This document shows positions 1 to 64,000 of a stretch of 64,000 bases of DNA, piece after piece (the stretch's first letter is position 1; each line of letters opens with the position of its first letter). The DNA is from an archaeon (GTDB lineage: Archaea; Undinarchaeota; Undinarchaeia; Undinarchaeales; JBDRKL01). Position numbers and translations under genes: made by a program. Location: contig JBDRKL010000006.1 in assembly GCA_043814055.1 (NCBI GenBank), positions 26,550 through 90,549 on the forward strand, given 5' to 3'. A model generated the notes under the pieces. It was not told the DNA's origin, ran no database searches, and saw only the letters and a program-made list of their open reading frames with translations.

Positions 1-310
1 CGTGCATCACTTCTTTGGAAAGAACTATTTTTCCTCCAAAAGCATGCACTATGCCCTGATGCCCCAGGCAAACCCCGAGTATCGGTTTTTTGATTTTCTT
101 TATCACATCTCCGCATACCCCGAAGTCTCTCGGGTTCTCCACGCTCCCGGGTCCAGGTGATATCACAATACCTGTTGGGTTGAGTTCTTCAATCTCGCTC
201 AGCGAAACCTTATCGTTCCTATACACAACTGGCTCTGCCCCACACTCTCCCAGGTACTGCACCAGGTTGTACACGAATGAATCATAATTGTCCAAAACCA
301 GGATTTTCAT
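1..310 (-). CDS. trpG: Anthranilate synthase component II (glutamine amidotransferase), runs off window start
   Basis: Manual translation MKILVLDNYDSFVYNLVQYLGE...SPGPG...GVCLGHQG; start overlaps trpE stop (ATGA). Confidence 0.92.
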   Translation of the reverse strand, partial: MKILVLDNYDSFVYNLVQYLGECGAEPVVYRNDKVSLSEIEELNPTGIVISPGPGSVENPRDFGVCGDVIKKIKKPILGVCLGHQGIVHAFGGKIVLSKEVMH

Positions 311-1620
311 TGCAGCGCCTCCACCAATGCATCCGCCTTGTGCCTGCACTCCTCGTGCTCTTGTTCAGGGTCTGAATCCATCACAATGCCCGCACCTGCC
401 TGAATCCTGTAAACATTATCCTGAATTATCGCAGTCCGTATGGCAATCGCAAAATCCATATTCCCGTTCGCAGAGAAATAGCCAACACACCCTCCGTACG
501 GCCCGCGCTTGGTGTTTTCAAGCTCATCAATAATCTCCATGGCCCGCACCTTTGGGGCTCCTGTCAAAGTCCCAGCAGGGAAAGTTGCTTTGAACCCATC
601 GAACACGTCTTTGCCCTTCCTCAGTTCTCCTGTGACTCTTGAAACAATATGCTGCACATGGCTGTACTTCTCAACATTTTTGTACTCCGGCACTTCAACT
701 GTTCCGAATTTTGCAACTTTCCCAATGTCATTCCTGCCCAAATCAACAAGCATAATGTGCTCTGCGTTCTCCTTTGGGTCTGCAAGCAGTTCCTTCGCGA
801 GCTTTGCATCTTCCTCTTCAGTTTTGCCCCGCGGTCTTGTGCCTGCAATTGGGTTCGTCTCAATCTTGTTCTCTGACACCCTTACCAAGGACTCCGGGCT
901 CGCCCCTACAATCTTTGTGTCAAAGTCCAGATAGAACATGTAGTTCGACGGGTTTATCGAGCGCAAGCGCGCATAGAAAACCAGCGGGTCTAGCTCTGAC
1001 TCAACATCAAACCGCTGCGATAAAACCACCTGGAATATCTCACCCTGCCTCAGCCTTTCCTTTGCAATACCCACGTTCTGCTCAAACTGCTCTTTTGTGC
1101 TGTTCGATTTGATGCTCCCAACCTTTGCCCCGTTCTCTACTAGAACCTCTTTGCCCAAAACTTTCTCAACTTCCTCCGCCCTGTACTTCCCAAAGCTAAA
1201 GTAGTACGCGCAGTTCGCAAACCTGTCAATCACAACTCCTTCCTTGTAAAGCCCGAATTTCATATCAGGCAGGTTCAAATCGTCTTTGCAATTGTCGGGA
1301 ATTTCTTCAATATACCGTATAGCATCATACCCAACATACCCAACCAATCCGCCCGCGTACGGCAGCTTTGACTCGCAGCGGTTAGCATTTGAAATTTCTT
1401 TCAGAAACTCAAATGGATTTTCAATGTTCTGCTCCTTTCCATTGACGCGCGCCACGCCATTCTTAATCTCAATCAAAAGCTCGGGGTCAAATCCCAAAAA
1501 GGAGTAGCGGTTCAATCGGAACTTGCCGGGCGTCGCGCTCTCCAACAGGAAGCAATTTTTATATTCAGTTCTGAGGGCTGCTATGCAGTGCAGCGGGTCT
1601 CTTTGCTGAAGCTTCGCCAT
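307..1620 (-). CDS. trpE: Anthranilate synthase component I
   Basis: LLES, FQVVLSQR, NPSNYM, PIAGTRPRG, EHIMLVDLGRND, PAGTLTGAPK motifs. Confidence 0.95.
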   Translation of the reverse strand: MAKLQQRDPLHCIAALRTEYKNCFLLESATPGKFRLNRYSFLGFDPELLIEIKNGVARVNGKEQNIENPFEFLKEISNANRCESKLPYAGGLVGYVGYDAIRYIEEIPDNCKDDLNLPDMKFGLYKEGVVIDRFANCAYYFSFGKYRAEEVEKVLGKEVLVENGAKVGSIKSNSTKEQFEQNVGIAKERLRQGEIFQVVLSQRFDVESELDPLVFYARLRSINPSNYMFYLDFDTKIVGASPESLVRVSENKIETNPIAGTRPRGKTEEEDAKLAKELLADPKENAEHIMLVDLGRNDIGKVAKFGTVEVPEYKNVEKYSHVQHIVSRVTGELRKGKDVFDGFKATFPAGTLTGAPKVRAMEIIDELENTKRGPYGGCVGYFSANGNMDFAIAIRTAIIQDNVYRIQAGAGIVMDSDPEQEHEECRHKADALVEALQ

Positions 1621-1663
1621 TGGAATGGCATCGCCTTATGTTCCATTTTAATCTCAAACTTAG

Positions 1664-1706
1664 TGTACAATGTACTATATATGACTTTGTAGTTCAGAAG
1701 TGTACA
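1664..1706. promoter_or_regulatory. TRP boxes (TrpY operator) overlapping the trpEG promoter
   Basis: TGTACA 1664-1669, TGTACT 1671-1676, TGTACA 1701-1706 around a TATA-like element; TGTACA is the TRP box bound by archaeal TrpY; variant TGTGCA at 2211-2216 upstream of trpY. Confidence 0.75.
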
Positions 1707-2207
1707 TTAATAGATGGTTACGCCCTTAACTCCCTTTGATTTCCTCAATTTCTGTATAAGCGAGCTCGGCACTTGCCTTTCACAAATCACAAGCAAGCGC
1801 GCGTCCTCTGCAAACTCAGGGTCATCGCTCACCGCCTGCCGTATGCTTATCCCCGCATCAGCTATAATCTTTGAAACTCCTGCAAGTATCCCTGTGCCTG
1901 AAGCATCATCCGGAACAATCTCAACCACGCTCCAGCCCATCTTCTCTGCAACATCCTTGAAATAAGCTGCAGGGTGCAGGTTTTCAAAAACCTTTTTGAG
2001 CTCGGCGGTCTTTTCAATGGTCTGCACAGATGCATTGACCACGCGACGGTCAACTCCAAGAGCTCGTGCAATCCTGAGCGCAGGTATCTCAATATTCTCG
2101 CAATAAACTTTCCCTTTCTTTACGCTGAGGCCGTATTGAAGCATCAGAGCCGCGACTTTCTCCTGCGCGGGGAATTCCTTAAAATGCTCCTTTAGTGCAG
2201 ACCACAT
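1707..2207 (-). CDS. trpY: TrpY-like tryptophan-responsive regulator (HTH + C-terminal ACT domain)
   Basis: MW start, IARALGVDRRVV HTH, GILAGVSKIIADAGISIRQ ACT motif; adjacent to trpE and TRP boxes. Confidence 0.8.
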   Translation of the reverse strand: MWSALKEHFKEFPAQEKVAALMLQYGLSVKKGKVYCENIEIPALRIARALGVDRRVVNASVQTIEKTAELKKVFENLHPAAYFKDVAEKMGWSVVEIVPDDASGTGILAGVSKIIADAGISIRQAVSDDPEFAEDARLLVICERQVPSSLIQKLRKSKGVKGVTIY

Positions 2208-2242
2208 AAGTGTGCATTGGTGTTACCTTTATAAAACTCTTT

Positions 2243-3499
2243 CTAAATAAAACTCCAAACCAAAACAATAAGCAGCGCAACAGGCGCAATATACTTTATC
2301 ACAACCTCAAACGCCTTGCGCATCTTAATTCCTGCCTCTTTGCTCAGCTTCTCAGCTCCGTACACATAACTCAAGCTCATACACGTGAAGAAACCAATCA
2401 GCGGCAGCATCACAGTTCCTGCAAAGTGGTTGAACATTTCAAATGCCTCCATTGAAAGCGCGCTCGGCACCCCAATCGCAAAGAGTATTACAGATACAAT
2501 GCCAACCATTTTTCCCCTCGTCATATTCCACTTCTCTCCAATGCTTGCCACGAAAGTTTCAACTCCTGAAATCACTGAAGTAATCCCTGCGAAGAACAGG
2601 AGCAGAAAAAACGCGAGCGCGAAGTAAGTTCCATAAGCCATCTGGCTGAACACGTGCGGCAGGGAAATGAACGCGAGCCCCGGGCCCTCTGCAGGTGCAA
2701 TGCCGAACGCGAACACAATCGGGAATATAATCAAGCACGCAAGCAAGCTGATGCTGAAATCACCAAGGGAGACAATCACGGAATCGCGTGCAATATTCTC
2801 CTTCCTGTTCAAGTAGCTTCCATAGGTCATCAAAATACCCAAGCTCAAGCCGAGTGAAAAGAATATCTGACCGAGCGCAACAAGTATGATGTGGCCGTTT
2901 ATCACTGCGTTGCTTGGGTCAAGGAAAGTTGCCAGCCCTGCAAACGCTCCTGGCAATGTTAAAGATCTTGCAACCAATATGAGCATCAGAACCACGAGCA
3001 TTGGAATCAAAATCTTCGCGCTCCTCTCAATCCCTTTTCGCACTCCGTGGTACACAATCACGCCTGCGAAGACAAGAACAGCCACCTGAAATATCAAAAC
3101 ACTTGGAGTTGCGGTGAAATTGCTGAACGCAGAGCTTGGGTCGCTCACGCCTCCAAACAAATAAATCGTAAAATATCTCAACACCCACGCAACAACGATT
3201 ATGTAAAACGAAAGAACTGCCATTGAATTGATAATTATCACATACCCAAGCTTCTTTGACTTGCCCCTGAGTGTTTCAAAAGCTGTGATTGGGCTCTTCC
3301 CTGTTCTCCTGCCAAAGCTGAGCTCCATAATCATAAGCGGAACTCCGATGAGGAAAAGCGCGATTATGTAAACAAAAAGAAATCCAGCCCCGTTCTCTCC
3401 AAGGAGATACGGAAATCTCCAAATATTGCCAATTCCGACCGCCCCCCCTATAGCTGCAAAAATAAATCCCCAGTGCGTCTTCCAGGTCTCCTTAATCAT
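2243..3499 (-). CDS. Neurotransmitter:sodium symporter (NSS/SNF) family amino-acid transporter
   Basis: AVGIGNIWRFPY, GVRKGIERSAK, GQIFFSLGL, GPGLAFI motifs; about 11 TM segments. Confidence 0.9.
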   Translation of the reverse strand: MIKETWKTHWGFIFAAIGGAVGIGNIWRFPYLLGENGAGFLFVYIIALFLIGVPLMIMELSFGRRTGKSPITAFETLRGKSKKLGYVIIINSMAVLSFYIIVVAWVLRYFTIYLFGGVSDPSSAFSNFTATPSVLIFQVAVLVFAGVIVYHGVRKGIERSAKILIPMLVVLMLILVARSLTLPGAFAGLATFLDPSNAVINGHIILVALGQIFFSLGLSLGILMTYGSYLNRKENIARDSVIVSLGDFSISLLACLIIFPIVFAFGIAPAEGPGLAFISLPHVFSQMAYGTYFALAFFLLLFFAGITSVISGVETFVASIGEKWNMTRGKMVGIVSVILFAIGVPSALSMEAFEMFNHFAGTVMLPLIGFFTCMSLSYVYGAEKLSKEAGIKMRKAFEVVIKYIAPVALLIVLVWSFI

Positions 3500-3501
3500 T
3501 T

Positions 3502-3960
3502 TTAGTACGGATTCTCCTCGTACCTAAGCTCAAGGGACTCGCCATATTGCACTGCGTATTCGCCTGGCTCCTTAAAGTTCAAGCCGCCATTTGTGTAAAA
3601 TACCCAAATGTGCGTTTCGTTGTTCGTCGCGCTGTACCCCTGCGCAGAAACGCTCCTAATCTCAAGAGTTCCAATGTCTGTAATCTTTTGGTCAACCACT
3701 GCAATCTTGTTGAACGCGTCCTCTGCTGTCTGCCCATCAGTTAGGTTTACAATCTCAGTCACAACCTCATAGTCGCTGAAGCTTACTGAAGCTCTTACTT
3801 GAATGCCTGCATCTTCCTGCGGCTCGGCAGTTTCCCCTGTCAAGTACGGAATAATATAAGCGAGACCGCTCACTACCAGTATTATAACGAGAATCAAGCC
3901 ACACATTCCCCCTGGCTTCTTCAGTTTCTTGAATTTTCTTGATTTGCCTTTTTTTGTCAT
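3502..3960 (-). CDS. Membrane-anchored DUF4430-like protein
   Basis: N-terminal TM; C-terminal WVFYTNG...EYAVQYGESLELRY pattern. Confidence 0.55.
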   Translation of the reverse strand: MTKKGKSRKFKKLKKPGGMCGLILVIILVVSGLAYIIPYLTGETAEPQEDAGIQVRASVSFSDYEVVTEIVNLTDGQTAEDAFNKIAVVDQKITDIGTLEIRSVSAQGYSATNNETHIWVFYTNGGLNFKEPGEYAVQYGESLELRYEENPY

Positions 3961-3963
3961 TAT

Positions 3964-4497
3964 TTATGGTTTAACCCTCTTTGCTTGATAATAAGTCAAA
4001 TCGCCCTCAGCATCAACCACTGCAATCCACACAATCTTTTTAACGCTGTGCCCGAGCCTGATAAGTCTTGAAAGCTCAGTCATTGTGAGCTTGTAATTCT
4101 CAGGCACGCAGTGCACCATGTAAGGCGAGTGCGCTTCGCCTGGCGCGTCCCCGCGCTTGTAAACCCTGAAGTCTGACCCAAATTTAAATCCTGTCTTGAC
4201 TAAGTAGCCGCGCTCCCTCAAGTCACTGTACGCCACATACTTTGTGAAAATATTCTTGTCGCTCTTCTTGCCGAGTTCAAGCAGCTCCTCAAACTTGATT
4301 TTCTTTTTTCCTTCCTTCACGTTCAGCCTGCTCTTCTCGCTCAGGTATATTGCCTCAATGAGCGACATCTGCAACTGCCCGCCCTTCAGCATCTGCCCGT
4401 AGAATCCCCGCTGGTAAATGCTATTGGCTTCGCTCTCCTTCTCAACGAGCACGTTCTGGCCTATAATCTTGCCTTTTGCAATAATTTTTCTTGGCAT
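3964..4497 (-). CDS. endA: tRNA-intron endonuclease (single-unit, alpha4-size)
   Basis: LSLIEAIYL-like, YSDLRERGY, KTGFKFGSDFRVY, HS..., HSVKK catalytic motifs; 177 aa. Confidence 0.92.
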   Translation of the reverse strand: MPRKIIAKGKIIGQNVLVEKESEANSIYQRGFYGQMLKGGQLQMSLIEAIYLSEKSRLNVKEGKKKIKFEELLELGKKSDKNIFTKYVAYSDLRERGYLVKTGFKFGSDFRVYKRGDAPGEAHSPYMVHCVPENYKLTMTELSRLIRLGHSVKKIVWIAVVDAEGDLTYYQAKRVKP

Positions 4498-4531
4498 AAC
4501 ACAGAATGATAGAAAGAGTGGCTAATAAACC

Positions 4532-5332
4532 TTACTCCTTGTTGTTATTTCCGCCGTTGTTCCCGTTCAGCCCGCCATAGCGCAGATAATCATTAAGCTT
4601 GTATACTGGACTTTCTGTGTATTCCTCTCCTAGGAAATGCGCCGCAAGCTTCTTGTAGGCTCTTGACGATGCTGAGTTCGGCTTGTAAGTCACAACAGGC
4701 TTCCTGTAGTATTGGCTCCTCCTAACGTTCTCGTCAAAAGGTATCTTTGCGATGATTGGATAATTTCTAAGTATTCCTGTAATTGCGCTGTCCTTGAGCT
4801 CGTGCCTGGCGCCCGTGACCCTGGTGACTACAATGCCAAGGACTTTTTTCTTGTATTTCTCAGCAATCTTCACTGCCTTGAGCGCATCAACCAGCGCGGG
4901 CAGTTCAGGATTAGTAACAAGCAAAACCTCGTCAGCTGCTTCAACTGACTTGCGCACATTGCCCCAGAGCCCTGCTGCGCAGTCAAGTAAAACAATATCG
5001 TGCGACTCTGCGAGAGGCGCGAGGGCTTCTCTAAAGTCAGCGAGAGTCCTGTCCCCTGCATCAGCAAGCGAAATTCCTGCCTGAATTACGTCAAGCCCGC
5101 TACTGTGCTTGCACACCGCGTCCTCAACGCTCACCTCGCCCCTGAGTATGCTGTGTATGTTGGTCGGCCTCGGCGGGAAGCCGAGCTGGAGCGCAACATT
5201 TGGGGTGCTTAAATTAGTGTCAACTACAACCACGTTAGCGTTCGCGTTTCTCAGAGCTACGCCAAGATTAACTGCAGTCGTGGTTTTCCCAACGCCCCCC
5301 TTCCCTGAAAGTATTGCAACGTATCGTGTAAT
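4532..5332 (-). CDS. minD: Archaeal MinD/ParA family ATPase, probable ATT start
   Basis: Frame extends upstream of the ORF-track start to ITRYVAILSGKGGVGKTT; in-frame TGA directly before ATT at 5332-5330; GGTGA SD 5 nt upstream. Confidence 0.85.
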   Translation of the reverse strand: MTRYVAILSGKGGVGKTTTAVNLGVALRNANANVVVVDTNLSTPNVALQLGFPPRPTNIHSILRGEVSVEDAVCKHSSGLDVIQAGISLADAGDRTLADFREALAPLAESHDIVLLDCAAGLWGNVRKSVEAADEVLLVTNPELPALVDALKAVKIAEKYKKKVLGIVVTRVTGARHELKDSAITGILRNYPIIAKIPFDENVRRSQYYRKPVVTYKPNSASSRAYKKLAAHFLGEEYTESPVYKLNDYLRYGGLNGNNGGNNNKE

Positions 5333-5395
5333 TCAAATCACCTGAATTAATAAGACCTACAGTACTTGTACTAAGTATATAAATTTAATGGGTTT

Positions 5396-7291
5396 CTAAA
5401 CTCCGCTTACAACGCCGTTGACATAGTCGTCCCCGGTCTTTGCTGCAGATTTCTGCTCAGGCTCAGCCGCGGTTCCAAGCTGGTTCTGTATCTGCTGTGC
5501 CTCTGCAATATTCTTTGTAAAAACTGCCTTCATTGTGCCAAGATTTCCAACAACCCTATCCGCGTCCTTCGGGGTCCACTTGCGCTCCATCGGAGCTGCT
5601 GAAATTGTTTTTATCTTGCCGAGGTCAAACAGCTTTTTCTTTCCTGCTGGCGCCACTGGAGCTCCTGCGTTCGGTGTTGCCGCTGTGTCTTCCCCTTTGT
5701 TCTCCCCAAGCTGTTTCTGCTGGTAGAAGTAGTACCCTGCAAGTGCCATTACGAGCAGCATTCCGATTGCTGCACTGCCTGTTCCAAGCGTCAGGTATCC
5801 GCTGAGTCCGCTGCCCTCACTGTCTCCGCCTTCGTCCTCGCCAGTTATGAAGAACCTGTAGGTGACATATTCGTCATCATCGTCGCTCTTTATGTGAATG
5901 TCAACAGTGAAGTTGCCAACCGGGGTGTTGTTGAGCTGGCCGCTAATTTCAATGGTCTTCGCGCTCTCCGGCCCGACAGTTATGCTTCCTGGCTGGAGGT
6001 TTACGATGTCCAGTCCATCTGAAATCAGGAGGTATGTGTTCTCCTTGCTGTCCATGTTGTTTATGACAAGCGTTGCGGTGAAGTTGCCATTCTGCGTTGC
6101 GTTGAGCTGGCTTTTGCTGGTGCTCACTATGAGCCCGCCGCCCTCTTCAACCTCAAGCATGGTGCTCCTGCTCGTGTCCTTCTCAAGGTCCACGCTGGCC
6201 TTGAAATATATTTCGTACTTGCCTGCCTGCCTTTCTATAGGGGTGTCAGCAGCTGAGATGTAGAACCTTGCGGTGCGCGTCTCGCCATCCGCGAAGTATA
6301 TGCTCTGGTCGTCCAGCTTCTCGCCGTCTATGTACAGCTCTACTCTGACATTGTCGCCGGTGTAGCTGTCAAGATTTCTGAATGTGATTGGTGCGCTCAC
6401 AAGGACAGTGCCCCTGTAGTCTGACTTTATTGTGGTCGGGCTAACTCTTGGAGTATCTATCTCAATGTCAAGGCGGTTTCCCCGTTCTGTGAGGTCAAGT
6501 CTTGAGTCGTCCTCGGCATAGGCGTCGTCGCTCTCTGCGCTTATCCTAATGCTGTAGGTTGTGGTATCCTCATTCTCTGGGACATCCACGTAAAGCGTTA
6601 TTGTCTCGCGCTCGCCAGCATTGATTGTAACCTTGTCATCCTCAAGGTCAAACCAGTCCTCTATGTCCTCCCTGACGTCAAGCTCTATATCATAAGTGTC
6701 CTTCCTTGTTCCGTAATTCCTGATTGTGATTTCATACTCGCCGTTCTCGCCGGCCTCAAGGCGCAGAACGCCCGGGCTCATCTGCACGCCAACGATGTAC
6801 TCTGCATCTGTGTCCTCGTCTCCAGTATCGTTCTCGTCCCCGCCATCGTCCGTCTCGTTATCGTTATCATCACAGCCGCCGTCGCCTGCAAGCTGAACAT
6901 TGAAAGTGGTTGTTGCCTCTGCGCTACCGCCATCCGGCCTGGTCACAGATGCTGTGAGTGTGTATGCTCCAAGCTCGTTGTAGTAGTATCCGCCGCCGAC
7001 TTCGGTGTAGAAGTATCCGCTCTTTGCCTTGTTCGCCTGGACAAGGTCAAAAATCGCGCCTTCTATGTATATGGCAACCATGTCGTTGGTTCCTGTGCCG
7101 TTCTCGGTCACGAAACCCGTGACATGAACTGCCTGGTCAGTGTATCCGCAGCTGTCAACGTAAATTGTTGAGGTTGCGTTGAGCAGAGTTATGCTTGGGT
7201 TTGTAACAGTCGTGCTGTTATCTGCATAGCCAGCTCCAGTAAACAGTAAAAAAATCAAAACGCCAATTGTCGCTGCAAGGTTTAGTTTCAT
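5396..7291 (-). CDS. Secreted, C-terminally anchored surface protein with Ig-like (CARDB/NEW3-like) domains
   Basis: Signal peptide MKLNLAATIG..., acidic beta-rich domains, C-terminal TM plus cytoplasmic tail; own TATA at about 7328-7333, so the ORF-track extension to 7495 is rejected. Confidence 0.7.
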   Translation of the reverse strand: MKLNLAATIGVLIFLLFTGAGYADNSTTVTNPSITLLNATSTIYVDSCGYTDQAVHVTGFVTENGTGTNDMVAIYIEGAIFDLVQANKAKSGYFYTEVGGGYYYNELGAYTLTASVTRPDGGSAEATTTFNVQLAGDGGCDDNDNETDDGGDENDTGDEDTDAEYIVGVQMSPGVLRLEAGENGEYEITIRNYGTRKDTYDIELDVREDIEDWFDLEDDKVTINAGERETITLYVDVPENEDTTTYSIRISAESDDAYAEDDSRLDLTERGNRLDIEIDTPRVSPTTIKSDYRGTVLVSAPITFRNLDSYTGDNVRVELYIDGEKLDDQSIYFADGETRTARFYISAADTPIERQAGKYEIYFKASVDLEKDTSRSTMLEVEEGGGLIVSTSKSQLNATQNGNFTATLVINNMDSKENTYLLISDGLDIVNLQPGSITVGPESAKTIEISGQLNNTPVGNFTVDIHIKSDDDDEYVTYRFFITGEDEGGDSEGSGLSGYLTLGTGSAAIGMLLVMALAGYYFYQQKQLGENKGEDTAATPNAGAPVAPAGKKKLFDLGKIKTISAAPMERKWTPKDADRVVGNLGTMKAVFTKNIAEAQQIQNQLGTAAEPEQKSAAKTGDDYVNGVVSGV

Positions 7292-7358
7292 AGTAATTCT
7301 TCTGCCTTTTAAGTGTGGAAGCAAGTATTTAAACTTTTCGTCACTTTCCAGTGGTAAA

Positions 7359-10300
7359 TTAGGCAGAGCCGTCCTTTCCTGCCTTTTTCTTAGTGTCAGC
7401 ATTCTTTTTGAGCTCTTCCCTCTCAATTTCCTTGAGTACGTCATCCTCAATTGCTTTCTTCTTTTCCTTCTCCTCTTTCTTTCCCTTCTTCCCATTCCTC
7501 TTTTTATTGAGGTTGTGCCTTGCGCTCATCAGCATTACTATGCCGAAGAGCATGAACAAGCCCATCCAGGTGGTTGACTTTATCTGGTTTAAGAGTAGCA
7601 GTACAGTCGGTCCGCCGGTCTCGTCGTCCCAGAGCTTGGTAACCTTGAACTGAGCCACGCCGTCCTCTATGCTGTTTAGTGTTATCTCAAGGTCGTCCAC
7701 TCCATCGTGATCTATGTCCACGGTTGTGGTTTCAAGGCGCTCAATTGAAATTCTTTCAACCTCGCCTCTTATCCTGAGTATTGCCGAGTAGTGCTTCACG
7801 TCCTCAACGCCCAGAAGTTCCTCTACGCCCTTGAATTCAAAGGTGTACTCGTCGCCCTTCACTGTGTCAATTATAAGCTCGTTGTTCTCGCTGAAGTCCA
7901 GTCCAAACTCGCTGGAGTCCCTTGTGACAACTTCCTCAACTGGCTCTTCCTCTTCCTGGCAGGACATTGCGTCCATGCAATCTGAGTCTGCACAGTCAAC
8001 GTCGCCATCGTAATCATTATCCTCGCCATCACTGCAGATTTCAACAAGCGCGGCTGGTGATGCTGACATTGGTGGCCCGCGGCCGCCATATCCCCCGCCC
8101 CCGCCGTAGTATGGCTCAGGTGGCGCAGGTGGTGCTGGAGGCGCAGTAACAGTGTAAATTCCGGTTGCAGTTGTTGCAGTGCCATAATTATCAAGCACGT
8201 AAACCGTGTATGAAATATCTCCAATAGTGTCGTTCTCTGTGTTGTGCACTGCTTCATATGCGGTTCCGCCGGCAGGCATTATCGCGGTGTAGTTCACGCT
8301 GCCAATTTCAACATAAATGTTGCTGACTCCAATGTCGTCGGTTGCAGTCACGGCAAACATTATGAGATTGCCCTGAGTTACAGGGTTTGGCTCAACAGTT
8401 ACCCCGTTTATCACAGGCGGGGTGTTGTCCGCAACAACTGTGTAGCTGCCTGCAAGTGGCGCTGCATTATTGCCTGCATTGTCGCTCGCGTATGCGGTGT
8501 AATTGAAAGTTCCAATCGCGCTTGTGTCTGCGCCATTATAACAGTACATATCCTGGGTTCCTGCGTAAAGCGCTGCAGTGTAATTCACGCCTGCAAGCTC
8601 AATGAACACCGCGTTCACCGCAGTGTCATCAGTGACGTTCGCGCAGATTATGAGCTGGTTGTTCTGCCCAATTATATCGTAGTTCTCGTCAACTGAGTTT
8701 ATCACAGGTACTTCAGCCCAGTCAGCGATTACAATTTCAGGCGGTGCAGTGTAAGTCCTGCCGCCGTATATGATTGTTCCGCTGTATAGTATGCCATTCC
8801 TGATGTCCGCGTTGAGCACAATCATATCGCTGAGCTCGGTGTTCTCTATGCGTGAGTTGGTCACGTCGCAGTTCGTCAGGTTTGAGCTGATTATGGTTGA
8901 GATTGTTGCGTTTGTGTTTATCAGGTTTGACGGATCAACGTATGAGTCAACAATGTACGCGTCCGTGAGTGTTGAGTCAAGCACTGTTGAGCGGAGCAGT
9001 ATGCTGTTCACTATTGTTGACCTCTCGGCTCTTGAAGCGTTTGCTGAGCTGATGTCAAAGCTGGTGTCTGTGAGGTTTGAGCACTCGTAGACGTAGCTGT
9101 TTATCAGCTGGCCGTCGGTCACGTTCGCGTCCGTGTAGTAGTAAGAGTCAACAAAGGTCCTGAGCACCCAGTTGCATCCTGCCGGAGCCAGGGTTACAGT
9201 GACGTTCTGGGATGAAAGGTTCCACTGGGTCTCGTCATCCGTGACGTTGAGTGTTATTGTGTAAGTGCCCTCGCTGGTGTAGGTGTGCGTTGGGTTGCTG
9301 CCAGTTGCAACAGTGCCATCGCCGAAGTCCCAGGCGTAGCCTGTTATTGCTCCACCGTCCGGGTCGTAGCTCGTTGAGCCGTCAAATACTATCACGTTCG
9401 TAGTGTCCGGATTAAGCGGCTGGTAAGTGAACTGCGCTATTGGAGGCACTGCGCTCGGGGAGAGCACTACAAAAGTGGTGCTCTCAGTGTTGTTAACATT
9501 TCCGTAAGTGTCAAATGCAGAGTATGTGATGCTGTACACGCCATATTCATTCGGTATGGTGTAGCTTGTGCTGTATGTATCGCCGCCAGCGTTTGTGAGT
9601 GTCAGCATTTCTGAACTGCCGTTAGGGATTGTTACAAGCGCATACACGCTGTTTATCCCTGATGCATCGGTCGCGTCTGCTGAAATTGTTATCACATCTG
9701 ACACGTTGTACATACTGCCTGCAGCAGGAATCAGATTGAACACAAGCGGCGCAGTGGTGTCTATATCAGTTACTGTGTAGTCGCTGGAGTAAATTGCCAC
9801 GTTTCCACTGGTGTCATTTGCATATATAATATAATCAACAGTTCCAACTGAGCTTGTGTTTGCGCTTGTTGATTCATAGGTGTTGCCTGACACGTGTGTC
9901 ATTGTGTAGTTCTGTCCATTAGCCTCAAGCGTTACAGTGTCTACTGCAACATTGTCCGTAACGTCCGCGCTTATCAACTGTGGAGCGTTCTGCACGATTG
10001 GGTCAAACCTCTCAATGACATTGCTGATTACTGGATTTTCTGTGTCTGCTTGCGCGATAACTGTGTAGTCGCCGTTTATTGGTGCTGCATCATTTGCTGA
10101 ACCATCATTTGCATAGATGGTGTAGTCAAAAGTTCCAAGCGTGCTGGTGTTTGCTGCTGTGTACTCGTATGAGTTCCCGCCAGTGCTGGTCATTGTGTGG
10201 TTCTGTCCTGCGAGTTCAATCTGCACGGTGTTCACTGCTACATTGTCTGCCACGTCTGCTGTAATTGTGATTATTGCATCTTGTTCTACCGGGTCAGGGA

Positions 10301-12341
10301 TGCTCTGCACATTGCTGATTACTGGATTTTCTGTGTCTGCTTGCGCGATAACTGTGTAGTCGCTGCCGTCTATCCCGGCGTTGTCTGAAGTGTCGTATGC
10401 TGTAATCAGGTAGTTAAATGTGCCGAGCTGAGTTGTGTCTGCTGCGGTGTATTCGTATGTGTCGCCGCTGACGTGGGTCATGACCCCACTTCCGCTGGTC
10501 ATTTCAATTTCGACCCTGTCAATGCCGACATTGTCAGTAACTTCTGCTGTAATTGTAATAACGCGGTTCTGCACAACTGGGTCTGGGCTGTCGGTTACAT
10601 CCACGAATACTGGGGCTTCAGTGTCCTCAACTGCAATAACAGTGTAGTCTCCATCAACCGGTGTTGCATCGTTGCCTGAAGCATCGCTTGCGTATATGGT
10701 GTAATCAAAGTTTCCAAGTACGCTAGTGTCAGCGTCATTGTAAACATAAATGGTTGTGTCAGCAACCTGCGCCATCGCATACTGAATTCCATCCAGTTCA
10801 ACCAAAACTGCGTCAACCGCAACATTGTCTGTGACATTTGCGATTATCTGGTTGCCCTCGTTCTGCTCAACCGGGTCTGGCGCGTCAAGGACATTTGCAA
10901 TTACCGGAGCCTCAGTATCTTCCTCGCCTGGTGCAATAACTGTGTAATCTCCATTAACCGGAGTTGCGTCGTTGCCTGATTCATCCTCTGCATAAACAGT
11001 ATAGTCAAATGTTCCAAGCTCGCTGGTGTCAGCGCTGGTGTAAACAAATTCATTTCCAGTGCTATGCGCCATTGGATACTTGGTCTTGTCAAACTTAATC
11101 ATAACATTGTCAAGCTGTTCATTATCAGTAACAGCAGCTGTAATAGTGATAACCTCGTTCTGCTCAACCGGATCGGGCTCATCGCTTACAGTTGAAATAA
11201 CAGGGGCCTCGGTGTCATCATCTTCTGTTGAACCGCCCTCAGCAAGCGTCAGAACAAAAAGTGTAACCATATTGTCATTCCTGTTGCCGTTCTCGTCAAC
11301 CGTCTTTACTCCAAAAGTGTAATCAGTGCTTGGCTGAAGGTTTGTAATATTATATTCCGCGCCGTCAACTGAAGTGAAGTAAATGCCGTTTTTGTATAGG
11401 CGCGCGTGGTCAAAGTCATTGTCATTTGGATTATTCCAGGACAAAACTGCCCAGGTTGCGCCAACTGATTCTGCTACAAGGTTCGTGACCTTTGCAGGCG
11501 GGGTAGTGTCCTCTTCTGTTTCGTTGGTGTCATTATCTCCACCATTTCCATCATCATCTCCACCATTGCCATCGTTCTGTGGGTTGACCTCAATCGTAAC
11601 TGTGCCGCCGTTTGTCTTGCCGCCGCAGGCTGCCTGCTGCCAGTAATATATAATGCCACCAATGTATGATTCATACGCAACCGTGCAGAGCTTCACGTCG
11701 TGCTCGCCTGGTGCAAGATTCCTAAAAGTATAAGTGTTTGAATCTGTGGTGCTGTGGCTGTTCGGTCCTTCCATTCCATATACTTCGCTGGAATCATCAA
11801 GCCTCCAAAAAGTGTAGAAACCATCGGTGTAGTCGCCCTGAAGATTACTCTTTACCCTGCCGCTTGCGTAAACCGTGGTTCCGTAAGGTTCACTCTCAAC
11901 TGGGCTTAGAATCGTGAACTCGTAGCCTGGGAGTATTGTATTTGGTGCATTTTCTCCTGCACTTGTTTCAGTAAATCCACACTCCTCAAGAGTGTAGCCA
12001 CGTAGCACGCACTGCCGTGCTTCCTCGTAATTATCTATAACATCCTTAATATTATCCGCTGCAGCCTCATTTGCGTCGTGCCTGTCGTCCTGGGATTTTT
12101 CTATAGCGTTGCGCATATCATCTTGTGATCTCTGAATAGCATCTGCCCTTGCGTCCTGCGCATCCTCTATGGCAGAGCCCTGCCTGGTTATGTCAGTTGA
12201 CCTGAATGGGCTAAAGTCTGTCGCGCTTGAACCAGCGCGGGAAATAGTTCTCACAGGCGCTGCATAAGCAGCCTGCGACATTAGCAATAGAGCTATAAAA
12301 ACTATGCTTATAATTTTTTTATTTGTCATTTCAACCATCAC
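7359..12341 (-). CDS. 1660-aa cell-surface protein (FN3, tandem ~95-aa Ig-like repeats, PKD, C-terminal TM)
   Basis: Repeats DTEAPVIS..PDPVEQN..ITA.VTDN; FN3 (LQPSTDYTFGVKTVD); PKD (YAWDFGDG); many N-X-S/T sequons. Confidence 0.8.
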   Translation of the reverse strand: MMVEMTNKKIISIVFIALLLMSQAAYAAPVRTISRAGSSATDFSPFRSTDITRQGSAIEDAQDARADAIQRSQDDMRNAIEKSQDDRHDANEAAADNIKDVIDNYEEARQCVLRGYTLEECGFTETSAGENAPNTILPGYEFTILSPVESEPYGTTVYASGRVKSNLQGDYTDGFYTFWRLDDSSEVYGMEGPNSHSTTDSNTYTFRNLAPGEHDVKLCTVAYESYIGGIIYYWQQAACGGKTNGGTVTIEVNPQNDGNGGDDDGNGGDNDTNETEEDTTPPAKVTNLVAESVGATWAVLSWNNPNDNDFDHARLYKNGIYFTSVDGAEYNITNLQPSTDYTFGVKTVDENGNRNDNMVTLFVLTLAEGGSTEDDDTEAPVISTVSDEPDPVEQNEVITITAAVTDNEQLDNVMIKFDKTKYPMAHSTGNEFVYTSADTSELGTFDYTVYAEDESGNDATPVNGDYTVIAPGEEDTEAPVIANVLDAPDPVEQNEGNQIIANVTDNVAVDAVLVELDGIQYAMAQVADTTIYVYNDADTSVLGNFDYTIYASDASGNDATPVDGDYTVIAVEDTEAPVFVDVTDSPDPVVQNRVITITAEVTDNVGIDRVEIEMTSGSGVMTHVSGDTYEYTAADTTQLGTFNYLITAYDTSDNAGIDGSDYTVIAQADTENPVISNVQSIPDPVEQDAIITITADVADNVAVNTVQIELAGQNHTMTSTGGNSYEYTAANTSTLGTFDYTIYANDGSANDAAPINGDYTVIAQADTENPVISNVIERFDPIVQNAPQLISADVTDNVAVDTVTLEANGQNYTMTHVSGNTYESTSANTSSVGTVDYIIYANDTSGNVAIYSSDYTVTDIDTTAPLVFNLIPAAGSMYNVSDVITISADATDASGINSVYALVTIPNGSSEMLTLTNAGGDTYSTSYTIPNEYGVYSITYSAFDTYGNVNNTESTTFVVLSPSAVPPIAQFTYQPLNPDTTNVIVFDGSTSYDPDGGAITGYAWDFGDGTVATGSNPTHTYTSEGTYTITLNVTDDETQWNLSSQNVTVTLAPAGCNWVLRTFVDSYYYTDANVTDGQLINSYVYECSNLTDTSFDISSANASRAERSTIVNSILLRSTVLDSTLTDAYIVDSYVDPSNLINTNATISTIISSNLTNCDVTNSRIENTELSDMIVLNADIRNGILYSGTIIYGGRTYTAPPEIVIADWAEVPVINSVDENYDIIGQNNQLIICANVTDDTAVNAVFIELAGVNYTAALYAGTQDMYCYNGADTSAIGTFNYTAYASDNAGNNAAPLAGSYTVVADNTPPVINGVTVEPNPVTQGNLIMFAVTATDDIGVSNIYVEIGSVNYTAIMPAGGTAYEAVHNTENDTIGDISYTVYVLDNYGTATTATGIYTVTAPPAPPAPPEPYYGGGGGYGGRGPPMSASPAALVEICSDGEDNDYDGDVDCADSDCMDAMSCQEEEEPVEEVVTRDSSEFGLDFSENNELIIDTVKGDEYTFEFKGVEELLGVEDVKHYSAILRIRGEVERISIERLETTTVDIDHDGVDDLEITLNSIEDGVAQFKVTKLWDDETGGPTVLLLLNQIKSTTWMGLFMLFGIVMLMSARHNLNKKRNGKKGKKEEKEKKKAIEDDVLKEIEREELKKNADTKKKAGKDGSA

Positions 12342-12498
12342 TACGTAAGTTTTTGGCCTCTCCCAAGACCCAATTTGGTGGCATTTATAGTGTGATAATT
12401 AGTATATAAACTTTGTTGTTACTTCTCAGTGGTGATTTCTAAACATGCCTGCTTTGTGGACATATACATTTAAATATATTGGGGGACACTCCTTACCC

Positions 12499-13053
12499 AT
12501 GGCAATAAAACAGCCCTGTGCCACAATCTCGGCAAGTTATCTTCTAAAAGAATTCAAATGTTTCCAGTGCAAAAAACCAATCAAAGTTCCTAAAACCCGG
12601 CTTGGCGCTCTCCACTGTCTATACTGCAATAAGAAGTACCGCATCCTGCCTGTGCTTCTTTTCAGGTTAGGGCGAACCTCTTTCAAGTGCCCTAAGTGCG
12701 GCACATCTCATCAATTTGCGCCTGATAAATTAACCGCTATTTTCCAGGCTGGAAAACCTTTTCCTTGTGACTCGTGCAAGACTCCTTACATCCTGAGGCC
12801 CTTAGTTCGTATAAAACCAGGGCAAACAACCTTTGCGTGTACGAACAAAAACTGCAAGCAAAAGGTCATCACGGTTCCAGTTTCTTTGCACTACCCAATT
12901 GTGATGTGCAATGGATGTCGCACAGCCCATGAGCTGCTTGTCATGAAACCGGGCAACAGGGCTAAAAAGAAAAAGGTAGCGGAGCTGTCAAAGGGCGAGC
13001 CGGACAAAGTGGAGCGACAAATTATGGACGACCTATTTGATGAAGATTTTTGA
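12499..13053 (+). CDS. Multi-zinc-ribbon protein (six CxxC-type pairs)
   Basis: CFQC, CLYC, CPKC, CDSC, CTNKNC, CNGC; TATA at about 12469-12479 favours the MAIKQ start. Confidence 0.6.
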   Translation: MAIKQPCATISASYLLKEFKCFQCKKPIKVPKTRLGALHCLYCNKKYRILPVLLFRLGRTSFKCPKCGTSHQFAPDKLTAIFQAGKPFPCDSCKTPYILRPLVRIKPGQTTFACTNKNCKQKVITVPVSLHYPIVMCNGCRTAHELLVMKPGNRAKKKKVAELSKGEPDKVERQIMDDLFDEDF

Positions 13054-13212
13054 AGATAGTAAGAATTAAATCAGAATTTCTTAGACTATAGCTAGATTAT
13101 TCTTAGACTATAGCTCAGTTCACATACAAATATGCAAACGGTATTCTCTATTATTACTATCTCAAAGCTACACGCTAACTGGTATAATTCTCATACCTAA
13201 AAGGTAGCCTTT

Positions 13213-13797
13213 TTACTTATGATTCTGGAAACAGTCTCTGCAGTAAACCGGCTTGTTGCCTGATGGCTTGAACGGTACCTGGCACGATTTTCCGCACTCA
13301 GCGCATGTTGCGTCGTGCATTTCTCGTGGGCCTTGGCTGTATCCGCCGCCTCCGCCGCCGCTTCTATATCCGCCGCCTCCGCCGCCGCTTCTATATCCGC
13401 CGCCGCCTCCGCCGCTTCTATATCCGCCGCCGCCTCCGCCGCTTCTATATCCGCCGCTGCTTCCGCCGCCGCTTCTATATCCGCCGCTGCTTCCGCCGCC
13501 GCTCCTTCTTGGTGGCTTGCGCTTCTGGTAGCAGTCTCTGCAGTAAACCGGCTTTGTCTCATCCGGCTTGAAAGGGACTTCGCATTCTGCCCCACAGTCT
13601 GCGCAAACAGCTTTGTGCATGTCACGACCAGAGTCGTCTGTTGACGGTTTAGCTTTTTTAGTCTGCTCTACTTCTTCAGACTCTTCAGTTTCGTCTTCAG
13701 TCTGCTCTACTTCTTCGGAAGTTGTTTCTTCCTCATCTTTTATCTCATCCTGGGATTCATCCTCAGGCTTATTGTCTTCATCCATTATTTTTTTCAC
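13213..13797 (-). CDS. Two CxxC-x17-CxxC zinc-ribbon domains joined by Gly-rich YRSGGGGGG repeats
   Basis: MHKAVCADCG..PFKP..PVYCRDC twice; acidic N-terminus. Confidence 0.85.
   Translation of the reverse strand: MKKIMDEDNKPEDESQDEIKDEEETTSEEVEQTEDETEESEEVEQTKKAKPSTDDSGRDMHKAVCADCGAECEVPFKPDETKPVYCRDCYQKRKPPRRSGGGSSGGYRSGGGSSGGYRSGGGGGGYRSGGGGGGYRSGGGGGGYRSGGGGGGYSQGPREMHDATCAECGKSCQVPFKPSGNKPVYCRDCFQNHK
13339..13503. repeat. Coding tandem repeat (27-nt units) encoding YRSGGG(G/S)(G/S)G
   Basis: Repeated gcttctatatccgccgc... units. Confidence 0.85.
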
Positions 13798-13949
13798 CTA
13801 TTTTTTTTACTACACACAAAATCTCTTTCTATCGTTTAATACTTCGGTGTATCCATTCCGATGCTTGGCTGGGTATTTAATGGTTTTGATTTCAAAAGTA
13901 AGGGTGGTAGGTTAGCTGGGCTCACTGTTGGGGTGGAGGGTTAAGCCAA

Positions 13950-15215
13950 TTATGCTCCCAATGAAACATTATATTCACTCTCTGAAATCGCCTCTCCCAC
14001 TTCACTGAATTCTTTTCTTGTTTTTTCAAGCTTGATTTCATCCACTCCAAATCTCTTCTCGTCTTCGCTTATTTTTCCCCTCAGCTCAGAAATCTCTGCC
14101 TCTAATTCCTTCTTGCGCTTGGAATACTCTGAATTCACCAAGTCATTTTTCTTGGCTTTTCTCTGCCCATCACGTTCAGCATGCTGTTTTATAAGAGCAT
14201 CCAAATTATCCTTCAACCCGTGTTCTATGGAGATCAGCGCTTTTTCCTTCTCCTTGTCATCCAGCTGTATAGTTCCTTTTTCCAAAGCATCTTTTAATTT
14301 TTTAAGAAGTTCGTTCAGGTGCGGCCCCTCGTGAATTATTTCTCTTGAGTTTGCGATGCAGAGTTCAATATAGTCCATCAATTCTTTTTTCTCAAGCCCC
14401 TCCACAGACCTCTTGTATTTTCTAAGCGGTCTGGTTAATTGACCAATAATGTGGAGTACATTGCGCCCGATGTCCTCTTGTTTGGTCTGAATCTCCATTA
14501 GCCCTTTCTCAAGTCCCTCATATGTTACCTTCTCTTTAGAGGTATAGAGCGCTTGAAGCGCGTCCTCTTTCTTTTTCACGGCGACTTTAAGTTTTTCAAT
14601 GTTCTTCTGGCGCAATGGTAGATTTGTATCCAGTGGGACCATGGCATTTCTCAACTCACCATATCTAGAAAGCATCTCCAGCACTTCCTCATTCTTTTTA
14701 ATCCCCTCGTTAGCCCCTTTTATCTTGTCAAGAAATTCATTTGATGCCAGGGACAGGTTTTGGAGGTTATTGCGCAACTCTTCAACTTCCTTGCTGAACC
14801 CAAACTTGACAAAGCGGAGGTATGTCTTCTCCAGTTTGTGTATGGTGTTTATGCAGCTGATAAATCTCCTGCTGGCCTCCACGCAGTCCTCGTAGTTATT
14901 CAGACTAAGGTCAAATATGAGGTCTATGTTGTGCGTAATTCCCTCCACATAGGACTTTTTGCTGTTCTTGAGTGTCTGGGCGAGCGGCTTGTGCATCGCT
15001 GGGTCAGGTTGAACAGCATTAACTTTGTCCGCCTCCTCCTTCAACCTTTCGCCCGTCTCTTTTATTCTATCATAAATTGACCCAAGCTCTGCTAACAGTT
15101 CTTCTCTAACCTTTTTATTTTCCTCATTCAAAAATTCAGTCAGTTCGGCTATGGTGAAAGTTTTGCTCTCCTGCCTCACTGTTTTTTCCTTGCCAAATCT
15201 TGAAAAGAATCTCAT
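13950..15215 (-). CDS. Coiled-coil hypothetical protein
   Basis: 421-aa E/K/L-rich helical ORF, no catalytic motif. Confidence 0.65.
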   Translation of the reverse strand: MRFFSRFGKEKTVRQESKTFTIAELTEFLNEENKKVREELLAELGSIYDRIKETGERLKEEADKVNAVQPDPAMHKPLAQTLKNSKKSYVEGITHNIDLIFDLSLNNYEDCVEASRRFISCINTIHKLEKTYLRFVKFGFSKEVEELRNNLQNLSLASNEFLDKIKGANEGIKKNEEVLEMLSRYGELRNAMVPLDTNLPLRQKNIEKLKVAVKKKEDALQALYTSKEKVTYEGLEKGLMEIQTKQEDIGRNVLHIIGQLTRPLRKYKRSVEGLEKKELMDYIELCIANSREIIHEGPHLNELLKKLKDALEKGTIQLDDKEKEKALISIEHGLKDNLDALIKQHAERDGQRKAKKNDLVNSEYSKRKKELEAEISELRGKISEDEKRFGVDEIKLEKTRKEFSEVGEAISESEYNVSLGA

Positions 15216-15429
15216 TTTACTTATGTGTGCACTGTGGTTGAATTACAATGCGGTGGACGAGCCCCTTAATCGAAAAGGGGCGCATTAGTTACAAGAGTGG
15301 TTTAGGTTGAGGCTTTATTTATAAGTTGAGGCAGTAGTTTAGCGGGGCTGTGGTGTCGCTCTATGTTCCAGAGTACAGGGGTTACAAGGCACAGCAAAAC
15401 TTAAATACTGCGTAGTACATTTGCAATAC

Positions 15430-15666
15430 ATGGAAAATGAAACTATTCAAGTACGCATGAATGGAACTCTTGTGAAGAAGATAGATGTTTGCGTAAAGCA
15501 CGGTTTGTTTGACAACCGTTCAGAAGTTGTCAGGGATGCTGTGAGGCAAATGTTTTCTCCAGAGCTAAAGCCGGAAGTTCTTGCTGAATGCATGAAAATC
15601 TCTGAGGGAATGAGAAAAGGCAAGAAGATGTCTTTGGAAGATTTAGAGAAAGAGTTATTGGAATGA
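15430..15666 (+). CDS. Ribbon-helix-helix antitoxin
   Basis: TIQVRM...NRSEVVRDAVR; overlaps the relE start (ATGA). Confidence 0.8.
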   Translation: MENETIQVRMNGTLVKKIDVCVKHGLFDNRSEVVRDAVRQMFSPELKPEVLAECMKISEGMRKGKKMSLEDLEKELLE

Positions 15667-15935
15667 GCTATTCTATTTCTTTGTCTGACAAGGCGACCAA
15701 GCAATTAAAAAAGCTGAACAAGGCTGTTGTCCGAAGAATCATAGACAAACTAAAAACACTATCCAGCGAGCCTTATTCAAAAACTCTACCGCTACAGGAC
15801 TCTGAGTTCAGGCGGCTCAGAATCGGTGACTGGAGGATAATTCTTGACATAGCCGACGATTTGAAAGAAGTTTTTGTGGTCCTTGTCGGCAAGCGGGAGA
15901 ATATTTATGAAGAGCTGGAGCAGAGTGGTGGTTAA
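15663..15935 (+). CDS. RelE/ParE family toxin
   Basis: KATKQLKKL...RRLRIGDWRII...VGKRENIY. Confidence 0.88.
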   Translation: MSYSISLSDKATKQLKKLNKAVVRRIIDKLKTLSSEPYSKTLPLQDSEFRRLRIGDWRIILDIADDLKEVFVVLVGKRENIYEELEQSGG

Positions 15936-16021
15936 CAAATGCGTGGTAAGGATGATTTTTTAAAAAGACAAAAGAAGATTTTAGAAACTGAGGAGTTTAT
16001 GGGCTTAGATGATGTTTAAGA

Positions 16022-16082
16022 AAACATTTATTAACATTGAGTGAGATACTTCACCTCTAACATATGGGGCTATGGTGTAACC
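16022..16082 (+). repeat. tRNA-Trp promoter + 5' fragment, copy 1 (left junction)
   Basis: aaacatttattaa...GGGGCTATGGTGTAACC, 17/17 match to tRNA positions 1-17. Confidence 0.85.
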
Positions 16083-16104
16083 CTTCTTTGAAAAATTGCA
16101 GATA

Positions 16105-17160
16105 TTAAAGAGAACCTGCAGCACCATCGGCTTTAGGTGCCATTGCTTTTTTGTAATTCTCCTGAAGCTCATATGATAACGTCTGAACCTTATCTTTGGT
16201 AATCGCAGAAATCAGCAGGACTTTCTCTTTCTTTGTCTTGAAAAAAGACAGGATTGCGTCCTGCTGCTCTTGTGACAAAAGGTCAGTTTTGTTGATGACA
16301 ATCATGCTTGAAACCTTTAAAAGGTCATTGCTAAACTGCGCCATTTCCTTCTCTAATACCCCTTTTTGCGCCCATAGGTGCTGGGTCAGTTTTTTCCCAG
16401 CCAGCTCAAGCACGTCCTCCTCCGGGTACAACACATAAACAATCAGCTGGCACCTTTGAAGGTGCTGGAGGAATTGAATCCCAAGACCCTTGCCGAGCGA
16501 CGCGTCCTCAATCAGGCCAGGGATGTCCGCTATGACCAGATTGCCCTTCTTGTCATCGGTTTCCATGACCCCCAGGTTTGGTGATAATGTAGTGAAAGGG
16601 TAATTCGCAATCTTTGGCTTAGCCTTGGTCAGGACAGAAAGCAGGGTGCTTTTTCCAGCGTTCGGCAGGCCTGCCAGCCCGATTTGGGCCAAAACCTTGA
16701 GTTTCAGCTGCACGCTGATGGGCTTTGTCTTTTCCCCCTCAGTTGACTCTTTCGGATAGACATTAGTAGATGATCTGAAACACCAATTGCCCGTGCCTCC
16801 TTTGCCGCCGCGCGCGAGACAGAACCTCATGCCAGGCTTGTCCAAATCCACGATAAGCCTGCCTGTGTCTGCGTTGTAAATCATTGTCCCGACAGGAATC
16901 TGGAGCGTTGTGTCCTCTGTCCTCTTGGCGTAGGCCCTCCCATTTTTGCCATTCGCACCATTTTTCGCAACTATGAGATGTCTGCCAAATAAGTCACTCA
17001 GGGTGTTCAGGTTGGTTGTGGTTTCAACATAGATGGAGCCGCCTTGACCGCCGTTCCCGCCGTCAGGCCCGCATTTAGGGCGGTTCTTTTCCCTGCGGAA
17101 GCCGACCTGGCCATCTCCGCCATTACCTGCTTTTACAACAAAACTTGCCTCATCTATCAT
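16105..17160 (-). CDS. obgE: Bacterial-type Obg/CgtA GTPase
   Basis: Gly-rich Obg fold (GNGGDG..FRREK..GPDGGNGGQGGS), G1 GLPNAGKST, G2 YPFTT, G3 DIPG, G4 NKTD, G5 SA; no C-terminal domain. Confidence 0.9.
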   Translation of the reverse strand: MIDEASFVVKAGNGGDGQVGFRREKNRPKCGPDGGNGGQGGSIYVETTTNLNTLSDLFGRHLIVAKNGANGKNGRAYAKRTEDTTLQIPVGTMIYNADTGRLIVDLDKPGMRFCLARGGKGGTGNWCFRSSTNVYPKESTEGEKTKPISVQLKLKVLAQIGLAGLPNAGKSTLLSVLTKAKPKIANYPFTTLSPNLGVMETDDKKGNLVIADIPGLIEDASLGKGLGIQFLQHLQRCQLIVYVLYPEEDVLELAGKKLTQHLWAQKGVLEKEMAQFSNDLLKVSSMIVINKTDLLSQEQQDAILSFFKTKKEKVLLISAITKDKVQTLSYELQENYKKAMAPKADGAAGSL

Positions 17161-17234
17161 ATTATGATTCCACTTAAACGATGCGGGGTGTAGTATTTAA
17201 TCTTATCTGGCAGTGTCCGGCCTTAATTGAGGCT

Positions 17235-18335
17235 CTAGTAATCAACTTCTCTCGTCCTGTATTTTCTTATTTCTCTTCCTTGTTTTGCAGTGTCCTTCCA
17301 TTTGGTTTTCTCTGCCCGTCTGACCATATTCTTTTGTTTAATTGCGAGAACTTCAACTTCCTGTTTCAGTTTCAAATAATGTGCATATCGGCGGGGGTCA
17401 AGCTTTCCGGTATCAAGCGCTTCCTTGACTGCACAGTCCGGTGCATTTTCATGGTTGCAGTCTGTGAATTTACACTGTTGGATAATCTCCTCAACATCTC
17501 TAAACATCTCACTAATACCCTCGCCTTTGGACCATAGTTGCATTTCCCTCACTCCAGGATTGTCTATAATCATCCCGCCTTTTGGCATCATAAACAGCTC
17601 ACGATAGGCTGTAATGTGCCTTCCGTGACCGTCGGTTTCCCTAACTTCTCCCACTTCCTGTCGGTCTACTCCGAGAAGCTGATTAAGAATCGTTGACTTG
17701 CCCACGCCTGATGACCCGAGAATAGCTATGGTTTTCCCCTCTTCTAAATATTGGTCAAGCGCATCCAATCCTTGATTTAGTTTCGCGCTCAAGATATGCA
17801 CTGGAGCATTTTGAGCTATCTTTTTCACTTCCTCACCTCTTTCCTCTGGGTTATCACAAAGGTCAGATTTATTCAATATTACAACTGGTTTTGACTTGCT
17901 CTCTGATACCAAAGTAAGATATCTTTCAATTCTTTGGATGTTGAACTCATTATCAAGGCCTGCAACAATCCAAACCATATCCACATTTGCGACTAGGATT
18001 TGTTCTTCTGTAGTTACCCCAGCAACTTTTCTGGAGAATTTGTTCCGCCTTGGAAGAACTGTTTTAATGGTTCCTTCCTCGTTCGCAACCCCTTTCTTAA
18101 TCGCTACCCAGTCGCCAACAACCGGATAAGCCCCTTTCTCAGTGGCATCAAATCTGAATTTCCCTGAAACTTTAACTTCGGTTTCCCCTGTTTCAGTGAG
18201 TGCAATGTAACCCTTTCGCTGGACTTTAATTATGCGCCCTGGCACAAGTCCGTTCAGTTGGTATGGACTAAAGCTCTCTTCAAAGAATGAATCCCAGCCA
18301 ATTTTTTTAAGGTCTATTTTAGCGGTGGTCATCAT
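17235..18335 (-). CDS. rsgA: Ribosome small-subunit-dependent GTPase A
   Basis: OB fold (PVVGDWV), permuted NKSD / GSSGVGKST, GRHIT, DNPG, Zn motif CKFTDCNHENAPDC. Confidence 0.92.
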   Translation of the reverse strand: MMTTAKIDLKKIGWDSFFEESFSPYQLNGLVPGRIIKVQRKGYIALTETGETEVKVSGKFRFDATEKGAYPVVGDWVAIKKGVANEEGTIKTVLPRRNKFSRKVAGVTTEEQILVANVDMVWIVAGLDNEFNIQRIERYLTLVSESKSKPVVILNKSDLCDNPEERGEEVKKIAQNAPVHILSAKLNQGLDALDQYLEEGKTIAILGSSGVGKSTILNQLLGVDRQEVGEVRETDGHGRHITAYRELFMMPKGGMIIDNPGVREMQLWSKGEGISEMFRDVEEIIQQCKFTDCNHENAPDCAVKEALDTGKLDPRRYAHYLKLKQEVEVLAIKQKNMVRRAEKTKWKDTAKQGREIRKYRTREVDY

Positions 18336-18463
18336 GTTTCACCATTCTTTTTTTCATAACAATAATTAATGAGTTCTACTACTTCAATTCTTCTCCTCTG
18401 CCCCTCCGATGTATTTGGGTTACGAGGTAGGACTCATTTTTTGAATATTGGCTTAGGGCTACA

Positions 18464-19513
18464 CTATACCCAGCCCTTTCTCCTGAAATACATAAACATT
18501 GAGATGCCTATCATAGATACCAATACCCACAATAGCGGGTAAGACCACTTCCAATGAAGCTCCGGCATGAAATCAAAGTTCATCCCGTACATCCCAGCCA
18601 CAAATGTCAGCGGTATAAATATGGATGCGAATATGGTAAGCACTTTCATCACTTCATTCATCTTGTTGCTTATTGTTGAGAGGTAAAAATCAAGCAGTCC
18701 AGAAACCATGTCCCTGTATGACTCAATAGTGTCTATGACTTGTATGGTGTGCTCGTAGAGATCCCTGAGATAGGCCTCAGTTGATTTCTTCACAAGCTTT
18801 GATTCTGCGCGCTGAAGATTGCTTATCACTTCCCTGAGCGGCCAGACAGACTTGCGGAGCTCTATGAGCTCGCGCTTCATGCTGTATACGTTGTTTAAAA
18901 CCTCGCTTGTTGGGTTGTCAAGTATGTTCTGCTCCAGCGATTCTATTTTGTCCCCCACCTTCTCAAGCAGAATAAAGTAATTGTCCACGATGGCGTCCAT
19001 CAGGGCGTAGGCGAGGTAATCGCTGCCCATCTTTCTTATGCGTCCTTTTCCGCTTCGTATCCTCTGCCTAACAGGGTCAAACACATCGCCCTCGTGCTCC
19101 TGGAATGAAATAACAAAATTCTTGCCAAGCACGATGCTCACTTGCTCATTGCTAATCTCGTGTTTTTTCTCGTCAAATTGGAGCATCTTCAGAGCCATGA
19201 AAATGTAGGAGTCAAAGTCCTCAAACTTGGGCCTCTGGTGCGTGTTTGCGATATCCTCAAGAACTAGCGGATGCACATCAAAATGTTTGCCAAGTTTTTC
19301 AAGAATTTCCACGTTGTGAACGCCTGTAACATTCATCCACGTTACAGTTGGCTTTTTCTTGAACGGGAAGCAGTCCTCTACTTTACTGGCGGGTTTCTCC
19401 TCAAGATTTGTTTCTTTGTAATCAATTATGTCTATCTTGACTTCAGCTTCCTTCTCTTTCCCAACATACACAACTGACCCTGGGGACATCCCAGGCTTTT
19501 TAGTTTTTGCCAT
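18464..19513 (-). CDS. corA: Mg/Co transporter CorA
   Basis: HPLVLEDI, MNEVMKVLT, YGMNF, MPEL; start MAKTKKPG at 19513 downstream of a TATA. Confidence 0.93.
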   Translation of the reverse strand: MAKTKKPGMSPGSVVYVGKEKEAEVKIDIIDYKETNLEEKPASKVEDCFPFKKKPTVTWMNVTGVHNVEILEKLGKHFDVHPLVLEDIANTHQRPKFEDFDSYIFMALKMLQFDEKKHEISNEQVSIVLGKNFVISFQEHEGDVFDPVRQRIRSGKGRIRKMGSDYLAYALMDAIVDNYFILLEKVGDKIESLEQNILDNPTSEVLNNVYSMKRELIELRKSVWPLREVISNLQRAESKLVKKSTEAYLRDLYEHTIQVIDTIESYRDMVSGLLDFYLSTISNKMNEVMKVLTIFASIFIPLTFVAGMYGMNFDFMPELHWKWSYPLLWVLVSMIGISMFMYFRRKGWV

Positions 19514-19604
19514 CTCCAAGCTTGGTACTCTGAGTTGGTTTATAAAAGTATGTTTGCCTGCTTTACAAAAGTTTATTACGCCGGCAAACTCCGGCGGCAC
19601 GTTT

Positions 19605-19638
19605 GGCTGCATTCGCTCACTTTGTTCGCGAAACAGCC
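19605..19638. repeat. REP-like palindrome GGCTGCATTCG-loop-CGAAACAGCC
   Basis: Same arms as the tRNA-intron hairpin at 24544-24573. Confidence 0.6.
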
Positions 19639-19654
19639 ATATTTAGATTTTTGA

Positions 19655-19800
19655 AAACCTTTATTAATCTTGGATTAGATACTTCATTCTTACAATTGGT
19701 TACTGAATGTCCCACAGCCCGCCGTCAAATAAATAACGGGGCTATGGTGCAACCTACCTTCTCTGCGGTGGTACACAACGCGAATTTTGCAAAGATATTT
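19655..19800 (+). repeat. Cassette junction, copy 2 (promoter, CAATTGGTTACTG segment, tRNA 5' fragment, ACGCGAATTTTGC segment)
   Basis: Direct similarity to the junctions at 20570-20795 and 23625-23847. Confidence 0.8.
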
Positions 19801-19840
19801 AATCAGATATTCTCCAACGTTTATTTTCTCACTAGAACAG

Positions 19841-20464
19841 TTATACACAATCGCAATACTTGCTAGCGCCTAGGTCTGTATGAAAAACTGTGCCAGTTGG
19901 GCATTCACATGTAGCAACTATGTATATGCCTACGACTGTAGGGTTATCAATACTCGCTGGTTTGCTGGGATCATTCAACTCGCCGCATCTTGCATTTGTC
20001 ACGCAGGCATCTGGTTGCACATGATTGTTATTATTGTCAGCAGCAGAATTCACAGGCAGATAGTATGTTCTGCACGCAGACCTCCCGCTAACATCCTTTA
20101 CACAGACTTGGAAATTGCCGCCTGTTCCTGTTGGTGTGCCCTTCAATACACCATCAATGCCAAGAATAAGTCCCATTGGTGGAAATCCAACCCCTGAGCC
20201 GAGATAGAAAGTATAGGGGCCATTATTTCCTTGAGGGTCCAGAGAAGAAATCATATCATGAGAAAAATCAAGGCTGTATGGAACGCCTATAGTTGCTGGA
20301 TAATCATTAAGTTTCCAAACTAAATCACCACCAATGTGAGGAAGCTTGATGAATCCTGCCTGCGATCCTATCACTATACCAAATATAACTACAATAAGTA
20401 TCCCAGGAATCCATGGGCTTTTTATAAGGCTTGGTTTTGATTTTGCTGGTTGTGTTTTTGCCAT
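19841..20464 (-). CDS. Membrane-anchored putative Ig (He_PIG-like) domain protein with Cys-rich tail
   Basis: N-terminal TM; FPPMGLILGIDGVLKGTPT..GNFQVCVKD. Confidence 0.6.
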   Translation of the reverse strand: MAKTQPAKSKPSLIKSPWIPGILIVVIFGIVIGSQAGFIKLPHIGGDLVWKLNDYPATIGVPYSLDFSHDMISSLDPQGNNGPYTFYLGSGVGFPPMGLILGIDGVLKGTPTGTGGNFQVCVKDVSGRSACRTYYLPVNSAADNNNNHVQPDACVTNARCGELNDPSKPASIDNPTVVGIYIVATCECPTGTVFHTDLGASKYCDCV

Positions 20465-20569
20465 CTATAAGCTTGGTAATTTCTGTTGGTTTATAAAACT
20501 ATGCTCAAAGTAAAATTAGGCTTAAGGATAGTCGTATGACTTCTTCACAGACGTTTCTTTCTGCACTCC

Positions 20570-20795
20570 AAACATTTATTAATCTCGGATTAGATTACTC
20601 TCTGTTAACATTGGGGCTATGGTAAAACACAGACCTTCCAATTGGTTACTGTGTTAACCACAGCCACTGTTAAATAATTGGGGCTATGGTGTAACCTTCT
20701 AAGCCAGGGTAGTGGGGTTTAAGGGTAGGGCTCACCACGCGATTTTGGCAAAATTTGAACTTTAACTTCGGTCAGAATGGTGGCTAGGAACTTAA
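20570..20795 (+). repeat. Cassette junction, copy 3, with two tRNA 5' fragments
   Basis: 20570-20623 is 50/54 identical to 24437-24490; second fragment GGGGCTATGGTGTAACCT at 20680-20697. Confidence 0.85.
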
Positions 20796-20797
20796 TA

Positions 20798-21832
20798 CTA
20801 CATTAATCCAAATATGAACCCTGCTGTTGTTGAAAATACAATCACAAGTCCGATATACACAAGCGTTTGTTTATTGCCAAGTATTTTTCTTATTACGAGC
20901 ATGTTCGGCAGGCTGAGGCTTGGACCGGCCAGTAACAAGGCTAGTGCAGGGCCTTTGCCCATCCCCAGTTTCATCAATTCTCCGATGATTGGAACTTCAG
21001 TTAGCGTAGCGAAGTACATGAGAGCTCCGAAGATTGAAGCGACAAAATTAGATGTTAGACTGTTACCTCCAAGGTATGCTTGGACTATCTCTTGGGGGAG
21101 CAGAACCTGTATCATGCCAGCTATGAACACGCCAATTAATAGATAGGGCACTATCAGTTTTGTAATGCTCCAAGTTTCCTTTAACCAGTTGAGGTTATCC
21201 TGCTTAGTGAATTTTAATTTTAGTAAAATCAATAGGAAAATAAGCAGCATACTAAAGCCCATTAATTTCAAAGTAAAACCGATTTGAAGCCCGTTAACAA
21301 TCAATATTCCTACAAGGAGTGCAAAAAATGACAAAACTGTAGTTTTTGATTTCTCGTGCCCCACAGGGGCAGAGAACACATCCCCTTTATTTTTTGTTTT
21401 TCTTTGGAACAAAAAGTGCATTATCAGTCCGATTACAATCGACAGTGAGATGGCAGCAACAGCCCTCGCAACCCCTAACTCAAAACCAAGTACATTTGCA
21501 GTGTAGATTATAGCGAGCAGGTTAATCGCAGGACCTGAGAAAAGAAACGTTATCGCAGGGCCTAGGCCTGCCCCCCTTTCTTTTATGCCCGCGAATAAGG
21601 GAAGGATTGTACAGGAGCAGACCGCAAGTATTGCCCCGGAAACTGCAGCAACAGAGTAGGAAACGTGCTTTTTGGCATTAGGTCCAAGATACTTGAGAAC
21701 AGATTCTTTTTTTAGGAAAACTGCAATTGCCCCTGCTATGAAAAATGCAGGGATGAGGCAGGTTATGACGTGGGCTGACAGGTATTCAGTTAGAGCAGTA
21801 GTTCCGGCAAAAACCAGCTCAGTTAGAATCAC
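20798..21832 (-). CDS. ArsP-like (DUF318) permease
   Basis: LAVCSCTILPLF, FLFSGPAIN, MYFATLTEVPI, LLLAGPSLSLP. Confidence 0.85.
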   Translation of the reverse strand: MILTELVFAGTTALTEYLSAHVITCLIPAFFIAGAIAVFLKKESVLKYLGPNAKKHVSYSVAAVSGAILAVCSCTILPLFAGIKERGAGLGPAITFLFSGPAINLLAIIYTANVLGFELGVARAVAAISLSIVIGLIMHFLFQRKTKNKGDVFSAPVGHEKSKTTVLSFFALLVGILIVNGLQIGFTLKLMGFSMLLIFLLILLKLKFTKQDNLNWLKETWSITKLIVPYLLIGVFIAGMIQVLLPQEIVQAYLGGNSLTSNFVASIFGALMYFATLTEVPIIGELMKLGMGKGPALALLLAGPSLSLPNMLVIRKILGNKQTLVYIGLVIVFSTTAGFIFGLM

Positions 21833-22056
21833 TTAATCCACCCCTTTATTTCATCCACTGTAGGAATTCTGCCCTGTGCCTTTACTTCACCATCAATAAC
21901 AATCGCAGGAGTCATCGTGACTCTTTCTATTATTTTTGTGATGTCTGTGACCTTTTCTATCTCAACATTAACATCCAGTTCGCTTGCCGCCTGCTTGGCG
22001 TTTTCTTCGAGCTGTTTGCATTTGGTGCAGCCCGACCCAAGTATTTCTATTTTCAT
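21829..22056 (-). CDS. Small redox-active disulfide protein (thioredoxin family)
   Basis: MKIEILGSGCTKC...MTPAIVIDG. Confidence 0.88.
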   Translation of the reverse strand: MKIEILGSGCTKCKQLEENAKQAASELDVNVEIEKVTDITKIIERVTMTPAIVIDGEVKAQGRIPTVDEIKGWIK

Positions 22057-22070
22057 TTTTTATACTCCAT

Positions 22071-22781
22071 TTATATGTTTATTAATAGGGTATAGTAAAC
22101 CCCTACGAAAATGAACACGACTGAGACTATTCTCCGCATCCACTTGTCAAAAACCTGAACTTTGTCCATTATAACAGCGAGTTTCGAGACGCTGTACGTA
22201 AGCACGAACGAAACTATAATAACAGGCAGGCCAGTTCCAAGGGCAAATAATATAGGGATTAGCACACCATCACCTGTCGCCAGCGCGAGCGGTATGAGCA
22301 TCCCAAAGAACAGCACTGCGCTGAACGGACAGAACGCCATAGCAAAAATTACCCCGAGCAGGAAGCACCCCAGTAGCCCCTTGCTGAACAATTTCTCCTT
22401 CAGCAGATTGATACTCTCACTTCCTCTGAGGTTAGGGAGTTTAATCAAACCAGTCATTAGCACGCCTATAAGAATTAAGAAAGGTCCAAGTGCAGCTTCT
22501 CCATAGCGCTGGAGAAACAATGATACAGACTGGGAACTTAGTCCTGCCCATACTATAAGTGACGCGATAGAGACATACGTAAGTGCCCTTCCAGTTGTAT
22601 AAACCACTCCGGCGAGAAGAGTCCATCTTTTCTCACCAAGACGCTTGGATATGGCTGCTATCGCGGTGATATTCGTCGCCATTGGACAGGGACTTAGCGC
22701 AGTCATTAGTCCTATGAAAAAAGCCGCTATTATGGCGATTTCGCTTGTACCCATTGCTTCCATGAAAGTCATTAATGTCAT
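22071..22781 (-). CDS. ArsG-like / DsbD-CcdA family membrane protein
   Basis: LSPCPMATN and AFCPFS motifs; about 6 TM; ars operon context. Confidence 0.75.
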   Translation of the reverse strand: MTLMTFMEAMGTSEIAIIAAFFIGLMTALSPCPMATNITAIAAISKRLGEKRWTLLAGVVYTTGRALTYVSIASLIVWAGLSSQSVSLFLQRYGEAALGPFLILIGVLMTGLIKLPNLRGSESINLLKEKLFSKGLLGCFLLGVIFAMAFCPFSAVLFFGMLIPLALATGDGVLIPILFALGTGLPVIIVSFVLTYSVSKLAVIMDKVQVFDKWMRRIVSVVFIFVGVYYTLLINI

Positions 22782-23278
22782 TCTAATTCACCTGCCAATT
22801 TTTGTTCAATTACACTCTTGAGATAGTTCATGTAATCTGCCTTGTCGTTTATCTTATACCAGACGTTGGTGTTCTGCTCGGCATGAAAACCGTTCTCGTC
22901 ATAGACACCAATCCATAATGAAGAGCCTGTTGCGCCGTACTTTTCTGCAAGCGCCGCATTCTCCGAAAGCTGGACGTTTACATGTCCGAATACTACTTTA
23001 CCTGATTTCACCTCGTCGGCAAAGTACGTGTTGACAGTCTCTTCGGCGTATGCCCCAACAGTAATGCAGGAATAACATTGACGCGTCCCGTGGAAATGAT
23101 ATACTTCGATTTTTTCTACATTAGATGGGGGCAATTGGATTTTGGCTGTTTCTCCAGCAGTATCATTAACGCCAACATCAGAATCCGTTTTACCGTCGCC
23201 CACGCAACCAGAGCTAATCACTATTACTACAAGTAAAACAAGAAGCACACCAAGCGGCTTAGCACTCATTTTTGTCAC
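22778..23278 (-). CDS. ArsF-like thioredoxin-fold lipoprotein
   Basis: Lipobox ISSGC; YHFHGTRQCYSC. Confidence 0.7.
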   Translation of the reverse strand: MTKMSAKPLGVLLVLLVVIVISSGCVGDGKTDSDVGVNDTAGETAKIQLPPSNVEKIEVYHFHGTRQCYSCITVGAYAEETVNTYFADEVKSGKVVFGHVNVQLSENAALAEKYGATGSSLWIGVYDENGFHAEQNTNVWYKINDKADYMNYLKSVIEQKLAGELE

Positions 23279-23567
23279 TTCTCCTGCAAAGGCCTTTTAC
23301 AGTTTTGCGCTTCGTGTAGCCAAGTGCCTTGAGTACATTGCAAACCCTAAAGTCGTTTATCTTGTAAAGTATTTTCTTGCCGTCTCTCCGTGATTCGAGG
23401 ATGCCACAGTTCTCTAATTTTCCCAAGTGGATGGAAACTGTTGATTGTTTCCTCCTTGTGTGTGGGATTATTTCGCAGACACACTTTTCGCCGTCTAGGA
23501 GAAACTCGACGATTTTCAGCCTTGTTTCATCTGCAAGGGCCTTTAGGATTTTGAGAGATTCCTTCAT
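23259..23567 (-). CDS. arsR: ArsR/SmtB family metalloregulator
   Basis: LKALADETRLKI..GEKCVCEI..QSTVSIHL; inverted repeat ATATTGA-N6-TCAATAT at 23573-23592 overlapping its promoter. Confidence 0.88.
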   Translation of the reverse strand: MKESLKILKALADETRLKIVEFLLDGEKCVCEIIPHTRRKQSTVSIHLGKLENCGILESRRDGKKILYKINDFRVCNVLKALGYTKRKTVKGLCRRSDKNEC

Positions 23568-23624
23568 AAAACATATTGACAAGTATCAATATATAAAGTT
23601 TTTCTAGCCCACTTCCCCTCCTCC

Positions 23625-23847
23625 AAACCTTTATTAATCTCTAACTAGATTACATGTATCTGCACTGTGTAACCCGGGAGCAAAGGTTTAAATACAATGA
23701 ATGCGCTTTTCTCGAAACCGGTAAGCTAAGGTGCAAAAACATAAATTGGGGCTATGGTGTAAACCACGTCTAATGGTACTGTACACCACGCGAATTTTGC
23801 CAAGAATTGGACTGTAGCTCGGTTCACTTACTGGCTTAGGGACTTAA
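23625..23847 (+). repeat. Cassette junction, copy 4, with tRNA D-arm relic and 5' fragment
   Basis: Promoter 23625-23640; GTGTAACCCGGGAGCA 23667-23682 (15/16 match to the tRNA D-arm); GGGGCTATGGTGTAA 23748-23762; CACCACGCGAATTTTGC downstream. Confidence 0.8.
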
Positions 23848-23895
23848 GATTTTAGGTGAAAAACATTATAAAGAACCTTGTTTTAATTTTATCAT

Positions 23896-24390
23896 ATGAA
23901 AATACTTGTTTTCTTACACGGAACATCGATTATGCATAAAAATGCCGAAGGACATAATCCAGAAGAGATAGCCAAACAAGTAATAGAGGGCGAGGAATCG
24001 GTTACAGATTATAGCTCATACATCCCGGTTGGAAACGCTGTTGAAAAACTTAAAACTTGGGAAACTCAAGGGGCAAAAATTTTGTATTTTAGTTCTCATA
24101 AAAAGTTCGAAGATGTTGAACAAGATAAAGCTGTTCTAAAAAGGCAGGGGTTCCCCAAAGGTTTGGTATATTATCGTAAAAATGATGAAGAATATCATAC
24201 TGTTGTGGAGCGAATAAAACCAGATATACTAGTAGAGGATGATGCCAAGTCCATTGGTGGGGATATGATTTCACCAACATTAAATCCAAAACTTGGAATA
24301 AAAATAATTGTTGTTAAAGAATTTGCTGGGATCGACAACCTTCCTGACGAGATTTCTGTTTTATCAAAAAATCATTCCCAAGCGACTTAG
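23896..24390 (+). CDS. Hypothetical protein, HAD-like fold
   Basis: Degenerate motif I (LVFLHGT), ILYFSS, ILVEDD motif IV-like. Confidence 0.5.
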   Translation: MKILVFLHGTSIMHKNAEGHNPEEIAKQVIEGEESVTDYSSYIPVGNAVEKLKTWETQGAKILYFSSHKKFEDVEQDKAVLKRQGFPKGLVYYRKNDEEYHTVVERIKPDILVEDDAKSIGGDMISPTLNPKLGIKIIVVKEFAGIDNLPDEISVLSKNHSQAT

Positions 24391-24479
24391 GGGCAGTCCT
24401 ACAGCTGACGCGCGGACTTTTCTTTCTCTCGTTTACAAACCTTTATTAATCTCGAATTAGATTACTCTCTGCTAACATC

Positions 24480-24748
24480 GGGGCTATGGTGTAACCTGGG
24501 AGCATAAGTGGCTCCAGTCAGCCGAGAAATCGGCTGGCGCTTTGTGCTGCATTCGGCTTCGCCGAAACAGCACGGCTCGCACGAACCCGCAACAGCGGGT
24601 TGTGCAACACGCTTCGCGTGTTTGCACGCTCGCGCGTGCTCGCTTGGGCGCCAAGATTGGAGCTTTGACCCTTCGGGGGATGATAAAGTACAAAGCTCAC
24701 AGTGGTAGAAACCACTAGGCCAGGGTTCAAATCCCTGTGGCCCCACCA
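24480..24748 (+). tRNA. tRNA-Trp(CCA) with 193-nt intron at 37/38 (24518-24710) and encoded CCA end
   Basis: Acceptor GGGGCTA/TGGCCCC, D-stem GTGT/GCAT, anticodon stem AGTGG/CCACT with CT-CCA-G, T-arm CAGGG-TTCAAAT-CCCTG, ACCA; relaxed BHB. Confidence 0.92.
24656..24686 (+). ncRNA. Intron-encoded box C/D guide element for Cm34 of tRNA-Trp
   Basis: TTGGAGCT (24657-24664) pairs with positions 30-37 and is followed by D'-like TTGA; the 5th nt upstream pairs with C34; then CCC-TTCG-GGG and C'-like GATGATA. Confidence 0.65.
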
Positions 24749-24771
24749 CAACCTTTTTTAAAAAAAGGTTG
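24749..24771 (+). terminator. Palindrome with T-tract directly after the tRNA
   Basis: CAACCTTTTTT-A-AAAAAAGGTTG. Confidence 0.5.
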
Positions 24772-24826
24772 ATCAAAAATCAGGGGCGTTCACTCACTTC
24801 GTTCATGAAGCCCCACTCTTATTCAT

Positions 24827-27487
24827 ATGGATCATAAAAAAATCGAAGCCAAATGGCAGAAAGCCTGGGCTGAGAAAAAGGCCTTCCAAGTAAAAGAAGA
24901 CCCCAAAAAAGAAAAATTCTATGTTCTTGAGATGTTTTCCTATCCCAGCGGCAAGGCGCACATGGGTCACGTTCGCAATTACTCAATCGGCGACGCATAC
25001 GCCCGCTACAAGCGAATGAGCGGCTTCAACGTGCTTTACCCAATGGGGTTTGACGCTTTCGGCCTCCCTGCAGAAAACGCAGCCATCCAGAACAAGACGC
25101 ATCCCAAAACCTGGACCGAGCAGAGTATGGCGGACATGACCAAGCAGTTCAAAGCGCTTGGATTAAGCTATGACTGGGACCGCTCAGTTGTAACTTGCTA
25201 CCCTGAATACTACAAGTGGAACCAACTCATTTTCCTCAAAATGCTTGAGCGCGGTCTCGCATACCGCAAAGCTTCGCCTATAAATTGGTGCCCGAAGTGC
25301 AACACGGTCCTGGCAAATGAGCAAGTTGAAAATGGCAAGTGCTGGCGCTGCAAGGCAGCAGTTGAGCTGAAAAATCTTGAGCAGTGGCTGCTCAAAATCA
25401 CAGATTACGCTGACGAACTTTTGGAATCAATCGACGGGCTTGAATGGCCTGAGCAGGTTAAGACAATGCAGAGGAACTGGATTGGCAAAAGTTCAGGAAC
25501 TGTGTTCAAGTTCAAAGTGAAGGACGTTGACTTAACGCTTGAGACCTACACAACCAGACCGGACACAATGTTCGGCATAACTTTCCTTGTCCTCCCGCCG
25601 GAAAGTCCGCATATTGAAACGCTTGTGAAGGACACAAAGCACGAGGAAGAAGTGATGGAGTTCGTGAAGAAAGCTGTGAAAGTCTCTGCAATGGACCGCA
25701 CAGACGAGACAAAACCAAAGAACGGCGTGTACACAGGAAGGAATTTCATAGACCCAATTTCAAAAGAAGAATATCCGATTTACGTTACTGACTATGTCAT
25801 AGCTGACTATGGAACCGGAGTTGTAATTGGAGTTCCGGCGCACGACCAGCGTGATTTTGAATTTGCAAAGAAGTATGACATCCCAATTAAAGTGGTTATA
25901 ACGCCTGAAAACCACGTGCTAGAAGCTGATAAAATGACTCGGGCATTCATTGAAGAGGGCGTTTTGGTCAACTCAGGCGAGTTCGACGGCTGGAACAACC
26001 GCGAGGCAATGGATGCAATTTCAGAATGGGCCACAAAGCAGGGCTTTGCATACAAGTCAACGCAGTACAAACTCCGCGACTGGCTCATTTCAAGGCAGAG
26101 ATACTGGGGAACCCCAATTCCAATCATATACTGCGACAAGTGCGGCGCAGTTCCTGTGCCTGAAAAGGATTTGCCAGTGAAGCTTCCTGAGGATGTTAAA
26201 TTCACAGGCAAAGGAAATCCAATGCTCACTTCAGACGCATTCGTGAACACAACCTGTCCAAAATGCAAAGGCAAGGCAAAGCGCGAAACCGATACTATGG
26301 ACACGTTCATTGACAGCACGTGGTATTTCTACCGCTACTGCAGTCCTAAATTTGACAAAGGACCTTTTGACCCCAAGGCAGTTGAATACTGGCTCCCTGT
26401 TGACCAATACATCGGCGGAATTGAGCACGCAGTGATGCATTTGCTCTACGCGCGCTTCTGGACCAAAGCTTTGCGCGATTTGGGCTTCTGCAAAATTGAC
26501 GAGCCTTTCAAGCGCCTGCTGTGCCAGGGAATGGTAATAAAAGACGGGGCAAAGATGAGCAAGAGCTTTGGTAACACAGTTGACCCGAATGAAATAATTG
26601 AGAAATACGGCGCGGACACTGCGCGCTGTTTTATCCTCTTCGCCGCTCTGCCTGAGAAGGAATTAGACTGGAGCGACCAGGGAGTTTTTGCAGTGCACAA
26701 ATTCCTTTCCAAAGTCCACACGCTCTTTGAAACCGCAGAGTTCAAGAGCGGCAAAATCAACGTGAAGAAACTGCGCAGCAAGGACTTGTATGTGCTCTCC
26801 AGGGTGCATTCAACTGTGAAAAAGGTCACAGAATGCATGGAATCCTTCCAAATGAACATAGCGCTTACAAGCGTGCTCAGTTTGGTCAATGACATCACTA
26901 AGTACAGCAAAGATTCGAATAAAGAAGTGATGTACGAAGCACTCACAAACACCGCGCTGATGCTTTCCCCATTCGCGCCGCACCTTGCAGAAGAAATGTG
27001 GGCAAAGCTTGGTGAAAAAGATTTAGTTTCACTTGCAAAGTGGCCAAAGCCGAACAAGGATTACTTGGATGAGGTGATGGAGCTCGGCGAGCGCGTTGTG
27101 CAGGACACGTTCTCAGATGTGCGTGAAGTAATTAAGCTTATTGAGAAAGACCCTGCGATAATCACATTATTCATCGCACCGGAGTGGAAGTATGAAGTTT
27201 ACAAAGGCGTTAAAGCTGGGAAAGAAATCAAGGACTTTATGGCTGATGCAAAGCTTAAGCCGTTCGGGAAAGAAATCGTTGGATATGTGCAGAAGCTTTT
27301 GAAAAAGAAGCACGAGCTCGCTGAGAAAACGCTAAGCAGGGCGCAAGAACTGCAGTTCTTTGAAGAGTCAAAAGCCCAGCTTGAGGAAGAATTGAAATGC
27401 ACAGTTCAAGTTGTGAAGGCTGAGGATTCAGATGAGCCAAAAGCAAAGAGCGCAGATGTAATGAAACCAGGAGTGTTTGTTGAGTGA
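24827..27487 (+). CDS. leuS: Leucine--tRNA ligase (bacterial-type core)
   Basis: MFSYPSG, HMGH, GFDAFGLPAENAA, YTTRPDT, GVPAHDQRD, SRQRYWG, KMSKS. Confidence 0.95.
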   Translation: MDHKKIEAKWQKAWAEKKAFQVKEDPKKEKFYVLEMFSYPSGKAHMGHVRNYSIGDAYARYKRMSGFNVLYPMGFDAFGLPAENAAIQNKTHPKTWTEQSMADMTKQFKALGLSYDWDRSVVTCYPEYYKWNQLIFLKMLERGLAYRKASPINWCPKCNTVLANEQVENGKCWRCKAAVELKNLEQWLLKITDYADELLESIDGLEWPEQVKTMQRNWIGKSSGTVFKFKVKDVDLTLETYTTRPDTMFGITFLVLPPESPHIETLVKDTKHEEEVMEFVKKAVKVSAMDRTDETKPKNGVYTGRNFIDPISKEEYPIYVTDYVIADYGTGVVIGVPAHDQRDFEFAKKYDIPIKVVITPENHVLEADKMTRAFIEEGVLVNSGEFDGWNNREAMDAISEWATKQGFAYKSTQYKLRDWLISRQRYWGTPIPIIYCDKCGAVPVPEKDLPVKLPEDVKFTGKGNPMLTSDAFVNTTCPKCKGKAKRETDTMDTFIDSTWYFYRYCSPKFDKGPFDPKAVEYWLPVDQYIGGIEHAVMHLLYARFWTKALRDLGFCKIDEPFKRLLCQGMVIKDGAKMSKSFGNTVDPNEIIEKYGADTARCFILFAALPEKELDWSDQGVFAVHKFLSKVHTLFETAEFKSGKINVKKLRSKDLYVLSRVHSTVKKVTECMESFQMNIALTSVLSLVNDITKYSKDSNKEVMYEALTNTALMLSPFAPHLAEEMWAKLGEKDLVSLAKWPKPNKDYLDEVMELGERVVQDTFSDVREVIKLIEKDPAIITLFIAPEWKYEVYKGVKAGKEIKDFMADAKLKPFGKEIVGYVQKLLKKKHELAEKTLSRAQELQFFEESKAQLEEELKCTVQVVKAEDSDEPKAKSADVMKPGVFVE

Positions 27488-27488
27488 T

Positions 27489-29084
27489 TCAGTACATCGA
27501 TCCAATATTATCATAGAATCCACCCATCAAATACAAGAACACAAGCACTGCAATTATCACCGCAATTCCGCAAATCGCCAATGTCTTCTCCAACGGCTGC
27601 TTGTTCTTGTACTGCTCCCACACGAAGTATCCTGCTGCGCCGATTGCAGTTGCGATTAGAATTCCAATTGTCAGCCCGCTGCTGTTTGTGGTCTCAGTTA
27701 TTATGTAAAACAGGAAGAATGATAGTATTGTCGCCACAAAGCTAAGCACAACTCTCCACGCGTTTTTCGTGCTGAAAATTAATGCTCCAATGCCAATGTA
27801 GAATAGTGTAAATAAAGCCAGTGGAAATCCGTTATATCCTCCAAGCGCGTAGATTCCAAAGTTCAGCACTCCGGCGCCGGCAACAACCCACTTAATCCAC
27901 TCTTTCTTGAACTGCTTAACCTTCACTTTTGAATTAAGTATAAACCAAAGCCCTGCGAGCATTCCAACAATTATGAGTGAAGGCACAATGTATTGAACAT
28001 AATCTCCTAGGGTCTTTGCGTTAGGCGCCATTGAGCTCTTATAACTTGTTTTCACGAACACAGAGTCTTCATCTAAATCCGCTAAGTCTCCGTCATATGT
28101 GAGCCATGTAGCATACTTTTGAGTGCTCAAATCATACTTATCTCTGTGCTGCCAGTTGTCAATCTTGGTCATCTTCTCAATTTCCATCACGCCGCTTTCG
28201 TCCTTCACAGCGTCCTTTGAGAAAACGTAAACATTCACATTGCTGTCGCCCTCGTTGATGCTTGACATTTTCATCGGGTAGAACGCATCCTCGGGCTGGA
28301 ATGTAATCTCAAGCGGGGTTGCAGTGCCTTTCTGGAGTTTGAGTATTGCAGTTACAACTTCAACATCCGCGCCTTTGCAGTCATCCTTTGTTTTCATCTC
28401 TGTCTTTATCAGGTCTATCTCATAATTGCTGCTGTCCCCGTCATAATACGCATAATTCTGGTTAAAATCAACATACCTCAGCGCTCTTGCGCACTTGTCA
28501 TCCCTGCCTTCCACATACTGCCCGTAATACTTGTTCTCCATGTCAATCCGGTTCGCCACGAAGTACACGTTTCCCATATCTACATAGTGCTCAAACACCG
28601 GAAGCGCGCTCTGCGGGACATTGTAATTGTAAGCGTTTAGCCAGTCAACTAGATCTTGTGCATCAGTTGCCTTGAGCATTTGAATATCATAAACTCCGAT
28701 TTCCTGGACTTCAACAAGGGTTACGCCACTCATAGATGATGCACCTATCATGTCTGTTTCAAGAATTCCTCTATTATATTTCGGATACTCCCTAAACAGC
28801 TCAGAAACCTCGTAGAAAATCTGCAAGTCGCCTTCTTCCACTATCGGCTTTGTGCTTGAGGGAATCGGGATAATCCACGCCATATCAAGCAATTCATCAG
28901 TCTGAACCTTTGTGGAAACAATCAAGCGTTCCTCTGCGCCGTCCCAGAATATGACTGCTTTCTGCTCGGGCAGGTACACGTGAGTGTCGTGGTTCGGCGG
29001 GTTCCAAATCATGCCTCCGTCTGCAAAAGCAGCCGGAGCCAGCAGTAAAAGTGTCAAAACTATTGGAATAAATGATTTGTTCAT
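27489..29084 (-). CDS. DUF2330-like secreted domain with C-terminal multi-TM region
   Basis: Signal peptide; QKAVIFWDG..ERLIVS..AWIIPIPS pattern; about 6 C-terminal TMs. Confidence 0.6.
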   Translation of the reverse strand: MNKSFIPIVLTLLLLAPAAFADGGMIWNPPNHDTHVYLPEQKAVIFWDGAEERLIVSTKVQTDELLDMAWIIPIPSSTKPIVEEGDLQIFYEVSELFREYPKYNRGILETDMIGASSMSGVTLVEVQEIGVYDIQMLKATDAQDLVDWLNAYNYNVPQSALPVFEHYVDMGNVYFVANRIDMENKYYGQYVEGRDDKCARALRYVDFNQNYAYYDGDSSNYEIDLIKTEMKTKDDCKGADVEVVTAILKLQKGTATPLEITFQPEDAFYPMKMSSINEGDSNVNVYVFSKDAVKDESGVMEIEKMTKIDNWQHRDKYDLSTQKYATWLTYDGDLADLDEDSVFVKTSYKSSMAPNAKTLGDYVQYIVPSLIIVGMLAGLWFILNSKVKVKQFKKEWIKWVVAGAGVLNFGIYALGGYNGFPLALFTLFYIGIGALIFSTKNAWRVVLSFVATILSFFLFYIITETTNSSGLTIGILIATAIGAAGYFVWEQYKNKQPLEKTLAICGIAVIIAVLVFLYLMGGFYDNIGSMY

Positions 29085-29086
29085 TA

Positions 29087-29929
29087 TTATTCAACGCCTT
29101 GGATGAGGCGTTCAAGTTCCATTGCATTCCACAGGTGCACGATTGCTATGATTTTTGGAGTCCTTCCGAGCTTGAGCGTGAGCTTCCGGTATTCCTGAAG
29201 TATCTTGCGCGCCATGTGCCGCTCTCTGTAATAGTCAACTCTGCGGATGATGTACGCTATTTTCAATTCGTCCTTGAGCCCCTTGCTGAGTGGCATTTTC
29301 TCAAAAATTGGGATCATGAACCTGTTCACGAACCTGTCCCAGCGCGTTCCCATCTTGCAGACTCTGCACGTGCTCACGTTGTGCTTGTATGGGTTCGTGG
29401 TGTGTATCGCGTGGTGGTGCATTATGCGCTCTATGAAATAGTACGGGTAGTGGAATATATCAGAGAGTTTCCAGAGTATGTCCGGCAGCTCCTTGCTTAT
29501 TATCACGTGCCTGGTTTTATTGATGTGCTCTGCCCTGAACTCTTTTTCAATATACCTCTCAACCTCTTCAAGCGGCATATCCATTGCAATCAGTTCAGCC
29601 CCAACATCCTTCGCAGCTTTCATCACGTGGATTTCCCTGCCTTCTGTCTCAATCACTTCAAGCTCCTCGTGCTCTATCTCGCCCTCAAGGAACTTGTCAA
29701 CAAGATTGTGGTCTACCCTGCGCTCCTCCTTCTGTATTGCCTTGAACAATCTCTTCTTGAGGTCTGGTATTCCAATCTTCCCTGAGCTGTAATCAGTGAG
29801 TATTCTTTGGAATAGGTCGTCCGGCAGCTCCAAAAAGACCGCGTCCGGCTTTTCCTTCCTGATTTGATGCGCCTCAAACACCGCATGCGCAGTGTCATAA
29901 ACGCCCTCTGCTATGATTCTTATGCTCAT
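29087..29929 (-). CDS. TraB/Tiki-like domain protein
   Basis: KEKPDAVFLEL, AAKDVGAELIAMD, RERHMA, IIAIVH. Confidence 0.5.
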   Translation of the reverse strand: MSIRIIAEGVYDTAHAVFEAHQIRKEKPDAVFLELPDDLFQRILTDYSSGKIGIPDLKKRLFKAIQKEERRVDHNLVDKFLEGEIEHEELEVIETEGREIHVMKAAKDVGAELIAMDMPLEEVERYIEKEFRAEHINKTRHVIISKELPDILWKLSDIFHYPYYFIERIMHHHAIHTTNPYKHNVSTCRVCKMGTRWDRFVNRFMIPIFEKMPLSKGLKDELKIAYIIRRVDYYRERHMARKILQEYRKLTLKLGRTPKIIAIVHLWNAMELERLIQGVE

Positions 29930-32900
29930 TGATACCTCCTGTGGTAATAGCTCCTGTACTGCTGCCTCACTTTATTCGCGTAATCTGGATGCTGCTTGTA
30001 GTAGTCTGCCCACTGTTTCTTAATCTGCTCTTCCTTGTTCAGAACCTTGCTTGCTCTTGGTCCAGTCGCAGGCGGTCTGCCTGTTCCAGCTCTTGGTCGT
30101 GTTGACATTGAGCTCGGCGGTATGTGAGTTGGAGTAAACCTCGGCTTTGGCGACAGTTTTTCAGGCTGTTCAACAAGCATCTCCAGCCCTATCTTCTTGA
30201 AGCCGTCCACAAGCCACGGCACCTTGTAAGCTGGGAGCCATCCCTCCCTCAGTGCGAGCACGAGCACTCCAAATACTAAAACGCTTATGATTACTATTGC
30301 AAGAGGGAGCATTGCGCTGCCACTCTTCTTTGTACTATCCTTTATCAGGGATTCTATGCCCTCTATTATGTCATCTGCATCAGTCAAGTATGAATTTGCA
30401 GTGCTTATCCAATCCTCGCCGCCAGAAGTGTCTCCTGCTGCGAACGCAACCTCTGCCGAGAGTATGGCATCCTCTGCATCTGCAAGCAAGCTTTGAGCAG
30501 CAGTAACGTTTGATCCAACCTTCTTCGCTATCTTGCTGCCCGGCCCTGCCTCTGCTAGGAGGTTTTCCAGCAGCCTTGTGAGCCTGTCGTGCTTGTCCCA
30601 CGCATCTTTAATTAAGTCTCCTGTGTTGTCAACAACCTTGTAGCTCACCTCAACTTCAACTTCATTGAGCTCAACATCATTTAGGTAGAATGTGAACAGT
30701 ATGCTGTCAGTGTATTCTCCAAGGTCATCTGGCGCAGTCAATGCAACAGTAATTGAGTCCGCTTCTTCCAGATCAAGTTCATCAGCGTCAAAGTCAAATA
30801 CTGTGGCAGTTGTTGAGGCTTCAACAGCCACCCCTTCAGTATCTCCACTGCTCATGTCAAGTGCAAATGTTTTTTCAACTATTGACCCGGCTGAGATTGA
30901 ATTAAGATTCCAGGCACTCGGGGTTACAGTCCCTTCCAGTGCACCGCCTGTTATGACGTATTTCACTGGGATTGCATAGTCCGCCATGTAGTCTCCCCTG
31001 AGTAGTATGTTTCCTTCATAATCCCCTGAGGATGCTGTTGGCAGAATATCAATGTCAAGGTCAATTTCTATTAAAGAATCAGCAGGTATTTCATCATCTT
31101 CATAGTCCACTTCAAGACTGGTGCCCAGCGCAGTATCCTTGAGCGCCCTGAAGTTTGTGATGTCCTGGTCTTCGTTCGGGTTTGTTATTGTGATTGTTTC
31201 TGTGCCTGTATCGCCCCTCTCAAATGAGCCAAGGTCAATGGTGTCTGGGTCAACAGTTACTGTAATTACAGTTTTTTCACCCACCTCAAATGCGATTACA
31301 GCGTTTGCATATATTTTCGGGTCATCCTGCGAAACAGCGGTAGCATTTATTATGAATGTGCCATTCCTGGTTAGGTTAAGCTCTGCAAAGTAGTATTCTT
31401 CAGTTTCGTTATACTCCATCTCGCCGCTGGGCGGCGTATAGTTCTCCGGGAACATAATGTTAAACTCAACAGAGGGATTGCTTATGTTAACGACTTCGGC
31501 GTAAAGCTCTGCTACTTCCCCTACAAAATATTCATCGTCATCCGAATCAAGATAAACCCTTTCTCCAGTGTCAACGGGTTCATACCCGTATTCAAAATGA
31601 ACCCCTCCTCCATATGGCGGGTACACAACAATGGCTTCTATGGCAAAGTCGCACTCGTCGCCTTCGCAGGGCAGGTCATCCAGCAACGCGTAATATTTCT
31701 TCGGCGCGTATCTCGCGAGTCCGATGATGTCACCTGATTTTGAAAGCTTGCAGCCATCTATCTCGTAAATCTGTGCAATTATCAAACCCTCACTGTCTTC
31801 TATATCAATTGATGTCTGTACGTTCAGCATAAGTGAAGAGCCATAGAAATTAACATCAACCGCAATCTCGCCAACATCTGTCTCTACAGGCTTGTTCTGG
31901 AAGTTGAACTCATAAGTGCCCTCTTCTTCAAACATGTCCTCGTCATACTCAAAGGCGTATGTTCCACTACTGCATTCATCCACGTAAACCAAGTCATCAT
32001 CCATGCAGTCACCAACTTCTTCGGCTCCTCTCCAAACAAGGCAGGGGAAATAGGGCTGAGTCACGTTAAACGCGTACATTGGCGCGTCCACGCTTCCTAT
32101 ACGTGGGAGTATCTGCTGAGGTGAAGTCAGTTTCGGCATAAACGGCGTGTAAATATAAAGCTCCTGTTCCTCAGACACTTTCCAGCCGTCGTCATCCTCA
32201 ATCGTGAGCGTTATCTTGTGTTTTCCAAGGCTCAAGCTGTCCTTCTTGAAGCTAGTGGCAAGCCCATTGTAAAGCTGACCATCCACGCTTGATACCCATT
32301 TGTAATATTGAATCTCGCCGTCAGAATCGGTCGCGTTTACATAGAAAGTTATGTTGACCTCCTCTTCCGATGGGTTAGGCGTTATTCGCATTTCATTGAT
32401 GACCGGGTAGTTGACTTGTTTTTTTATCTCAAGCACGGTCTGGTTGGCAGGGTAGGACAAAGCTCCTAGGTTGTCTTCCGCCTGCACTTTTATTATGTGG
32501 TCCCCTACTTCAAGCAGGCCGTCTTCTATGTACAGGTCATCTGTTGTTATAGTTTCCTTTGGCCCGTGGTAAATTACACCGTGGAGGTTTGAGGTCCATT
32601 TATACTTTGCAACGCTTCCATCATAATCAGTAGCTTTTGCCTCAAACGTTACCTCTTCACCTTGGTATGCAGAGTCTGGAGTGACTGAGAATTTCCATAC
32701 TTCTGGCAGGTCAGTCAGGATTATTCCAACTAGGTCATCGTACTCTTCCTTTGTTTCGTCTTTGGCATCGTAAACAGTGAGGGTGATTGTGTGATCGTTC
32801 GTGCTGAGGTCACCAATGTCTCCTTGCTTGGTTATGTTCATTTTAGGCCCATCATAGAGCACACCGTCAATGTCAGACTCCCACTTGAACATCAGTTCAT

Positions 32901-34311
32901 CATCATCCGCGTCAGTCGCAGTGCAGTTGAACTCCATATCTGAATCAACGTAAGCCGGGTTCGGAGTTATGCTAATATCATGTATTACTGGAGCGGTGTG
33001 CGGGGTCTCCTCTTGCAGGAAAACAAAAGTGTACGCAGTGTTCCAGTTAATCCCCACAACATCGTCACGTCCATTCCCATTCACATCACCCGCGTCAACT
33101 TTCCAGATTTCATAAGGTGAGTTAAGTTGGGCTGTTCCAAGTGAGACTGGCATATAATACAATGTGACTGAGCTTGACGGGTTCACGGTCTGATGCGCTA
33201 CAGCAATGTCATCTCTGCCATCATCATTGAAATCTCCAACCGCAACGTCTGTCGGTGTTGGAATGTCTGTAATTATGTGCCGGTATGTCGGGCTATTCTC
33301 AAAGCCATTGCCTTTGTTATATAATATGTAAACTTTCCCTGCCTGGTCATTGAACACGATGTCATTCTTTCCATCTGGGGTTCCGTCGTGGCTGATGTCT
33401 CCTATGCCAAGGCCAATGTGCAGGGCTCGGTTTGGTTCAATAGGCGCTGCAATGTTTGCTGGGATTTGGACTATCACATCCGGCTGGGTTTCAAATCCGT
33501 CATTCGTCGCCCCGTAGCTCCTCTGGAAGAACACGTTTATGAAAATCTGCCCAGTTGGACTGTTGCCCGCATTGTAGCACAGAATTGCAACTGCAATGTC
33601 CTCGCTCCCTGGCATTGACCCTATATTACCAAGCTCGCCGATTTCAATGTCCGTTATCTCGCAGTCCGCCTCATTCTGGCCTGGTACGCTCACGTCCATC
33701 TGCTCATCGTGCGCGCTGGTTCCTGAGCCATAGTCCGAGGTTCCATCCCTGTCATATACTCTTATCCTTGGCACTCCTCCTGTGTAAGTCAGTCCCAGGA
33801 TTATCTCCTCATCAAGATTTCCTGTTTCATACAGGTATAGCACGTCAGCAACGTCAACAGTTGTGACTTCATACCCATAAGGCAAAACATTAGTGGCTAC
33901 TTGAGTCCAGGAATTCATTGGCGCGTTAAATGAGTATATGTCACCTACTGTGTAAGGTGAGCTCTTAGACCATTGCGCAAAAACAACCTCATTGCCTGCC
34001 TGTCCCTCGTGCACATTCCCCACTCCTGTTTCCGTACCAAATCTATAACTGCTGCTCTCTCCTAGCTTTAGCCCAATCTGGTTGCTAGAGTAGCCCTTGC
34101 TGACAATTCCATAATACCCGCCATCTTTATAATATGATGTAACATCTCCTACACCGTCGTTGCTTACGTCATCTGCCCTAATAGCCTCGCCCTTATATTG
34201 CCCAGGCCATTGATAATCCGCCGAATTAGATGCAAACGGAAACGCCCCTGCGCTCGCGGCAAAAATAGCCAATATAACCAGCGCGATTGCAATAATTGCG
34301 TATTTCCTCAT
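29926..34311 (-). CDS. 1461-aa surface protein (FG-GAP repeats, PKD-like/Ig domains, C-terminal TM)
   Basis: GDFNDDGRDDIAV, GDVNGNGRDDVV; three W.S..DG.LY.G repeats. Confidence 0.75.
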   Translation of the reverse strand: MRKYAIIAIALVILAIFAASAGAFPFASNSADYQWPGQYKGEAIRADDVSNDGVGDVTSYYKDGGYYGIVSKGYSSNQIGLKLGESSSYRFGTETGVGNVHEGQAGNEVVFAQWSKSSPYTVGDIYSFNAPMNSWTQVATNVLPYGYEVTTVDVADVLYLYETGNLDEEIILGLTYTGGVPRIRVYDRDGTSDYGSGTSAHDEQMDVSVPGQNEADCEITDIEIGELGNIGSMPGSEDIAVAILCYNAGNSPTGQIFINVFFQRSYGATNDGFETQPDVIVQIPANIAAPIEPNRALHIGLGIGDISHDGTPDGKNDIVFNDQAGKVYILYNKGNGFENSPTYRHIITDIPTPTDVAVGDFNDDGRDDIAVAHQTVNPSSSVTLYYMPVSLGTAQLNSPYEIWKVDAGDVNGNGRDDVVGINWNTAYTFVFLQEETPHTAPVIHDISITPNPAYVDSDMEFNCTATDADDDELMFKWESDIDGVLYDGPKMNITKQGDIGDLSTNDHTITLTVYDAKDETKEEYDDLVGIILTDLPEVWKFSVTPDSAYQGEEVTFEAKATDYDGSVAKYKWTSNLHGVIYHGPKETITTDDLYIEDGLLEVGDHIIKVQAEDNLGALSYPANQTVLEIKKQVNYPVINEMRITPNPSEEEVNITFYVNATDSDGEIQYYKWVSSVDGQLYNGLATSFKKDSLSLGKHKITLTIEDDDGWKVSEEQELYIYTPFMPKLTSPQQILPRIGSVDAPMYAFNVTQPYFPCLVWRGAEEVGDCMDDDLVYVDECSSGTYAFEYDEDMFEEEGTYEFNFQNKPVETDVGEIAVDVNFYGSSLMLNVQTSIDIEDSEGLIIAQIYEIDGCKLSKSGDIIGLARYAPKKYYALLDDLPCEGDECDFAIEAIVVYPPYGGGVHFEYGYEPVDTGERVYLDSDDDEYFVGEVAELYAEVVNISNPSVEFNIMFPENYTPPSGEMEYNETEEYYFAELNLTRNGTFIINATAVSQDDPKIYANAVIAFEVGEKTVITVTVDPDTIDLGSFERGDTGTETITITNPNEDQDITNFRALKDTALGTSLEVDYEDDEIPADSLIEIDLDIDILPTASSGDYEGNILLRGDYMADYAIPVKYVITGGALEGTVTPSAWNLNSISAGSIVEKTFALDMSSGDTEGVAVEASTTATVFDFDADELDLEEADSITVALTAPDDLGEYTDSILFTFYLNDVELNEVEVEVSYKVVDNTGDLIKDAWDKHDRLTRLLENLLAEAGPGSKIAKKVGSNVTAAQSLLADAEDAILSAEVAFAAGDTSGGEDWISTANSYLTDADDIIEGIESLIKDSTKKSGSAMLPLAIVIISVLVFGVLVLALREGWLPAYKVPWLVDGFKKIGLEMLVEQPEKLSPKPRFTPTHIPPSSMSTRPRAGTGRPPATGPRASKVLNKEEQIKKQWADYYKQHPDYANKVRQQYRSYYHRRYQ

Positions 34312-37142
34312 TTATTCTCCATTATTTTCTTAAGAGCCGCCTTGAGGTCCTTAACCGGCTTGTCCGCTATGGCTCTTGCTGTATCTCCACTGGTTCTAGC
34401 GTTAGGATTGAGCATATTTAAAGTTTCCTTCGCGTTGATTCTCGCAGATTTTCCAACCACGAGAGCGGACTTGTCTGGAGAGCTAATCAGCACTGCAGCG
34501 TCCGGGTTTTTCCCAGTGATTGCGTTCGCAACTTTCATTCCCTCGCCAAAGTCTGAGAATTCTTTCGCAACAACCCGCGCAGAGCCAACCTTAACCGCAG
34601 AGCCCATCAACTCTTCTGCTTCTTTCTCCTCAAGCTCTCTGAGCGCTTTCTTCTCTGCTTTCCACTCTGTGAATATCAGCTCGGAAATCTTTGTCAAATC
34701 GCTCAGCGCTGAAACCCTTGCGCAGAACTCCTTCTCAGACGCGCCCCTGCGCTTCTTCGCGTCCATAATCTCTTTCAAAAACCTCTCAAGCGTGTTCGGC
34801 AGTTGAGCTTCCTGAACAGTCAGGACCTTTGCAGCTGTGTTCAGGTCTGAACTTTTAATATTAGCTTTGGCAAATTTCAAAATAACATTCTCGCATTTCT
34901 TCGCAAGCCCTTCCTCCTGCTTTCCTCTCTCCTCCAGGTGCGCTTTCCCAGCCACAAAGACCAATCTCACCACGCCGTCCTGTATCTTCTCAGTTTTGAG
35001 CAATTTGATTCCCTCAGCATCAGCAGTGCAGTCCAAGTGAGTTCCACCGCAGGCCTGCACGTCCCAGTTATCAATTTTCATAACCCGGATTTCTTTGCCC
35101 GGAACTGCCCCGCCTTGGTAGAGTGTAAAACCATACTCCTGCTCTGCCTTTGTGCGGTCAATGAAATCTTTTGAAATCTTCAGCTTGCCTTTAACTGCTT
35201 TGTTCGCAAGCTCCTCAATCTTCTGCTTCTGCTCTTCAGTGAGCGCTTCGTAATGAGTAATATCCAGTCTGCCCTTGTCCAAATCAATCTGCGACCCTGC
35301 CTGCCAAACGTGCTTGCCCAAAACCTGCCGCGCTGCTCCGCCAATTATGTGCGCTGCAGTGTGGTTCTTCGCGAGCTTCATCCGCCTGTCCCAGTCAATC
35401 TCAGCCTCAACTTCCTGCCCTTCCTTGAGCGAGCCCTTAACTGTATGTATTATTATATTGCCCTGCTTCTGAACATCTGTAACTTCAAACCCGCCCAACT
35501 TGCCCAAATCGCACAACTGCCCCCCTCCTTCTGGGTAGAACGCGGACTTGTCCAGCACAACTTTATCCTTGATAACTTTCAAAACGCGCGCCTTAAAGCT
35601 CTTCTTTTTCCAGTCCTTGTAATAAATCTTCTCAGTATCAGCAATCCCTTTCAGGTCGTATCCCTCTTTCTTCTCTGCGTTCCGCTCAACTTCAGGATGC
35701 CGCGCCGCGACCTTGGAGTAGAAATCATCAGGAATCTCAATGCTCTTGTCCGCCTCTTTCAGCAGTTCAGGGGTGACTCCCTGCGAGTCGTAGAGCTCAA
35801 GCAGCTCGTTCTCACTCACCTTTTTCCCTTTCATCTTCTCAACAATCCGCCTTGACTTGTCCCGCGTGCTCTGGTACTTCTTCTTTTCAACTTCAAGAAT
35901 CTTCTGCACGTCATCCAGATTTTCCTCAAGCTCTGGGAAAACTCCTTTCATTTCGCGCGCGTGCTCAGCGCAAATATCCGAAAGCTCAACATCCCAGCCA
36001 TAAGTGTCAATGAATCCAAGCGCCCTGCGCAGAATTACCCGCAAATTATAACACCCGCCGACATTTGAAGGCAAAGCCCCGTCGTTAATCGCAAAGAGCA
36101 GAGTCCTCGTGTGGTCAGCGATTGAGTACAAGCCTGAGAGCGGCAGTATAGCTTCTTTCAAATCTTTCACGCTCATGCCCACGTTCTTCGCAACTTTCTT
36201 CCAGCTCTTCTCAATATCCCCCTTCTCCATGTCCAAAAGTCCGGAGTGCGGGATGAACCTCTGAATCAAGTCCGAATCTTTTTTAACTCCAGTCAGCTTG
36301 ACGAGCTTTTTAATAACAGCCGGGAAGTTCGCGTCGTAGCTCGTGTCACAGCCCTGCGAAATCCACGCGCACCTCTCGTGCCCCATTCCCATGTCAAGCA
36401 CTTTCAAATTCAATTCCTTAATCCCCTTATCAGTAACCGCAGAGGTCATGTAAACCTGATTCCCGACCTCAAGTCCGCGAGCGTAGAACTCCATGCACGG
36501 CCCGAGGTTGCCCCCGCCGCCCCACTGGTCCTCGTGAAACTTTATCTCGTGCAGCGGCATTCCCATTCCTTTCTCAAGCCACTGGATTATGTGCGACAGG
36601 TAAGCGTTGACATCAAATTTCTCCGGCGGAACAAACGCGTGCTGTCCAATCATAACAAAAGAAGTGTGATGCCTTCCTGTAATTCCAACATTGTCAATAT
36701 CATTGAAACGCACGCAGGCCTGCGGAACAACCAGCGGGTTCGCCGGCGGCTCAACAGCGCCTGAGACCACGTGCGGCTGAAAATCATAAATTGAAGCGTT
36801 CGTCCAGTAAGTGTCGTCTCTCCAGCGCGCAACAACTGGGTAGCGCTTGATTGGCGTGTAGCCGAGCTTCTCAAACAATGAGCTGAATTCGCGCCAGACT
36901 CCAACAAAATCAAGCTTCTTCCTGGTCGGCGGGTCGCCTATGAACCTGTAGCCTCCAGAGCAGTCCGGCTCCCCGCAAATTTCACTATCCTCAAGAGTCC
37001 AGAAGTATTTCCCGCAGGACTTGCAGCACACCCTGTGGAAGCCTTTTGCTTTGAGCGTGTCCACTGCGTAGTAATCATCGGGCTTTTTGTCAGTCTTCTT
37101 TTTCAATTCGCCCTTGAGCTGCTTGAGGTTCATAAAAGGCAT
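34308..37142 (-). CDS. alaS: Alanine--tRNA ligase (archaeal type)
   Basis: YPVVARWRDD, RFNDIDNVGITGRH, DMGMGHER, HTAAH, ACGGTH editing motifs. Confidence 0.95.
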   Translation of the reverse strand: MPFMNLKQLKGELKKKTDKKPDDYYAVDTLKAKGFHRVCCKSCGKYFWTLEDSEICGEPDCSGGYRFIGDPPTRKKLDFVGVWREFSSLFEKLGYTPIKRYPVVARWRDDTYWTNASIYDFQPHVVSGAVEPPANPLVVPQACVRFNDIDNVGITGRHHTSFVMIGQHAFVPPEKFDVNAYLSHIIQWLEKGMGMPLHEIKFHEDQWGGGGNLGPCMEFYARGLEVGNQVYMTSAVTDKGIKELNLKVLDMGMGHERCAWISQGCDTSYDANFPAVIKKLVKLTGVKKDSDLIQRFIPHSGLLDMEKGDIEKSWKKVAKNVGMSVKDLKEAILPLSGLYSIADHTRTLLFAINDGALPSNVGGCYNLRVILRRALGFIDTYGWDVELSDICAEHAREMKGVFPELEENLDDVQKILEVEKKKYQSTRDKSRRIVEKMKGKKVSENELLELYDSQGVTPELLKEADKSIEIPDDFYSKVAARHPEVERNAEKKEGYDLKGIADTEKIYYKDWKKKSFKARVLKVIKDKVVLDKSAFYPEGGGQLCDLGKLGGFEVTDVQKQGNIIIHTVKGSLKEGQEVEAEIDWDRRMKLAKNHTAAHIIGGAARQVLGKHVWQAGSQIDLDKGRLDITHYEALTEEQKQKIEELANKAVKGKLKISKDFIDRTKAEQEYGFTLYQGGAVPGKEIRVMKIDNWDVQACGGTHLDCTADAEGIKLLKTEKIQDGVVRLVFVAGKAHLEERGKQEEGLAKKCENVILKFAKANIKSSDLNTAAKVLTVQEAQLPNTLERFLKEIMDAKKRRGASEKEFCARVSALSDLTKISELIFTEWKAEKKALRELEEKEAEELMGSAVKVGSARVVAKEFSDFGEGMKVANAITGKNPDAAVLISSPDKSALVVGKSARINAKETLNMLNPNARTSGDTARAIADKPVKDLKAALKKIMENK

Positions 37143-37169
37143 AGGGCATGGGTATTAATATAATTTATA

Positions 37170-37535
37170 TTAAGCAGATGTTTTCACTTCAATAAGCTTA
37201 TTTAAAATTTCAACTGCTGCAATGGATTTTTCAGCATTTAGCTTACCTAGAATTTTGCACACCCTCTTCTTATTGATAGTGAATAACTTATACGGTTTTA
37301 TCCTGCTTTCAAATTTTAGAAATCCATTCTCCATATCCGTGTTCTCTATGTATACGCTGTTCTTATCATCTTTCAGGTTGCTGGTTATTGCACAGCACAG
37401 AATGTCTTCATTGCTCCTGTTAAATGCATTGTTTGAAATGACAAGCGCGGGCCTTTTCTTTTCCACTGAAAGGTCTGTGAACTGAAATGGCACTAGCAGG
37501 ATGGTTCTTTGCTTAATATTTGTTCCAGCGTTCAT
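37170..37535 (-). CDS. PemK/MazF family toxin
   Basis: LLVPFQFTDLS..KKRPALVISN. Confidence 0.88.
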   Translation of the reverse strand: MNAGTNIKQRTILLVPFQFTDLSVEKKRPALVISNNAFNRSNEDILCCAITSNLKDDKNSVYIENTDMENGFLKFESRIKPYKLFTINKKRVCKILGKLNAEKSIAAVEILNKLIEVKTSA

Positions 37536-37773
37536 CGTATTTATTATCCCACACCTTTTTCAGAGACTCCTCAGAAAGCGCGCTTATCTCATAGCTCTCT
37601 GCGCTAATATTCAATTTTTCAAGTATGTCGTCTGTGCTTTGTATTATGAGCTTGTCATTCGCCGCGATTAAAACGAGCTTCGCTCCGGTCTTGAAGTGCA
37701 GTTCTTCCCGCATATGCTGTGGTATGCATATCTGCCCCTTCTCGCTGATTGTTACGGTTTTTATTTCTGCCAT
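37513..37773 (-). CDS. AbrB/MazE family antitoxin
   Basis: TVTISEKGQICIPQHMREEL; overlaps the toxin start. Confidence 0.85.
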   Translation of the reverse strand: MAEIKTVTISEKGQICIPQHMREELHFKTGAKLVLIAANDKLIIQSTDDILEKLNISAESYEISALSEESLKKVWDNKYDERWNKY

Positions 37774-37933
37774 ATTCTTATTTGTAAGAATATTTTTACT
37801 ACTATATAAATTCATTGTTTTTTTATATTATCCCTTTCTTTTTGAAAACAACAAAGCAGCCCAGTGCAAGAGCCCCGATTAAAACAGCAGCTGCCGCGCT
37901 TGTGTCGGGTGAGCTTATATTTGTTTTTCAGCC

Positions 37934-38089
37934 TCAATTTACAGCCAGATCTTTCTCGCATTCGCTATTCTCTTCAACCTTTTCAATCCTGTAATCCAAT
38001 ATGTCCTCATTCCTGCCAATCCTGCTGGAGATAATCTCCTCCAGCTCTTCCAGCGTTTTCGCCTCCACCTTGAGCATTACCAAACCCAT
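37934..38089 (-). CDS. 51-aa small protein resembling the C-terminal half of an Lrp/AsnC ligand-binding domain
   Basis: Manual translation MGLVMLKVEAKTLEELEEIISSRIGRNEDILDYRIEKV...; own TTATAA at 38114-38119. Confidence 0.45.
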   Translation of the reverse strand: MGLVMLKVEAKTLEELEEIISSRIGRNEDILDYRIEKVEENSECEKDLAVN

Positions 38090-38126
38090 GCTTAATTTGC
38101 TCGTGAATTTGCCTTATAAGCTTTCT

Positions 38127-38193
38127 TTAACTCTAGCGGGTTAATCCTGTGGTAAAAACCAGCACTTTTTCGCAGCTAACTCGCGGCAGTTAA
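38127..38193. promoter_or_regulatory. Two copies of the AACYCRCnnnRGTTAA motif upstream of divergent promoters
   Basis: 38127-38144 and 38176-38193, each 7-8 nt upstream of a TATA box. Confidence 0.6.
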
Positions 38194-38232
38194 AAAAAAC
38201 ATTTAAATAGGGCAGTTTGCATTTCTTCTGCT

Positions 38233-39279
38233 ATGAAAAATAATTCGTTTCTAGTATACGCGACTCTTCTAATGCTTGTTATATTCTCTGCCGGCTGTGT
38301 CCAGGAATCCAGCCAGGCTGATACCGGGATTCAGCCCGAGCCTGAAAGCCAACTCCCTGCAGCTGAGCCCGCACCCAGTGCAGATGCTGAGTCAACTGAA
38401 CTTGAGGACGCTCCAAGCGAGCCTGCACCTCTAGCTGAATCTGGCCCGTGGTGCGAGCAGACTGAATTAACTGTTGGCGGCCCGGTCTCAGTCACATTTT
38501 TTGACATCTCCCAGGTTGATTATGCAATAGACGACACGTTCACGCAGGTCTACACGAAATCCCCATTCACAACCGTGCTCTCTTTTGAAGTCGCGCCTGA
38601 GAAGGAAATAAAAGACCTGAAAATTAACATCAAGCTCACCAAGGATAAAACTGAGCTTTCATCGCTCGGCGAGACCAGTGCAAAGGATTACAAGAGCTGG
38701 CCTGTTGAGCAGCTGGGCTACTCTGAATGGAAAGACCAGTCAGCTACGGATGTCGGAAAGCACCTGCTTGAGGCGAGAATTACATTCACCGAAGGCGGCG
38801 AGCAGCATGTCCTGTGCCCGCGCCGCTCCTTCACTGTGATAAAGCCCGAGGGGCTATCAAGGATTCAGTACGATACATTGCAGATTACCCCGCTCACCTC
38901 TCTTACGACCGAGCCTCCCTTCTCCGGGACATACTCGCATATTTTTACTGAACTCTTACAATTCAAGCGTAATCAAACTCTCCTGCCATTTATGCACGGG
39001 TATTTCTTCTTCAACGAGAACCCTGATGAGCGGTTTTATTTCAAGTATGATGAGTACTGCGACCCGCCCGTATGCTCTCCGGAACTGGATGAATTGGAGC
39101 TTTGCCTTCCGCCCGTATGCTTTATGACCAATTATATTGATATGACATCAGATTTCGAGAGTGTCCTGTGCGGCGGTATGAAAGATTTGTACCTCGCGAA
39201 CATATTGCATGTCGGCGGCAAGGTGCATATGGATTTCACAAGGCTTGACGTCGGCAATTTTGCGCAGGATGTGTGCTGA
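38233..39279 (+). CDS. Putative lipoprotein, hypothetical
   Basis: Lipobox FSAGC, Pro/Glu-rich linker. Confidence 0.6.
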   Translation: MKNNSFLVYATLLMLVIFSAGCVQESSQADTGIQPEPESQLPAAEPAPSADAESTELEDAPSEPAPLAESGPWCEQTELTVGGPVSVTFFDISQVDYAIDDTFTQVYTKSPFTTVLSFEVAPEKEIKDLKINIKLTKDKTELSSLGETSAKDYKSWPVEQLGYSEWKDQSATDVGKHLLEARITFTEGGEQHVLCPRRSFTVIKPEGLSRIQYDTLQITPLTSLTTEPPFSGTYSHIFTELLQFKRNQTLLPFMHGYFFFNENPDERFYFKYDEYCDPPVCSPELDELELCLPPVCFMTNYIDMTSDFESVLCGGMKDLYLANILHVGGKVHMDFTRLDVGNFAQDVC

Positions 39280-39323
39280 GCGGTTAATCTCATTAACTTC
39301 AGCGAGTTTGCAGGTTAATTTTG

Positions 39324-41066
39324 TTACTTCCCCTGCGCATTCAGCGCGTCCGCATTGGTCGTGATTATAGCGTCTTCTTCCTGTGACGCGATGATTTTTA
39401 TCGGGAATCGCTCATTGTCCGCAATCATTATCCCCTCACCAAGCCCAGCTGTGAGGAGCAGATTCTTCTCCTCTGGCGCAAGGTGCAGGGTTTTTATCAG
39501 CTCGTCAATCACGCTGGGGTCCTGCTTCAGCAAATATTTGCACGATGTGTTCGCAAGAACTGCCTGCCCCGCTGGTTGTTTCAGCAAATCGTTGACCTCC
39601 TGGGTTATGAGCATGAACGCGAGGTTGAATTTTCTTGAGGTCTTGACAATTTTAAACAAGTACTCTGCAGAGCTCGCGTGATGCAGGAGCGACCAAGCCT
39701 CATCAATCGCGAGTATCTTTCTCGTGCGGTCCTTCTGCATCTGCGCGTAAATGTACTCTAGAATAAGATACATCATCAGCGGTCTTATCTGCGTTGGCAT
39801 CTTGCCTATGTCAAAGCATATGAAATCATCTTTCAGGTTGAGTTTGGTCTGCTTGTTCACGAACGAGAACACTCCGCTCACGTATCTCTCCATCCTGCTC
39901 GCCAACCCCTTGAGCGTCTCCGCCTCTTTCCCAGTTGCTTCCTCCGCAAGCTCGGTGAGCACATTATGCAAATCCTCCAGGATCGGTGGTTCCTTCTTCC
40001 AGCTCTCTGGCTCGTCTTTTGTAATGCATTTTCTCTTGTAGGTCTCGGTAACTGCCTTGTCCAGCAGAGACATTTGGATGTCGTCCAGCCCTTCAAACAT
40101 TATGGCAAAAGCGGAGAGCAGTGAGAGCCGCTTCTCAGTGAAGTCCTGCCCCATCAGGTCAAGAGGGTTTATTATGCTCTTTGAGTCCTTTGAAATCTCA
40201 ATAACCTGCCCGCCAACAGCGTTTGAAAGCTCAATGTACTCCGCCTGCGGGTCTATCACGAAAACTCGCGTTCCAGCCATCAGCGATCGTATCAAATTCA
40301 ATTTCACTAGATATGATTTTCCAGCGCCCGAGGTTGCTAAGATAAGCGAATTTGGATTAGTAAATTTGAAAAAGTCTTTTATTATCGGAACTCCGTTCTG
40401 CTTGTTCGTGGCGAGCATTATCCCTGCGCCGTCAGATGCGAGGAAAGACGAGGTGAAAGGGAAACAAGCGCTAAGCGCGGAAGTCGTGAGTGGCCTTGTA
40501 AACCCAAGCTTGTCTCGGCCAAGGGGCATGACGCTCTGCAGCGCCTCGCGCATCTTGAACACTGGCTTTTTAGTGACTATCATCAGCGAGTTCAGCTCTG
40601 CCTCTACTCTCTTGCTCAGAAGCTCCAGCTCTTCCTTGTCTTTCCCTTTCACGTTTATGTAAAGCCCGGTGTTGAACAGCTTTTCCTCTCCGGATTGCAA
40701 CTGGTCAAGCACTTTCCGCGTGTCCTTTATGAGCAGGTCAATGCTCGGCGTGAATGTTCCTCTCTTCTCTGCTGCGTACTTGTCCGCGTTGAGTTTCTTG
40801 AGCAGGTTGTTCAGGTTTGTAATCATCTGGTCTATGGAGTAAGGTTGAATATGTATTGAAATGTCAAAATTGCCCCTTGAGCGGATTATCTTGTCAAGGA
40901 AACCCTCTGTGACTTTTCTCGGATACCCGGCTGCCATCAGCACCCGATTCATTGTGTCGTGCACTATCGCGTGGTCTGAGTTGATTTTTATCTGGTCCGG
41001 CATTATCAAATAGGGGCGAAGCTCGTCATCGCCCTTAATTTCCTTCTTTTTCTTTTTACCCAGCAT
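39324..41066 (-). CDS. VirB4/TraC-like secretion ATPase
   Basis: NPNSLILATSGAGKS (Walker A), VIDPQAEY, INPLD, LAIDEAW (Walker B), RKFNLAFMLITQ. Confidence 0.88.
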   Translation of the reverse strand: MLGKKKKKEIKGDDELRPYLIMPDQIKINSDHAIVHDTMNRVLMAAGYPRKVTEGFLDKIIRSRGNFDISIHIQPYSIDQMITNLNNLLKKLNADKYAAEKRGTFTPSIDLLIKDTRKVLDQLQSGEEKLFNTGLYINVKGKDKEELELLSKRVEAELNSLMIVTKKPVFKMREALQSVMPLGRDKLGFTRPLTTSALSACFPFTSSFLASDGAGIMLATNKQNGVPIIKDFFKFTNPNSLILATSGAGKSYLVKLNLIRSLMAGTRVFVIDPQAEYIELSNAVGGQVIEISKDSKSIINPLDLMGQDFTEKRLSLLSAFAIMFEGLDDIQMSLLDKAVTETYKRKCITKDEPESWKKEPPILEDLHNVLTELAEEATGKEAETLKGLASRMERYVSGVFSFVNKQTKLNLKDDFICFDIGKMPTQIRPLMMYLILEYIYAQMQKDRTRKILAIDEAWSLLHHASSAEYLFKIVKTSRKFNLAFMLITQEVNDLLKQPAGQAVLANTSCKYLLKQDPSVIDELIKTLHLAPEEKNLLLTAGLGEGIMIADNERFPIKIIASQEEDAIITTNADALNAQGK

Positions 41067-41925
41067 TTTTCCCCTCCTCATATTTCTCAAAAAGTGTTAT
41101 GGGGAAAAGATACTCGTTCCCGACCTCCACGTGCCCCCCAAAGAAGCTGGCAAGCATTGGCACGACTTGTTCTGTCCTTAACCTGTTTGACCTCAGGCCT
41201 GCGGTTGCGAGCCCTTCCCTGCAGACCTGCGCCCGTATGCCAAGCTCATCAAGCTTAGCCTTCCTGTCCTTTTCGTCCTTAAATCTCCTTCCTGGTATTA
41301 TCAGGTAAAAAAGCCTGTCCTGCACAGCGTTTTCATTCACATATTTCTCCAAAAAATCGCAGTAGTCGTCCAGCATTACCTTAAGCCGCTGGTTCTTTTT
41401 TGAAACTTTTTTCCCAACTGTTGACCTCAAATACTCAACATAAGAATCCAGGTTCAAATTGACTGTCCTTACAAGTATCTGCACAGGAAAGTCCAGCGAG
41501 TTCAGGAACTTTTGAAAGCTCCTTATTATCGCGTTCCTGTCATCCTCTGCCCGTATCGCGAAGTTTATCGGCATTACCTGAATCACTGCCCGAATCGTGT
41601 TGTCGTCAAGCTCTATCGCATCATCTCGGACTCTCTTTACGCCGACAAATGAGCTCATGTTCGTGTCCATATAGCCCATCTTTCTCGGGCTCTTGAAGTG
41701 GTTGAACGCGTTCAGGGCTTTCTCATCCAGCTTGAGGAACGCGAGGGCGCCCCCGGCTGTCATTAAAAGTGCTATGATGGGCACTTTTGCAAACAGGGGG
41801 ATCGGCGTCTTGAACACAATCACGGAAACAAGCCCGGCGACGCCGACGTAGGCGAGCTGCTTGAACGTCATCCCGAGTATTATCTTCTCCTCATACTTCA
41901 GCGCCTGGGGTATTTCATAGGCCAT
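41056..41925 (-). CDS. PrgI (VirB3-like) membrane protein fused to a VirB4 N-terminal-like domain
   Basis: MAYEIPQALKYEEKIILGMTFKQL, 2 TM, then PINF..FLNSLDFPVQILV. Confidence 0.75.
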   Translation of the reverse strand: MAYEIPQALKYEEKIILGMTFKQLAYVGVAGLVSVIVFKTPIPLFAKVPIIALLMTAGGALAFLKLDEKALNAFNHFKSPRKMGYMDTNMSSFVGVKRVRDDAIELDDNTIRAVIQVMPINFAIRAEDDRNAIIRSFQKFLNSLDFPVQILVRTVNLNLDSYVEYLRSTVGKKVSKKNQRLKVMLDDYCDFLEKYVNENAVQDRLFYLIIPGRRFKDEKDRKAKLDELGIRAQVCREGLATAGLRSNRLRTEQVVPMLASFFGGHVEVGNEYLFPITLFEKYEEGKNAG

Positions 41926-42631
41926 AGGAGTCGCCTCTAACGCGGTCCGCTACAGTGTTAACTTTTTCAACTATAGTGTGCACGACTCTATCCGACTTAG
42001 CGACCTCAAGCGCCGCTTTGAACGCCAGCAGATTCACTATTCCAACGAGCCAGAAAGCCGCGATTGCGATATATCCCGGCGCTGCGGTGCTTTCAACCGC
42101 ATAATCCGCAGCCACGAATATTAGCGAGTCAGCGAGCGGGAGGAACGCTATTATGAAAAAGAATGTCACTACTGAATAGCCCAGTGTCTTCAGGCTGTTT
42201 GAGAAGCTCATGAACATCAGTCCTATTCCAAGCGGCAGGACAATGAACCCAAGCACGAGAAGTATCTCCTGCATTGAAATCGTCATGTGCGCGAACACGC
42301 TCGCCATTGTGAAATAGCTCACAAGCTCTTCGCTCATCAATGCAGTGGCACGGGCTCCTGCTAATTCTGTCAATCCGCCTAAACTTGTCCCTCCTATGAG
42401 ATATCTCGCTACTGCGCCTGAAAGCTCTATAGCCATTCCATACAAAACTGCGGACAAGAATCCAAACACTATGAAGTATATGAAATTCTTGAAGTAGTCC
42501 TTTATTTCAGTCCGCTTCTCCGGCGAGTCAAAACCGGACATCATAAGCTTCAGGCCAAAGAAGCTTATCATTCCTGTGCCGAAAATGAGCATTACTTGGA
42601 GCGACCGCCACCACATTACTTCAACGCTCAT
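41915..42631 (-). CDS. Polytopic membrane protein, VirB6/TrbL-like
   Basis: About 6 TM segments; located between the pilin and prgI/virB4. Confidence 0.5.
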   Translation of the reverse strand: MSVEVMWWRSLQVMLIFGTGMISFFGLKLMMSGFDSPEKRTEIKDYFKNFIYFIVFGFLSAVLYGMAIELSGAVARYLIGGTSLGGLTELAGARATALMSEELVSYFTMASVFAHMTISMQEILLVLGFIVLPLGIGLMFMSFSNSLKTLGYSVVTFFFIIAFLPLADSLIFVAADYAVESTAAPGYIAIAAFWLVGIVNLLAFKAALEVAKSDRVVHTIVEKVNTVADRVRGDSYGL

Positions 42632-43368
42632 TCTTCCTCGCCTCCCATTATGTTAAAGTTCCCTGCATTGCTCCGCGTGAGCTCGTTGAACAATGACTCG
42701 CTCGCGTCGCACCCAATTTGCGCCTGGTGCTCCCACTCTTTCAGCTCCCCATATTCCTCAACCCGCCTCGGCTGGTCTTCTGCTAGCCGTTTTATAGTCA
42801 CGTCATGCAGACAGCCATACAAACTGTGTGGATATTCCCATAAAGTTGTAAGAGAAGCGACACTGCAGTACAAAATCTTTGGCGAATCCCTGACTGGGAT
42901 AACTTTTGGATCTATTCCCACAAGATTAAGGAGTCCGCGTATTAGTCCGCCAGCTGGTATCTTTTCTATCCCTTTTTCCAACGGCGTATCAAGACCGGTT
43001 CTCTTTGCCATATTTTTGTCCTCCTTTACTTCCTCCAGATCCTCAAACGTAACGCCGCACCCTATCTCGTGTTCGGGCGCTACAATGTCCATGAACTGGT
43101 CAAGATAGCTGTCATTCTTTGCAGCGCTTTCTGCTGCATCAAAATCTATCGCATACTTGCTCCCCAGATCATCTTTCTTTGTCTTCTGCTTATCCTCCAG
43201 CAGGTCCACGACTGCATTCGCTATTGTTTTTGCATCTGGGCAGTTGCAGCTGCTGCTCCCACTGTCATCCGGGTCTGGGTCTGCGCCTTCTGTGCTCCCG
43301 CTCTCCTCAGCGAAAGCCCCTTGTCCAAGCAGGAGCAGGATGATTGCTGCAGCAAGCCATATTCTCAT
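42628..43368 (-). CDS. Secreted Cys-containing hypothetical protein of the T4SS-like operon
   Basis: Signal peptide MRIWLAAAIILLLLGQGAFA; the ORF-track extension overlapping the pilin gene is rejected. Confidence 0.6.
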   Translation of the reverse strand: MRIWLAAAIILLLLGQGAFAEESGSTEGADPDPDDSGSSSCNCPDAKTIANAVVDLLEDKQKTKKDDLGSKYAIDFDAAESAAKNDSYLDQFMDIVAPEHEIGCGVTFEDLEEVKEDKNMAKRTGLDTPLEKGIEKIPAGGLIRGLLNLVGIDPKVIPVRDSPKILYCSVASLTTLWEYPHSLYGCLHDVTIKRLAEDQPRRVEEYGELKEWEHQAQIGCDASESLFNELTRSNAGNFNIMGGEEE

Positions 43369-43379
43369 TCTTCTTTGCC

Positions 43380-43715
43380 TCATCCAAGCAAAAATGTCAT
43401 CAGTGTCGGCGCAAGGAATATTATCATTGCCCCGCCGATGCCCATCTTCAGCACATTCTTCGCTTGGTCGCGCTTTGCAGGGTCCTCGCTGGACACCATA
43501 AACAAGATGCCGCCAGCCATTAATGCTACAACTCCTATCACGAGCCCAACACCCTGTATTAGTGAGGCTATGTTCCACATGTAGCTCTCTACATCTTCCT
43601 TGGCTTCCTTCTGCTCGTCGGTCAAGTTCGCCTTGTCCTCAATATCCACTGCGCTCACCGCTATAGGCAGCACCATCGCCACGATCAGAGCCAGTGCCAA
43701 AATTTTTCTGTTCAT
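43380..43715 (-). CDS. VirB2/TrbC-like pilin
   Basis: Signal peptide, two hydrophobic helices separated by SSEDPAKRDQAKNVL. Confidence 0.75.
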   Translation of the reverse strand: MNRKILALALIVAMVLPIAVSAVDIEDKANLTDEQKEAKEDVESYMWNIASLIQGVGLVIGVVALMAGGILFMVSSEDPAKRDQAKNVLKMGIGGAMIIFLAPTLMTFLLG

Positions 43716-43718
43716 TTT

Positions 43719-44027
43719 TTATACCTCCTTTATTCTGTAAGTTCCGACGTCGCCCTCGTCTCCGAGGTATTCAACGTCACCATCATTCGAGAGCCAGTCA
43801 TCCAGCTCCTGAACGAGCATTATTTCGTTCTTCACAATCTCGCCGTTGTAGGCCTGCTCCATTATGTCGTATATCTGGTCATACATGAAGTGGCCATGCT
43901 TCTCCTGAAGCCTTCTCGCAATTTCGCGCATAAGCTGCATCCTGTGCGGTCTGCCCTGGGGCATTTTCATTGAAATGCTTCTTGCTGAAGCCACCGCGCT
44001 TGTTGTGTCTATTTTGTCTTTGGTCAT
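43719..44027 (-). CDS. Small hypothetical protein (possible winged helix), first gene of the operon
   Basis: LDDWLSNDGDVEY...GTYRI ending resembles a wHTH wing; TATA at 44053-44058. Confidence 0.45.
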   Translation of the reverse strand: MTKDKIDTTSAVASARSISMKMPQGRPHRMQLMREIARRLQEKHGHFMYDQIYDIMEQAYNGEIVKNEIMLVQELDDWLSNDGDVEYLGDEGDVGTYRIKEV

Positions 44028-44234
44028 CAAGAACTCGGGAGTTGTTTGGGGTTTATAAGTTTAATTTAACTGGAGTGGGTTTGTTTAGGGTGCTCCTGCC
44101 TTGGAAACTTTTATATACCATTGTATACTTTTGTATACACTATAACACCCAGACCTTAAAGTTTGAAACTGGGTGTATTTCTAAGCGGCAATCGCTTTGA
44201 AAAAGGAGAGTGCGGCATTTACTGCCGCTTTGAA

Positions 44235-44468
44235 ATGACACAAGTTGTTCACACCCGCCTTCCAGAAAAAGACATTGAGGCAATCCAAGTCCTGATAGAC
44301 GAGGGTTATTACTCAAGCACCAGTGACTTGCTAAGGGCTGCGGCGCGTGATTTTATCCGAACGCAAAGAGGCTCGCTCAAAGGCAAGCTGAAGAAAGAGC
44401 AGCTTACCGAAGAGGACAAAGCGGAGGCCCTTGTGGCTTTTGCAAAAGAGCGCGGCTGGGAATTATAG
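44235..44468 (+). CDS. Ribbon-helix-helix (CopG/antitoxin-like) protein
   Basis: MTQVVHTRLP..IQVLIDEGYYSSTSDLLRAAAR. Confidence 0.75.
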   Translation: MTQVVHTRLPEKDIEAIQVLIDEGYYSSTSDLLRAAARDFIRTQRGSLKGKLKKEQLTEEDKAEALVAFAKERGWEL

Positions 44469-44873
44469 CTCACTGGGCTCTAATGTTTTAACAATATCCG
44501 TAAGCTCTTGAAAGTGTTTGTCTCTGGTAATGAGCAATGCTCCTACTTTCCTTGCCATAAGAGCGTGCATTGCATCGTGTATCGGAATATTTCTCTCAAA
44601 TGACATTGTTTTTGCCTCTGCAAATGTTCTGCTGTCAACTTTTTCCACTTGGAGCTTTCCTGCCTGTTTCAGAGGTATCAGCCTTTCCTCTGCGTTTATG
44701 TTGAGGTTGTGCTCTACTTCTTTTAAAATGAAATCTGAAACCACTAGGTTAAATTCGCATGCAAGCGCCCGCTCAACCATATTCTCAGCATAGTGCCCGA
44801 CTGGAATCAGTCCAATCATCCTGTCCGCCCAAAGGTCAATCCAAACATTGGAGTCAACATAAAGTTTTGTCAT
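44463..44873 (-). CDS. PIN-domain (VapC-like) protein
   Basis: LYVDSNVWI, ILKEV, HDAMH, LITRDKHF. Confidence 0.85.
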   Translation of the reverse strand: MTKLYVDSNVWIDLWADRMIGLIPVGHYAENMVERALACEFNLVVSDFILKEVEHNLNINAEERLIPLKQAGKLQVEKVDSRTFAEAKTMSFERNIPIHDAMHALMARKVGALLITRDKHFQELTDIVKTLEPSEL

Positions 44874-45005
44874 AGTGCAGACTGGAAACATATCTTTTAT
44901 AAGTTTGATTTAACCAGCGCGGGTTTATGCTCTATATTCAATTTTTGCACAACGCATAGAAAACTATTTAATAAAAGCCCTGAATAGGGTATAAGTGGTG
45001 GAAAA

Positions 45006-45953
45006 ATGGACTCAGGCTTGAAAGAATACCTAATGAGGCTCGGGCTTACCGAGTATCAGGCCAAGGCTATGCTGGCTCTGTACTCAAGGAATGACTCCAC
45101 GGCCAAGGATATCAGCGACCTGGCTGAGATTCCTTACACCAAGATTTACGAGATTCTTGACGCGCTTGAGCTCAAGGGCATGGTCACTTTTACCCCTGGC
45201 AAGCCCAAGGTCTACCGGCCGCTCAAGCCGAATGCTTTTATTGATAGTTTAATCAGCAAGCAGGAAGGTCTTGTCAAAACTCTTAAAGACATCAAGAAAG
45301 ACAATCTCTCAGCACTCAACGAGCTCCAAAGTGATGGCGAGAGCTACCAGAAGGACAGGCAAAAAGTGCGCATGGTTAATTCCAAGGAGGGTGTTTGGAA
45401 TCTGATCCGGGATATTGCGCTGAACGTGAAAGAGGAGTTCCTGATAGCCGCAAACGAAGATGTCTGGTACGAGTCCTACATGGACTCGGAGGCAATGCTG
45501 GCGTGGTACGACGCGGTTATTGAGCGAAAAGTTATAATCAAGGAAATTATGCCCACTTCAATTAACTTCAACCGCCTACTAGAAACCGGAGTGCAGAGCG
45601 GCTGGGCATTGCAGAGGGACTGGGTTTCCTATCTTGGCAGCGAGAATCTCCTGCAGCGCACACTTTCTGCAAGCTTAGTTCCATCATGCACTGCAATCAA
45701 GGATAAAGAAGAGGTCATTATTGGCATGATAGTTCCAGGTGTTTCCTACTCAGGTCTAATCATAAGCGACAAAACGAGTGTTGAGGATACCACAAGGTAC
45801 TTTGACATGCTCTGGCAGAAGTCAGAGCCAATAAAAGATGAGATAGTCGGGACAGCCAAGGAGTTTGTCAAGTCATTGAAGGCTGGGCAGAAGCTGAAAG
45901 CGACGGGCAACGTTGTGAAGCACGGGGTTAAGCGGAGGGTGAAATCCAAATGA
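45006..45953 (+). CDS. TrmB-family regulator, copy 1
   Basis: LGLTEYQAK..IPYTKIYEILDALE.KG..GKPKVY HTH plus effector domain. Confidence 0.88.
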   Translation: MDSGLKEYLMRLGLTEYQAKAMLALYSRNDSTAKDISDLAEIPYTKIYEILDALELKGMVTFTPGKPKVYRPLKPNAFIDSLISKQEGLVKTLKDIKKDNLSALNELQSDGESYQKDRQKVRMVNSKEGVWNLIRDIALNVKEEFLIAANEDVWYESYMDSEAMLAWYDAVIERKVIIKEIMPTSINFNRLLETGVQSGWALQRDWVSYLGSENLLQRTLSASLVPSCTAIKDKEEVIIGMIVPGVSYSGLIISDKTSVEDTTRYFDMLWQKSEPIKDEIVGTAKEFVKSLKAGQKLKATGNVVKHGVKRRVKSK

Positions 45954-46828
45954 CAGATGTAAAAGAATACTTACAACGTTTAGGTTTGAATTCCTACCAA
46001 GCTAGTACTCTCACTGCGCTGTTTGAAAATCCAAATAGTGATGCGAAGCTCTTGAGTGAAGCGTCCAAAGTGCCATACACTAAAATTTATGAAACACTAG
46101 ACTTCTTGGAGTCGCGTGGCTTAGTAAAATACACGCTGGACAAGCCACGAATCTACAAAGCTTTAGAACCCGAAGCCATCTTTGACTCGCTCCTCAAAAA
46201 GCAGACCGAGGAGGCCAAAAAGCTCCAGAACTTGAAGCAGGATGTGCTCGATGAGGTCAAGATAGATTGGAAAGAGGGAGAGGAGAAAGAATTGAGCAAG
46301 ATGTGGGTTTATAATTCTAGTCCTAGTATAGGTGACCTAATCCGTACTCAGTTCCAATCTACAAAGCGCGAATTGCTAGCTATGGGTGTAAAAGCTACTT
46401 GTGTAACTCTTTTGGACCACCCTGGGGTGATAGAAGAGATGTACGGTCTTACTGTAAAAAGAAAGGCTACGGCGTATACGATTTTTCCATCCACTTTCAG
46501 CGCCAAGGACTTCTTAAATCTCAAATGCATAAATCCCATCAAACTACCACAACGCTGGTACAAGCTTCTGCGTGTACTTAGCTCTAAAAATTATCACATT
46601 AGACTATTACCTGAAAAAGAACTTAACCAAGATATTTATGTTCGGGATGGAACCGAGGCTGGAATTGCGTTCAAAATCAAAAACAGCCCAGCAAGGCGTG
46701 TTTTAGGCTTTGAAGACAAATCCGTGTCCAGTTTTATGAAAGAGCATTATATGATGCTATGGGATAAAGCAGAGCCTATCGGCAATAAGTGGCATAATGA
46801 GTTAAAATCCAAGGTGAAATCCAAATGA
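45950..46828 (+). CDS. TrmB-family regulator, copy 2
   Basis: Same HTH; ATGA overlap with copy 1. Confidence 0.88.
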   Translation: MTDVKEYLQRLGLNSYQASTLTALFENPNSDAKLLSEASKVPYTKIYETLDFLESRGLVKYTLDKPRIYKALEPEAIFDSLLKKQTEEAKKLQNLKQDVLDEVKIDWKEGEEKELSKMWVYNSSPSIGDLIRTQFQSTKRELLAMGVKATCVTLLDHPGVIEEMYGLTVKRKATAYTIFPSTFSAKDFLNLKCINPIKLPQRWYKLLRVLSSKNYHIRLLPEKELNQDIYVRDGTEAGIAFKIKNSPARRVLGFEDKSVSSFMKEHYMMLWDKAEPIGNKWHNELKSKVKSK

Positions 46829-46955
46829 CAGATGTAAAAGAATACTTACAACGTTTAGGATTGAATTCCTACCAAGCTAGTACACTCACTGCGCTGTTTG
46901 AAAACCCCGAGAGTGATGCGAAATTGTTGAGCGTGGAGAGCGGAGTTCCATATAC
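46757..46955 (+). repeat. 199-bp direct repeat across the TrmB2/TrmB3 junction
   Basis: 197/199 identical to 48492-48690. Confidence 0.9.
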
Positions 46956-47694
46956 CAAGATTTACGAGACGCTGGACGCATTGGAGCATAATAATCTTGT
47001 TAACCATACGCTTGGGAAGCCTAAAATTTATAGTTCTAAGGGGCCAAAAGCGGTTGTGGATATTTTGTTGAAGGAAGAGGTTGAAAAGATTGAGAGTCTA
47101 AAGATGTGCCAGCAAAATATTCTGGATTCTTTAAGCCCAACCCTCAAAGAAAACAAGGCGCATGAACTTAAGTCTACTATCCAGTTGCTTCGCGGGGAAA
47201 AGGCTTGCTGGGGGGCGTTTTTGGAAAATATGAAGTCAGTAAAAAAGTCGCTTGTGGGAATATCCACAAGCAAATTGCTCCAGAGCATGCTGATGTACCC
47301 CGGCAATATAGAAGCATTTTATGATGCCACTAAGCGCGGGATTGTTGTCAAGCGGATTTACCCCTCTGACTTCGGGTTCAAAAAAGTTTGGGAAGCGGTT
47401 TCACAGGCGGGTTTCACAAAAATTCCCCAGAAGCTCTACAAAGTGCAAAAAGCATTCGGCTCTTCCAATGTTGTGGTGAAGAAGCTCCCTGCCGGCGAGC
47501 TGTACAATGACTTTGTCATTTTTGACAACAAAGTGCTTGCGCTGCCCTTTAAAGATGAAAATGGTTTAATGCAAAATGGTTTGATAATAGAAGATAAGGT
47601 GATGATAAAAGCATACTTGGAGTGTTTCGACCTCTTTTGGAAAAAGACAGAATTTATGGAAGAAGGGTGGTGCAGGGGGTTGAAGCCAAAATGA
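46825..47694 (+). CDS. TrmB-family regulator, copy 3
   Basis: Same HTH; ATGA overlap. Confidence 0.88.
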   Translation: MTDVKEYLQRLGLNSYQASTLTALFENPESDAKLLSVESGVPYTKIYETLDALEHNNLVNHTLGKPKIYSSKGPKAVVDILLKEEVEKIESLKMCQQNILDSLSPTLKENKAHELKSTIQLLRGEKACWGAFLENMKSVKKSLVGISTSKLLQSMLMYPGNIEAFYDATKRGIVVKRIYPSDFGFKKVWEAVSQAGFTKIPQKLYKVQKAFGSSNVVVKKLPAGELYNDFVIFDNKVLALPFKDENGLMQNGLIIEDKVMIKAYLECFDLFWKKTEFMEEGWCRGLKPK

Positions 47695-48563
47695 CCGACG
47701 TTAAAGAATACCTCCAGCGTTTAGGTTTGAATTCCTACCAAGCTAGTACTCTTGTTGCTCTTTTTGAAAATCCTGAAAGTGATGCGAAATTGTTGAGTGA
47801 GGAGAGTGGTGTGCCTTACACTAAAATCTATGAGACTCTGGATTTCCTTGAGCGTCGTGGTTTGGTGAAGTACACGCTGGGCAAGCCAAGGGTTTATCAG
47901 TCCCTTGAACCGAAAACTGTTTTTGATACATTACTTGAAAACCAGAAGGAGCAAACAAATGAGCTCGAGAAGCTGGAGCAAAATATACTAGACAAGGTTT
48001 CTGTAGACTGGAAAGAAGGTGGGGAGAAGGAATTTGACTCAAAGATGTGGATGTACCACAACACAAAGGCCATATGGGATGAAACTGTTGATGGTTTCGA
48101 CATTGCAAAATCTGAAGTGAGAACTACTGCCACAAAAGCAGCGTGTATGTACGCTTGGAGTCATCCTGAGATGCTAGAATCTATATATGATGCGTGTTTG
48201 AAGCGTGGCGTGATTTTGCGCACAGTTTATCCTTCCAATGTAACTGTGGGTGACTTTCTAAACCTAAAATCGATGTTTTCTCTCAAAAAGATGTATATGC
48301 TCCTTAAGCTACTAGGTTCTAAGAACTATCTCATACGGCTACTCCCTGAACGAGAGATTCAGAACGATTTTATTATTGTGGATCAAAAAATGGTTGGCAT
48401 AGCATTCCGTGATAAGGACAATATAGTTCGTGAGGGAATAAAATTTCATAACGCTCCTATTGCGAATTTTATGATAAATTACTACGACACTCTATGGGAT
48501 AAAGCAGAGCCTATCGGCAATAAGTGGCATAATGAGTTAAAATCCAAGGTGAAATCCAAATGA
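47691..48563 (+). CDS. TrmB-family regulator, copy 4
   Basis: MTDVKEYLQ start at 47691 (ATGA overlap). Confidence 0.88.
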   Translation: MTDVKEYLQRLGLNSYQASTLVALFENPESDAKLLSEESGVPYTKIYETLDFLERRGLVKYTLGKPRVYQSLEPKTVFDTLLENQKEQTNELEKLEQNILDKVSVDWKEGGEKEFDSKMWMYHNTKAIWDETVDGFDIAKSEVRTTATKAACMYAWSHPEMLESIYDACLKRGVILRTVYPSNVTVGDFLNLKSMFSLKKMYMLLKLLGSKNYLIRLLPEREIQNDFIIVDQKMVGIAFRDKDNIVREGIKFHNAPIANFMINYYDTLWDKAEPIGNKWHNELKSKVKSK

Positions 48564-48690
48564 CAGATGTAAAAGAATACTTACAACGTTTAGGTTTGAA
48601 TTCCTACCAAGCTAGTACTCTCACTGCGCTGTTTGAAAACCCCGAGAGTGATGCGAAATTGTTGAGCGTGGAGAGCGGAGTTCCATATAC
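48492..48690 (+). repeat. 199-bp direct repeat across the TrmB4/TrmB5 junction
   Basis: 197/199 identical to 46757-46955. Confidence 0.9.
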
Positions 48691-49414
48691 AAAAATTTAT
48701 GAAGCCCTAGATGCAATGGAGCAACGCGGTCTGGTCCAATACACGCTGGGCAAGCCCCGCGTGTATAAGTCTCTTGAGCCACAGACAATTTTTGACACTT
48801 TAATCTCCCAGCAGGAAAAACAGCTCAAGCAGCTGCGAAAATCTGAAAAAGATATCCTAAGCGGAATTCAATTGCAGGACGGCACTGAGAAAGAAGTTGA
48901 CAAGTCAAGGGTTTGGCTTTTCAGCAACCCAGCGTCTCTATATGATGAAGTTTCCCGTTTCTTCACGGTTTCAAAAAAGGAATATTGGGGTACTGGCGTT
49001 ATGAGCTCTGCAAAGGATTCATTCACGCACCCCGGAATGAACAAGAATGTTCTCGATTTTCTTGCCCGCGGGGGCAAGTTCAAAATGATGCTTACAGCGG
49101 ATGGCGGCAATCTGGACAAATGGTCTTTTGTAAAGTCAATGAAACCACAGGTTCTCTACCAACTTATGAAAATTCTAGGCCACAAGAATTTTGAATTCAG
49201 GATAATCGCTAGCAATAGGGTTCAAAATGACCTGGTTATTGGTGACGAGAAGCGCATCCTGTTGTCCTTCAAGGGGGAGGATGGGTGTGTCAAAATGGGC
49301 ATGACTTTTGAGGATCCAAGCATTGCAAAGTTTATGTCAGATCATGTAAAAGCGCTATGGGAAGAAGCTGAGCCGATGGGAAAAACTTGGTTTCGGGGGC
49401 TTAAACAAAAATGA
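48560..49414 (+). CDS. TrmB-family regulator, copy 5
   Basis: Same HTH; ATGA overlap. Confidence 0.88.
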   Translation: MTDVKEYLQRLGLNSYQASTLTALFENPESDAKLLSVESGVPYTKIYEALDAMEQRGLVQYTLGKPRVYKSLEPQTIFDTLISQQEKQLKQLRKSEKDILSGIQLQDGTEKEVDKSRVWLFSNPASLYDEVSRFFTVSKKEYWGTGVMSSAKDSFTHPGMNKNVLDFLARGGKFKMMLTADGGNLDKWSFVKSMKPQVLYQLMKILGHKNFEFRIIASNRVQNDLVIGDEKRILLSFKGEDGCVKMGMTFEDPSIAKFMSDHVKALWEEAEPMGKTWFRGLKQK

Positions 49415-50286
49415 CCGAAGTAAATCAATACCTCCAAAAGCTCGGCCTCAACGACTACCAGTCACGGGCACTCGCCACGCTATTTGACTACCCGGACAGC
49501 GACGCGAAAGAGCTCAGCGATGAGTCCGGAATTCCCTACACGAAAATCTACGAAGTGCTCGACTCGCTCGAGCACCGCAGCCTGGTCAAGTACACAATGG
49601 GCAAGCCGAAGCGCTACCGAGCGCTTGAGCCCAAGTCCGTGTTTGACACCCTGCTCGACCAGCAGCTCAAGCAAGCCAAAGAGCTCAAAGAGCAGGAACA
49701 TGAAATTCTCAAAAACTTCAAGTTCAGCGACGAAGAGCGGACTGAAGTTTCGCTCACGCCGAAGGCGTGGATATTGCCGAACAAGGAAGCGGTTTACAAG
49801 CAGGTTGAGCAGAGCTTGGTAAATTCCAAGAAAACAATCGAAACGATCTCAACTAAGGATAACACTATGCCTGCCTTTACTACTCTTCCTTTGTTAAAAG
49901 CAATGGTCGGCGCGGCAAAGCGTGGCGTAAAGGGTCGATACTTGCTTACTGATGATATGCGTGTTGGCGATATTGCCTCTGCTTTGCTCAAGAAAAAGCA
50001 GTTCACGTCTGCAAAACTCCTGCTGCAGTACCTAACCTCAAAGAACATAGAAATCCGGCTTTTCCCGCCCGAAGCCATACACCACGTCTATATGATATTC
50101 GATTCGAACACAATTGGAATGGCAATGCAGGAAACTGAGGGTGGGGTTAACCGCGGAATGCTGATCCAGGAGCCGCGCATAGCCACAGTAATGAGAGATT
50201 ACTGGGAAACGATGTGGGATAAGGCAGAGCCTATGGGTGGGAAATGGGTTAGGGAGTTGAAAAGTAAAATAAAGGTTAGAGCCTGA
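49411..50286 (+). CDS. TrmB-family regulator, copy 6
   Basis: LGLNDYQSR..IPYTKIYEVLDSLE; ATGA overlap. Confidence 0.88.
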   Translation: MTEVNQYLQKLGLNDYQSRALATLFDYPDSDAKELSDESGIPYTKIYEVLDSLEHRSLVKYTMGKPKRYRALEPKSVFDTLLDQQLKQAKELKEQEHEILKNFKFSDEERTEVSLTPKAWILPNKEAVYKQVEQSLVNSKKTIETISTKDNTMPAFTTLPLLKAMVGAAKRGVKGRYLLTDDMRVGDIASALLKKKQFTSAKLLLQYLTSKNIEIRLFPPEAIHHVYMIFDSNTIGMAMQETEGGVNRGMLIQEPRIATVMRDYWETMWDKAEPMGGKWVRELKSKIKVRA

Positions 50287-50737
50287 ATATCAACAACGCA
50301 ACAGTACATCCATGCTTTTCATTGATATTCTCTATGTGTGCAACTCTCGTGCCTTTCTCTGTTATCTCGAGCTTTCTGGTCTCAGCCATCTGCTTTAGCT
50401 TCTCACTGATTCTAGCTTCAACTTGCTCTGGCTTCAGGTTCCCGGACTCTTCCATGGCAAAGCCATAGTCTTTGGTCTTGGCAAACCCAACGCCAGCGCT
50501 TATCTCTTCACCTTTTGAGCCATATGCTCTTGAAAAGACACAGTGAGTTATCTCTCCTGGTTCTATTTCTGGAATCTCTTTAGCATACTCACAATTTCTG
50601 GGTAGTATAGAAGAAACCGGAACCAAGTTGCACTGTCCCACTTTAGCATCCAAAATTGCATGATCAAATGCATTTAGCTTAGAAACCTCGCTGAATCCGA
50701 TTCCTTTTGTGAGGAAGAATTTTGAGTAGAGAGTCAT
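50276..50737 (-). CDS. pdaD: Pyruvoyl-dependent arginine decarboxylase
   Basis: LNAFDHA..A.VGQCNLVPVSSILP (Ser-Ser cleavage site). Confidence 0.88.
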   Translation of the reverse strand: MTLYSKFFLTKGIGFSEVSKLNAFDHAILDAKVGQCNLVPVSSILPRNCEYAKEIPEIEPGEITHCVFSRAYGSKGEEISAGVGFAKTKDYGFAMEESGNLKPEQVEARISEKLKQMAETRKLEITEKGTRVAHIENINEKHGCTVALLIFRL

Positions 50738-50778
50738 GTTGAGCTTTATATAGTTTGAGTTATTAAATAACTATCGAA

Positions 50779-52008
50779 ATGATTGAATGTGATGTATTGG
50801 TTGTAGGGGCAGGGCCGGCTGGATGTGCAGCAGCAAGAGCTACAGCTAGGGGTGGGGCTAAAACAATCCTAATCGAAGAACATAAAAAGGTGGGGGTTCC
50901 AGTACATTGTGCAGAAGGTATTGGGCGGTATTTACTCCCTTTTTTACCTTTTAGGGTTCCAAAATCACAATTAAAATGGGGTATCTCCGGTATGACTTTT
51001 TGGGCGGAGGATATCCTAATAAAGCGTGATAGTGGTATATGGTCTGGTTACTCAATTAATAGAACTGAGTGGGATCAATGGTTGGCTTCATTAGCAATAA
51101 ATGCTGGAGCTAACTTAAAAACAGATACTAAACTACTAGATGTCAATTTTAAAAAGGATCATGTAATTACAAGCGTGTCTATACGCACAAAAAATAAGAT
51201 ATCTCATATTAAACCAAAAATTTTAATCGCAGCAGATGGTGTTGAATCAACGGTTGTTGAAAAGCTTGGGGTCAAACAATCAGATTCTGCATCTACTGGA
51301 GCTGTAAAAAGTTACGAAATGCAAAATCTTAATCTAATGTACGCTAACCACGAGCAGTTGTATTTTGGGGATTTTGCACCACTTGGTTATGGGTATATAT
51401 TTCCATTATCCAAAAAAAGGGCCAACATCGGAGTCGGTGCTGTGGATTCAAAGAATAAACTTGACGACTTTTTTGAAGAGTTTACAGAAATCCCTCTAGT
51501 AAAAAAGCAAATTGAAGGCGGTGCTTGTGTAGTGGAAAAAAGTGGGGACGCCCCTATCCGGCCTCAGACAAAAAAATGGAACTATGGCAATGTTTTACTT
51601 GTCGGAGATTCTGCAACTCAGAATTTTAAACCTTTTGTAGAAGGGATTCTTCCTGCCACAATCTGCGGTGATATTGCTGGGATTGTTTCTTGTAAGCATC
51701 TATACAATAATATGGCTCTCTCACACTATCGTGGTTATGTCTTTAAAAAATTAGGTTCTTTGTTTAATATGTCAGATCAAATAACTGATATTCTCTATAC
51801 TTCTCGTAACAATAAAGACAAAAATCTATTATCACTCGGACTCTCGTCCGGCATTTTACGACTTAAATCTCCCTACTCTTTAAACAAAGACAAAGGTTCT
51901 ATAAAAGAGGAAATATTAGGATGGGATCATAGTAACTATAAAAAACTTAAAACGCAGCTATCCGAACTCGCGTATCTCTCCTATCTATCTTTGAAGGCAA
52001 AGTTATAA
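50779..52008 (+). CDS. Geranylgeranyl reductase family FAD oxidoreductase
   Basis: VVGAGPAG, PVHCAEG, IAADG, GYGYIFP, LLVGDSA. Confidence 0.85.
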   Translation: MIECDVLVVGAGPAGCAAARATARGGAKTILIEEHKKVGVPVHCAEGIGRYLLPFLPFRVPKSQLKWGISGMTFWAEDILIKRDSGIWSGYSINRTEWDQWLASLAINAGANLKTDTKLLDVNFKKDHVITSVSIRTKNKISHIKPKILIAADGVESTVVEKLGVKQSDSASTGAVKSYEMQNLNLMYANHEQLYFGDFAPLGYGYIFPLSKKRANIGVGAVDSKNKLDDFFEEFTEIPLVKKQIEGGACVVEKSGDAPIRPQTKKWNYGNVLLVGDSATQNFKPFVEGILPATICGDIAGIVSCKHLYNNMALSHYRGYVFKKLGSLFNMSDQITDILYTSRNNKDKNLLSLGLSSGILRLKSPYSLNKDKGSIKEEILGWDHSNYKKLKTQLSELAYLSYLSLKAKL

Positions 52009-52010
52009 AT

Positions 52011-53291
52011 CTATTCTGCCCATATCGACATATTGAATGTCTCATTTAAATGGAATTGTTTATTGCCCACTATCCGAAGGTCCTCTCCCCCCATATATAC
52101 AACTAAAAAAGGAGTTTCCCCAAAATGGTTTTTCAGAACTGCATATACTTTAAAGATTTGCATTCCCAATGTTTCTAGTCTAGCTGCGCACGACACTCCA
52201 AAACCAAGTTTAGGTTTTTTCGTTTTAGAACTCTCCATAGCAATTTTTACTGTAGATATGAGGCGTTTGCCAGATGTACATCTTATCTCAACATCATCAG
52301 ATTCGATTGGGAACCCACATGCTATATGGTTCCCTAAGAAAGCTCCAATGACATTTGGATATTGGTTCCCTTGTTCATCTTTGGATATCAAGGGATAATA
52401 AAATGTTCTTCTATACAGTCGTTCATCCAATAATTTCTCTGGCCATCCTAAAAGTTCAATCAATCGGCTTGTTGCGGGTTTCCCATCTATCTCACTGATA
52501 ACATAATTCCACAATGCTTTTTTTGTGACTTTAAATTTTATCCCAGCCGGCGTTAATCCGTGTCCAGTAACTAGCTCCGCTTTTATCTGTGATTGTATCC
52601 CTAAACAAATCACGCTGTTTTCTAGTATCTTGCTGGCATAAAACTGATAATTCTTCTGTAGTGCGTTGTTATCTATCGTTGCTCCACCTATGATTGAAAA
52701 ATCTTGAAATTGTTGAGCAAGTTCTTTTAAAACTTCATTCTCCCGCCCAAAGCCTTTTTGAAATACCTTCATAGAGAGAGTTAGTAACGGTACTGCTAAC
52801 TTAGCGAGTGTTCCTTTAAGAACGCGTGTTTGTCCAACACCAGGAAACGTAGGTACAACAGGGCCTGCAATTAGGTCTACCAATACTTTATTTTTATATT
52901 TTGAGTTCCTTAATAGACTCTTAATCTCTTTCGCGCACTTCTCTGCCGATTTTTTTGGATTCCTCTTTGTGTTTCTTCCAACGCCAACACCAATATCCAT
53001 CTCATCTGAATATATTGCTAGCCCAGTGGCCCCTCTTGTAAAACTTCCATAATTGTTTATGAAACCTGCTATAGTTCCTCCTATCATCTGGGTCTCTCTT
53101 GGTAGTTTATTGTGTGCAGATCTCACAAATTTTTGCATACCTCTTCTCTCTTTATCAAAATGAATCGTAGAAAATAATAAGAAAATTTTTGGGGGATGCT
53201 TCATTTTTTCAAGAGCTGATGTAACAACCTCTTCCCCTGCTTTTTGTGGATCCCATGCCCTACTCTGCCCAATTGCGACTTCAAATACCAT
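52011..53291 (-). CDS. FIST-domain signal/sensor protein
   Basis: IGGTIAGFI, IIGGAT.D, HGLTP, ISEIDGKPA, SCAAR, GE..HLNET. Confidence 0.8.
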   Translation of the reverse strand: MVFEVAIGQSRAWDPQKAGEEVVTSALEKMKHPPKIFLLFSTIHFDKERRGMQKFVRSAHNKLPRETQMIGGTIAGFINNYGSFTRGATGLAIYSDEMDIGVGVGRNTKRNPKKSAEKCAKEIKSLLRNSKYKNKVLVDLIAGPVVPTFPGVGQTRVLKGTLAKLAVPLLTLSMKVFQKGFGRENEVLKELAQQFQDFSIIGGATIDNNALQKNYQFYASKILENSVICLGIQSQIKAELVTGHGLTPAGIKFKVTKKALWNYVISEIDGKPATSRLIELLGWPEKLLDERLYRRTFYYPLISKDEQGNQYPNVIGAFLGNHIACGFPIESDDVEIRCTSGKRLISTVKIAMESSKTKKPKLGFGVSCAARLETLGMQIFKVYAVLKNHFGETPFLVVYMGGEDLRIVGNKQFHLNETFNMSIWAE

Positions 53292-53365
53292 ATTGTTTCA
53301 TATCATATCTCTATATTTAATCTTTTTGAACTTGGACACTCCTATGTTTTTTTTCCTGAAACCTA

Positions 53366-53755
53366 TTACCTCTCTGGGACTACGTCTTCAATCATCTTCA
53401 GTATATCCCTTCGCGAATTCTCTATCTCAACCTCTAACAATCCACGATTAGCGAGCGCTGGAACTATGCATACTAATGCTATCTCTGAAATCAAAGTGGT
53501 GAACATGACGGTATAATCCCCAATCTCAAAATAAACCTTGTCCAAACCGTGCTCCTCGAACTGCTTGATTATGTCAAAGAATGGATCCATTGTGTCCTGC
53601 AACAGATACCATATCTCAACATTTTTAATCTTAAAACTCTCCACAGGCGGCATAATGCCCTCGAACCCTTTCCTTGCGACCATGCATGCTAATACATCCT
53701 CCTCTCTCATTAAGTCGTTGAGCACGTTGAGTATTGCGCCTTCTGATTCTTTCAT
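53366..53755 (-). CDS. Roadblock/LC7-like protein
   Basis: LNDLMREEDVLACMVARKGFEG...ALVCIVP..NRGLLEVEIE. Confidence 0.55.
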   Translation of the reverse strand: MKESEGAILNVLNDLMREEDVLACMVARKGFEGIMPPVESFKIKNVEIWYLLQDTMDPFFDIIKQFEEHGLDKVYFEIGDYTVMFTTLISEIALVCIVPALANRGLLEVEIENSRRDILKMIEDVVPER

Positions 53756-54306
53756 TTCACCCTTCTCCTTATCCAAAAGCTGTATTGTTCAATCATGCTG
53801 TATGAAATGTCAAACGCGAAAAACGCTATTGCATACAGAAGCGGGAACCATCCTCCAATGACGAGAGCTATCACTATAAGCTTCATTATCGGTCTGTAAT
53901 ACGCGATTTTCACAAAAAGCCCATCTACCATTTGCCGCCGGTCTATAATCTCGTTTATACCCTCATCTGCTATCGAGGCGAGAATAAGCAAACCTAGCGC
54001 AGTCCAAATAATGCTCATTATGGTGTGAGTTATTGCCATTGGTACCAGTACGACCATAATCGCTCCTATATAAAATGCCATGTTGTCTATCTTGCGCATA
54101 ATCCCAAGGCTTAAAATGAGTGACAGGAATATGGTAGCTGAAATGTTGTCTATTGCCACGAGGTAGCCCATGAGCCCTCCGCACATAACTGCCAAGGTGT
54201 ATGCACAATACTTGTTAAAAATCTCCTCATCAAATACCTGATCTATATACTTGATTCCACCACCAAGGAATGCATAACTCCCAATTAAAAAAAGTTCCCA
54301 CATCAT
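53752..54306 (-). CDS. Multi-TM membrane protein, hypothetical
   Basis: About 6 TM; KYIDQVFDE, KIDN motifs; ATGA overlap with the roadblock-like gene. Confidence 0.6.
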   Translation of the reverse strand: MMWELFLIGSYAFLGGGIKYIDQVFDEEIFNKYCAYTLAVMCGGLMGYLVAIDNISATIFLSLILSLGIMRKIDNMAFYIGAIMVVLVPMAITHTIMSIIWTALGLLILASIADEGINEIIDRRQMVDGLFVKIAYYRPIMKLIVIALVIGGWFPLLYAIAFFAFDISYSMIEQYSFWIRRRVK

Positions 54307-54429
54307 TTCATTATCCTGTACCGGATAGACTTGTCGCTAGCCGAGCCAATACTGGTATCTCCTTTATTTTTTCATTCATACACTCTCTAAACCTAATAAA
54401 TAAACGGTATATAAATATGTTGTTTTTAA

Positions 54430-55140
54430 TTATTTAAATCCTAATCCCAACACTCCACTTTTCTTCTGCGAACCGTCCTTCAGGGTGAATCCATTCTTGT
54501 CAATATCATAAACCTGCGGCTTGAACGTGTGCGCTGTTCCACGCATCTTTCTAACTGTTAGGCTTCGCCTGGAAAGCGCCTCAATCAGGGTCATATGCAG
54601 CACACCGTCAGCCACGAACTCCTCAACTCCAAATCTGGAGAGCCCATCAGACCCCTCTAAAATCTCTGAAGTGAACACTGCAGTAATCTTGAGCTTTCTG
54701 AGCAATCTCATTAAGTCAAATAATTTCATCCTGACCTCGTGCTCGTTCTCCATTGCCATGCCGAACACAGAAGTGGAATCAATCACGAGCCGCTTTGCTT
54801 TTATCGCGAATACGTGCTTTTCCAAAAGGTCTGCGAATTTTTCAACATTGTAGGGCTCTTCATACGCTACAATTAATTTCTTCTCTTTTTCAAGCTTTTC
54901 CAAATCCCAGCCGAATCGAGATGCGTCCCTTATCAGGTTCGGTCTATCCTCCTCAAATGTTAAAAAAACTCCAGGTTCATTATACTTTGTCGCGCCGTTG
55001 TATAAAAATTGCATGCAGAATATTGTTTTGCCTGTTCCTGTCCCGCCGGAAACAAGTATGGAAGAATCTCTCACAAATCCGCCCTCAATCAATTCGTCCA
55101 ATCCAGGTATCCCTGTCTTTACGCGCTCTATCTTTTGCAT
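54430..55140 (-). CDS. KaiC/RAD55-like ATPase
   Basis: TGIPGLDELIEGG, GGTGTGKT, TFEE, LVIDS, EEFVADG, RKMRGT. Confidence 0.9.
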   Translation of the reverse strand: MQKIERVKTGIPGLDELIEGGFVRDSSILVSGGTGTGKTIFCMQFLYNGATKYNEPGVFLTFEEDRPNLIRDASRFGWDLEKLEKEKKLIVAYEEPYNVEKFADLLEKHVFAIKAKRLVIDSTSVFGMAMENEHEVRMKLFDLMRLLRKLKITAVFTSEILEGSDGLSRFGVEEFVADGVLHMTLIEALSRRSLTVRKMRGTAHTFKPQVYDIDKNGFTLKDGSQKKSGVLGLGFK

Positions 55141-55199
55141 AATTCAATTTAACAAAACTACATATTTAAACCTTCCCCTCGCCCTTTCCCTTAACTCAA

Positions 55200-55230
55200 T
55201 AAACTCAATAGAGTTAAATAAAGCTTATAA
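55200..55230 (+). promoter_or_regulatory. Operator-like motif plus BRE/TATA of the 55.3-kb operon
   Basis: TAAACTCAATAGAGTTAA-ATAAAGC-TTATAA, same layout as the sites at 38 and 44 kb. Confidence 0.55.
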
Positions 55231-55273
55231 AGGGTATTTTTTATACTCATATTAACCTTTTAGGGGGTTTATA

Positions 55274-55615
55274 ATGAAAAAACAAGACACAAAAGATGAG
55301 ATTCTTTGGGCTCTGGGCGCCTACTTATTCAACATAATCGGGGCAATCGGGGTATTGGTGCTGGCTAAGGACAAGAAGTTTGCAAGATACCACGCGAAAC
55401 AGTCACTTGTCCTGACACTGGTCTGGATTGTTTCTACAGTGATACTGACATTGGTGATGTGGTTCCCAATAATAAGATACTTCTCCTGGTATCTGCTGAT
55501 GCTCTTGCACGTGACTTTCGTCTTAATGATGGTGCTCGGCATATTGAACGCGCTGCTCGGCAGGCAGAAGCCATTGCCAATAATCGGGGCGCTGGCAGAG
55601 GAAATTAAGCTATGA
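55274..55615 (+). CDS. DUF4870-like small membrane protein
   Basis: ALGAYL..KFARYHAKQSL..GILNALLG..PLPIIG. Confidence 0.7.
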   Translation: MKKQDTKDEILWALGAYLFNIIGAIGVLVLAKDKKFARYHAKQSLVLTLVWIVSTVILTLVMWFPIIRYFSWYLLMLLHVTFVLMMVLGILNALLGRQKPLPIIGALAEEIKL

Positions 55616-56640
55616 AAACTAGAAGTTTATTGGTTATAATGTGCATTTTGGTGCTTGTTGTGGCGAGCGCTGGGTGTACCAAGCCGCCAGAAGAAACTGA
55701 GGGAACAAGTTACTCTGCAAAAACCTCTGAAGAACCTAAGGTATTGGAAGGTTATTCGATAGATAGACTCACTGCCAAAAAAGAAGGGGACTACATCTTA
55801 GTGGAATTTGCCATAAATGATGAAGGGGGAAAGGCGGTAACCCTTGAGGGGGCTGCAAAAATTCTAATCGAAAATATCGATATAGATGTACATGACGATT
55901 ATCTGATACTTTATGAAAACTCGTTTGAAGTGAAGGAAGGTGATTTTAAAAAGTACACTCATATCGAAGAGGGGAACTATTATATAATTGAGTTGAAAAT
56001 ACCATTCGCAGAGGTTGGTAAGACCTTTACTTCACCAGTGTTGGCACAAGGAAGGGGTGGTGTAAAAGTGTCGTATTTAACCGACAAGGGAATTATCCCT
56101 ACTGAAACCACTATGGTGGATGGACTAAATAGTTATACGCTAGAGGAAGAAAATGAACTCATCGATCCTGGTTTTGATGCGAAAAAGGAGGTAATAAATG
56201 CAGAGATTTGCGGAGGAGACTGGAGTTGCACCATTGAATCATTTGGGTATTTCGTACCTATAACTCAAACTAATGATGATTTCTTTTATACAACAACTAA
56301 ATATTTCAGAATAGACCTTAAGCTTAAGTATCTTGGAAACGGTGCAGGAGACTTTAAAGGGATGTACCTCTATGATGAAACTGGTGCAGAGTACTATGGT
56401 ATAGATAATGCCCATTGGGGTCCGGCTGGACGTAGTTACCCAACCCATATATATGAAATGAGGGCAGGGGAGGAGAAATTCCTCAGATTATACTTCTATC
56501 ATAACGACGATGATCTCCGGGCTAGACTTGTCTCAATTGATACACTTAAACTCACTGCAAAAACCACATTAAGCGCATTAGGTGGTAGTGGATCACAAAC
56601 ATTCGAGTATGAACTCCCAATAACAGAGGTAGAAAACTGA
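55612..56640 (+). CDS. Putative lipoprotein
   Basis: Lipobox ASAGC; beta-rich domains. Confidence 0.6.
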   Translation: MKTRSLLVIMCILVLVVASAGCTKPPEETEGTSYSAKTSEEPKVLEGYSIDRLTAKKEGDYILVEFAINDEGGKAVTLEGAAKILIENIDIDVHDDYLILYENSFEVKEGDFKKYTHIEEGNYYIIELKIPFAEVGKTFTSPVLAQGRGGVKVSYLTDKGIIPTETTMVDGLNSYTLEEENELIDPGFDAKKEVINAEICGGDWSCTIESFGYFVPITQTNDDFFYTTTKYFRIDLKLKYLGNGAGDFKGMYLYDETGAEYYGIDNAHWGPAGRSYPTHIYEMRAGEEKFLRLYFYHNDDDLRARLVSIDTLKLTAKTTLSALGGSGSQTFEYELPITEVEN

Positions 56641-56653
56641 AGTACAATAAACC

Positions 56654-58924
56654 ATGGAACTAGAACGAACTCTTATTGTGGCAATGATTGTAAGCATGTC
56701 ACTAGTAACACCAACATTCGCCCTCCAATTTGAGCTCTACGACCAGTTCACAGGAAGGCCGATTTCAGGGCTCAAAGTTACGGCAGGTGGAGAGAGATGC
56801 ACAACTGATTACTCTGGGGTGTGCATTGTTGGAGGAGAAACTGAAATGGATAGGGTTGATGTTGGCGGTGCAATAATAATACCTGAAACGGACAAGTATT
56901 TCGGCGCGTCATTCAGCACGAGCCTGACAGAAACAGTTACGCAGAGGTACTACCTTGAAAGAAAAACTGCCTATGCAAGGGTTGAGGACTACACGCTCAG
57001 CGTAGCGCTTGTCTTAGATAGTTCAAGCAGCATGGCAGAGACAGATTTTCCGCCTTCACGAATTGGGGCTGCGAAACACGCGGCAAAGGAATTCGTAAAT
57101 CTCATGGGCGGGACTGACGAAGGTAGCATAATAAGCTTCAGGGACAGCGCTGCGATACGGGCAGATTTGACAAGAGACAAGACAAAACTGCTCGAATCCA
57201 TAGACGGCATTTCAGCTGACGGCACCACTGCCATAGAAACAGGGATGGAGCAAGCGGTTGAAGTTCTGAGCGGAGTGGATGGTGAAACCGCTGTCCTGCT
57301 CCTAAGCGACGGCTGCAACTGCATTCGAAGCAGCATGTTTTCAGATTGCAAGCCGGGCGAACCATACAAGTATTTGAACGAGTTAAAGTCAAACAAAATA
57401 AAAGTCTTTACAATCGGGCTTGGTGCGCAAGGAGATGACTTCTGCGACGATGTTTTAATCAGAATTGCTGAAGAGACCGGTGGCAAGTACTACTACGCGC
57501 CGAGCTCGGCAGACCTTGAGGAAATATTCACAATGCTTTCCATGGAGTCAAAAGGCATTGAGATTGAAACCACGAATAAGACAGGGTGCATAGAAGCTGA
57601 GCTTTCGGACAAGTACGGACCGTATGAGGGTACGTTTTCATTGAGCTCAAAGAGTGGAGCGCAGAAATGCACTACGCAGTGTGAGTTCTGCAGTTTGGAG
57701 AAAGGCCATTATGAAATTTCCTTAAGTGCTCCGTTGCACGAAAGCACAGAGCTCTCGCTTTATTTCCCTCCTAAATTGGGAATACTTTTGAAAGGGCATT
57801 TGCGCGGGGATTACTCCGGTAGCGTGGATTTTACTTTTATTGATGAAAATTCAGGAGCGAATCCGCGTGTTAAGGTAAGGCTCAAGGAGCACACCGAGTA
57901 CTGCGAGGGAAGTTGTGTGTTTGACCAGCTATTGGTTGGTGCGGTGTATGAGTTTGAAGTTGAATCTGGAGGTTATGATGTGCTCAAAGTGGATTCTGAT
58001 GTCTGCAAACTTAAGGGGGGTTTAATTAACTGCAAACCAAATCAGGACAGCAGTGCCACGGTTTACATAGGGAAGGGGTGCTCCAGTGATTTGCAGTGCG
58101 GAACAAAAGAAAAATGTGAAGATGGTTTTTGCAAAGCTACTAAGCTAAGAATCCTGTTCATACCCATGAATTGGGGTGGAAGTGAAGATGAATTCAAAAA
58201 AGCAGTAGATGAGATGGGTAGCAAGTATTTGGATCGTATTCCTTTAAAAGATTGTTCCCAGTATTTTGAAACAATAACTGCGGGGTTCGGTGACTATGGC
58301 GCGGATTGGAGTGAAAACGGATATTGTATTGACGCTAAAGTAACTAAAACGAAGTGTGAAGATAAAGGCGGTACTTTGAAACTAATCGAAAGGTGTGCAG
58401 ATCAATATGCTAAAAATTCAGTGGAATATGACTATGTTATAGCTTTAATTGATGATGATGTCTGTAAAACTAGAGATAAGGGCAACTCAAATGGATGGGC
58501 TTGGCCATCAAGGAGCAATGCAATTTTTGCAGAATCCCAATCACCACTGATTGTCAGTCACGAACTCGGTCATAACTTTGGATTGGCAGATCAATATTGC
58601 GATTGCAGTGGAACCACTTCTGCAGGTCACTGTAGTTCAAATCTGAAAGATGTAAAAAATCCTATAAAAGCTGAACTTGGGTGCGATCGTAACGGAGGTT
58701 GTTGTGAAATAAACAAAGTACAGCCATATTCAAACTGTAATTTGTGGTGTGATGGGAATTATGATATGGAATGGTCCTCTGGCAAAGGAAATGATAGAAC
58801 TGTTATGTCAAATAAGATAACTCAACGAAAGTGGTGGAGCCTTATGGCGCCTGAGCAAGGTCACTATAGCATTGCAGAATATGAATATATGGAAAATAAT
58901 TATGATAAAATGAGGTGTGAATGA
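56654..58924 (+). CDS. Secreted vWA-domain protein with C-terminal Cys-rich zinc metallopeptidase domain
   Basis: MIDAS DSSSSM, GTTAI, LLSDG; HELGHNFGLADQY; Met-turn-like TVMS. Confidence 0.75.
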   Translation: MELERTLIVAMIVSMSLVTPTFALQFELYDQFTGRPISGLKVTAGGERCTTDYSGVCIVGGETEMDRVDVGGAIIIPETDKYFGASFSTSLTETVTQRYYLERKTAYARVEDYTLSVALVLDSSSSMAETDFPPSRIGAAKHAAKEFVNLMGGTDEGSIISFRDSAAIRADLTRDKTKLLESIDGISADGTTAIETGMEQAVEVLSGVDGETAVLLLSDGCNCIRSSMFSDCKPGEPYKYLNELKSNKIKVFTIGLGAQGDDFCDDVLIRIAEETGGKYYYAPSSADLEEIFTMLSMESKGIEIETTNKTGCIEAELSDKYGPYEGTFSLSSKSGAQKCTTQCEFCSLEKGHYEISLSAPLHESTELSLYFPPKLGILLKGHLRGDYSGSVDFTFIDENSGANPRVKVRLKEHTEYCEGSCVFDQLLVGAVYEFEVESGGYDVLKVDSDVCKLKGGLINCKPNQDSSATVYIGKGCSSDLQCGTKEKCEDGFCKATKLRILFIPMNWGGSEDEFKKAVDEMGSKYLDRIPLKDCSQYFETITAGFGDYGADWSENGYCIDAKVTKTKCEDKGGTLKLIERCADQYAKNSVEYDYVIALIDDDVCKTRDKGNSNGWAWPSRSNAIFAESQSPLIVSHELGHNFGLADQYCDCSGTTSAGHCSSNLKDVKNPIKAELGCDRNGGCCEINKVQPYSNCNLWCDGNYDMEWSSGKGNDRTVMSNKITQRKWWSLMAPEQGHYSIAEYEYMENNYDKMRCE

Positions 58925-59630
58925 GATGAATAAATATTTGATAGTAAGTTTTGTTCTGTTAATGTTAACCCCTGGGGCTTCAGCTTTAATTGAGTCTCAA
59001 CCCGTCTTATATTTCGGTTTAGACATATGCAAAAATGACAGTGTTGGAATAGAACTTTTTGGAATTAGAACCAGTGAACCATATGCTCCTTCAGACGAAA
59101 CTGGTTTACAGTATAAAACAGTTATAGAAGACAATAGAAGTAACGCCTTATACGTGGAATCCTTTGATATTGAATTTGTAATCTTTTCAGACCCGCCTGA
59201 ACCAGTTGAGTGTGCTTTTAATTCTCGTAGAGTGCTCTACAATGAGAATTACAGTAGAGTGGTTCTGTACAAAGAGGATGAGATTATTTTCTCATATGAT
59301 CTTCCTGTTTACTGCAATCATGATGAATCCTGTGATGAATCTGAATCTTTTCTATCCTGCCCTGCAGACTGCCCTTCTGGTTCTTTAGATAATATATGTG
59401 ACCGGGAGCTCTATGATAATGTCTGCGATCCAGACTGTGATCCTATTTATGATTCAAAGGACTGCAACGTTACGGAAGAAGAGCTGGAGGAATGGGACAA
59501 AAAGCATAATTTTGAGTACACGCCGGAGCGAAGATTGCCTAGCTGGCTTTGGCTGGGTGTGTTCGTGGCTATAGTATTTGTGATTGTGTTTGGATTTTTG
59601 AAGGTTAAGAAAACAAGGAAGAAAGAATGA
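58917..59630 (+). CDS. Secreted, C-terminally anchored Cys/Asp-rich protein
   Basis: Signal peptide; CN.DESCD..ES..SCPADC...CDPDC; TM plus Lys tail. Confidence 0.65.
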   Translation: MNEMNKYLIVSFVLLMLTPGASALIESQPVLYFGLDICKNDSVGIELFGIRTSEPYAPSDETGLQYKTVIEDNRSNALYVESFDIEFVIFSDPPEPVECAFNSRRVLYNENYSRVVLYKEDEIIFSYDLPVYCNHDESCDESESFLSCPADCPSGSLDNICDRELYDNVCDPDCDPIYDSKDCNVTEEELEEWDKKHNFEYTPERRLPSWLWLGVFVAIVFVIVFGFLKVKKTRKKE

Positions 59631-59980
59631 AAAAAACAAATCTGTTTTATACAAAACTCGTTTGCTTGTTGAAACCAACAAAAAGAAAAATAATCATATC
59701 TGCCATAATAACTATTGTTTCCGGCTTGCTTTGTTTTGCATTTATGCGTACGTGTTGTTCAATTTCATTCACTTGTGGTCCTTATCCAATGGCTTGTATG
59801 CCAGTCGGTTGTTTTTTCCAGACCCCCTCTTTTATAATGCTGCTTTACCCAGGGTTTGTAATCTTTTGGCACTGGTGGTGCAAGGAGATGCTAACAATTA
59901 TCTTGTTTATTTTACACATACCTTACCACTATCTCATAGGCTGTGTAGTTGACTACATCTACACTAAGTTGCACAGGTAA
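59627..59980 (+). CDS. Small Cys-rich membrane protein
   Basis: LKPTKRKII, hydrophobic segments; ATGA overlap. Confidence 0.5.
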   Translation: MKKTNLFYTKLVCLLKPTKRKIIISAIITIVSGLLCFAFMRTCCSISFTCGPYPMACMPVGCFFQTPSFIMLLYPGFVIFWHWWCKEMLTIILFILHIPYHYLIGCVVDYIYTKLHR

Positions 59981-59997
59981 ACGAAAATTCAGAATAT

Positions 59998-60834
59998 TTA
60001 AACCTTCCCCCTGCTCTTCGCAAGGACATACTTGTGGAACCTCTCCTCCGCCGGCTTAATCACAATGCCCTTGCCCCTTTCTACTGTGAACGGGAGTATG
60101 TCATCGGTCTGGTGGGTCCTGCGCATCTTCCTTATGAGGCAAGAGCGGAAATTGCCGCCCTGGAACTCCATATAGTTCAAAACTATAACTGAGTCCGCGA
60201 CGAACTCCTCAACTCCAAACCTGCTGAACCAGTTCGAGCGCTCGGGTATTTCAGAAGTCATAATCGCTGTAACCCCAAGGTCTTTGAGAATCTCTGTGAT
60301 TTGGTAAATCTTCTGCCTCACCTCGTGCGGCTTGGTCAGGTAGAGTTCAAAAGAGCAGAGCGAGTCCAGCACAACGCGTTTCGCGCCGAGCTTCTTAACG
60401 TGCTCTTCAAGGATGCTCTCAACGCTGTCCTCCACGACCTGGCTCTTGTCCACGAACCGCGTCGGGTTTGTGTAAACGATTTCGAGCTTGCCATCTTTCT
60501 CATACTTTGTTGGGTCAAGTCCAACATCTTTCATGTCAAGGCGGATTTCACTCGGCCTCTGCTCAAGGCTGAGCAGAACTCCTGGCTCGCCGAGCTTTGC
60601 GCCGTGGTAGAGAAATTGTGAAGAGAAAAGAGTTTTGCCTGAGCCGCAGCCGCCAGCTACGAGGTTCACTGAGCCAGGGATAAATCCGCCCTCAATCTGC
60701 TCGTCAAGCCCGTGAATTCCTGTTTCAACGCGACCCTTCGGAAGACTTCTCGCCTTTAGCTCTCCACCATTTCCATGCTCTTCTTTTTTCGCCTCTTTGG
60801 CGTCTTCCTTCTTCGCCTCTACTTTCTTCGTCAT
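59998..60834 (-). CDS. KaiC/RAD55-like ATPase, second copy
   Basis: TGIHGLDEQIEGG, GGCGSGKT, VVLDS, EEFVADS, RKMRRT. Confidence 0.9.
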   Translation of the reverse strand: MTKKVEAKKEDAKEAKKEEHGNGGELKARSLPKGRVETGIHGLDEQIEGGFIPGSVNLVAGGCGSGKTLFSSQFLYHGAKLGEPGVLLSLEQRPSEIRLDMKDVGLDPTKYEKDGKLEIVYTNPTRFVDKSQVVEDSVESILEEHVKKLGAKRVVLDSLCSFELYLTKPHEVRQKIYQITEILKDLGVTAIMTSEIPERSNWFSRFGVEEFVADSVIVLNYMEFQGGNFRSCLIRKMRRTHQTDDILPFTVERGKGIVIKPAEERFHKYVLAKSRGKV

Positions 60835-61024
60835 AGCTCTCGGTAAGGCGCTGAGCTATTTAAGTTTTATCAAATTGCTGGTGTGTGCGCTTATGCATTA
60901 TTCTGTTCAAAATATTGCAGTTTTCTAAGTTTTTATCCAAAAATTCAGAGAAACATTTATATATTTCGCTCTTCAAAAATACTGTTGGTAGAAGACGCCT
61001 CTCTTTCCCCTTTCCACCACCGCG

Positions 61025-61232
61025 TCGCAAATCGCCAAAAGTGATTTGCACACACACACGCAGATTCACTCGTGAATCGCGCAACCCGCTGTTGCGGGTC
61101 TGCGTTCGCGTGTGTGCTGTTTCTACCACTCAACTTCTAGCGAAGTTGACACACACCCGCGACAGCGGGTGGTGCAACACGCTAACGCGTGTTTGCACGC
61201 TGTCCTGCATCAAATTTGTGAAGCTGCAGGAC
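61025..61232. repeat. Cluster of nested palindromes related to the tRNA-Trp intron insert
   Basis: 61155-61201 matches 24585-24630 (3 substitutions, 1 indel); 61082-61099 is an exact inverted copy of 24585-24602. Confidence 0.75.
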
Positions 61233-61267
61233 TACTGAGTTATTTCTTCGGAATCCAAAACTAAATT

Positions 61268-62236
61268 TTACTTATCGCGGTTGATTACAAAATCAGCGAA
61301 TTCTAAAAGTGATTTTTTCGCTGCAGAGTCCTTCAAAACTCCAAGTGATTTCTTCGCATTCTCAACAAGCTCCATTGCTCTTTTCTTGCCGTACTCTATT
61401 GAGCCTGTTTTCTCAAGAATCGCAACTGCCTCTGCAACTTCCTTGTCCGAGGTTTCGTTTGAGTCAAGAATCTCAATCAATCTCTCCTTGTCCTTGCCGC
61501 TGGAGTTTTCAAGCGCGTGGCAAACAATACTTGTTCTTTTCCCGCGCTTTATGTCAGAGCCGTGCGTCTTTCCGGTGTCTTTTGACGCGAAGTCAATGTA
61601 ATCGTCCCAAATCTGGAACGCCAGGCCAATGTTCTTTCCATATCTGGTGAGCGCGTCAATTTCTTTCTCCGAGCCGCTGCCGATTATCGCGCCAACCTTG
61701 CAGGAGCCTGAAATCAGCGAGCCAGTCTTGCGCCTTGCCATATCCTCATATTGCTTAATCGTGATTTCCCTGCCCTCAAACTCTATATCAAGCACCTGGC
61801 CTTCGCACACTGTCAAAACTGAATCAATGAGCGCGCCAGATGCCTTAATCACTACATCAGGTTCTGCTTTTGAATTTACAATGCTCTTGTAGCAGAGCGT
61901 GTGTATCGCATCCCCAACGTTAATCGCAGTTGCTTCGCCCCACTTCTTGTAAATAGTCGGTTTCCCCCTGCGCATTTCGTCTTTATCCATCACGTCGTCG
62001 TGAACCAGGGTGAACGCGTGAACCAGCTCAAGTGCTACAGCCGCAGGCAAAGCAATTTCTTTCTTCCCGCCCACTGCTTCGCAAGATACCATACAGAGAA
62101 AAGGTCTAACTCTTTTCCCGCCGCCAAGCAAGTGATATTCAATCGGCTCGTAGAGGCTCTTAGGGTCACTACGCTCTTTCAAAATCTTCTTAATCTGCCC
62201 GTCCGCGAGCTTTGCGTATTCAGTTAATAGTTTCAT
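61268..62236 (-). CDS. idsA: Geranylgeranyl diphosphate synthase (polyprenyl synthetase)
   Basis: GGKRVRP, AFTLVHDDVMD..RRG, GQVLD, KTG, AFQIWDDYID. Confidence 0.9.
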   Translation of the reverse strand: MKLLTEYAKLADGQIKKILKERSDPKSLYEPIEYHLLGGGKRVRPFLCMVSCEAVGGKKEIALPAAVALELVHAFTLVHDDVMDKDEMRRGKPTIYKKWGEATAINVGDAIHTLCYKSIVNSKAEPDVVIKASGALIDSVLTVCEGQVLDIEFEGREITIKQYEDMARRKTGSLISGSCKVGAIIGSGSEKEIDALTRYGKNIGLAFQIWDDYIDFASKDTGKTHGSDIKRGKRTSIVCHALENSSGKDKERLIEILDSNETSDKEVAEAVAILEKTGSIEYGKKRAMELVENAKKSLGVLKDSAAKKSLLEFADFVINRDK

Positions 62237-62276
62237 CTTCTCCCAGCGTGATTAGTGTGTGGAGCAATATAAAGGT

Positions 62277-63155
62277 TTAGGCGCTTTTAAGTTTTCTAAT
62301 CCTTGAGACAAAGAACGCTTTAATGATTCTGGGGTCACAGACTTCCCCCATTTCTAAAAATTCCTTTCTCAAAGCAGATGCTGTTCGCGCTTCCTCTTTG
62401 GTGAGCGGCTCTTTGGTGCGGTCAAATATCGTGCCCAAGGCTATCATGATTTCCTTTACTACTCCTCGGTCAGTCAGCGCCTTGACCAGCTCTTTTATGT
62501 TGTGCCCGGCGTAAAACGCTTCTGCAAAATCATAGGCAAGCTCTGCCACAAGCTTCTGGTTCCCTGTGCGCTCTTTTACTTTTGTGAGAACAGCAGAAAC
62601 CGTTTGCAGTTCCTCAACATTTATGATTTTTCTTTCTGGCTCCTTCTTTACTAAAGTAAGTTTCAGCGTGACTAGCTCGCCTGGCTCAAGAAGAACTTTC
62701 TTGATTTTTTCAGGCTCTTCATCCTTGTCAAATGTCAGGTACTTTTCTCTATCTCCATCCTCTTTGACTAATATGTTGATAAAACTCCCAAGTGTTTTTA
62801 TCGCGTTTTCCTCGTGGAATCCTATGACAAGCCGTATGCATTGCGCTGTTAGTTTTTCATCGTTTACCCTGCATATTGTCCTAAAAGCAAGCAGGCATTT
62901 CATAAGCCCATCTGGGCTGTATCTATTCACAACCCCGGCGGCAGTTGTGACAAGCCCTTCGTTACAAACTTTTGAAATATCCTCAAAAATATTGTTTATG
63001 ACCTGGCGCTCATTCGCTTTCAAGTCCTTCCGGGCATCTATAATTCTTAAATTAGTCTGGCGCACAGGCATCTTTTTGCTCCGGTATTTCCCTGCCTTTA
63101 TGTCTCTCCAAGTCTCAAAGACGTTGCTACTCATCACCTTCATTTCCGGTTTCAA
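62277..63155 (-). CDS. Hypothetical protein
   Basis: Long ORF without a recognisable motif; start uncertain. Confidence 0.5.
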   Translation of the reverse strand: MKPEMKVMSSNVFETWRDIKAGKYRSKKMPVRQTNLRIIDARKDLKANERQVINNIFEDISKVCNEGLVTTAAGVVNRYSPDGLMKCLLAFRTICRVNDEKLTAQCIRLVIGFHEENAIKTLGSFINILVKEDGDREKYLTFDKDEEPEKIKKVLLEPGELVTLKLTLVKKEPERKIINVEELQTVSAVLTKVKERTGNQKLVAELAYDFAEAFYAGHNIKELVKALTDRGVVKEIMIALGTIFDRTKEPLTKEEARTASALRKEFLEMGEVCDPRIIKAFFVSRIRKLKSA

Positions 63156-63209
63156 ACTTTAAATAACTTCCCAGAAACCATTTTAAACCCCGGCTAACTA
63201 TACGGAATC

Positions 63210-64000
63210 ATGAAAGAAGGCGAACGAGTCAGGGTAAAAACAAAGAAGCACACTTTTGAAGGAATACTCATGCCGCGCTCAGAGCTAGCGGACACAGACC
63301 ACATAGTTGTAAAGCTTGGCACCGGCTACAACATCGGGATTCTCAAAAGCGATATTGAAAAGAGCGAGGTTCTCAAAGAGTCTGAGAAGAAAGCAAGCGC
63401 GCCAAAACCCAAATTCGAAAAAGGAATGCCAAAAATTGGAATAGTCGCCACAGGCGGCACAATCAGCTCAAAAGTGGATTACAAAACCGGCGGCGTGTTC
63501 CCCTTGGAAAGCGCTGAGGAAATGCTAACCTCAATCCCAGAGCTTGCGAATTACGTTTCAATTGACAAGATTTCACAGCCGTTCCAGATGCTCGGCGAGG
63601 ATATGAGTCCTGCAGAGTGGGGCAAAATCGCAAAGGAAGTGCACAAGGAGCTCAGCAGCGCGGAAGGGGTAATCGTGACGCACGGCACAGACACGCTGCA
63701 CTATACCGCCGCGGCTTTGTCATTCATGCTCAGGGGCCTGAACAAGCCCATAGCGGTTATTGGCGCCCAAAGGTCAACTGACCGCGGGTCAAGCGACGAC
63801 GCCCAGAACCTGCTCTGTGCAGCGCACTACTGCCTCAGCGACATCGCCGAAGTCGCGATAGTGATGCACGGCAACACGAATGACACTTACTGCATAGCGA
63901 GCCGGGGCACAAAAGTCAGGAAAATGCACTCGTCAAGGCGCGACGCGTTCAGGCCGATAAATGAAGCCCCACTTGCAAAAATTTTCCCAGACGGCAACAT
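63210..64000 (+). CDS. gatD: Glu-tRNA(Gln) amidotransferase subunit D, runs off window end
   Basis: Manual translation MKEGERVRV..GILMPR..KLGTGYNIG, TGGTISSKVDY, HGTDT, GAQRSTDRGSSD. Confidence 0.93.
   Translation, partial: MKEGERVRVKTKKHTFEGILMPRSELADTDHIVVKLGTGYNIGILKSDIEKSEVLKESEKKASAPKPKFEKGMPKIGIVATGGTISSKVDYKTGGVFPLESAEEMLTSIPELANYVSIDKISQPFQMLGEDMSPAEWGKIAKEVHKELSSAEGVIVTHGTDTLHYTAAALSFMLRGLNKPIAVIGAQRSTDRGSSDDAQNLLCAAHYCLSDIAEVAIVMHGNTNDTYCIASRGTKVRKMHSSRRDAFRPINEAPLAKIFPDGN

Follow-up and report, generated by a model that had tools for sequence, protein, structure and literature searches.

The tRNA-Trp locus of an undinarchaeal genome raises the question of how unrelated genes came to be stacked beside a single tRNA gene, separated from one another by copies of that gene's own promoter and 5′ end. 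DPANN archaea are host-dependent organisms with tiny genomes, and to our knowledge the way in which they acquire genes is poorly understood. The source genome (G000) is metagenome-assembled and 82% complete, with 0.98 Mb in 14 contigs; the window referred to below is the whole 64,000-nucleotide stretch of it that was analyzed. An initial annotation of this window had described an integrase-less, integron-like cassette array accreted at the 5′ end of tRNA-Trp by repeated integration.

Promoter and 5′-end copies at the tRNA-Trp gene

ARAGORN at default settings did not detect the tRNA-Trp gene in the window. With introns allowed, it placed a tRNA-Trp(CCA) at 24480-24748 (+ strand), carrying a 193-nt intron (~24516-24708) at the canonical anticodon-loop site. 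Together with its promoter (24437-24452) and leader, this gene forms the live unit E, identified from the ARAGORN prediction and from synteny, and it lies at the right end of the array, last in the series as the initial annotation had it. A search for the first 17 nt of the gene (GGGGCTATGGTGTAACC) with at most three mismatches returned six matches in the window, all on the + strand, at 16066, 20680 and 24480 (no mismatch), 19738 and 23748 (one mismatch) and 20613 (three mismatches), while 0.03 matches are expected from the shuffled window and none of 100 shuffles reached six. Across the whole 0.98-Mb genome, these six matches at the tRNA-Trp locus are the only ones. All five partial copies previously seen in direct orientation were recovered upstream of the live gene, and the four full ones stop at the identical base, nt 17. 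The copy at 20613 is indeed present, but is better described as the left duplicate of a hairpin insertion, of which only the first 12 nt were kept.

The promoter 16-mer AAACCTTTATTAATCT, again with at most three mismatches, occurs on the + strand at 16022, 19655, 20570, 23625 and 24437, in agreement with the four extra promoter copies reported earlier. Homology extends through the leader, and identity to the live copy, read from right to left, is 88% in unit D (30/34), 89% in C (41/46), 84% in B (37/44) and 74% in A (32/43). The fragments are conserved above the promoters (66/68 versus 140/167 positions, binomial p = 6e-4), a contrast that would drop to p = 0.08 on the assumption that the live lineage accounts for half of the promoter divergence. 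Promoter, leader and fragment make up a duplicated stretch of ~60 nt, and units C and E have in common an additional 13-nt block upstream. The 16-mer search also returned one site on the − strand, which is unrelated.

All units lie on the + strand. Unit A (16022-16082) consists of a promoter copy, a leader and a fragment matching the tRNA start at 17/17 positions (16066-16082). Unit B (19655-19800) comprises a promoter copy, a partial hairpin cassette (19689-19719), a fragment (19738-19754, 16/17) and a tail with a conserved block at 19770-19799. In unit C (20570-20795), the promoter copy is followed by a truncated fragment (20613-20629), a ~50-nt hairpin cassette, a second fragment (20680-20696, 17/17) and a tail (20697-20795). 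Unit D (23625-23850) has a promoter copy, a relic extending into the D arm (23660-23686), a 61-nt insert, a fragment (23748-23764, 16/17) and a tail (23765-23850); the D-arm relic annotated at 23667 proved correct, positions 23667-23686 corresponding to tRNA positions 11-30 at 17 of 20 bases.

The tails that follow the fragments are homologous. Local alignment scores reach 41 for B-D and 44 for C2-D, compared with ~15 ± 2.4 for shuffles (0/300 reaching either), and 25 for B-C2, which 1 of 300 shuffles reached; tail A has no significant similarity to the other tails by local alignment. The tails span 30-100 nt and are followed by gene 3′ ends on the opposite strand. Modules B and C share a 50-nt block with a cargo promoter and ATG (score 65 versus 16 ± 2.4, 0/300) as well as the same hairpin insert, indicating that their carriers are related though their cargo differs.

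Cargo blocks and the locus in relatives

Between the repeats lie four cargo blocks that are mutually non-paralogous, which confirms their description as unrelated. Block 1 (16083-19654, − strand) encodes, by Pfam, an Obg GTPase (16105-17160), an RsgA GTPase (17235-18335) and CorA (18464-19513, its ORF being open to 19612), and has, besides, a promoter and ATG module of its own (19503-19552) and, at 19587-19640, a GC-rich hairpin repeat. Block 2 (19841-20503, − strand) encodes an Ig-like protein of 207 aa, either secreted or in the membrane (19841-20464; Pfam He_PIG, E 5e-4, short of the cut-off), behind a promoter and ATG module (20454-20503) that is 86% identical to that of CorA. Block 3 (20798-23582, − strand) is an arsenic/thiol-redox operon for an ArsP-type permease, thioredoxin_3, DsbD_2, an ArsF-family protein (NCBIfam, E 7.8e-34) and an ArsR repressor, the assignments otherwise being from Pfam. 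Block 4 (23896-24390, + strand) contains a 164-aa ORF whose sole match is a sub-threshold LNS2 hit (E 0.004); with no PHROG, NCBIfam or PDB match either, the label "HAD-like" given to it earlier is not upheld. The blocks measure 0.7-3.7 kb and carry ordinary cargo, 9 of the 10 genes being opposite in strand to the repeated promoter, and the block ORFs match neither mobile-element families (Pfam, PHROG, NCBIfam) nor primase- or helicase-type proteins. Those of 0.7-0.9 kb consist of one intact gene directly between conserved ends.

Further left, a possible oldest and sixth relic, unit Z (15312-15356, + strand), combines a TATA-like CTTTATTTATAAG box with GGGGCTGTGGTGT, which equals the tRNA start at 12 of 13 positions. 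We accept it only tentatively as a real relic, an estimated ~0.08 such 13-mers being expected by chance in the window. The RHH/RelE pair noted at the left edge is there, on the + strand, as an RHH antitoxin (15421-15666; Pfam RHH_8, E 9.6e-6) and a ParE-type toxin (15663-15935; ParE_toxin, E 8.6e-10), and, should unit Z be genuine, would count as a fifth block.

We compared the locus with 16 other genomes of the phylum, a set in which G002, G006 and G010 lie outside the family of G000. The order tRNA-Trp then LeuRS is syntenic in these three genomes. In G002, orthologues of window positions 3502-7495 lie directly upstream of tRNA-Trp, with LeuRS and the subsequent genes syntenic downstream, and G000 thus carries ~17 kb of extra DNA. 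GC content is 0.38-0.45 over 13.5-24.5 kb versus 0.46-0.52 in the flanks. The cargo is patchy in the phylum: among the 16 other genomes, Obg at 70% identity occurs in two, CorA of the block 1 type (44-51% identity) in three, RsgA and the 164-aa ORF in none, and ArsP only as paralogues of at most 31% identity. The comparison with relatives proposed in the initial annotation, made across genomes that all belong to other families, supports the architecture it described. In G002 and G010, as in G000, a zinc-finger gene is found within a few kb of Obg, a match confined to a 40-aa domain, so that block 1 could be partly resident DNA. The 17-mer is found zero times or once in each of the 12 other genomes of the order at up to two mismatches; beyond G000, a decoy appears only in G006 within the order, and only at three mismatches.

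G006 belongs to another family than G000, their LeuRS proteins being ~65% identical. At its tRNA-Trp locus, a promoter copy is followed by GGGGATATGGCGTAACG and then by a tail that aligns with those of units B and D in G000 (scores 29 and 30; shuffles 15.4 ± 2.5, 0/500 each). This junction lies within an insert of ~3.3 kb, between a DUF4013 flank and tRNA-Trp, that is absent from its congeners G002 and G010 with the flanks conserved. The genes of the insert include one of radical-SAM/B12 type and one that is S-layer-like, and none for a recombinase. Judged from sequence, the tRNA-Trp array in G006 is an independent second case with the same tail motif. Its displaced promoter matches the live promoter of G010 at 39/50 positions and its own live promoter matches that of G010 at 34/50; the greater closeness of the displaced copy amounts to five positions in 50.

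Proposed serial insertion and its alternatives

Our observations cover the layout of the repeats, DNA that relatives lack at this locus, a patchily distributed cargo and a second case with the same tail. Beyond them, we propose that related, non-autonomous segments were inserted serially after nt 17 of tRNA-Trp in at least four successive events, a reading to which we give slightly less than an even chance. Each segment would begin on the left with a conserved tail of ~30-85 nt, continue with cargo that differs between segments, and close on the right with the tRNA-Trp promoter, leader and first 17 nt. Crossover inside the 17-nt stretch would attach the incoming tail to the promoter and fragment already in place, producing a dead "decoy", and the incoming promoter and fragment to the remainder of tRNA-Trp, which is for this reason predicted to remain whole and expressed; earlier decoys and cargo would be shifted leftward at each insertion. 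The process would involve a circular or other transferable intermediate and a trans-acting enzyme outside the six recombinase families searched. The earlier claim that repeated integration pushes older cassettes to the left is supported in its architecture (extra DNA, common end base, the tail at three junctions, G006 and the leftward decay of the promoters), its machinery being putative.

The loci in G000 and G006 are consistent with accessory genes arriving block by block at one tRNA gene, with paired ends and no integrase, the functions concerned being ribosome-assembly GTPases, a Mg2+ channel, an arsenic/thiol operon and surface proteins. This suggests that these small genomes gain genes through repeated insertion at a single spot without a recognizable integration enzyme. 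If the ends are substrates of a trans-acting enzyme, they would represent a new minimal archaeal mobile-cassette system and a candidate tool for site-specific insertion, and would tie the short hairpin inserts at the tRNA ends of this lineage to real gene flow.

No recombinase is encoded in the island, as had been claimed: its ORFs match none of the recombinase families. Genome-wide, G000 (82% complete) has no match to PF00589, PF16795, PF00239, PF01867, PF01797 or PF01548, the PF00589 search having been run at E ≤ 0.01 with a control that was matched in 14 of 14 genomes, and PF07282 yields only 16.5 and 14.7 bits versus a cut-off of 26.3. The search for a tyrosine recombinase elsewhere in the genome, which the initial annotation had recommended, thus came back empty. 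Six-frame searches with PF00589 and PF16795 detected neither an integrase nor an integrase fragment, including int(N)/int(C) halves at the junctions. PF00589 likewise has no match in G006, G002 and G010 (0/3).

Tyrosine recombinases do occur in 6 of the 16 other phylum genomes, once beside tRNA-Gly, and this favors the alternative that the blocks are decayed autonomous elements whose mobility genes were all deleted later, leaving cargo and att scars. The review of archaeal tyrosine recombinases PMC8371274 points the same way, describing use of the tRNA 5′ half as attB by pTN3-like integrases, tandem integration of archaeal elements and frequent later loss of the integrase. We nevertheless consider this explanation unlikely. 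The six frames hold no integrase fragment, no ORF spans the 17-mer in the way a split into int(N) and int(C) would demand (frames read by eye), and in G006, as in the 0.7-0.9-kb blocks of G000, intact genes lie directly between conserved ends; clean loss of mobility genes with both ends surviving, six times, is itself improbable. Were the blocks such decayed 5′-targeting proviruses, they would extend a rare integration mode from Thermococcales to DPANN.

A route without any recombinase, in which DNA transferred between cells loops out and re-enters by homologous recombination between the ~60-nt repeats (Campbell-type), would suit both the negative searches in G000 and a duplication that, at ~60 nt plus the 13-nt block of C and E, is long for a site-specific core. 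PMC8371274 also describes how tandem elements can be excised without an integrase, by recombining homologously with each other. We rate this route a little lower still, given that the repeats are today merely 74-89% identical and that the conserved tail, lying outside the duplicated stretch, is given no role. Efficient homologous recombination moreover needs duplications longer than the ~11-25 nt that flank the hairpin inserts.

No copy is farther than 8.4 kb from the live gene, none occurs elsewhere in the genome, and modules B and C are clear paralogues, as expected if the module was only copied locally by unequal crossing-over or slippage and the genes came by unrelated events, without there ever having been a mobile cassette. 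This explanation seems improbable to us, because the blocks are not paralogous to one another and because G006, unlike its congeners, has the same kind of fragment-plus-tail junction with other cargo.

An intact TATA-like box is present in every unit, at its natural distance or further upstream, the tail contains a T run, and the tail motif is conserved across two families, all of which could befit small-RNA genes or decoy promoters making a ~55-100-nt transcript with a tRNA-Trp-like start and an end at the TTTT run. This is very improbable: the fragment-plus-tail sequences are no more stably folded than shuffles (z -0.5 to +1.1, 6/6), the alignment fold of the units shows no covariation (term +0.11), no Rfam family matches them, and copy number and content differ between close species. 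Misassembly of strain variants at the repeat, conceivable in a metagenome-assembled genome of 14 contigs, is the least credible explanation of all, as exact shared stretches of ~17-20 bases at most, in units at most 90% identical over 46-60 nt, are too short and too diverged to mislead a read-based assembler, and a comparable structure exists in the independent genome G006.

Known systems and short hairpin cassettes

The closest systems are archaeal integrases that target the tRNA 5′ half and tRNA-anchored additive islands (tycheposons). For the pTN3-like (SSV-type, "suicidal") integrases of Thermococcales, such as pTN3 and TKV4, the source cited above places attB in the tRNA 5′ half and has the rebuilt tRNA use the element's promoter (PMC8371274); 5′-end targeting with an element-borne promoter is thus rare but, by that account, already described. 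The locus in G000 appears to resemble them in its attachment within the tRNA 5′ part (fragments of tRNA nt 1-17), in the promoter copy at the right end of each block and in the displacement of the old promoter and 5′ fragment. It differs in that pTN3-like elements encode an integrase whose gene is split on integration, neither integrase nor fragment being detected in G000, and in that its blocks are 0.7-3.7 kb of ordinary cargo, with a shared stretch that ends at nt 17 and is followed by a conserved non-coding tail.

Island growth by repeated integration beside one tRNA gene is likewise a published model, set out for the tycheposon-built additive islands of Prochlorococcus (bioRxiv 10.1101/2020.12.28.424599), where, as described there, new arrivals move earlier material farther from the tRNA and partial tRNA copies and cargo remain. 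According to the same source, tycheposons are bacterial and carry tRNA-specific tyrosine recombinases and replication modules, and the description drawn on here mentions no promoter replacement, whereas the locus in G000 is archaeal, has its 5′ end and promoter replaced, and shows neither a tyrosine or serine recombinase in the genome nor a replication module among the block ORFs. In tandem genomic islands of tRNA and tmRNA genes (Islander; PMC4383910), and where viral integration has left partial tRNA genes in Thermococcaceae (PMC9897764), the ends of the insertion are, as reported, likewise marked by the restored target gene and a fragment that was displaced. Direct tRNA repeats bound the inserts here too, and the gene is regenerated; in the usual case, however, the 3′ part is duplicated, the original promoter is kept and an integrase lies next to the tRNA, while no element-encoded integrase was found in G000.

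In integrons, small cassettes that are unrelated and were acquired one by one form an ordered array at one site, with IntI, attI/attC and a common promoter from which the promoterless cassettes are read. The locus in G000 shares this ordered arrangement of small, unrelated gene cassettes at one site. We rejected the assignment, and with it the description "integron-like", because there is no IntI (no PF00589 match genome-wide, 82% complete), no attI or attC-like structured site, as the folding results above indicate, and no common promoter, blocks 1 and 2 having their own TATA and ATG modules and most genes facing away from the repeated promoter.

Elsewhere in G000, short inserts flanked by re-copied tRNA ends lie 76-264 nt from ~10 other tRNA genes. 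These hairpin cassettes are 50-260 nt long and non-coding, lack a promoter copy and are flanked by a tRNA-end duplication of ~11-25 nt. The ~50-nt insert between 20613 and 20680, which matches a hairpin behind tRNA-Cys at 23 of 24 bases, and the partial copy in unit B belong to this class; the four large blocks do not. Like the blocks, hairpin cassettes target tRNA ends, at the 5′ end also the D-loop region, and leave a dead end-copy beside an intact gene, whereas the tRNA-Trp blocks are kilobases long, coding and promoter-bearing. The putative enzyme at tRNA-Trp may be identical with whatever activity has spread the 50-90-nt hairpin cassettes, each with its re-copied tRNA end, in this lineage. 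A broader proposal, which we hold as rather doubtful, is that this DPANN lineage captures genes without an element-encoded integrase, DNA from 50-nt hairpins to 3.7-kb operons carrying a tRNA-end copy, which at tRNA-Trp would be the promoter and nt 1-17 with the conserved tail behind, and a putative host or helper activity swapping the ends, so that tRNA-Trp would be an open-ended, integron-like platform for accessory genes in a ~1-Mb genome. At the tRNA-Leu gene of G002, the displaced 3′ end is identical to the live end of G010 (22/22) and the live end of G002 differs; because the displaced and not the live end matches, the incoming DNA probably brought its own tRNA end.

Repeated 5′ ends and promoters of tRNA-Trp

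The genome under study, G000, is represented by an assembly of 0.98 Mb in 14 contigs (82% complete, 47% GC) and is therefore that of a small-genome archaeon. ARAGORN, run with introns allowed, called 40 tRNA genes, 18 of them intron-bearing. The tRNA-Trp(CCA) gene (24480-24748, + strand) is invisible to the default settings of the program because its anticodon loop is interrupted, at the canonical site, by a 193-nt intron. This gene begins with the last of six copies of the 17-mer GGGGCTATGGTGTAACC found in the window at up to 3 mismatches, where 0.03 are expected, and no further copy was detected at this threshold in the rest of the G000 genome. All six copies are on the + strand, which confirms the direct orientation of tRNA 5′ ends ahead of an intact gene described in the initial annotation. 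The successive copies are separated by 3672, 875, 67, 3068 and 732 nt. Four of the five partial copies initially listed (16066, 19738, 20680 and 23748) are full copies sharing a common end base, tRNA nt 17. The fifth, at 20613, had to be reassigned as the left duplicate of a ~50-nt hairpin insertion, 23/24 bases of which are identical to a hairpin repeat located behind tRNA-Cys on another contig.

A TATA/BRE-like box, AAACCTTTATTAATCT, is located 43 nt 5′ of tRNA-Trp and recurs, as first noted, at 16022, 19655, 20570 and 23625. Each box, together with its leader and tRNA fragment, forms one of the units A to D, unit E being the live gene. The promoter homology extends through the leader, with identities to the live copy of 32/43 for A, 37/44 for B, 41/46 for C and 30/34 for D. 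Unit B also holds part of the hairpin insert found in unit C; the element CAATTGGTTACTG of these two units, considered as a degenerate 5′ fragment, was rejected as such and is part of this hairpin cassette. Upstream of the promoter, units C and E have a 13-nt block in common (score 21 versus 15 ± 2.1, reached by 2/300 shuffles); a candidate upstream homology of ~115 nt between them was rejected, the support being confined to this block. Conservation is higher in the fragments than in the promoters (p = 6e-4), a difference that is not robust under a fairer null (p = 0.08). The D-arm relic at 23667 also holds, matching tRNA positions 11-30 at 17/20 bases. A TATA-like box followed by 12/13 of the tRNA start at 15312-15356 is tentatively regarded as an older, sixth relic; if it is real, the toxin-antitoxin pair at the left edge would form a separate block.

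Local alignments show homologous tails, the sequences 3′ of the fragment, behind three of the four full copies. Scores of 41 for tails B and D and of 44 for C2 (the tail of the copy at 20680) and D compare with ~15 ± 2.4 for shuffled sequences, none of 300 reaching as high, and tails B and C2 score 25 (1/300 shuffles as high). The homology of tail A to the others is no longer recognizable by alignment. Of 401 archaeal genomes, just G000 (2 sites) and another genome of the phylum, G006 (1 site), matched a pattern derived from the three tails, and there was no control match; this pattern is specific but circular as evidence of homology, which rests on the tail alignments with shuffles. A looser, degenerate tail motif gave 15 matches in metagenome contigs and 16 in genome contigs (16 titled records, all bacterial), approximately the number estimated by chance, and neither the 17-mer nor the promoter box occurs near these 31 loci. 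The possibility that the tails represent the tRNA-Trp 3′ end, forming a "mini-tRNA", was rejected given that 15 to 294 of 300 shuffles score as well against the 3′ exon and downstream region. The second half of tails D (23809-23846) and C2 (20745-20795) looks like the beginning of a tRNA-Phe-like gene (GGACTGTAGCTCGG...) and aligns with an intergenic fragment on G000 contig C4 (131467-131505; locus L120), where 38 nt match at 87% (E 2.7e-5) and neither an Rfam family nor a tRNA was called.

Extra DNA and cargo upstream of tRNA-Trp

In G002, a genome of the same order and another family, orthologues of window 3502-7495 lie directly upstream of tRNA-Trp, and LeuRS and the next genes follow the tRNA in both genomes, so G000 has approximately 17 kb of additional DNA (roughly 7.5-24.4 kb). 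The repeat-bounded array makes up the right-hand 8.4 kb of this DNA. GC content is 0.38-0.45 over 13.5-24.5 kb, compared to 0.46-0.52 in the flanks. A 1660-aa ORF with weak repeat-type matches only (7359-12341) is located in the extra DNA left of the array, without bounding repeats.

The units separate four cargo blocks: Obg-RsgA-CorA (block 1), a weak Ig-like secreted protein (block 2), an operon of ArsR, an ArsF-family protein, DsbD_2, thioredoxin and ArsP (block 3), and a 164-aa ORF (block 4). The blocks are unrelated to one another, as first noted, but the label "HAD-like" given to the 164-aa ORF found no support. The RHH/toxin pair reported at the left edge of the array is present, the toxin being of the ParE type. 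Units B and C have a further 50-nt stretch of DNA in common, 86% identical between 19503-19552 (CorA, block 1) and 20454-20503 (Ig-like, block 2; score 65 versus 16 ± 2.4), which covers the TATA box, the 5′ leader, the ATG and the first four codons (MAKT) on the strand opposite to the units. Beyond this MAKT start the CorA and Ig-like proteins are unrelated. Blocks 1 and 2 therefore have sibling carriers that differ in cargo.

The cargo genes are sparsely distributed in the rest of the phylum (16 other genomes): Obg at 70% identity occurs in 2, CorA of the array type in 3, RsgA and the 164-aa ORF in none, and ArsP is represented by distant paralogues only. The nearest sequences of RsgA are one at 84% and several at ~70% identity, followed by Methanofastidiosum and Aenigmarchaeota (~60%) and then by bacteria (~50%). 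No tRNA is located within the 4-kb loci of the CorA orthologues in G014, G006 and G002. The sole Obg orthologues of the phylum, in G002 (L085 9005-10078) and G010 (L086 9715-10767), lie directly after tRNA-Leu(GAG); in G000 this tRNA gene has no adjoining Obg, which adjoins a tRNA-Trp fragment instead. Viral contigs yielded no relatives of the 164-aa ORF or the Ig-like protein. The 17-mer matched them at 7 sites, and neither a tRNA nor the promoter box accompanies any of these matches; at one such locus (L089) the genes are those of an SU10-like phage structural module.

A second case in G006 and tRNA-end copies elsewhere

At 2 mismatches the 17-mer occurs in 0 or 1 copy per relative. A looser inspection of the loci revealed a second and independent case in G006, a decoy in which a promoter copy at its natural distance is followed by GGGGATATGGCGTAACG and a tail. 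The core of this tail, GGTACACACCACGAATTATGCCAAAAAT, scores 29 and 30 against tails B and D of G000 (15.4 ± 2.5 for shuffled sequences, 0/500 as high). The decoy belongs to an insert of ~3.3 kb, placed between tRNA-Trp and a conserved DUF4013 flank, that is absent from G002 and G010, two congeners of G006. In order, the insert contains a radical-SAM/B12 gene with a further promoter copy fused to its front, then the decoy, then an S-layer-like gene on the opposite strand, and last the live promoter with the tRNA. No recombinase is encoded in it. The live promoter of G010 matches the displaced promoter of G006 at 39/50 positions and the live one at 34/50, as predicted if an incoming promoter had displaced the resident one. 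In G010 itself, the tRNA-Trp promoter is interrupted by a GC-rich hairpin cassette (L015 12917-13019) between two copies of AACCTTTATTA. Given these different junctions, three species of one genus therefore show three states. The promoter copy before the radical-SAM/B12-binding gene of G006 (L014 9483-9565) is the third at this locus and includes part of the leader, as would result if a protein gene had captured a displaced tRNA promoter.

Around ten other G000 tRNA genes have copies of their 5′ or 3′ end 76-264 nt away, with hairpin-forming inserts between; kilobase spacing is found at tRNA-Trp only. At tRNA-Leu(GAG) of G002 (L085 8738-8960), the 3′ end displaced behind a hairpin cassette is identical to the live 3′ end of G010 (L086) at 22/22 bases, and the live G002 end differs from it, so there too a copy of the tRNA end came with the incoming DNA. 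On these comparisons, recombination with an element-borne copy fits better than target duplication by a staggered cut.

Origin of the array and known integrative systems

The reading that we tentatively place first, as close to an even call, is that the array grew by serial insertion of related, non-autonomous segments. Each segment would be laid out as tail, cargo, then promoter, leader and tRNA nt 1-17; recombination would take place inside the 17-nt stretch, rebuilding the tRNA under the new promoter and fusing the old promoter and fragment to the tail. Promoter identity drops leftward and tail A has been lost, both consistent with an array that grows at its tRNA-proximal end. The repeat anatomy, the additional DNA and the second case are direct observations, and from them we infer a transferable intermediate and an enzyme acting in trans. 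The search of the whole genome for a tyrosine recombinase proposed earlier was negative: none, Xer-type included, was found in G000 (82% complete), and the three g3 genomes, the three g5 genomes and G001, which is 98% complete, were negative as well. PF00589, PF16795, PF00239, PF01867, PF01797 and PF01548 had no match in the G000 assembly, and PF07282 had sub-threshold matches only, which in an incomplete genome does not prove absence. Six of the 16 other phylum genomes encode tyrosine recombinases, G002, G006 and G010 not being among them.

Decayed autonomous elements targeting the tRNA 5′ end are an unlikely source of these blocks, and one with precedent. According to a review of archaeal tyrosine recombinases (PMC8371274), the attachment site of pTN3-like integrases lies in the 5′ half of a tRNA gene, the rebuilt tRNA being expressed from the promoter of the element; the review also records tandem integration of archaeal elements and the loss of integrases. 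Targeting of the 5′ end is thus rare, though not a novelty. Homologous recombination alone, acting between the repeats, is a doubtful explanation. Purely local duplication of the tRNA end and its promoter, at a locus whose blocks differ in content, is improbable. The tails fold no better than shuffles and exhibit no covariation, and a role of the units as functional small RNAs is very improbable. With a second case in G006, misassembly is scarcely credible, and the locus is a real, unusual accretion array.

The comparison with integrons made in the initial annotation does not hold, since the locus is negative on all three tests that define an integron; it likewise fails the integrase tests of the other integrative families. 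Accretion beside a tRNA is known from tycheposons, whose islands grow by repeated integration, newcomers pushing older elements inward and partial tRNAs remaining (10.1101/2020.12.28.424599), and partial tRNA genes derived from viral integration are documented in Thermococcaceae (PMC9897764). What is new is the combined replacement of 5′ end and promoter, the conserved non-coding tail, the very small single-operon blocks without mobility genes, and the occurrence in DPANN. We found no description of integrase-less arrays of promoter and 5′ fragment, nor a study of integrated elements in Undinarchaeota-like DPANN, in the literature searched, which is no proof of absence.

The 421-aa ORF at 13950-15215, considered as a novel recombinase, is a K/E-rich coiled-coil protein for which Pfam, PHROG and NCBIfam gave no match and the PDB no meaningful one; nothing in these searches suggests such an identity. 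A 95-nt "tRNA-His" called by ARAGORN at 60102-60196, with the unnatural anticodon ATG and no Rfam tRNA or other family at E ≤ 0.1, is probably spurious, or else a broken gene. The tRNA-Trp intron (about 24516-24708) measures 193 nt in G000 versus 56-58 nt in G002, G006 and G010. Its extra GC-rich part matches hairpin repeats dispersed over at least 6 contigs, including window 61155-61201, and a hairpin related to these repeats is located at 19587-19640, between CorA and promoter copy B.
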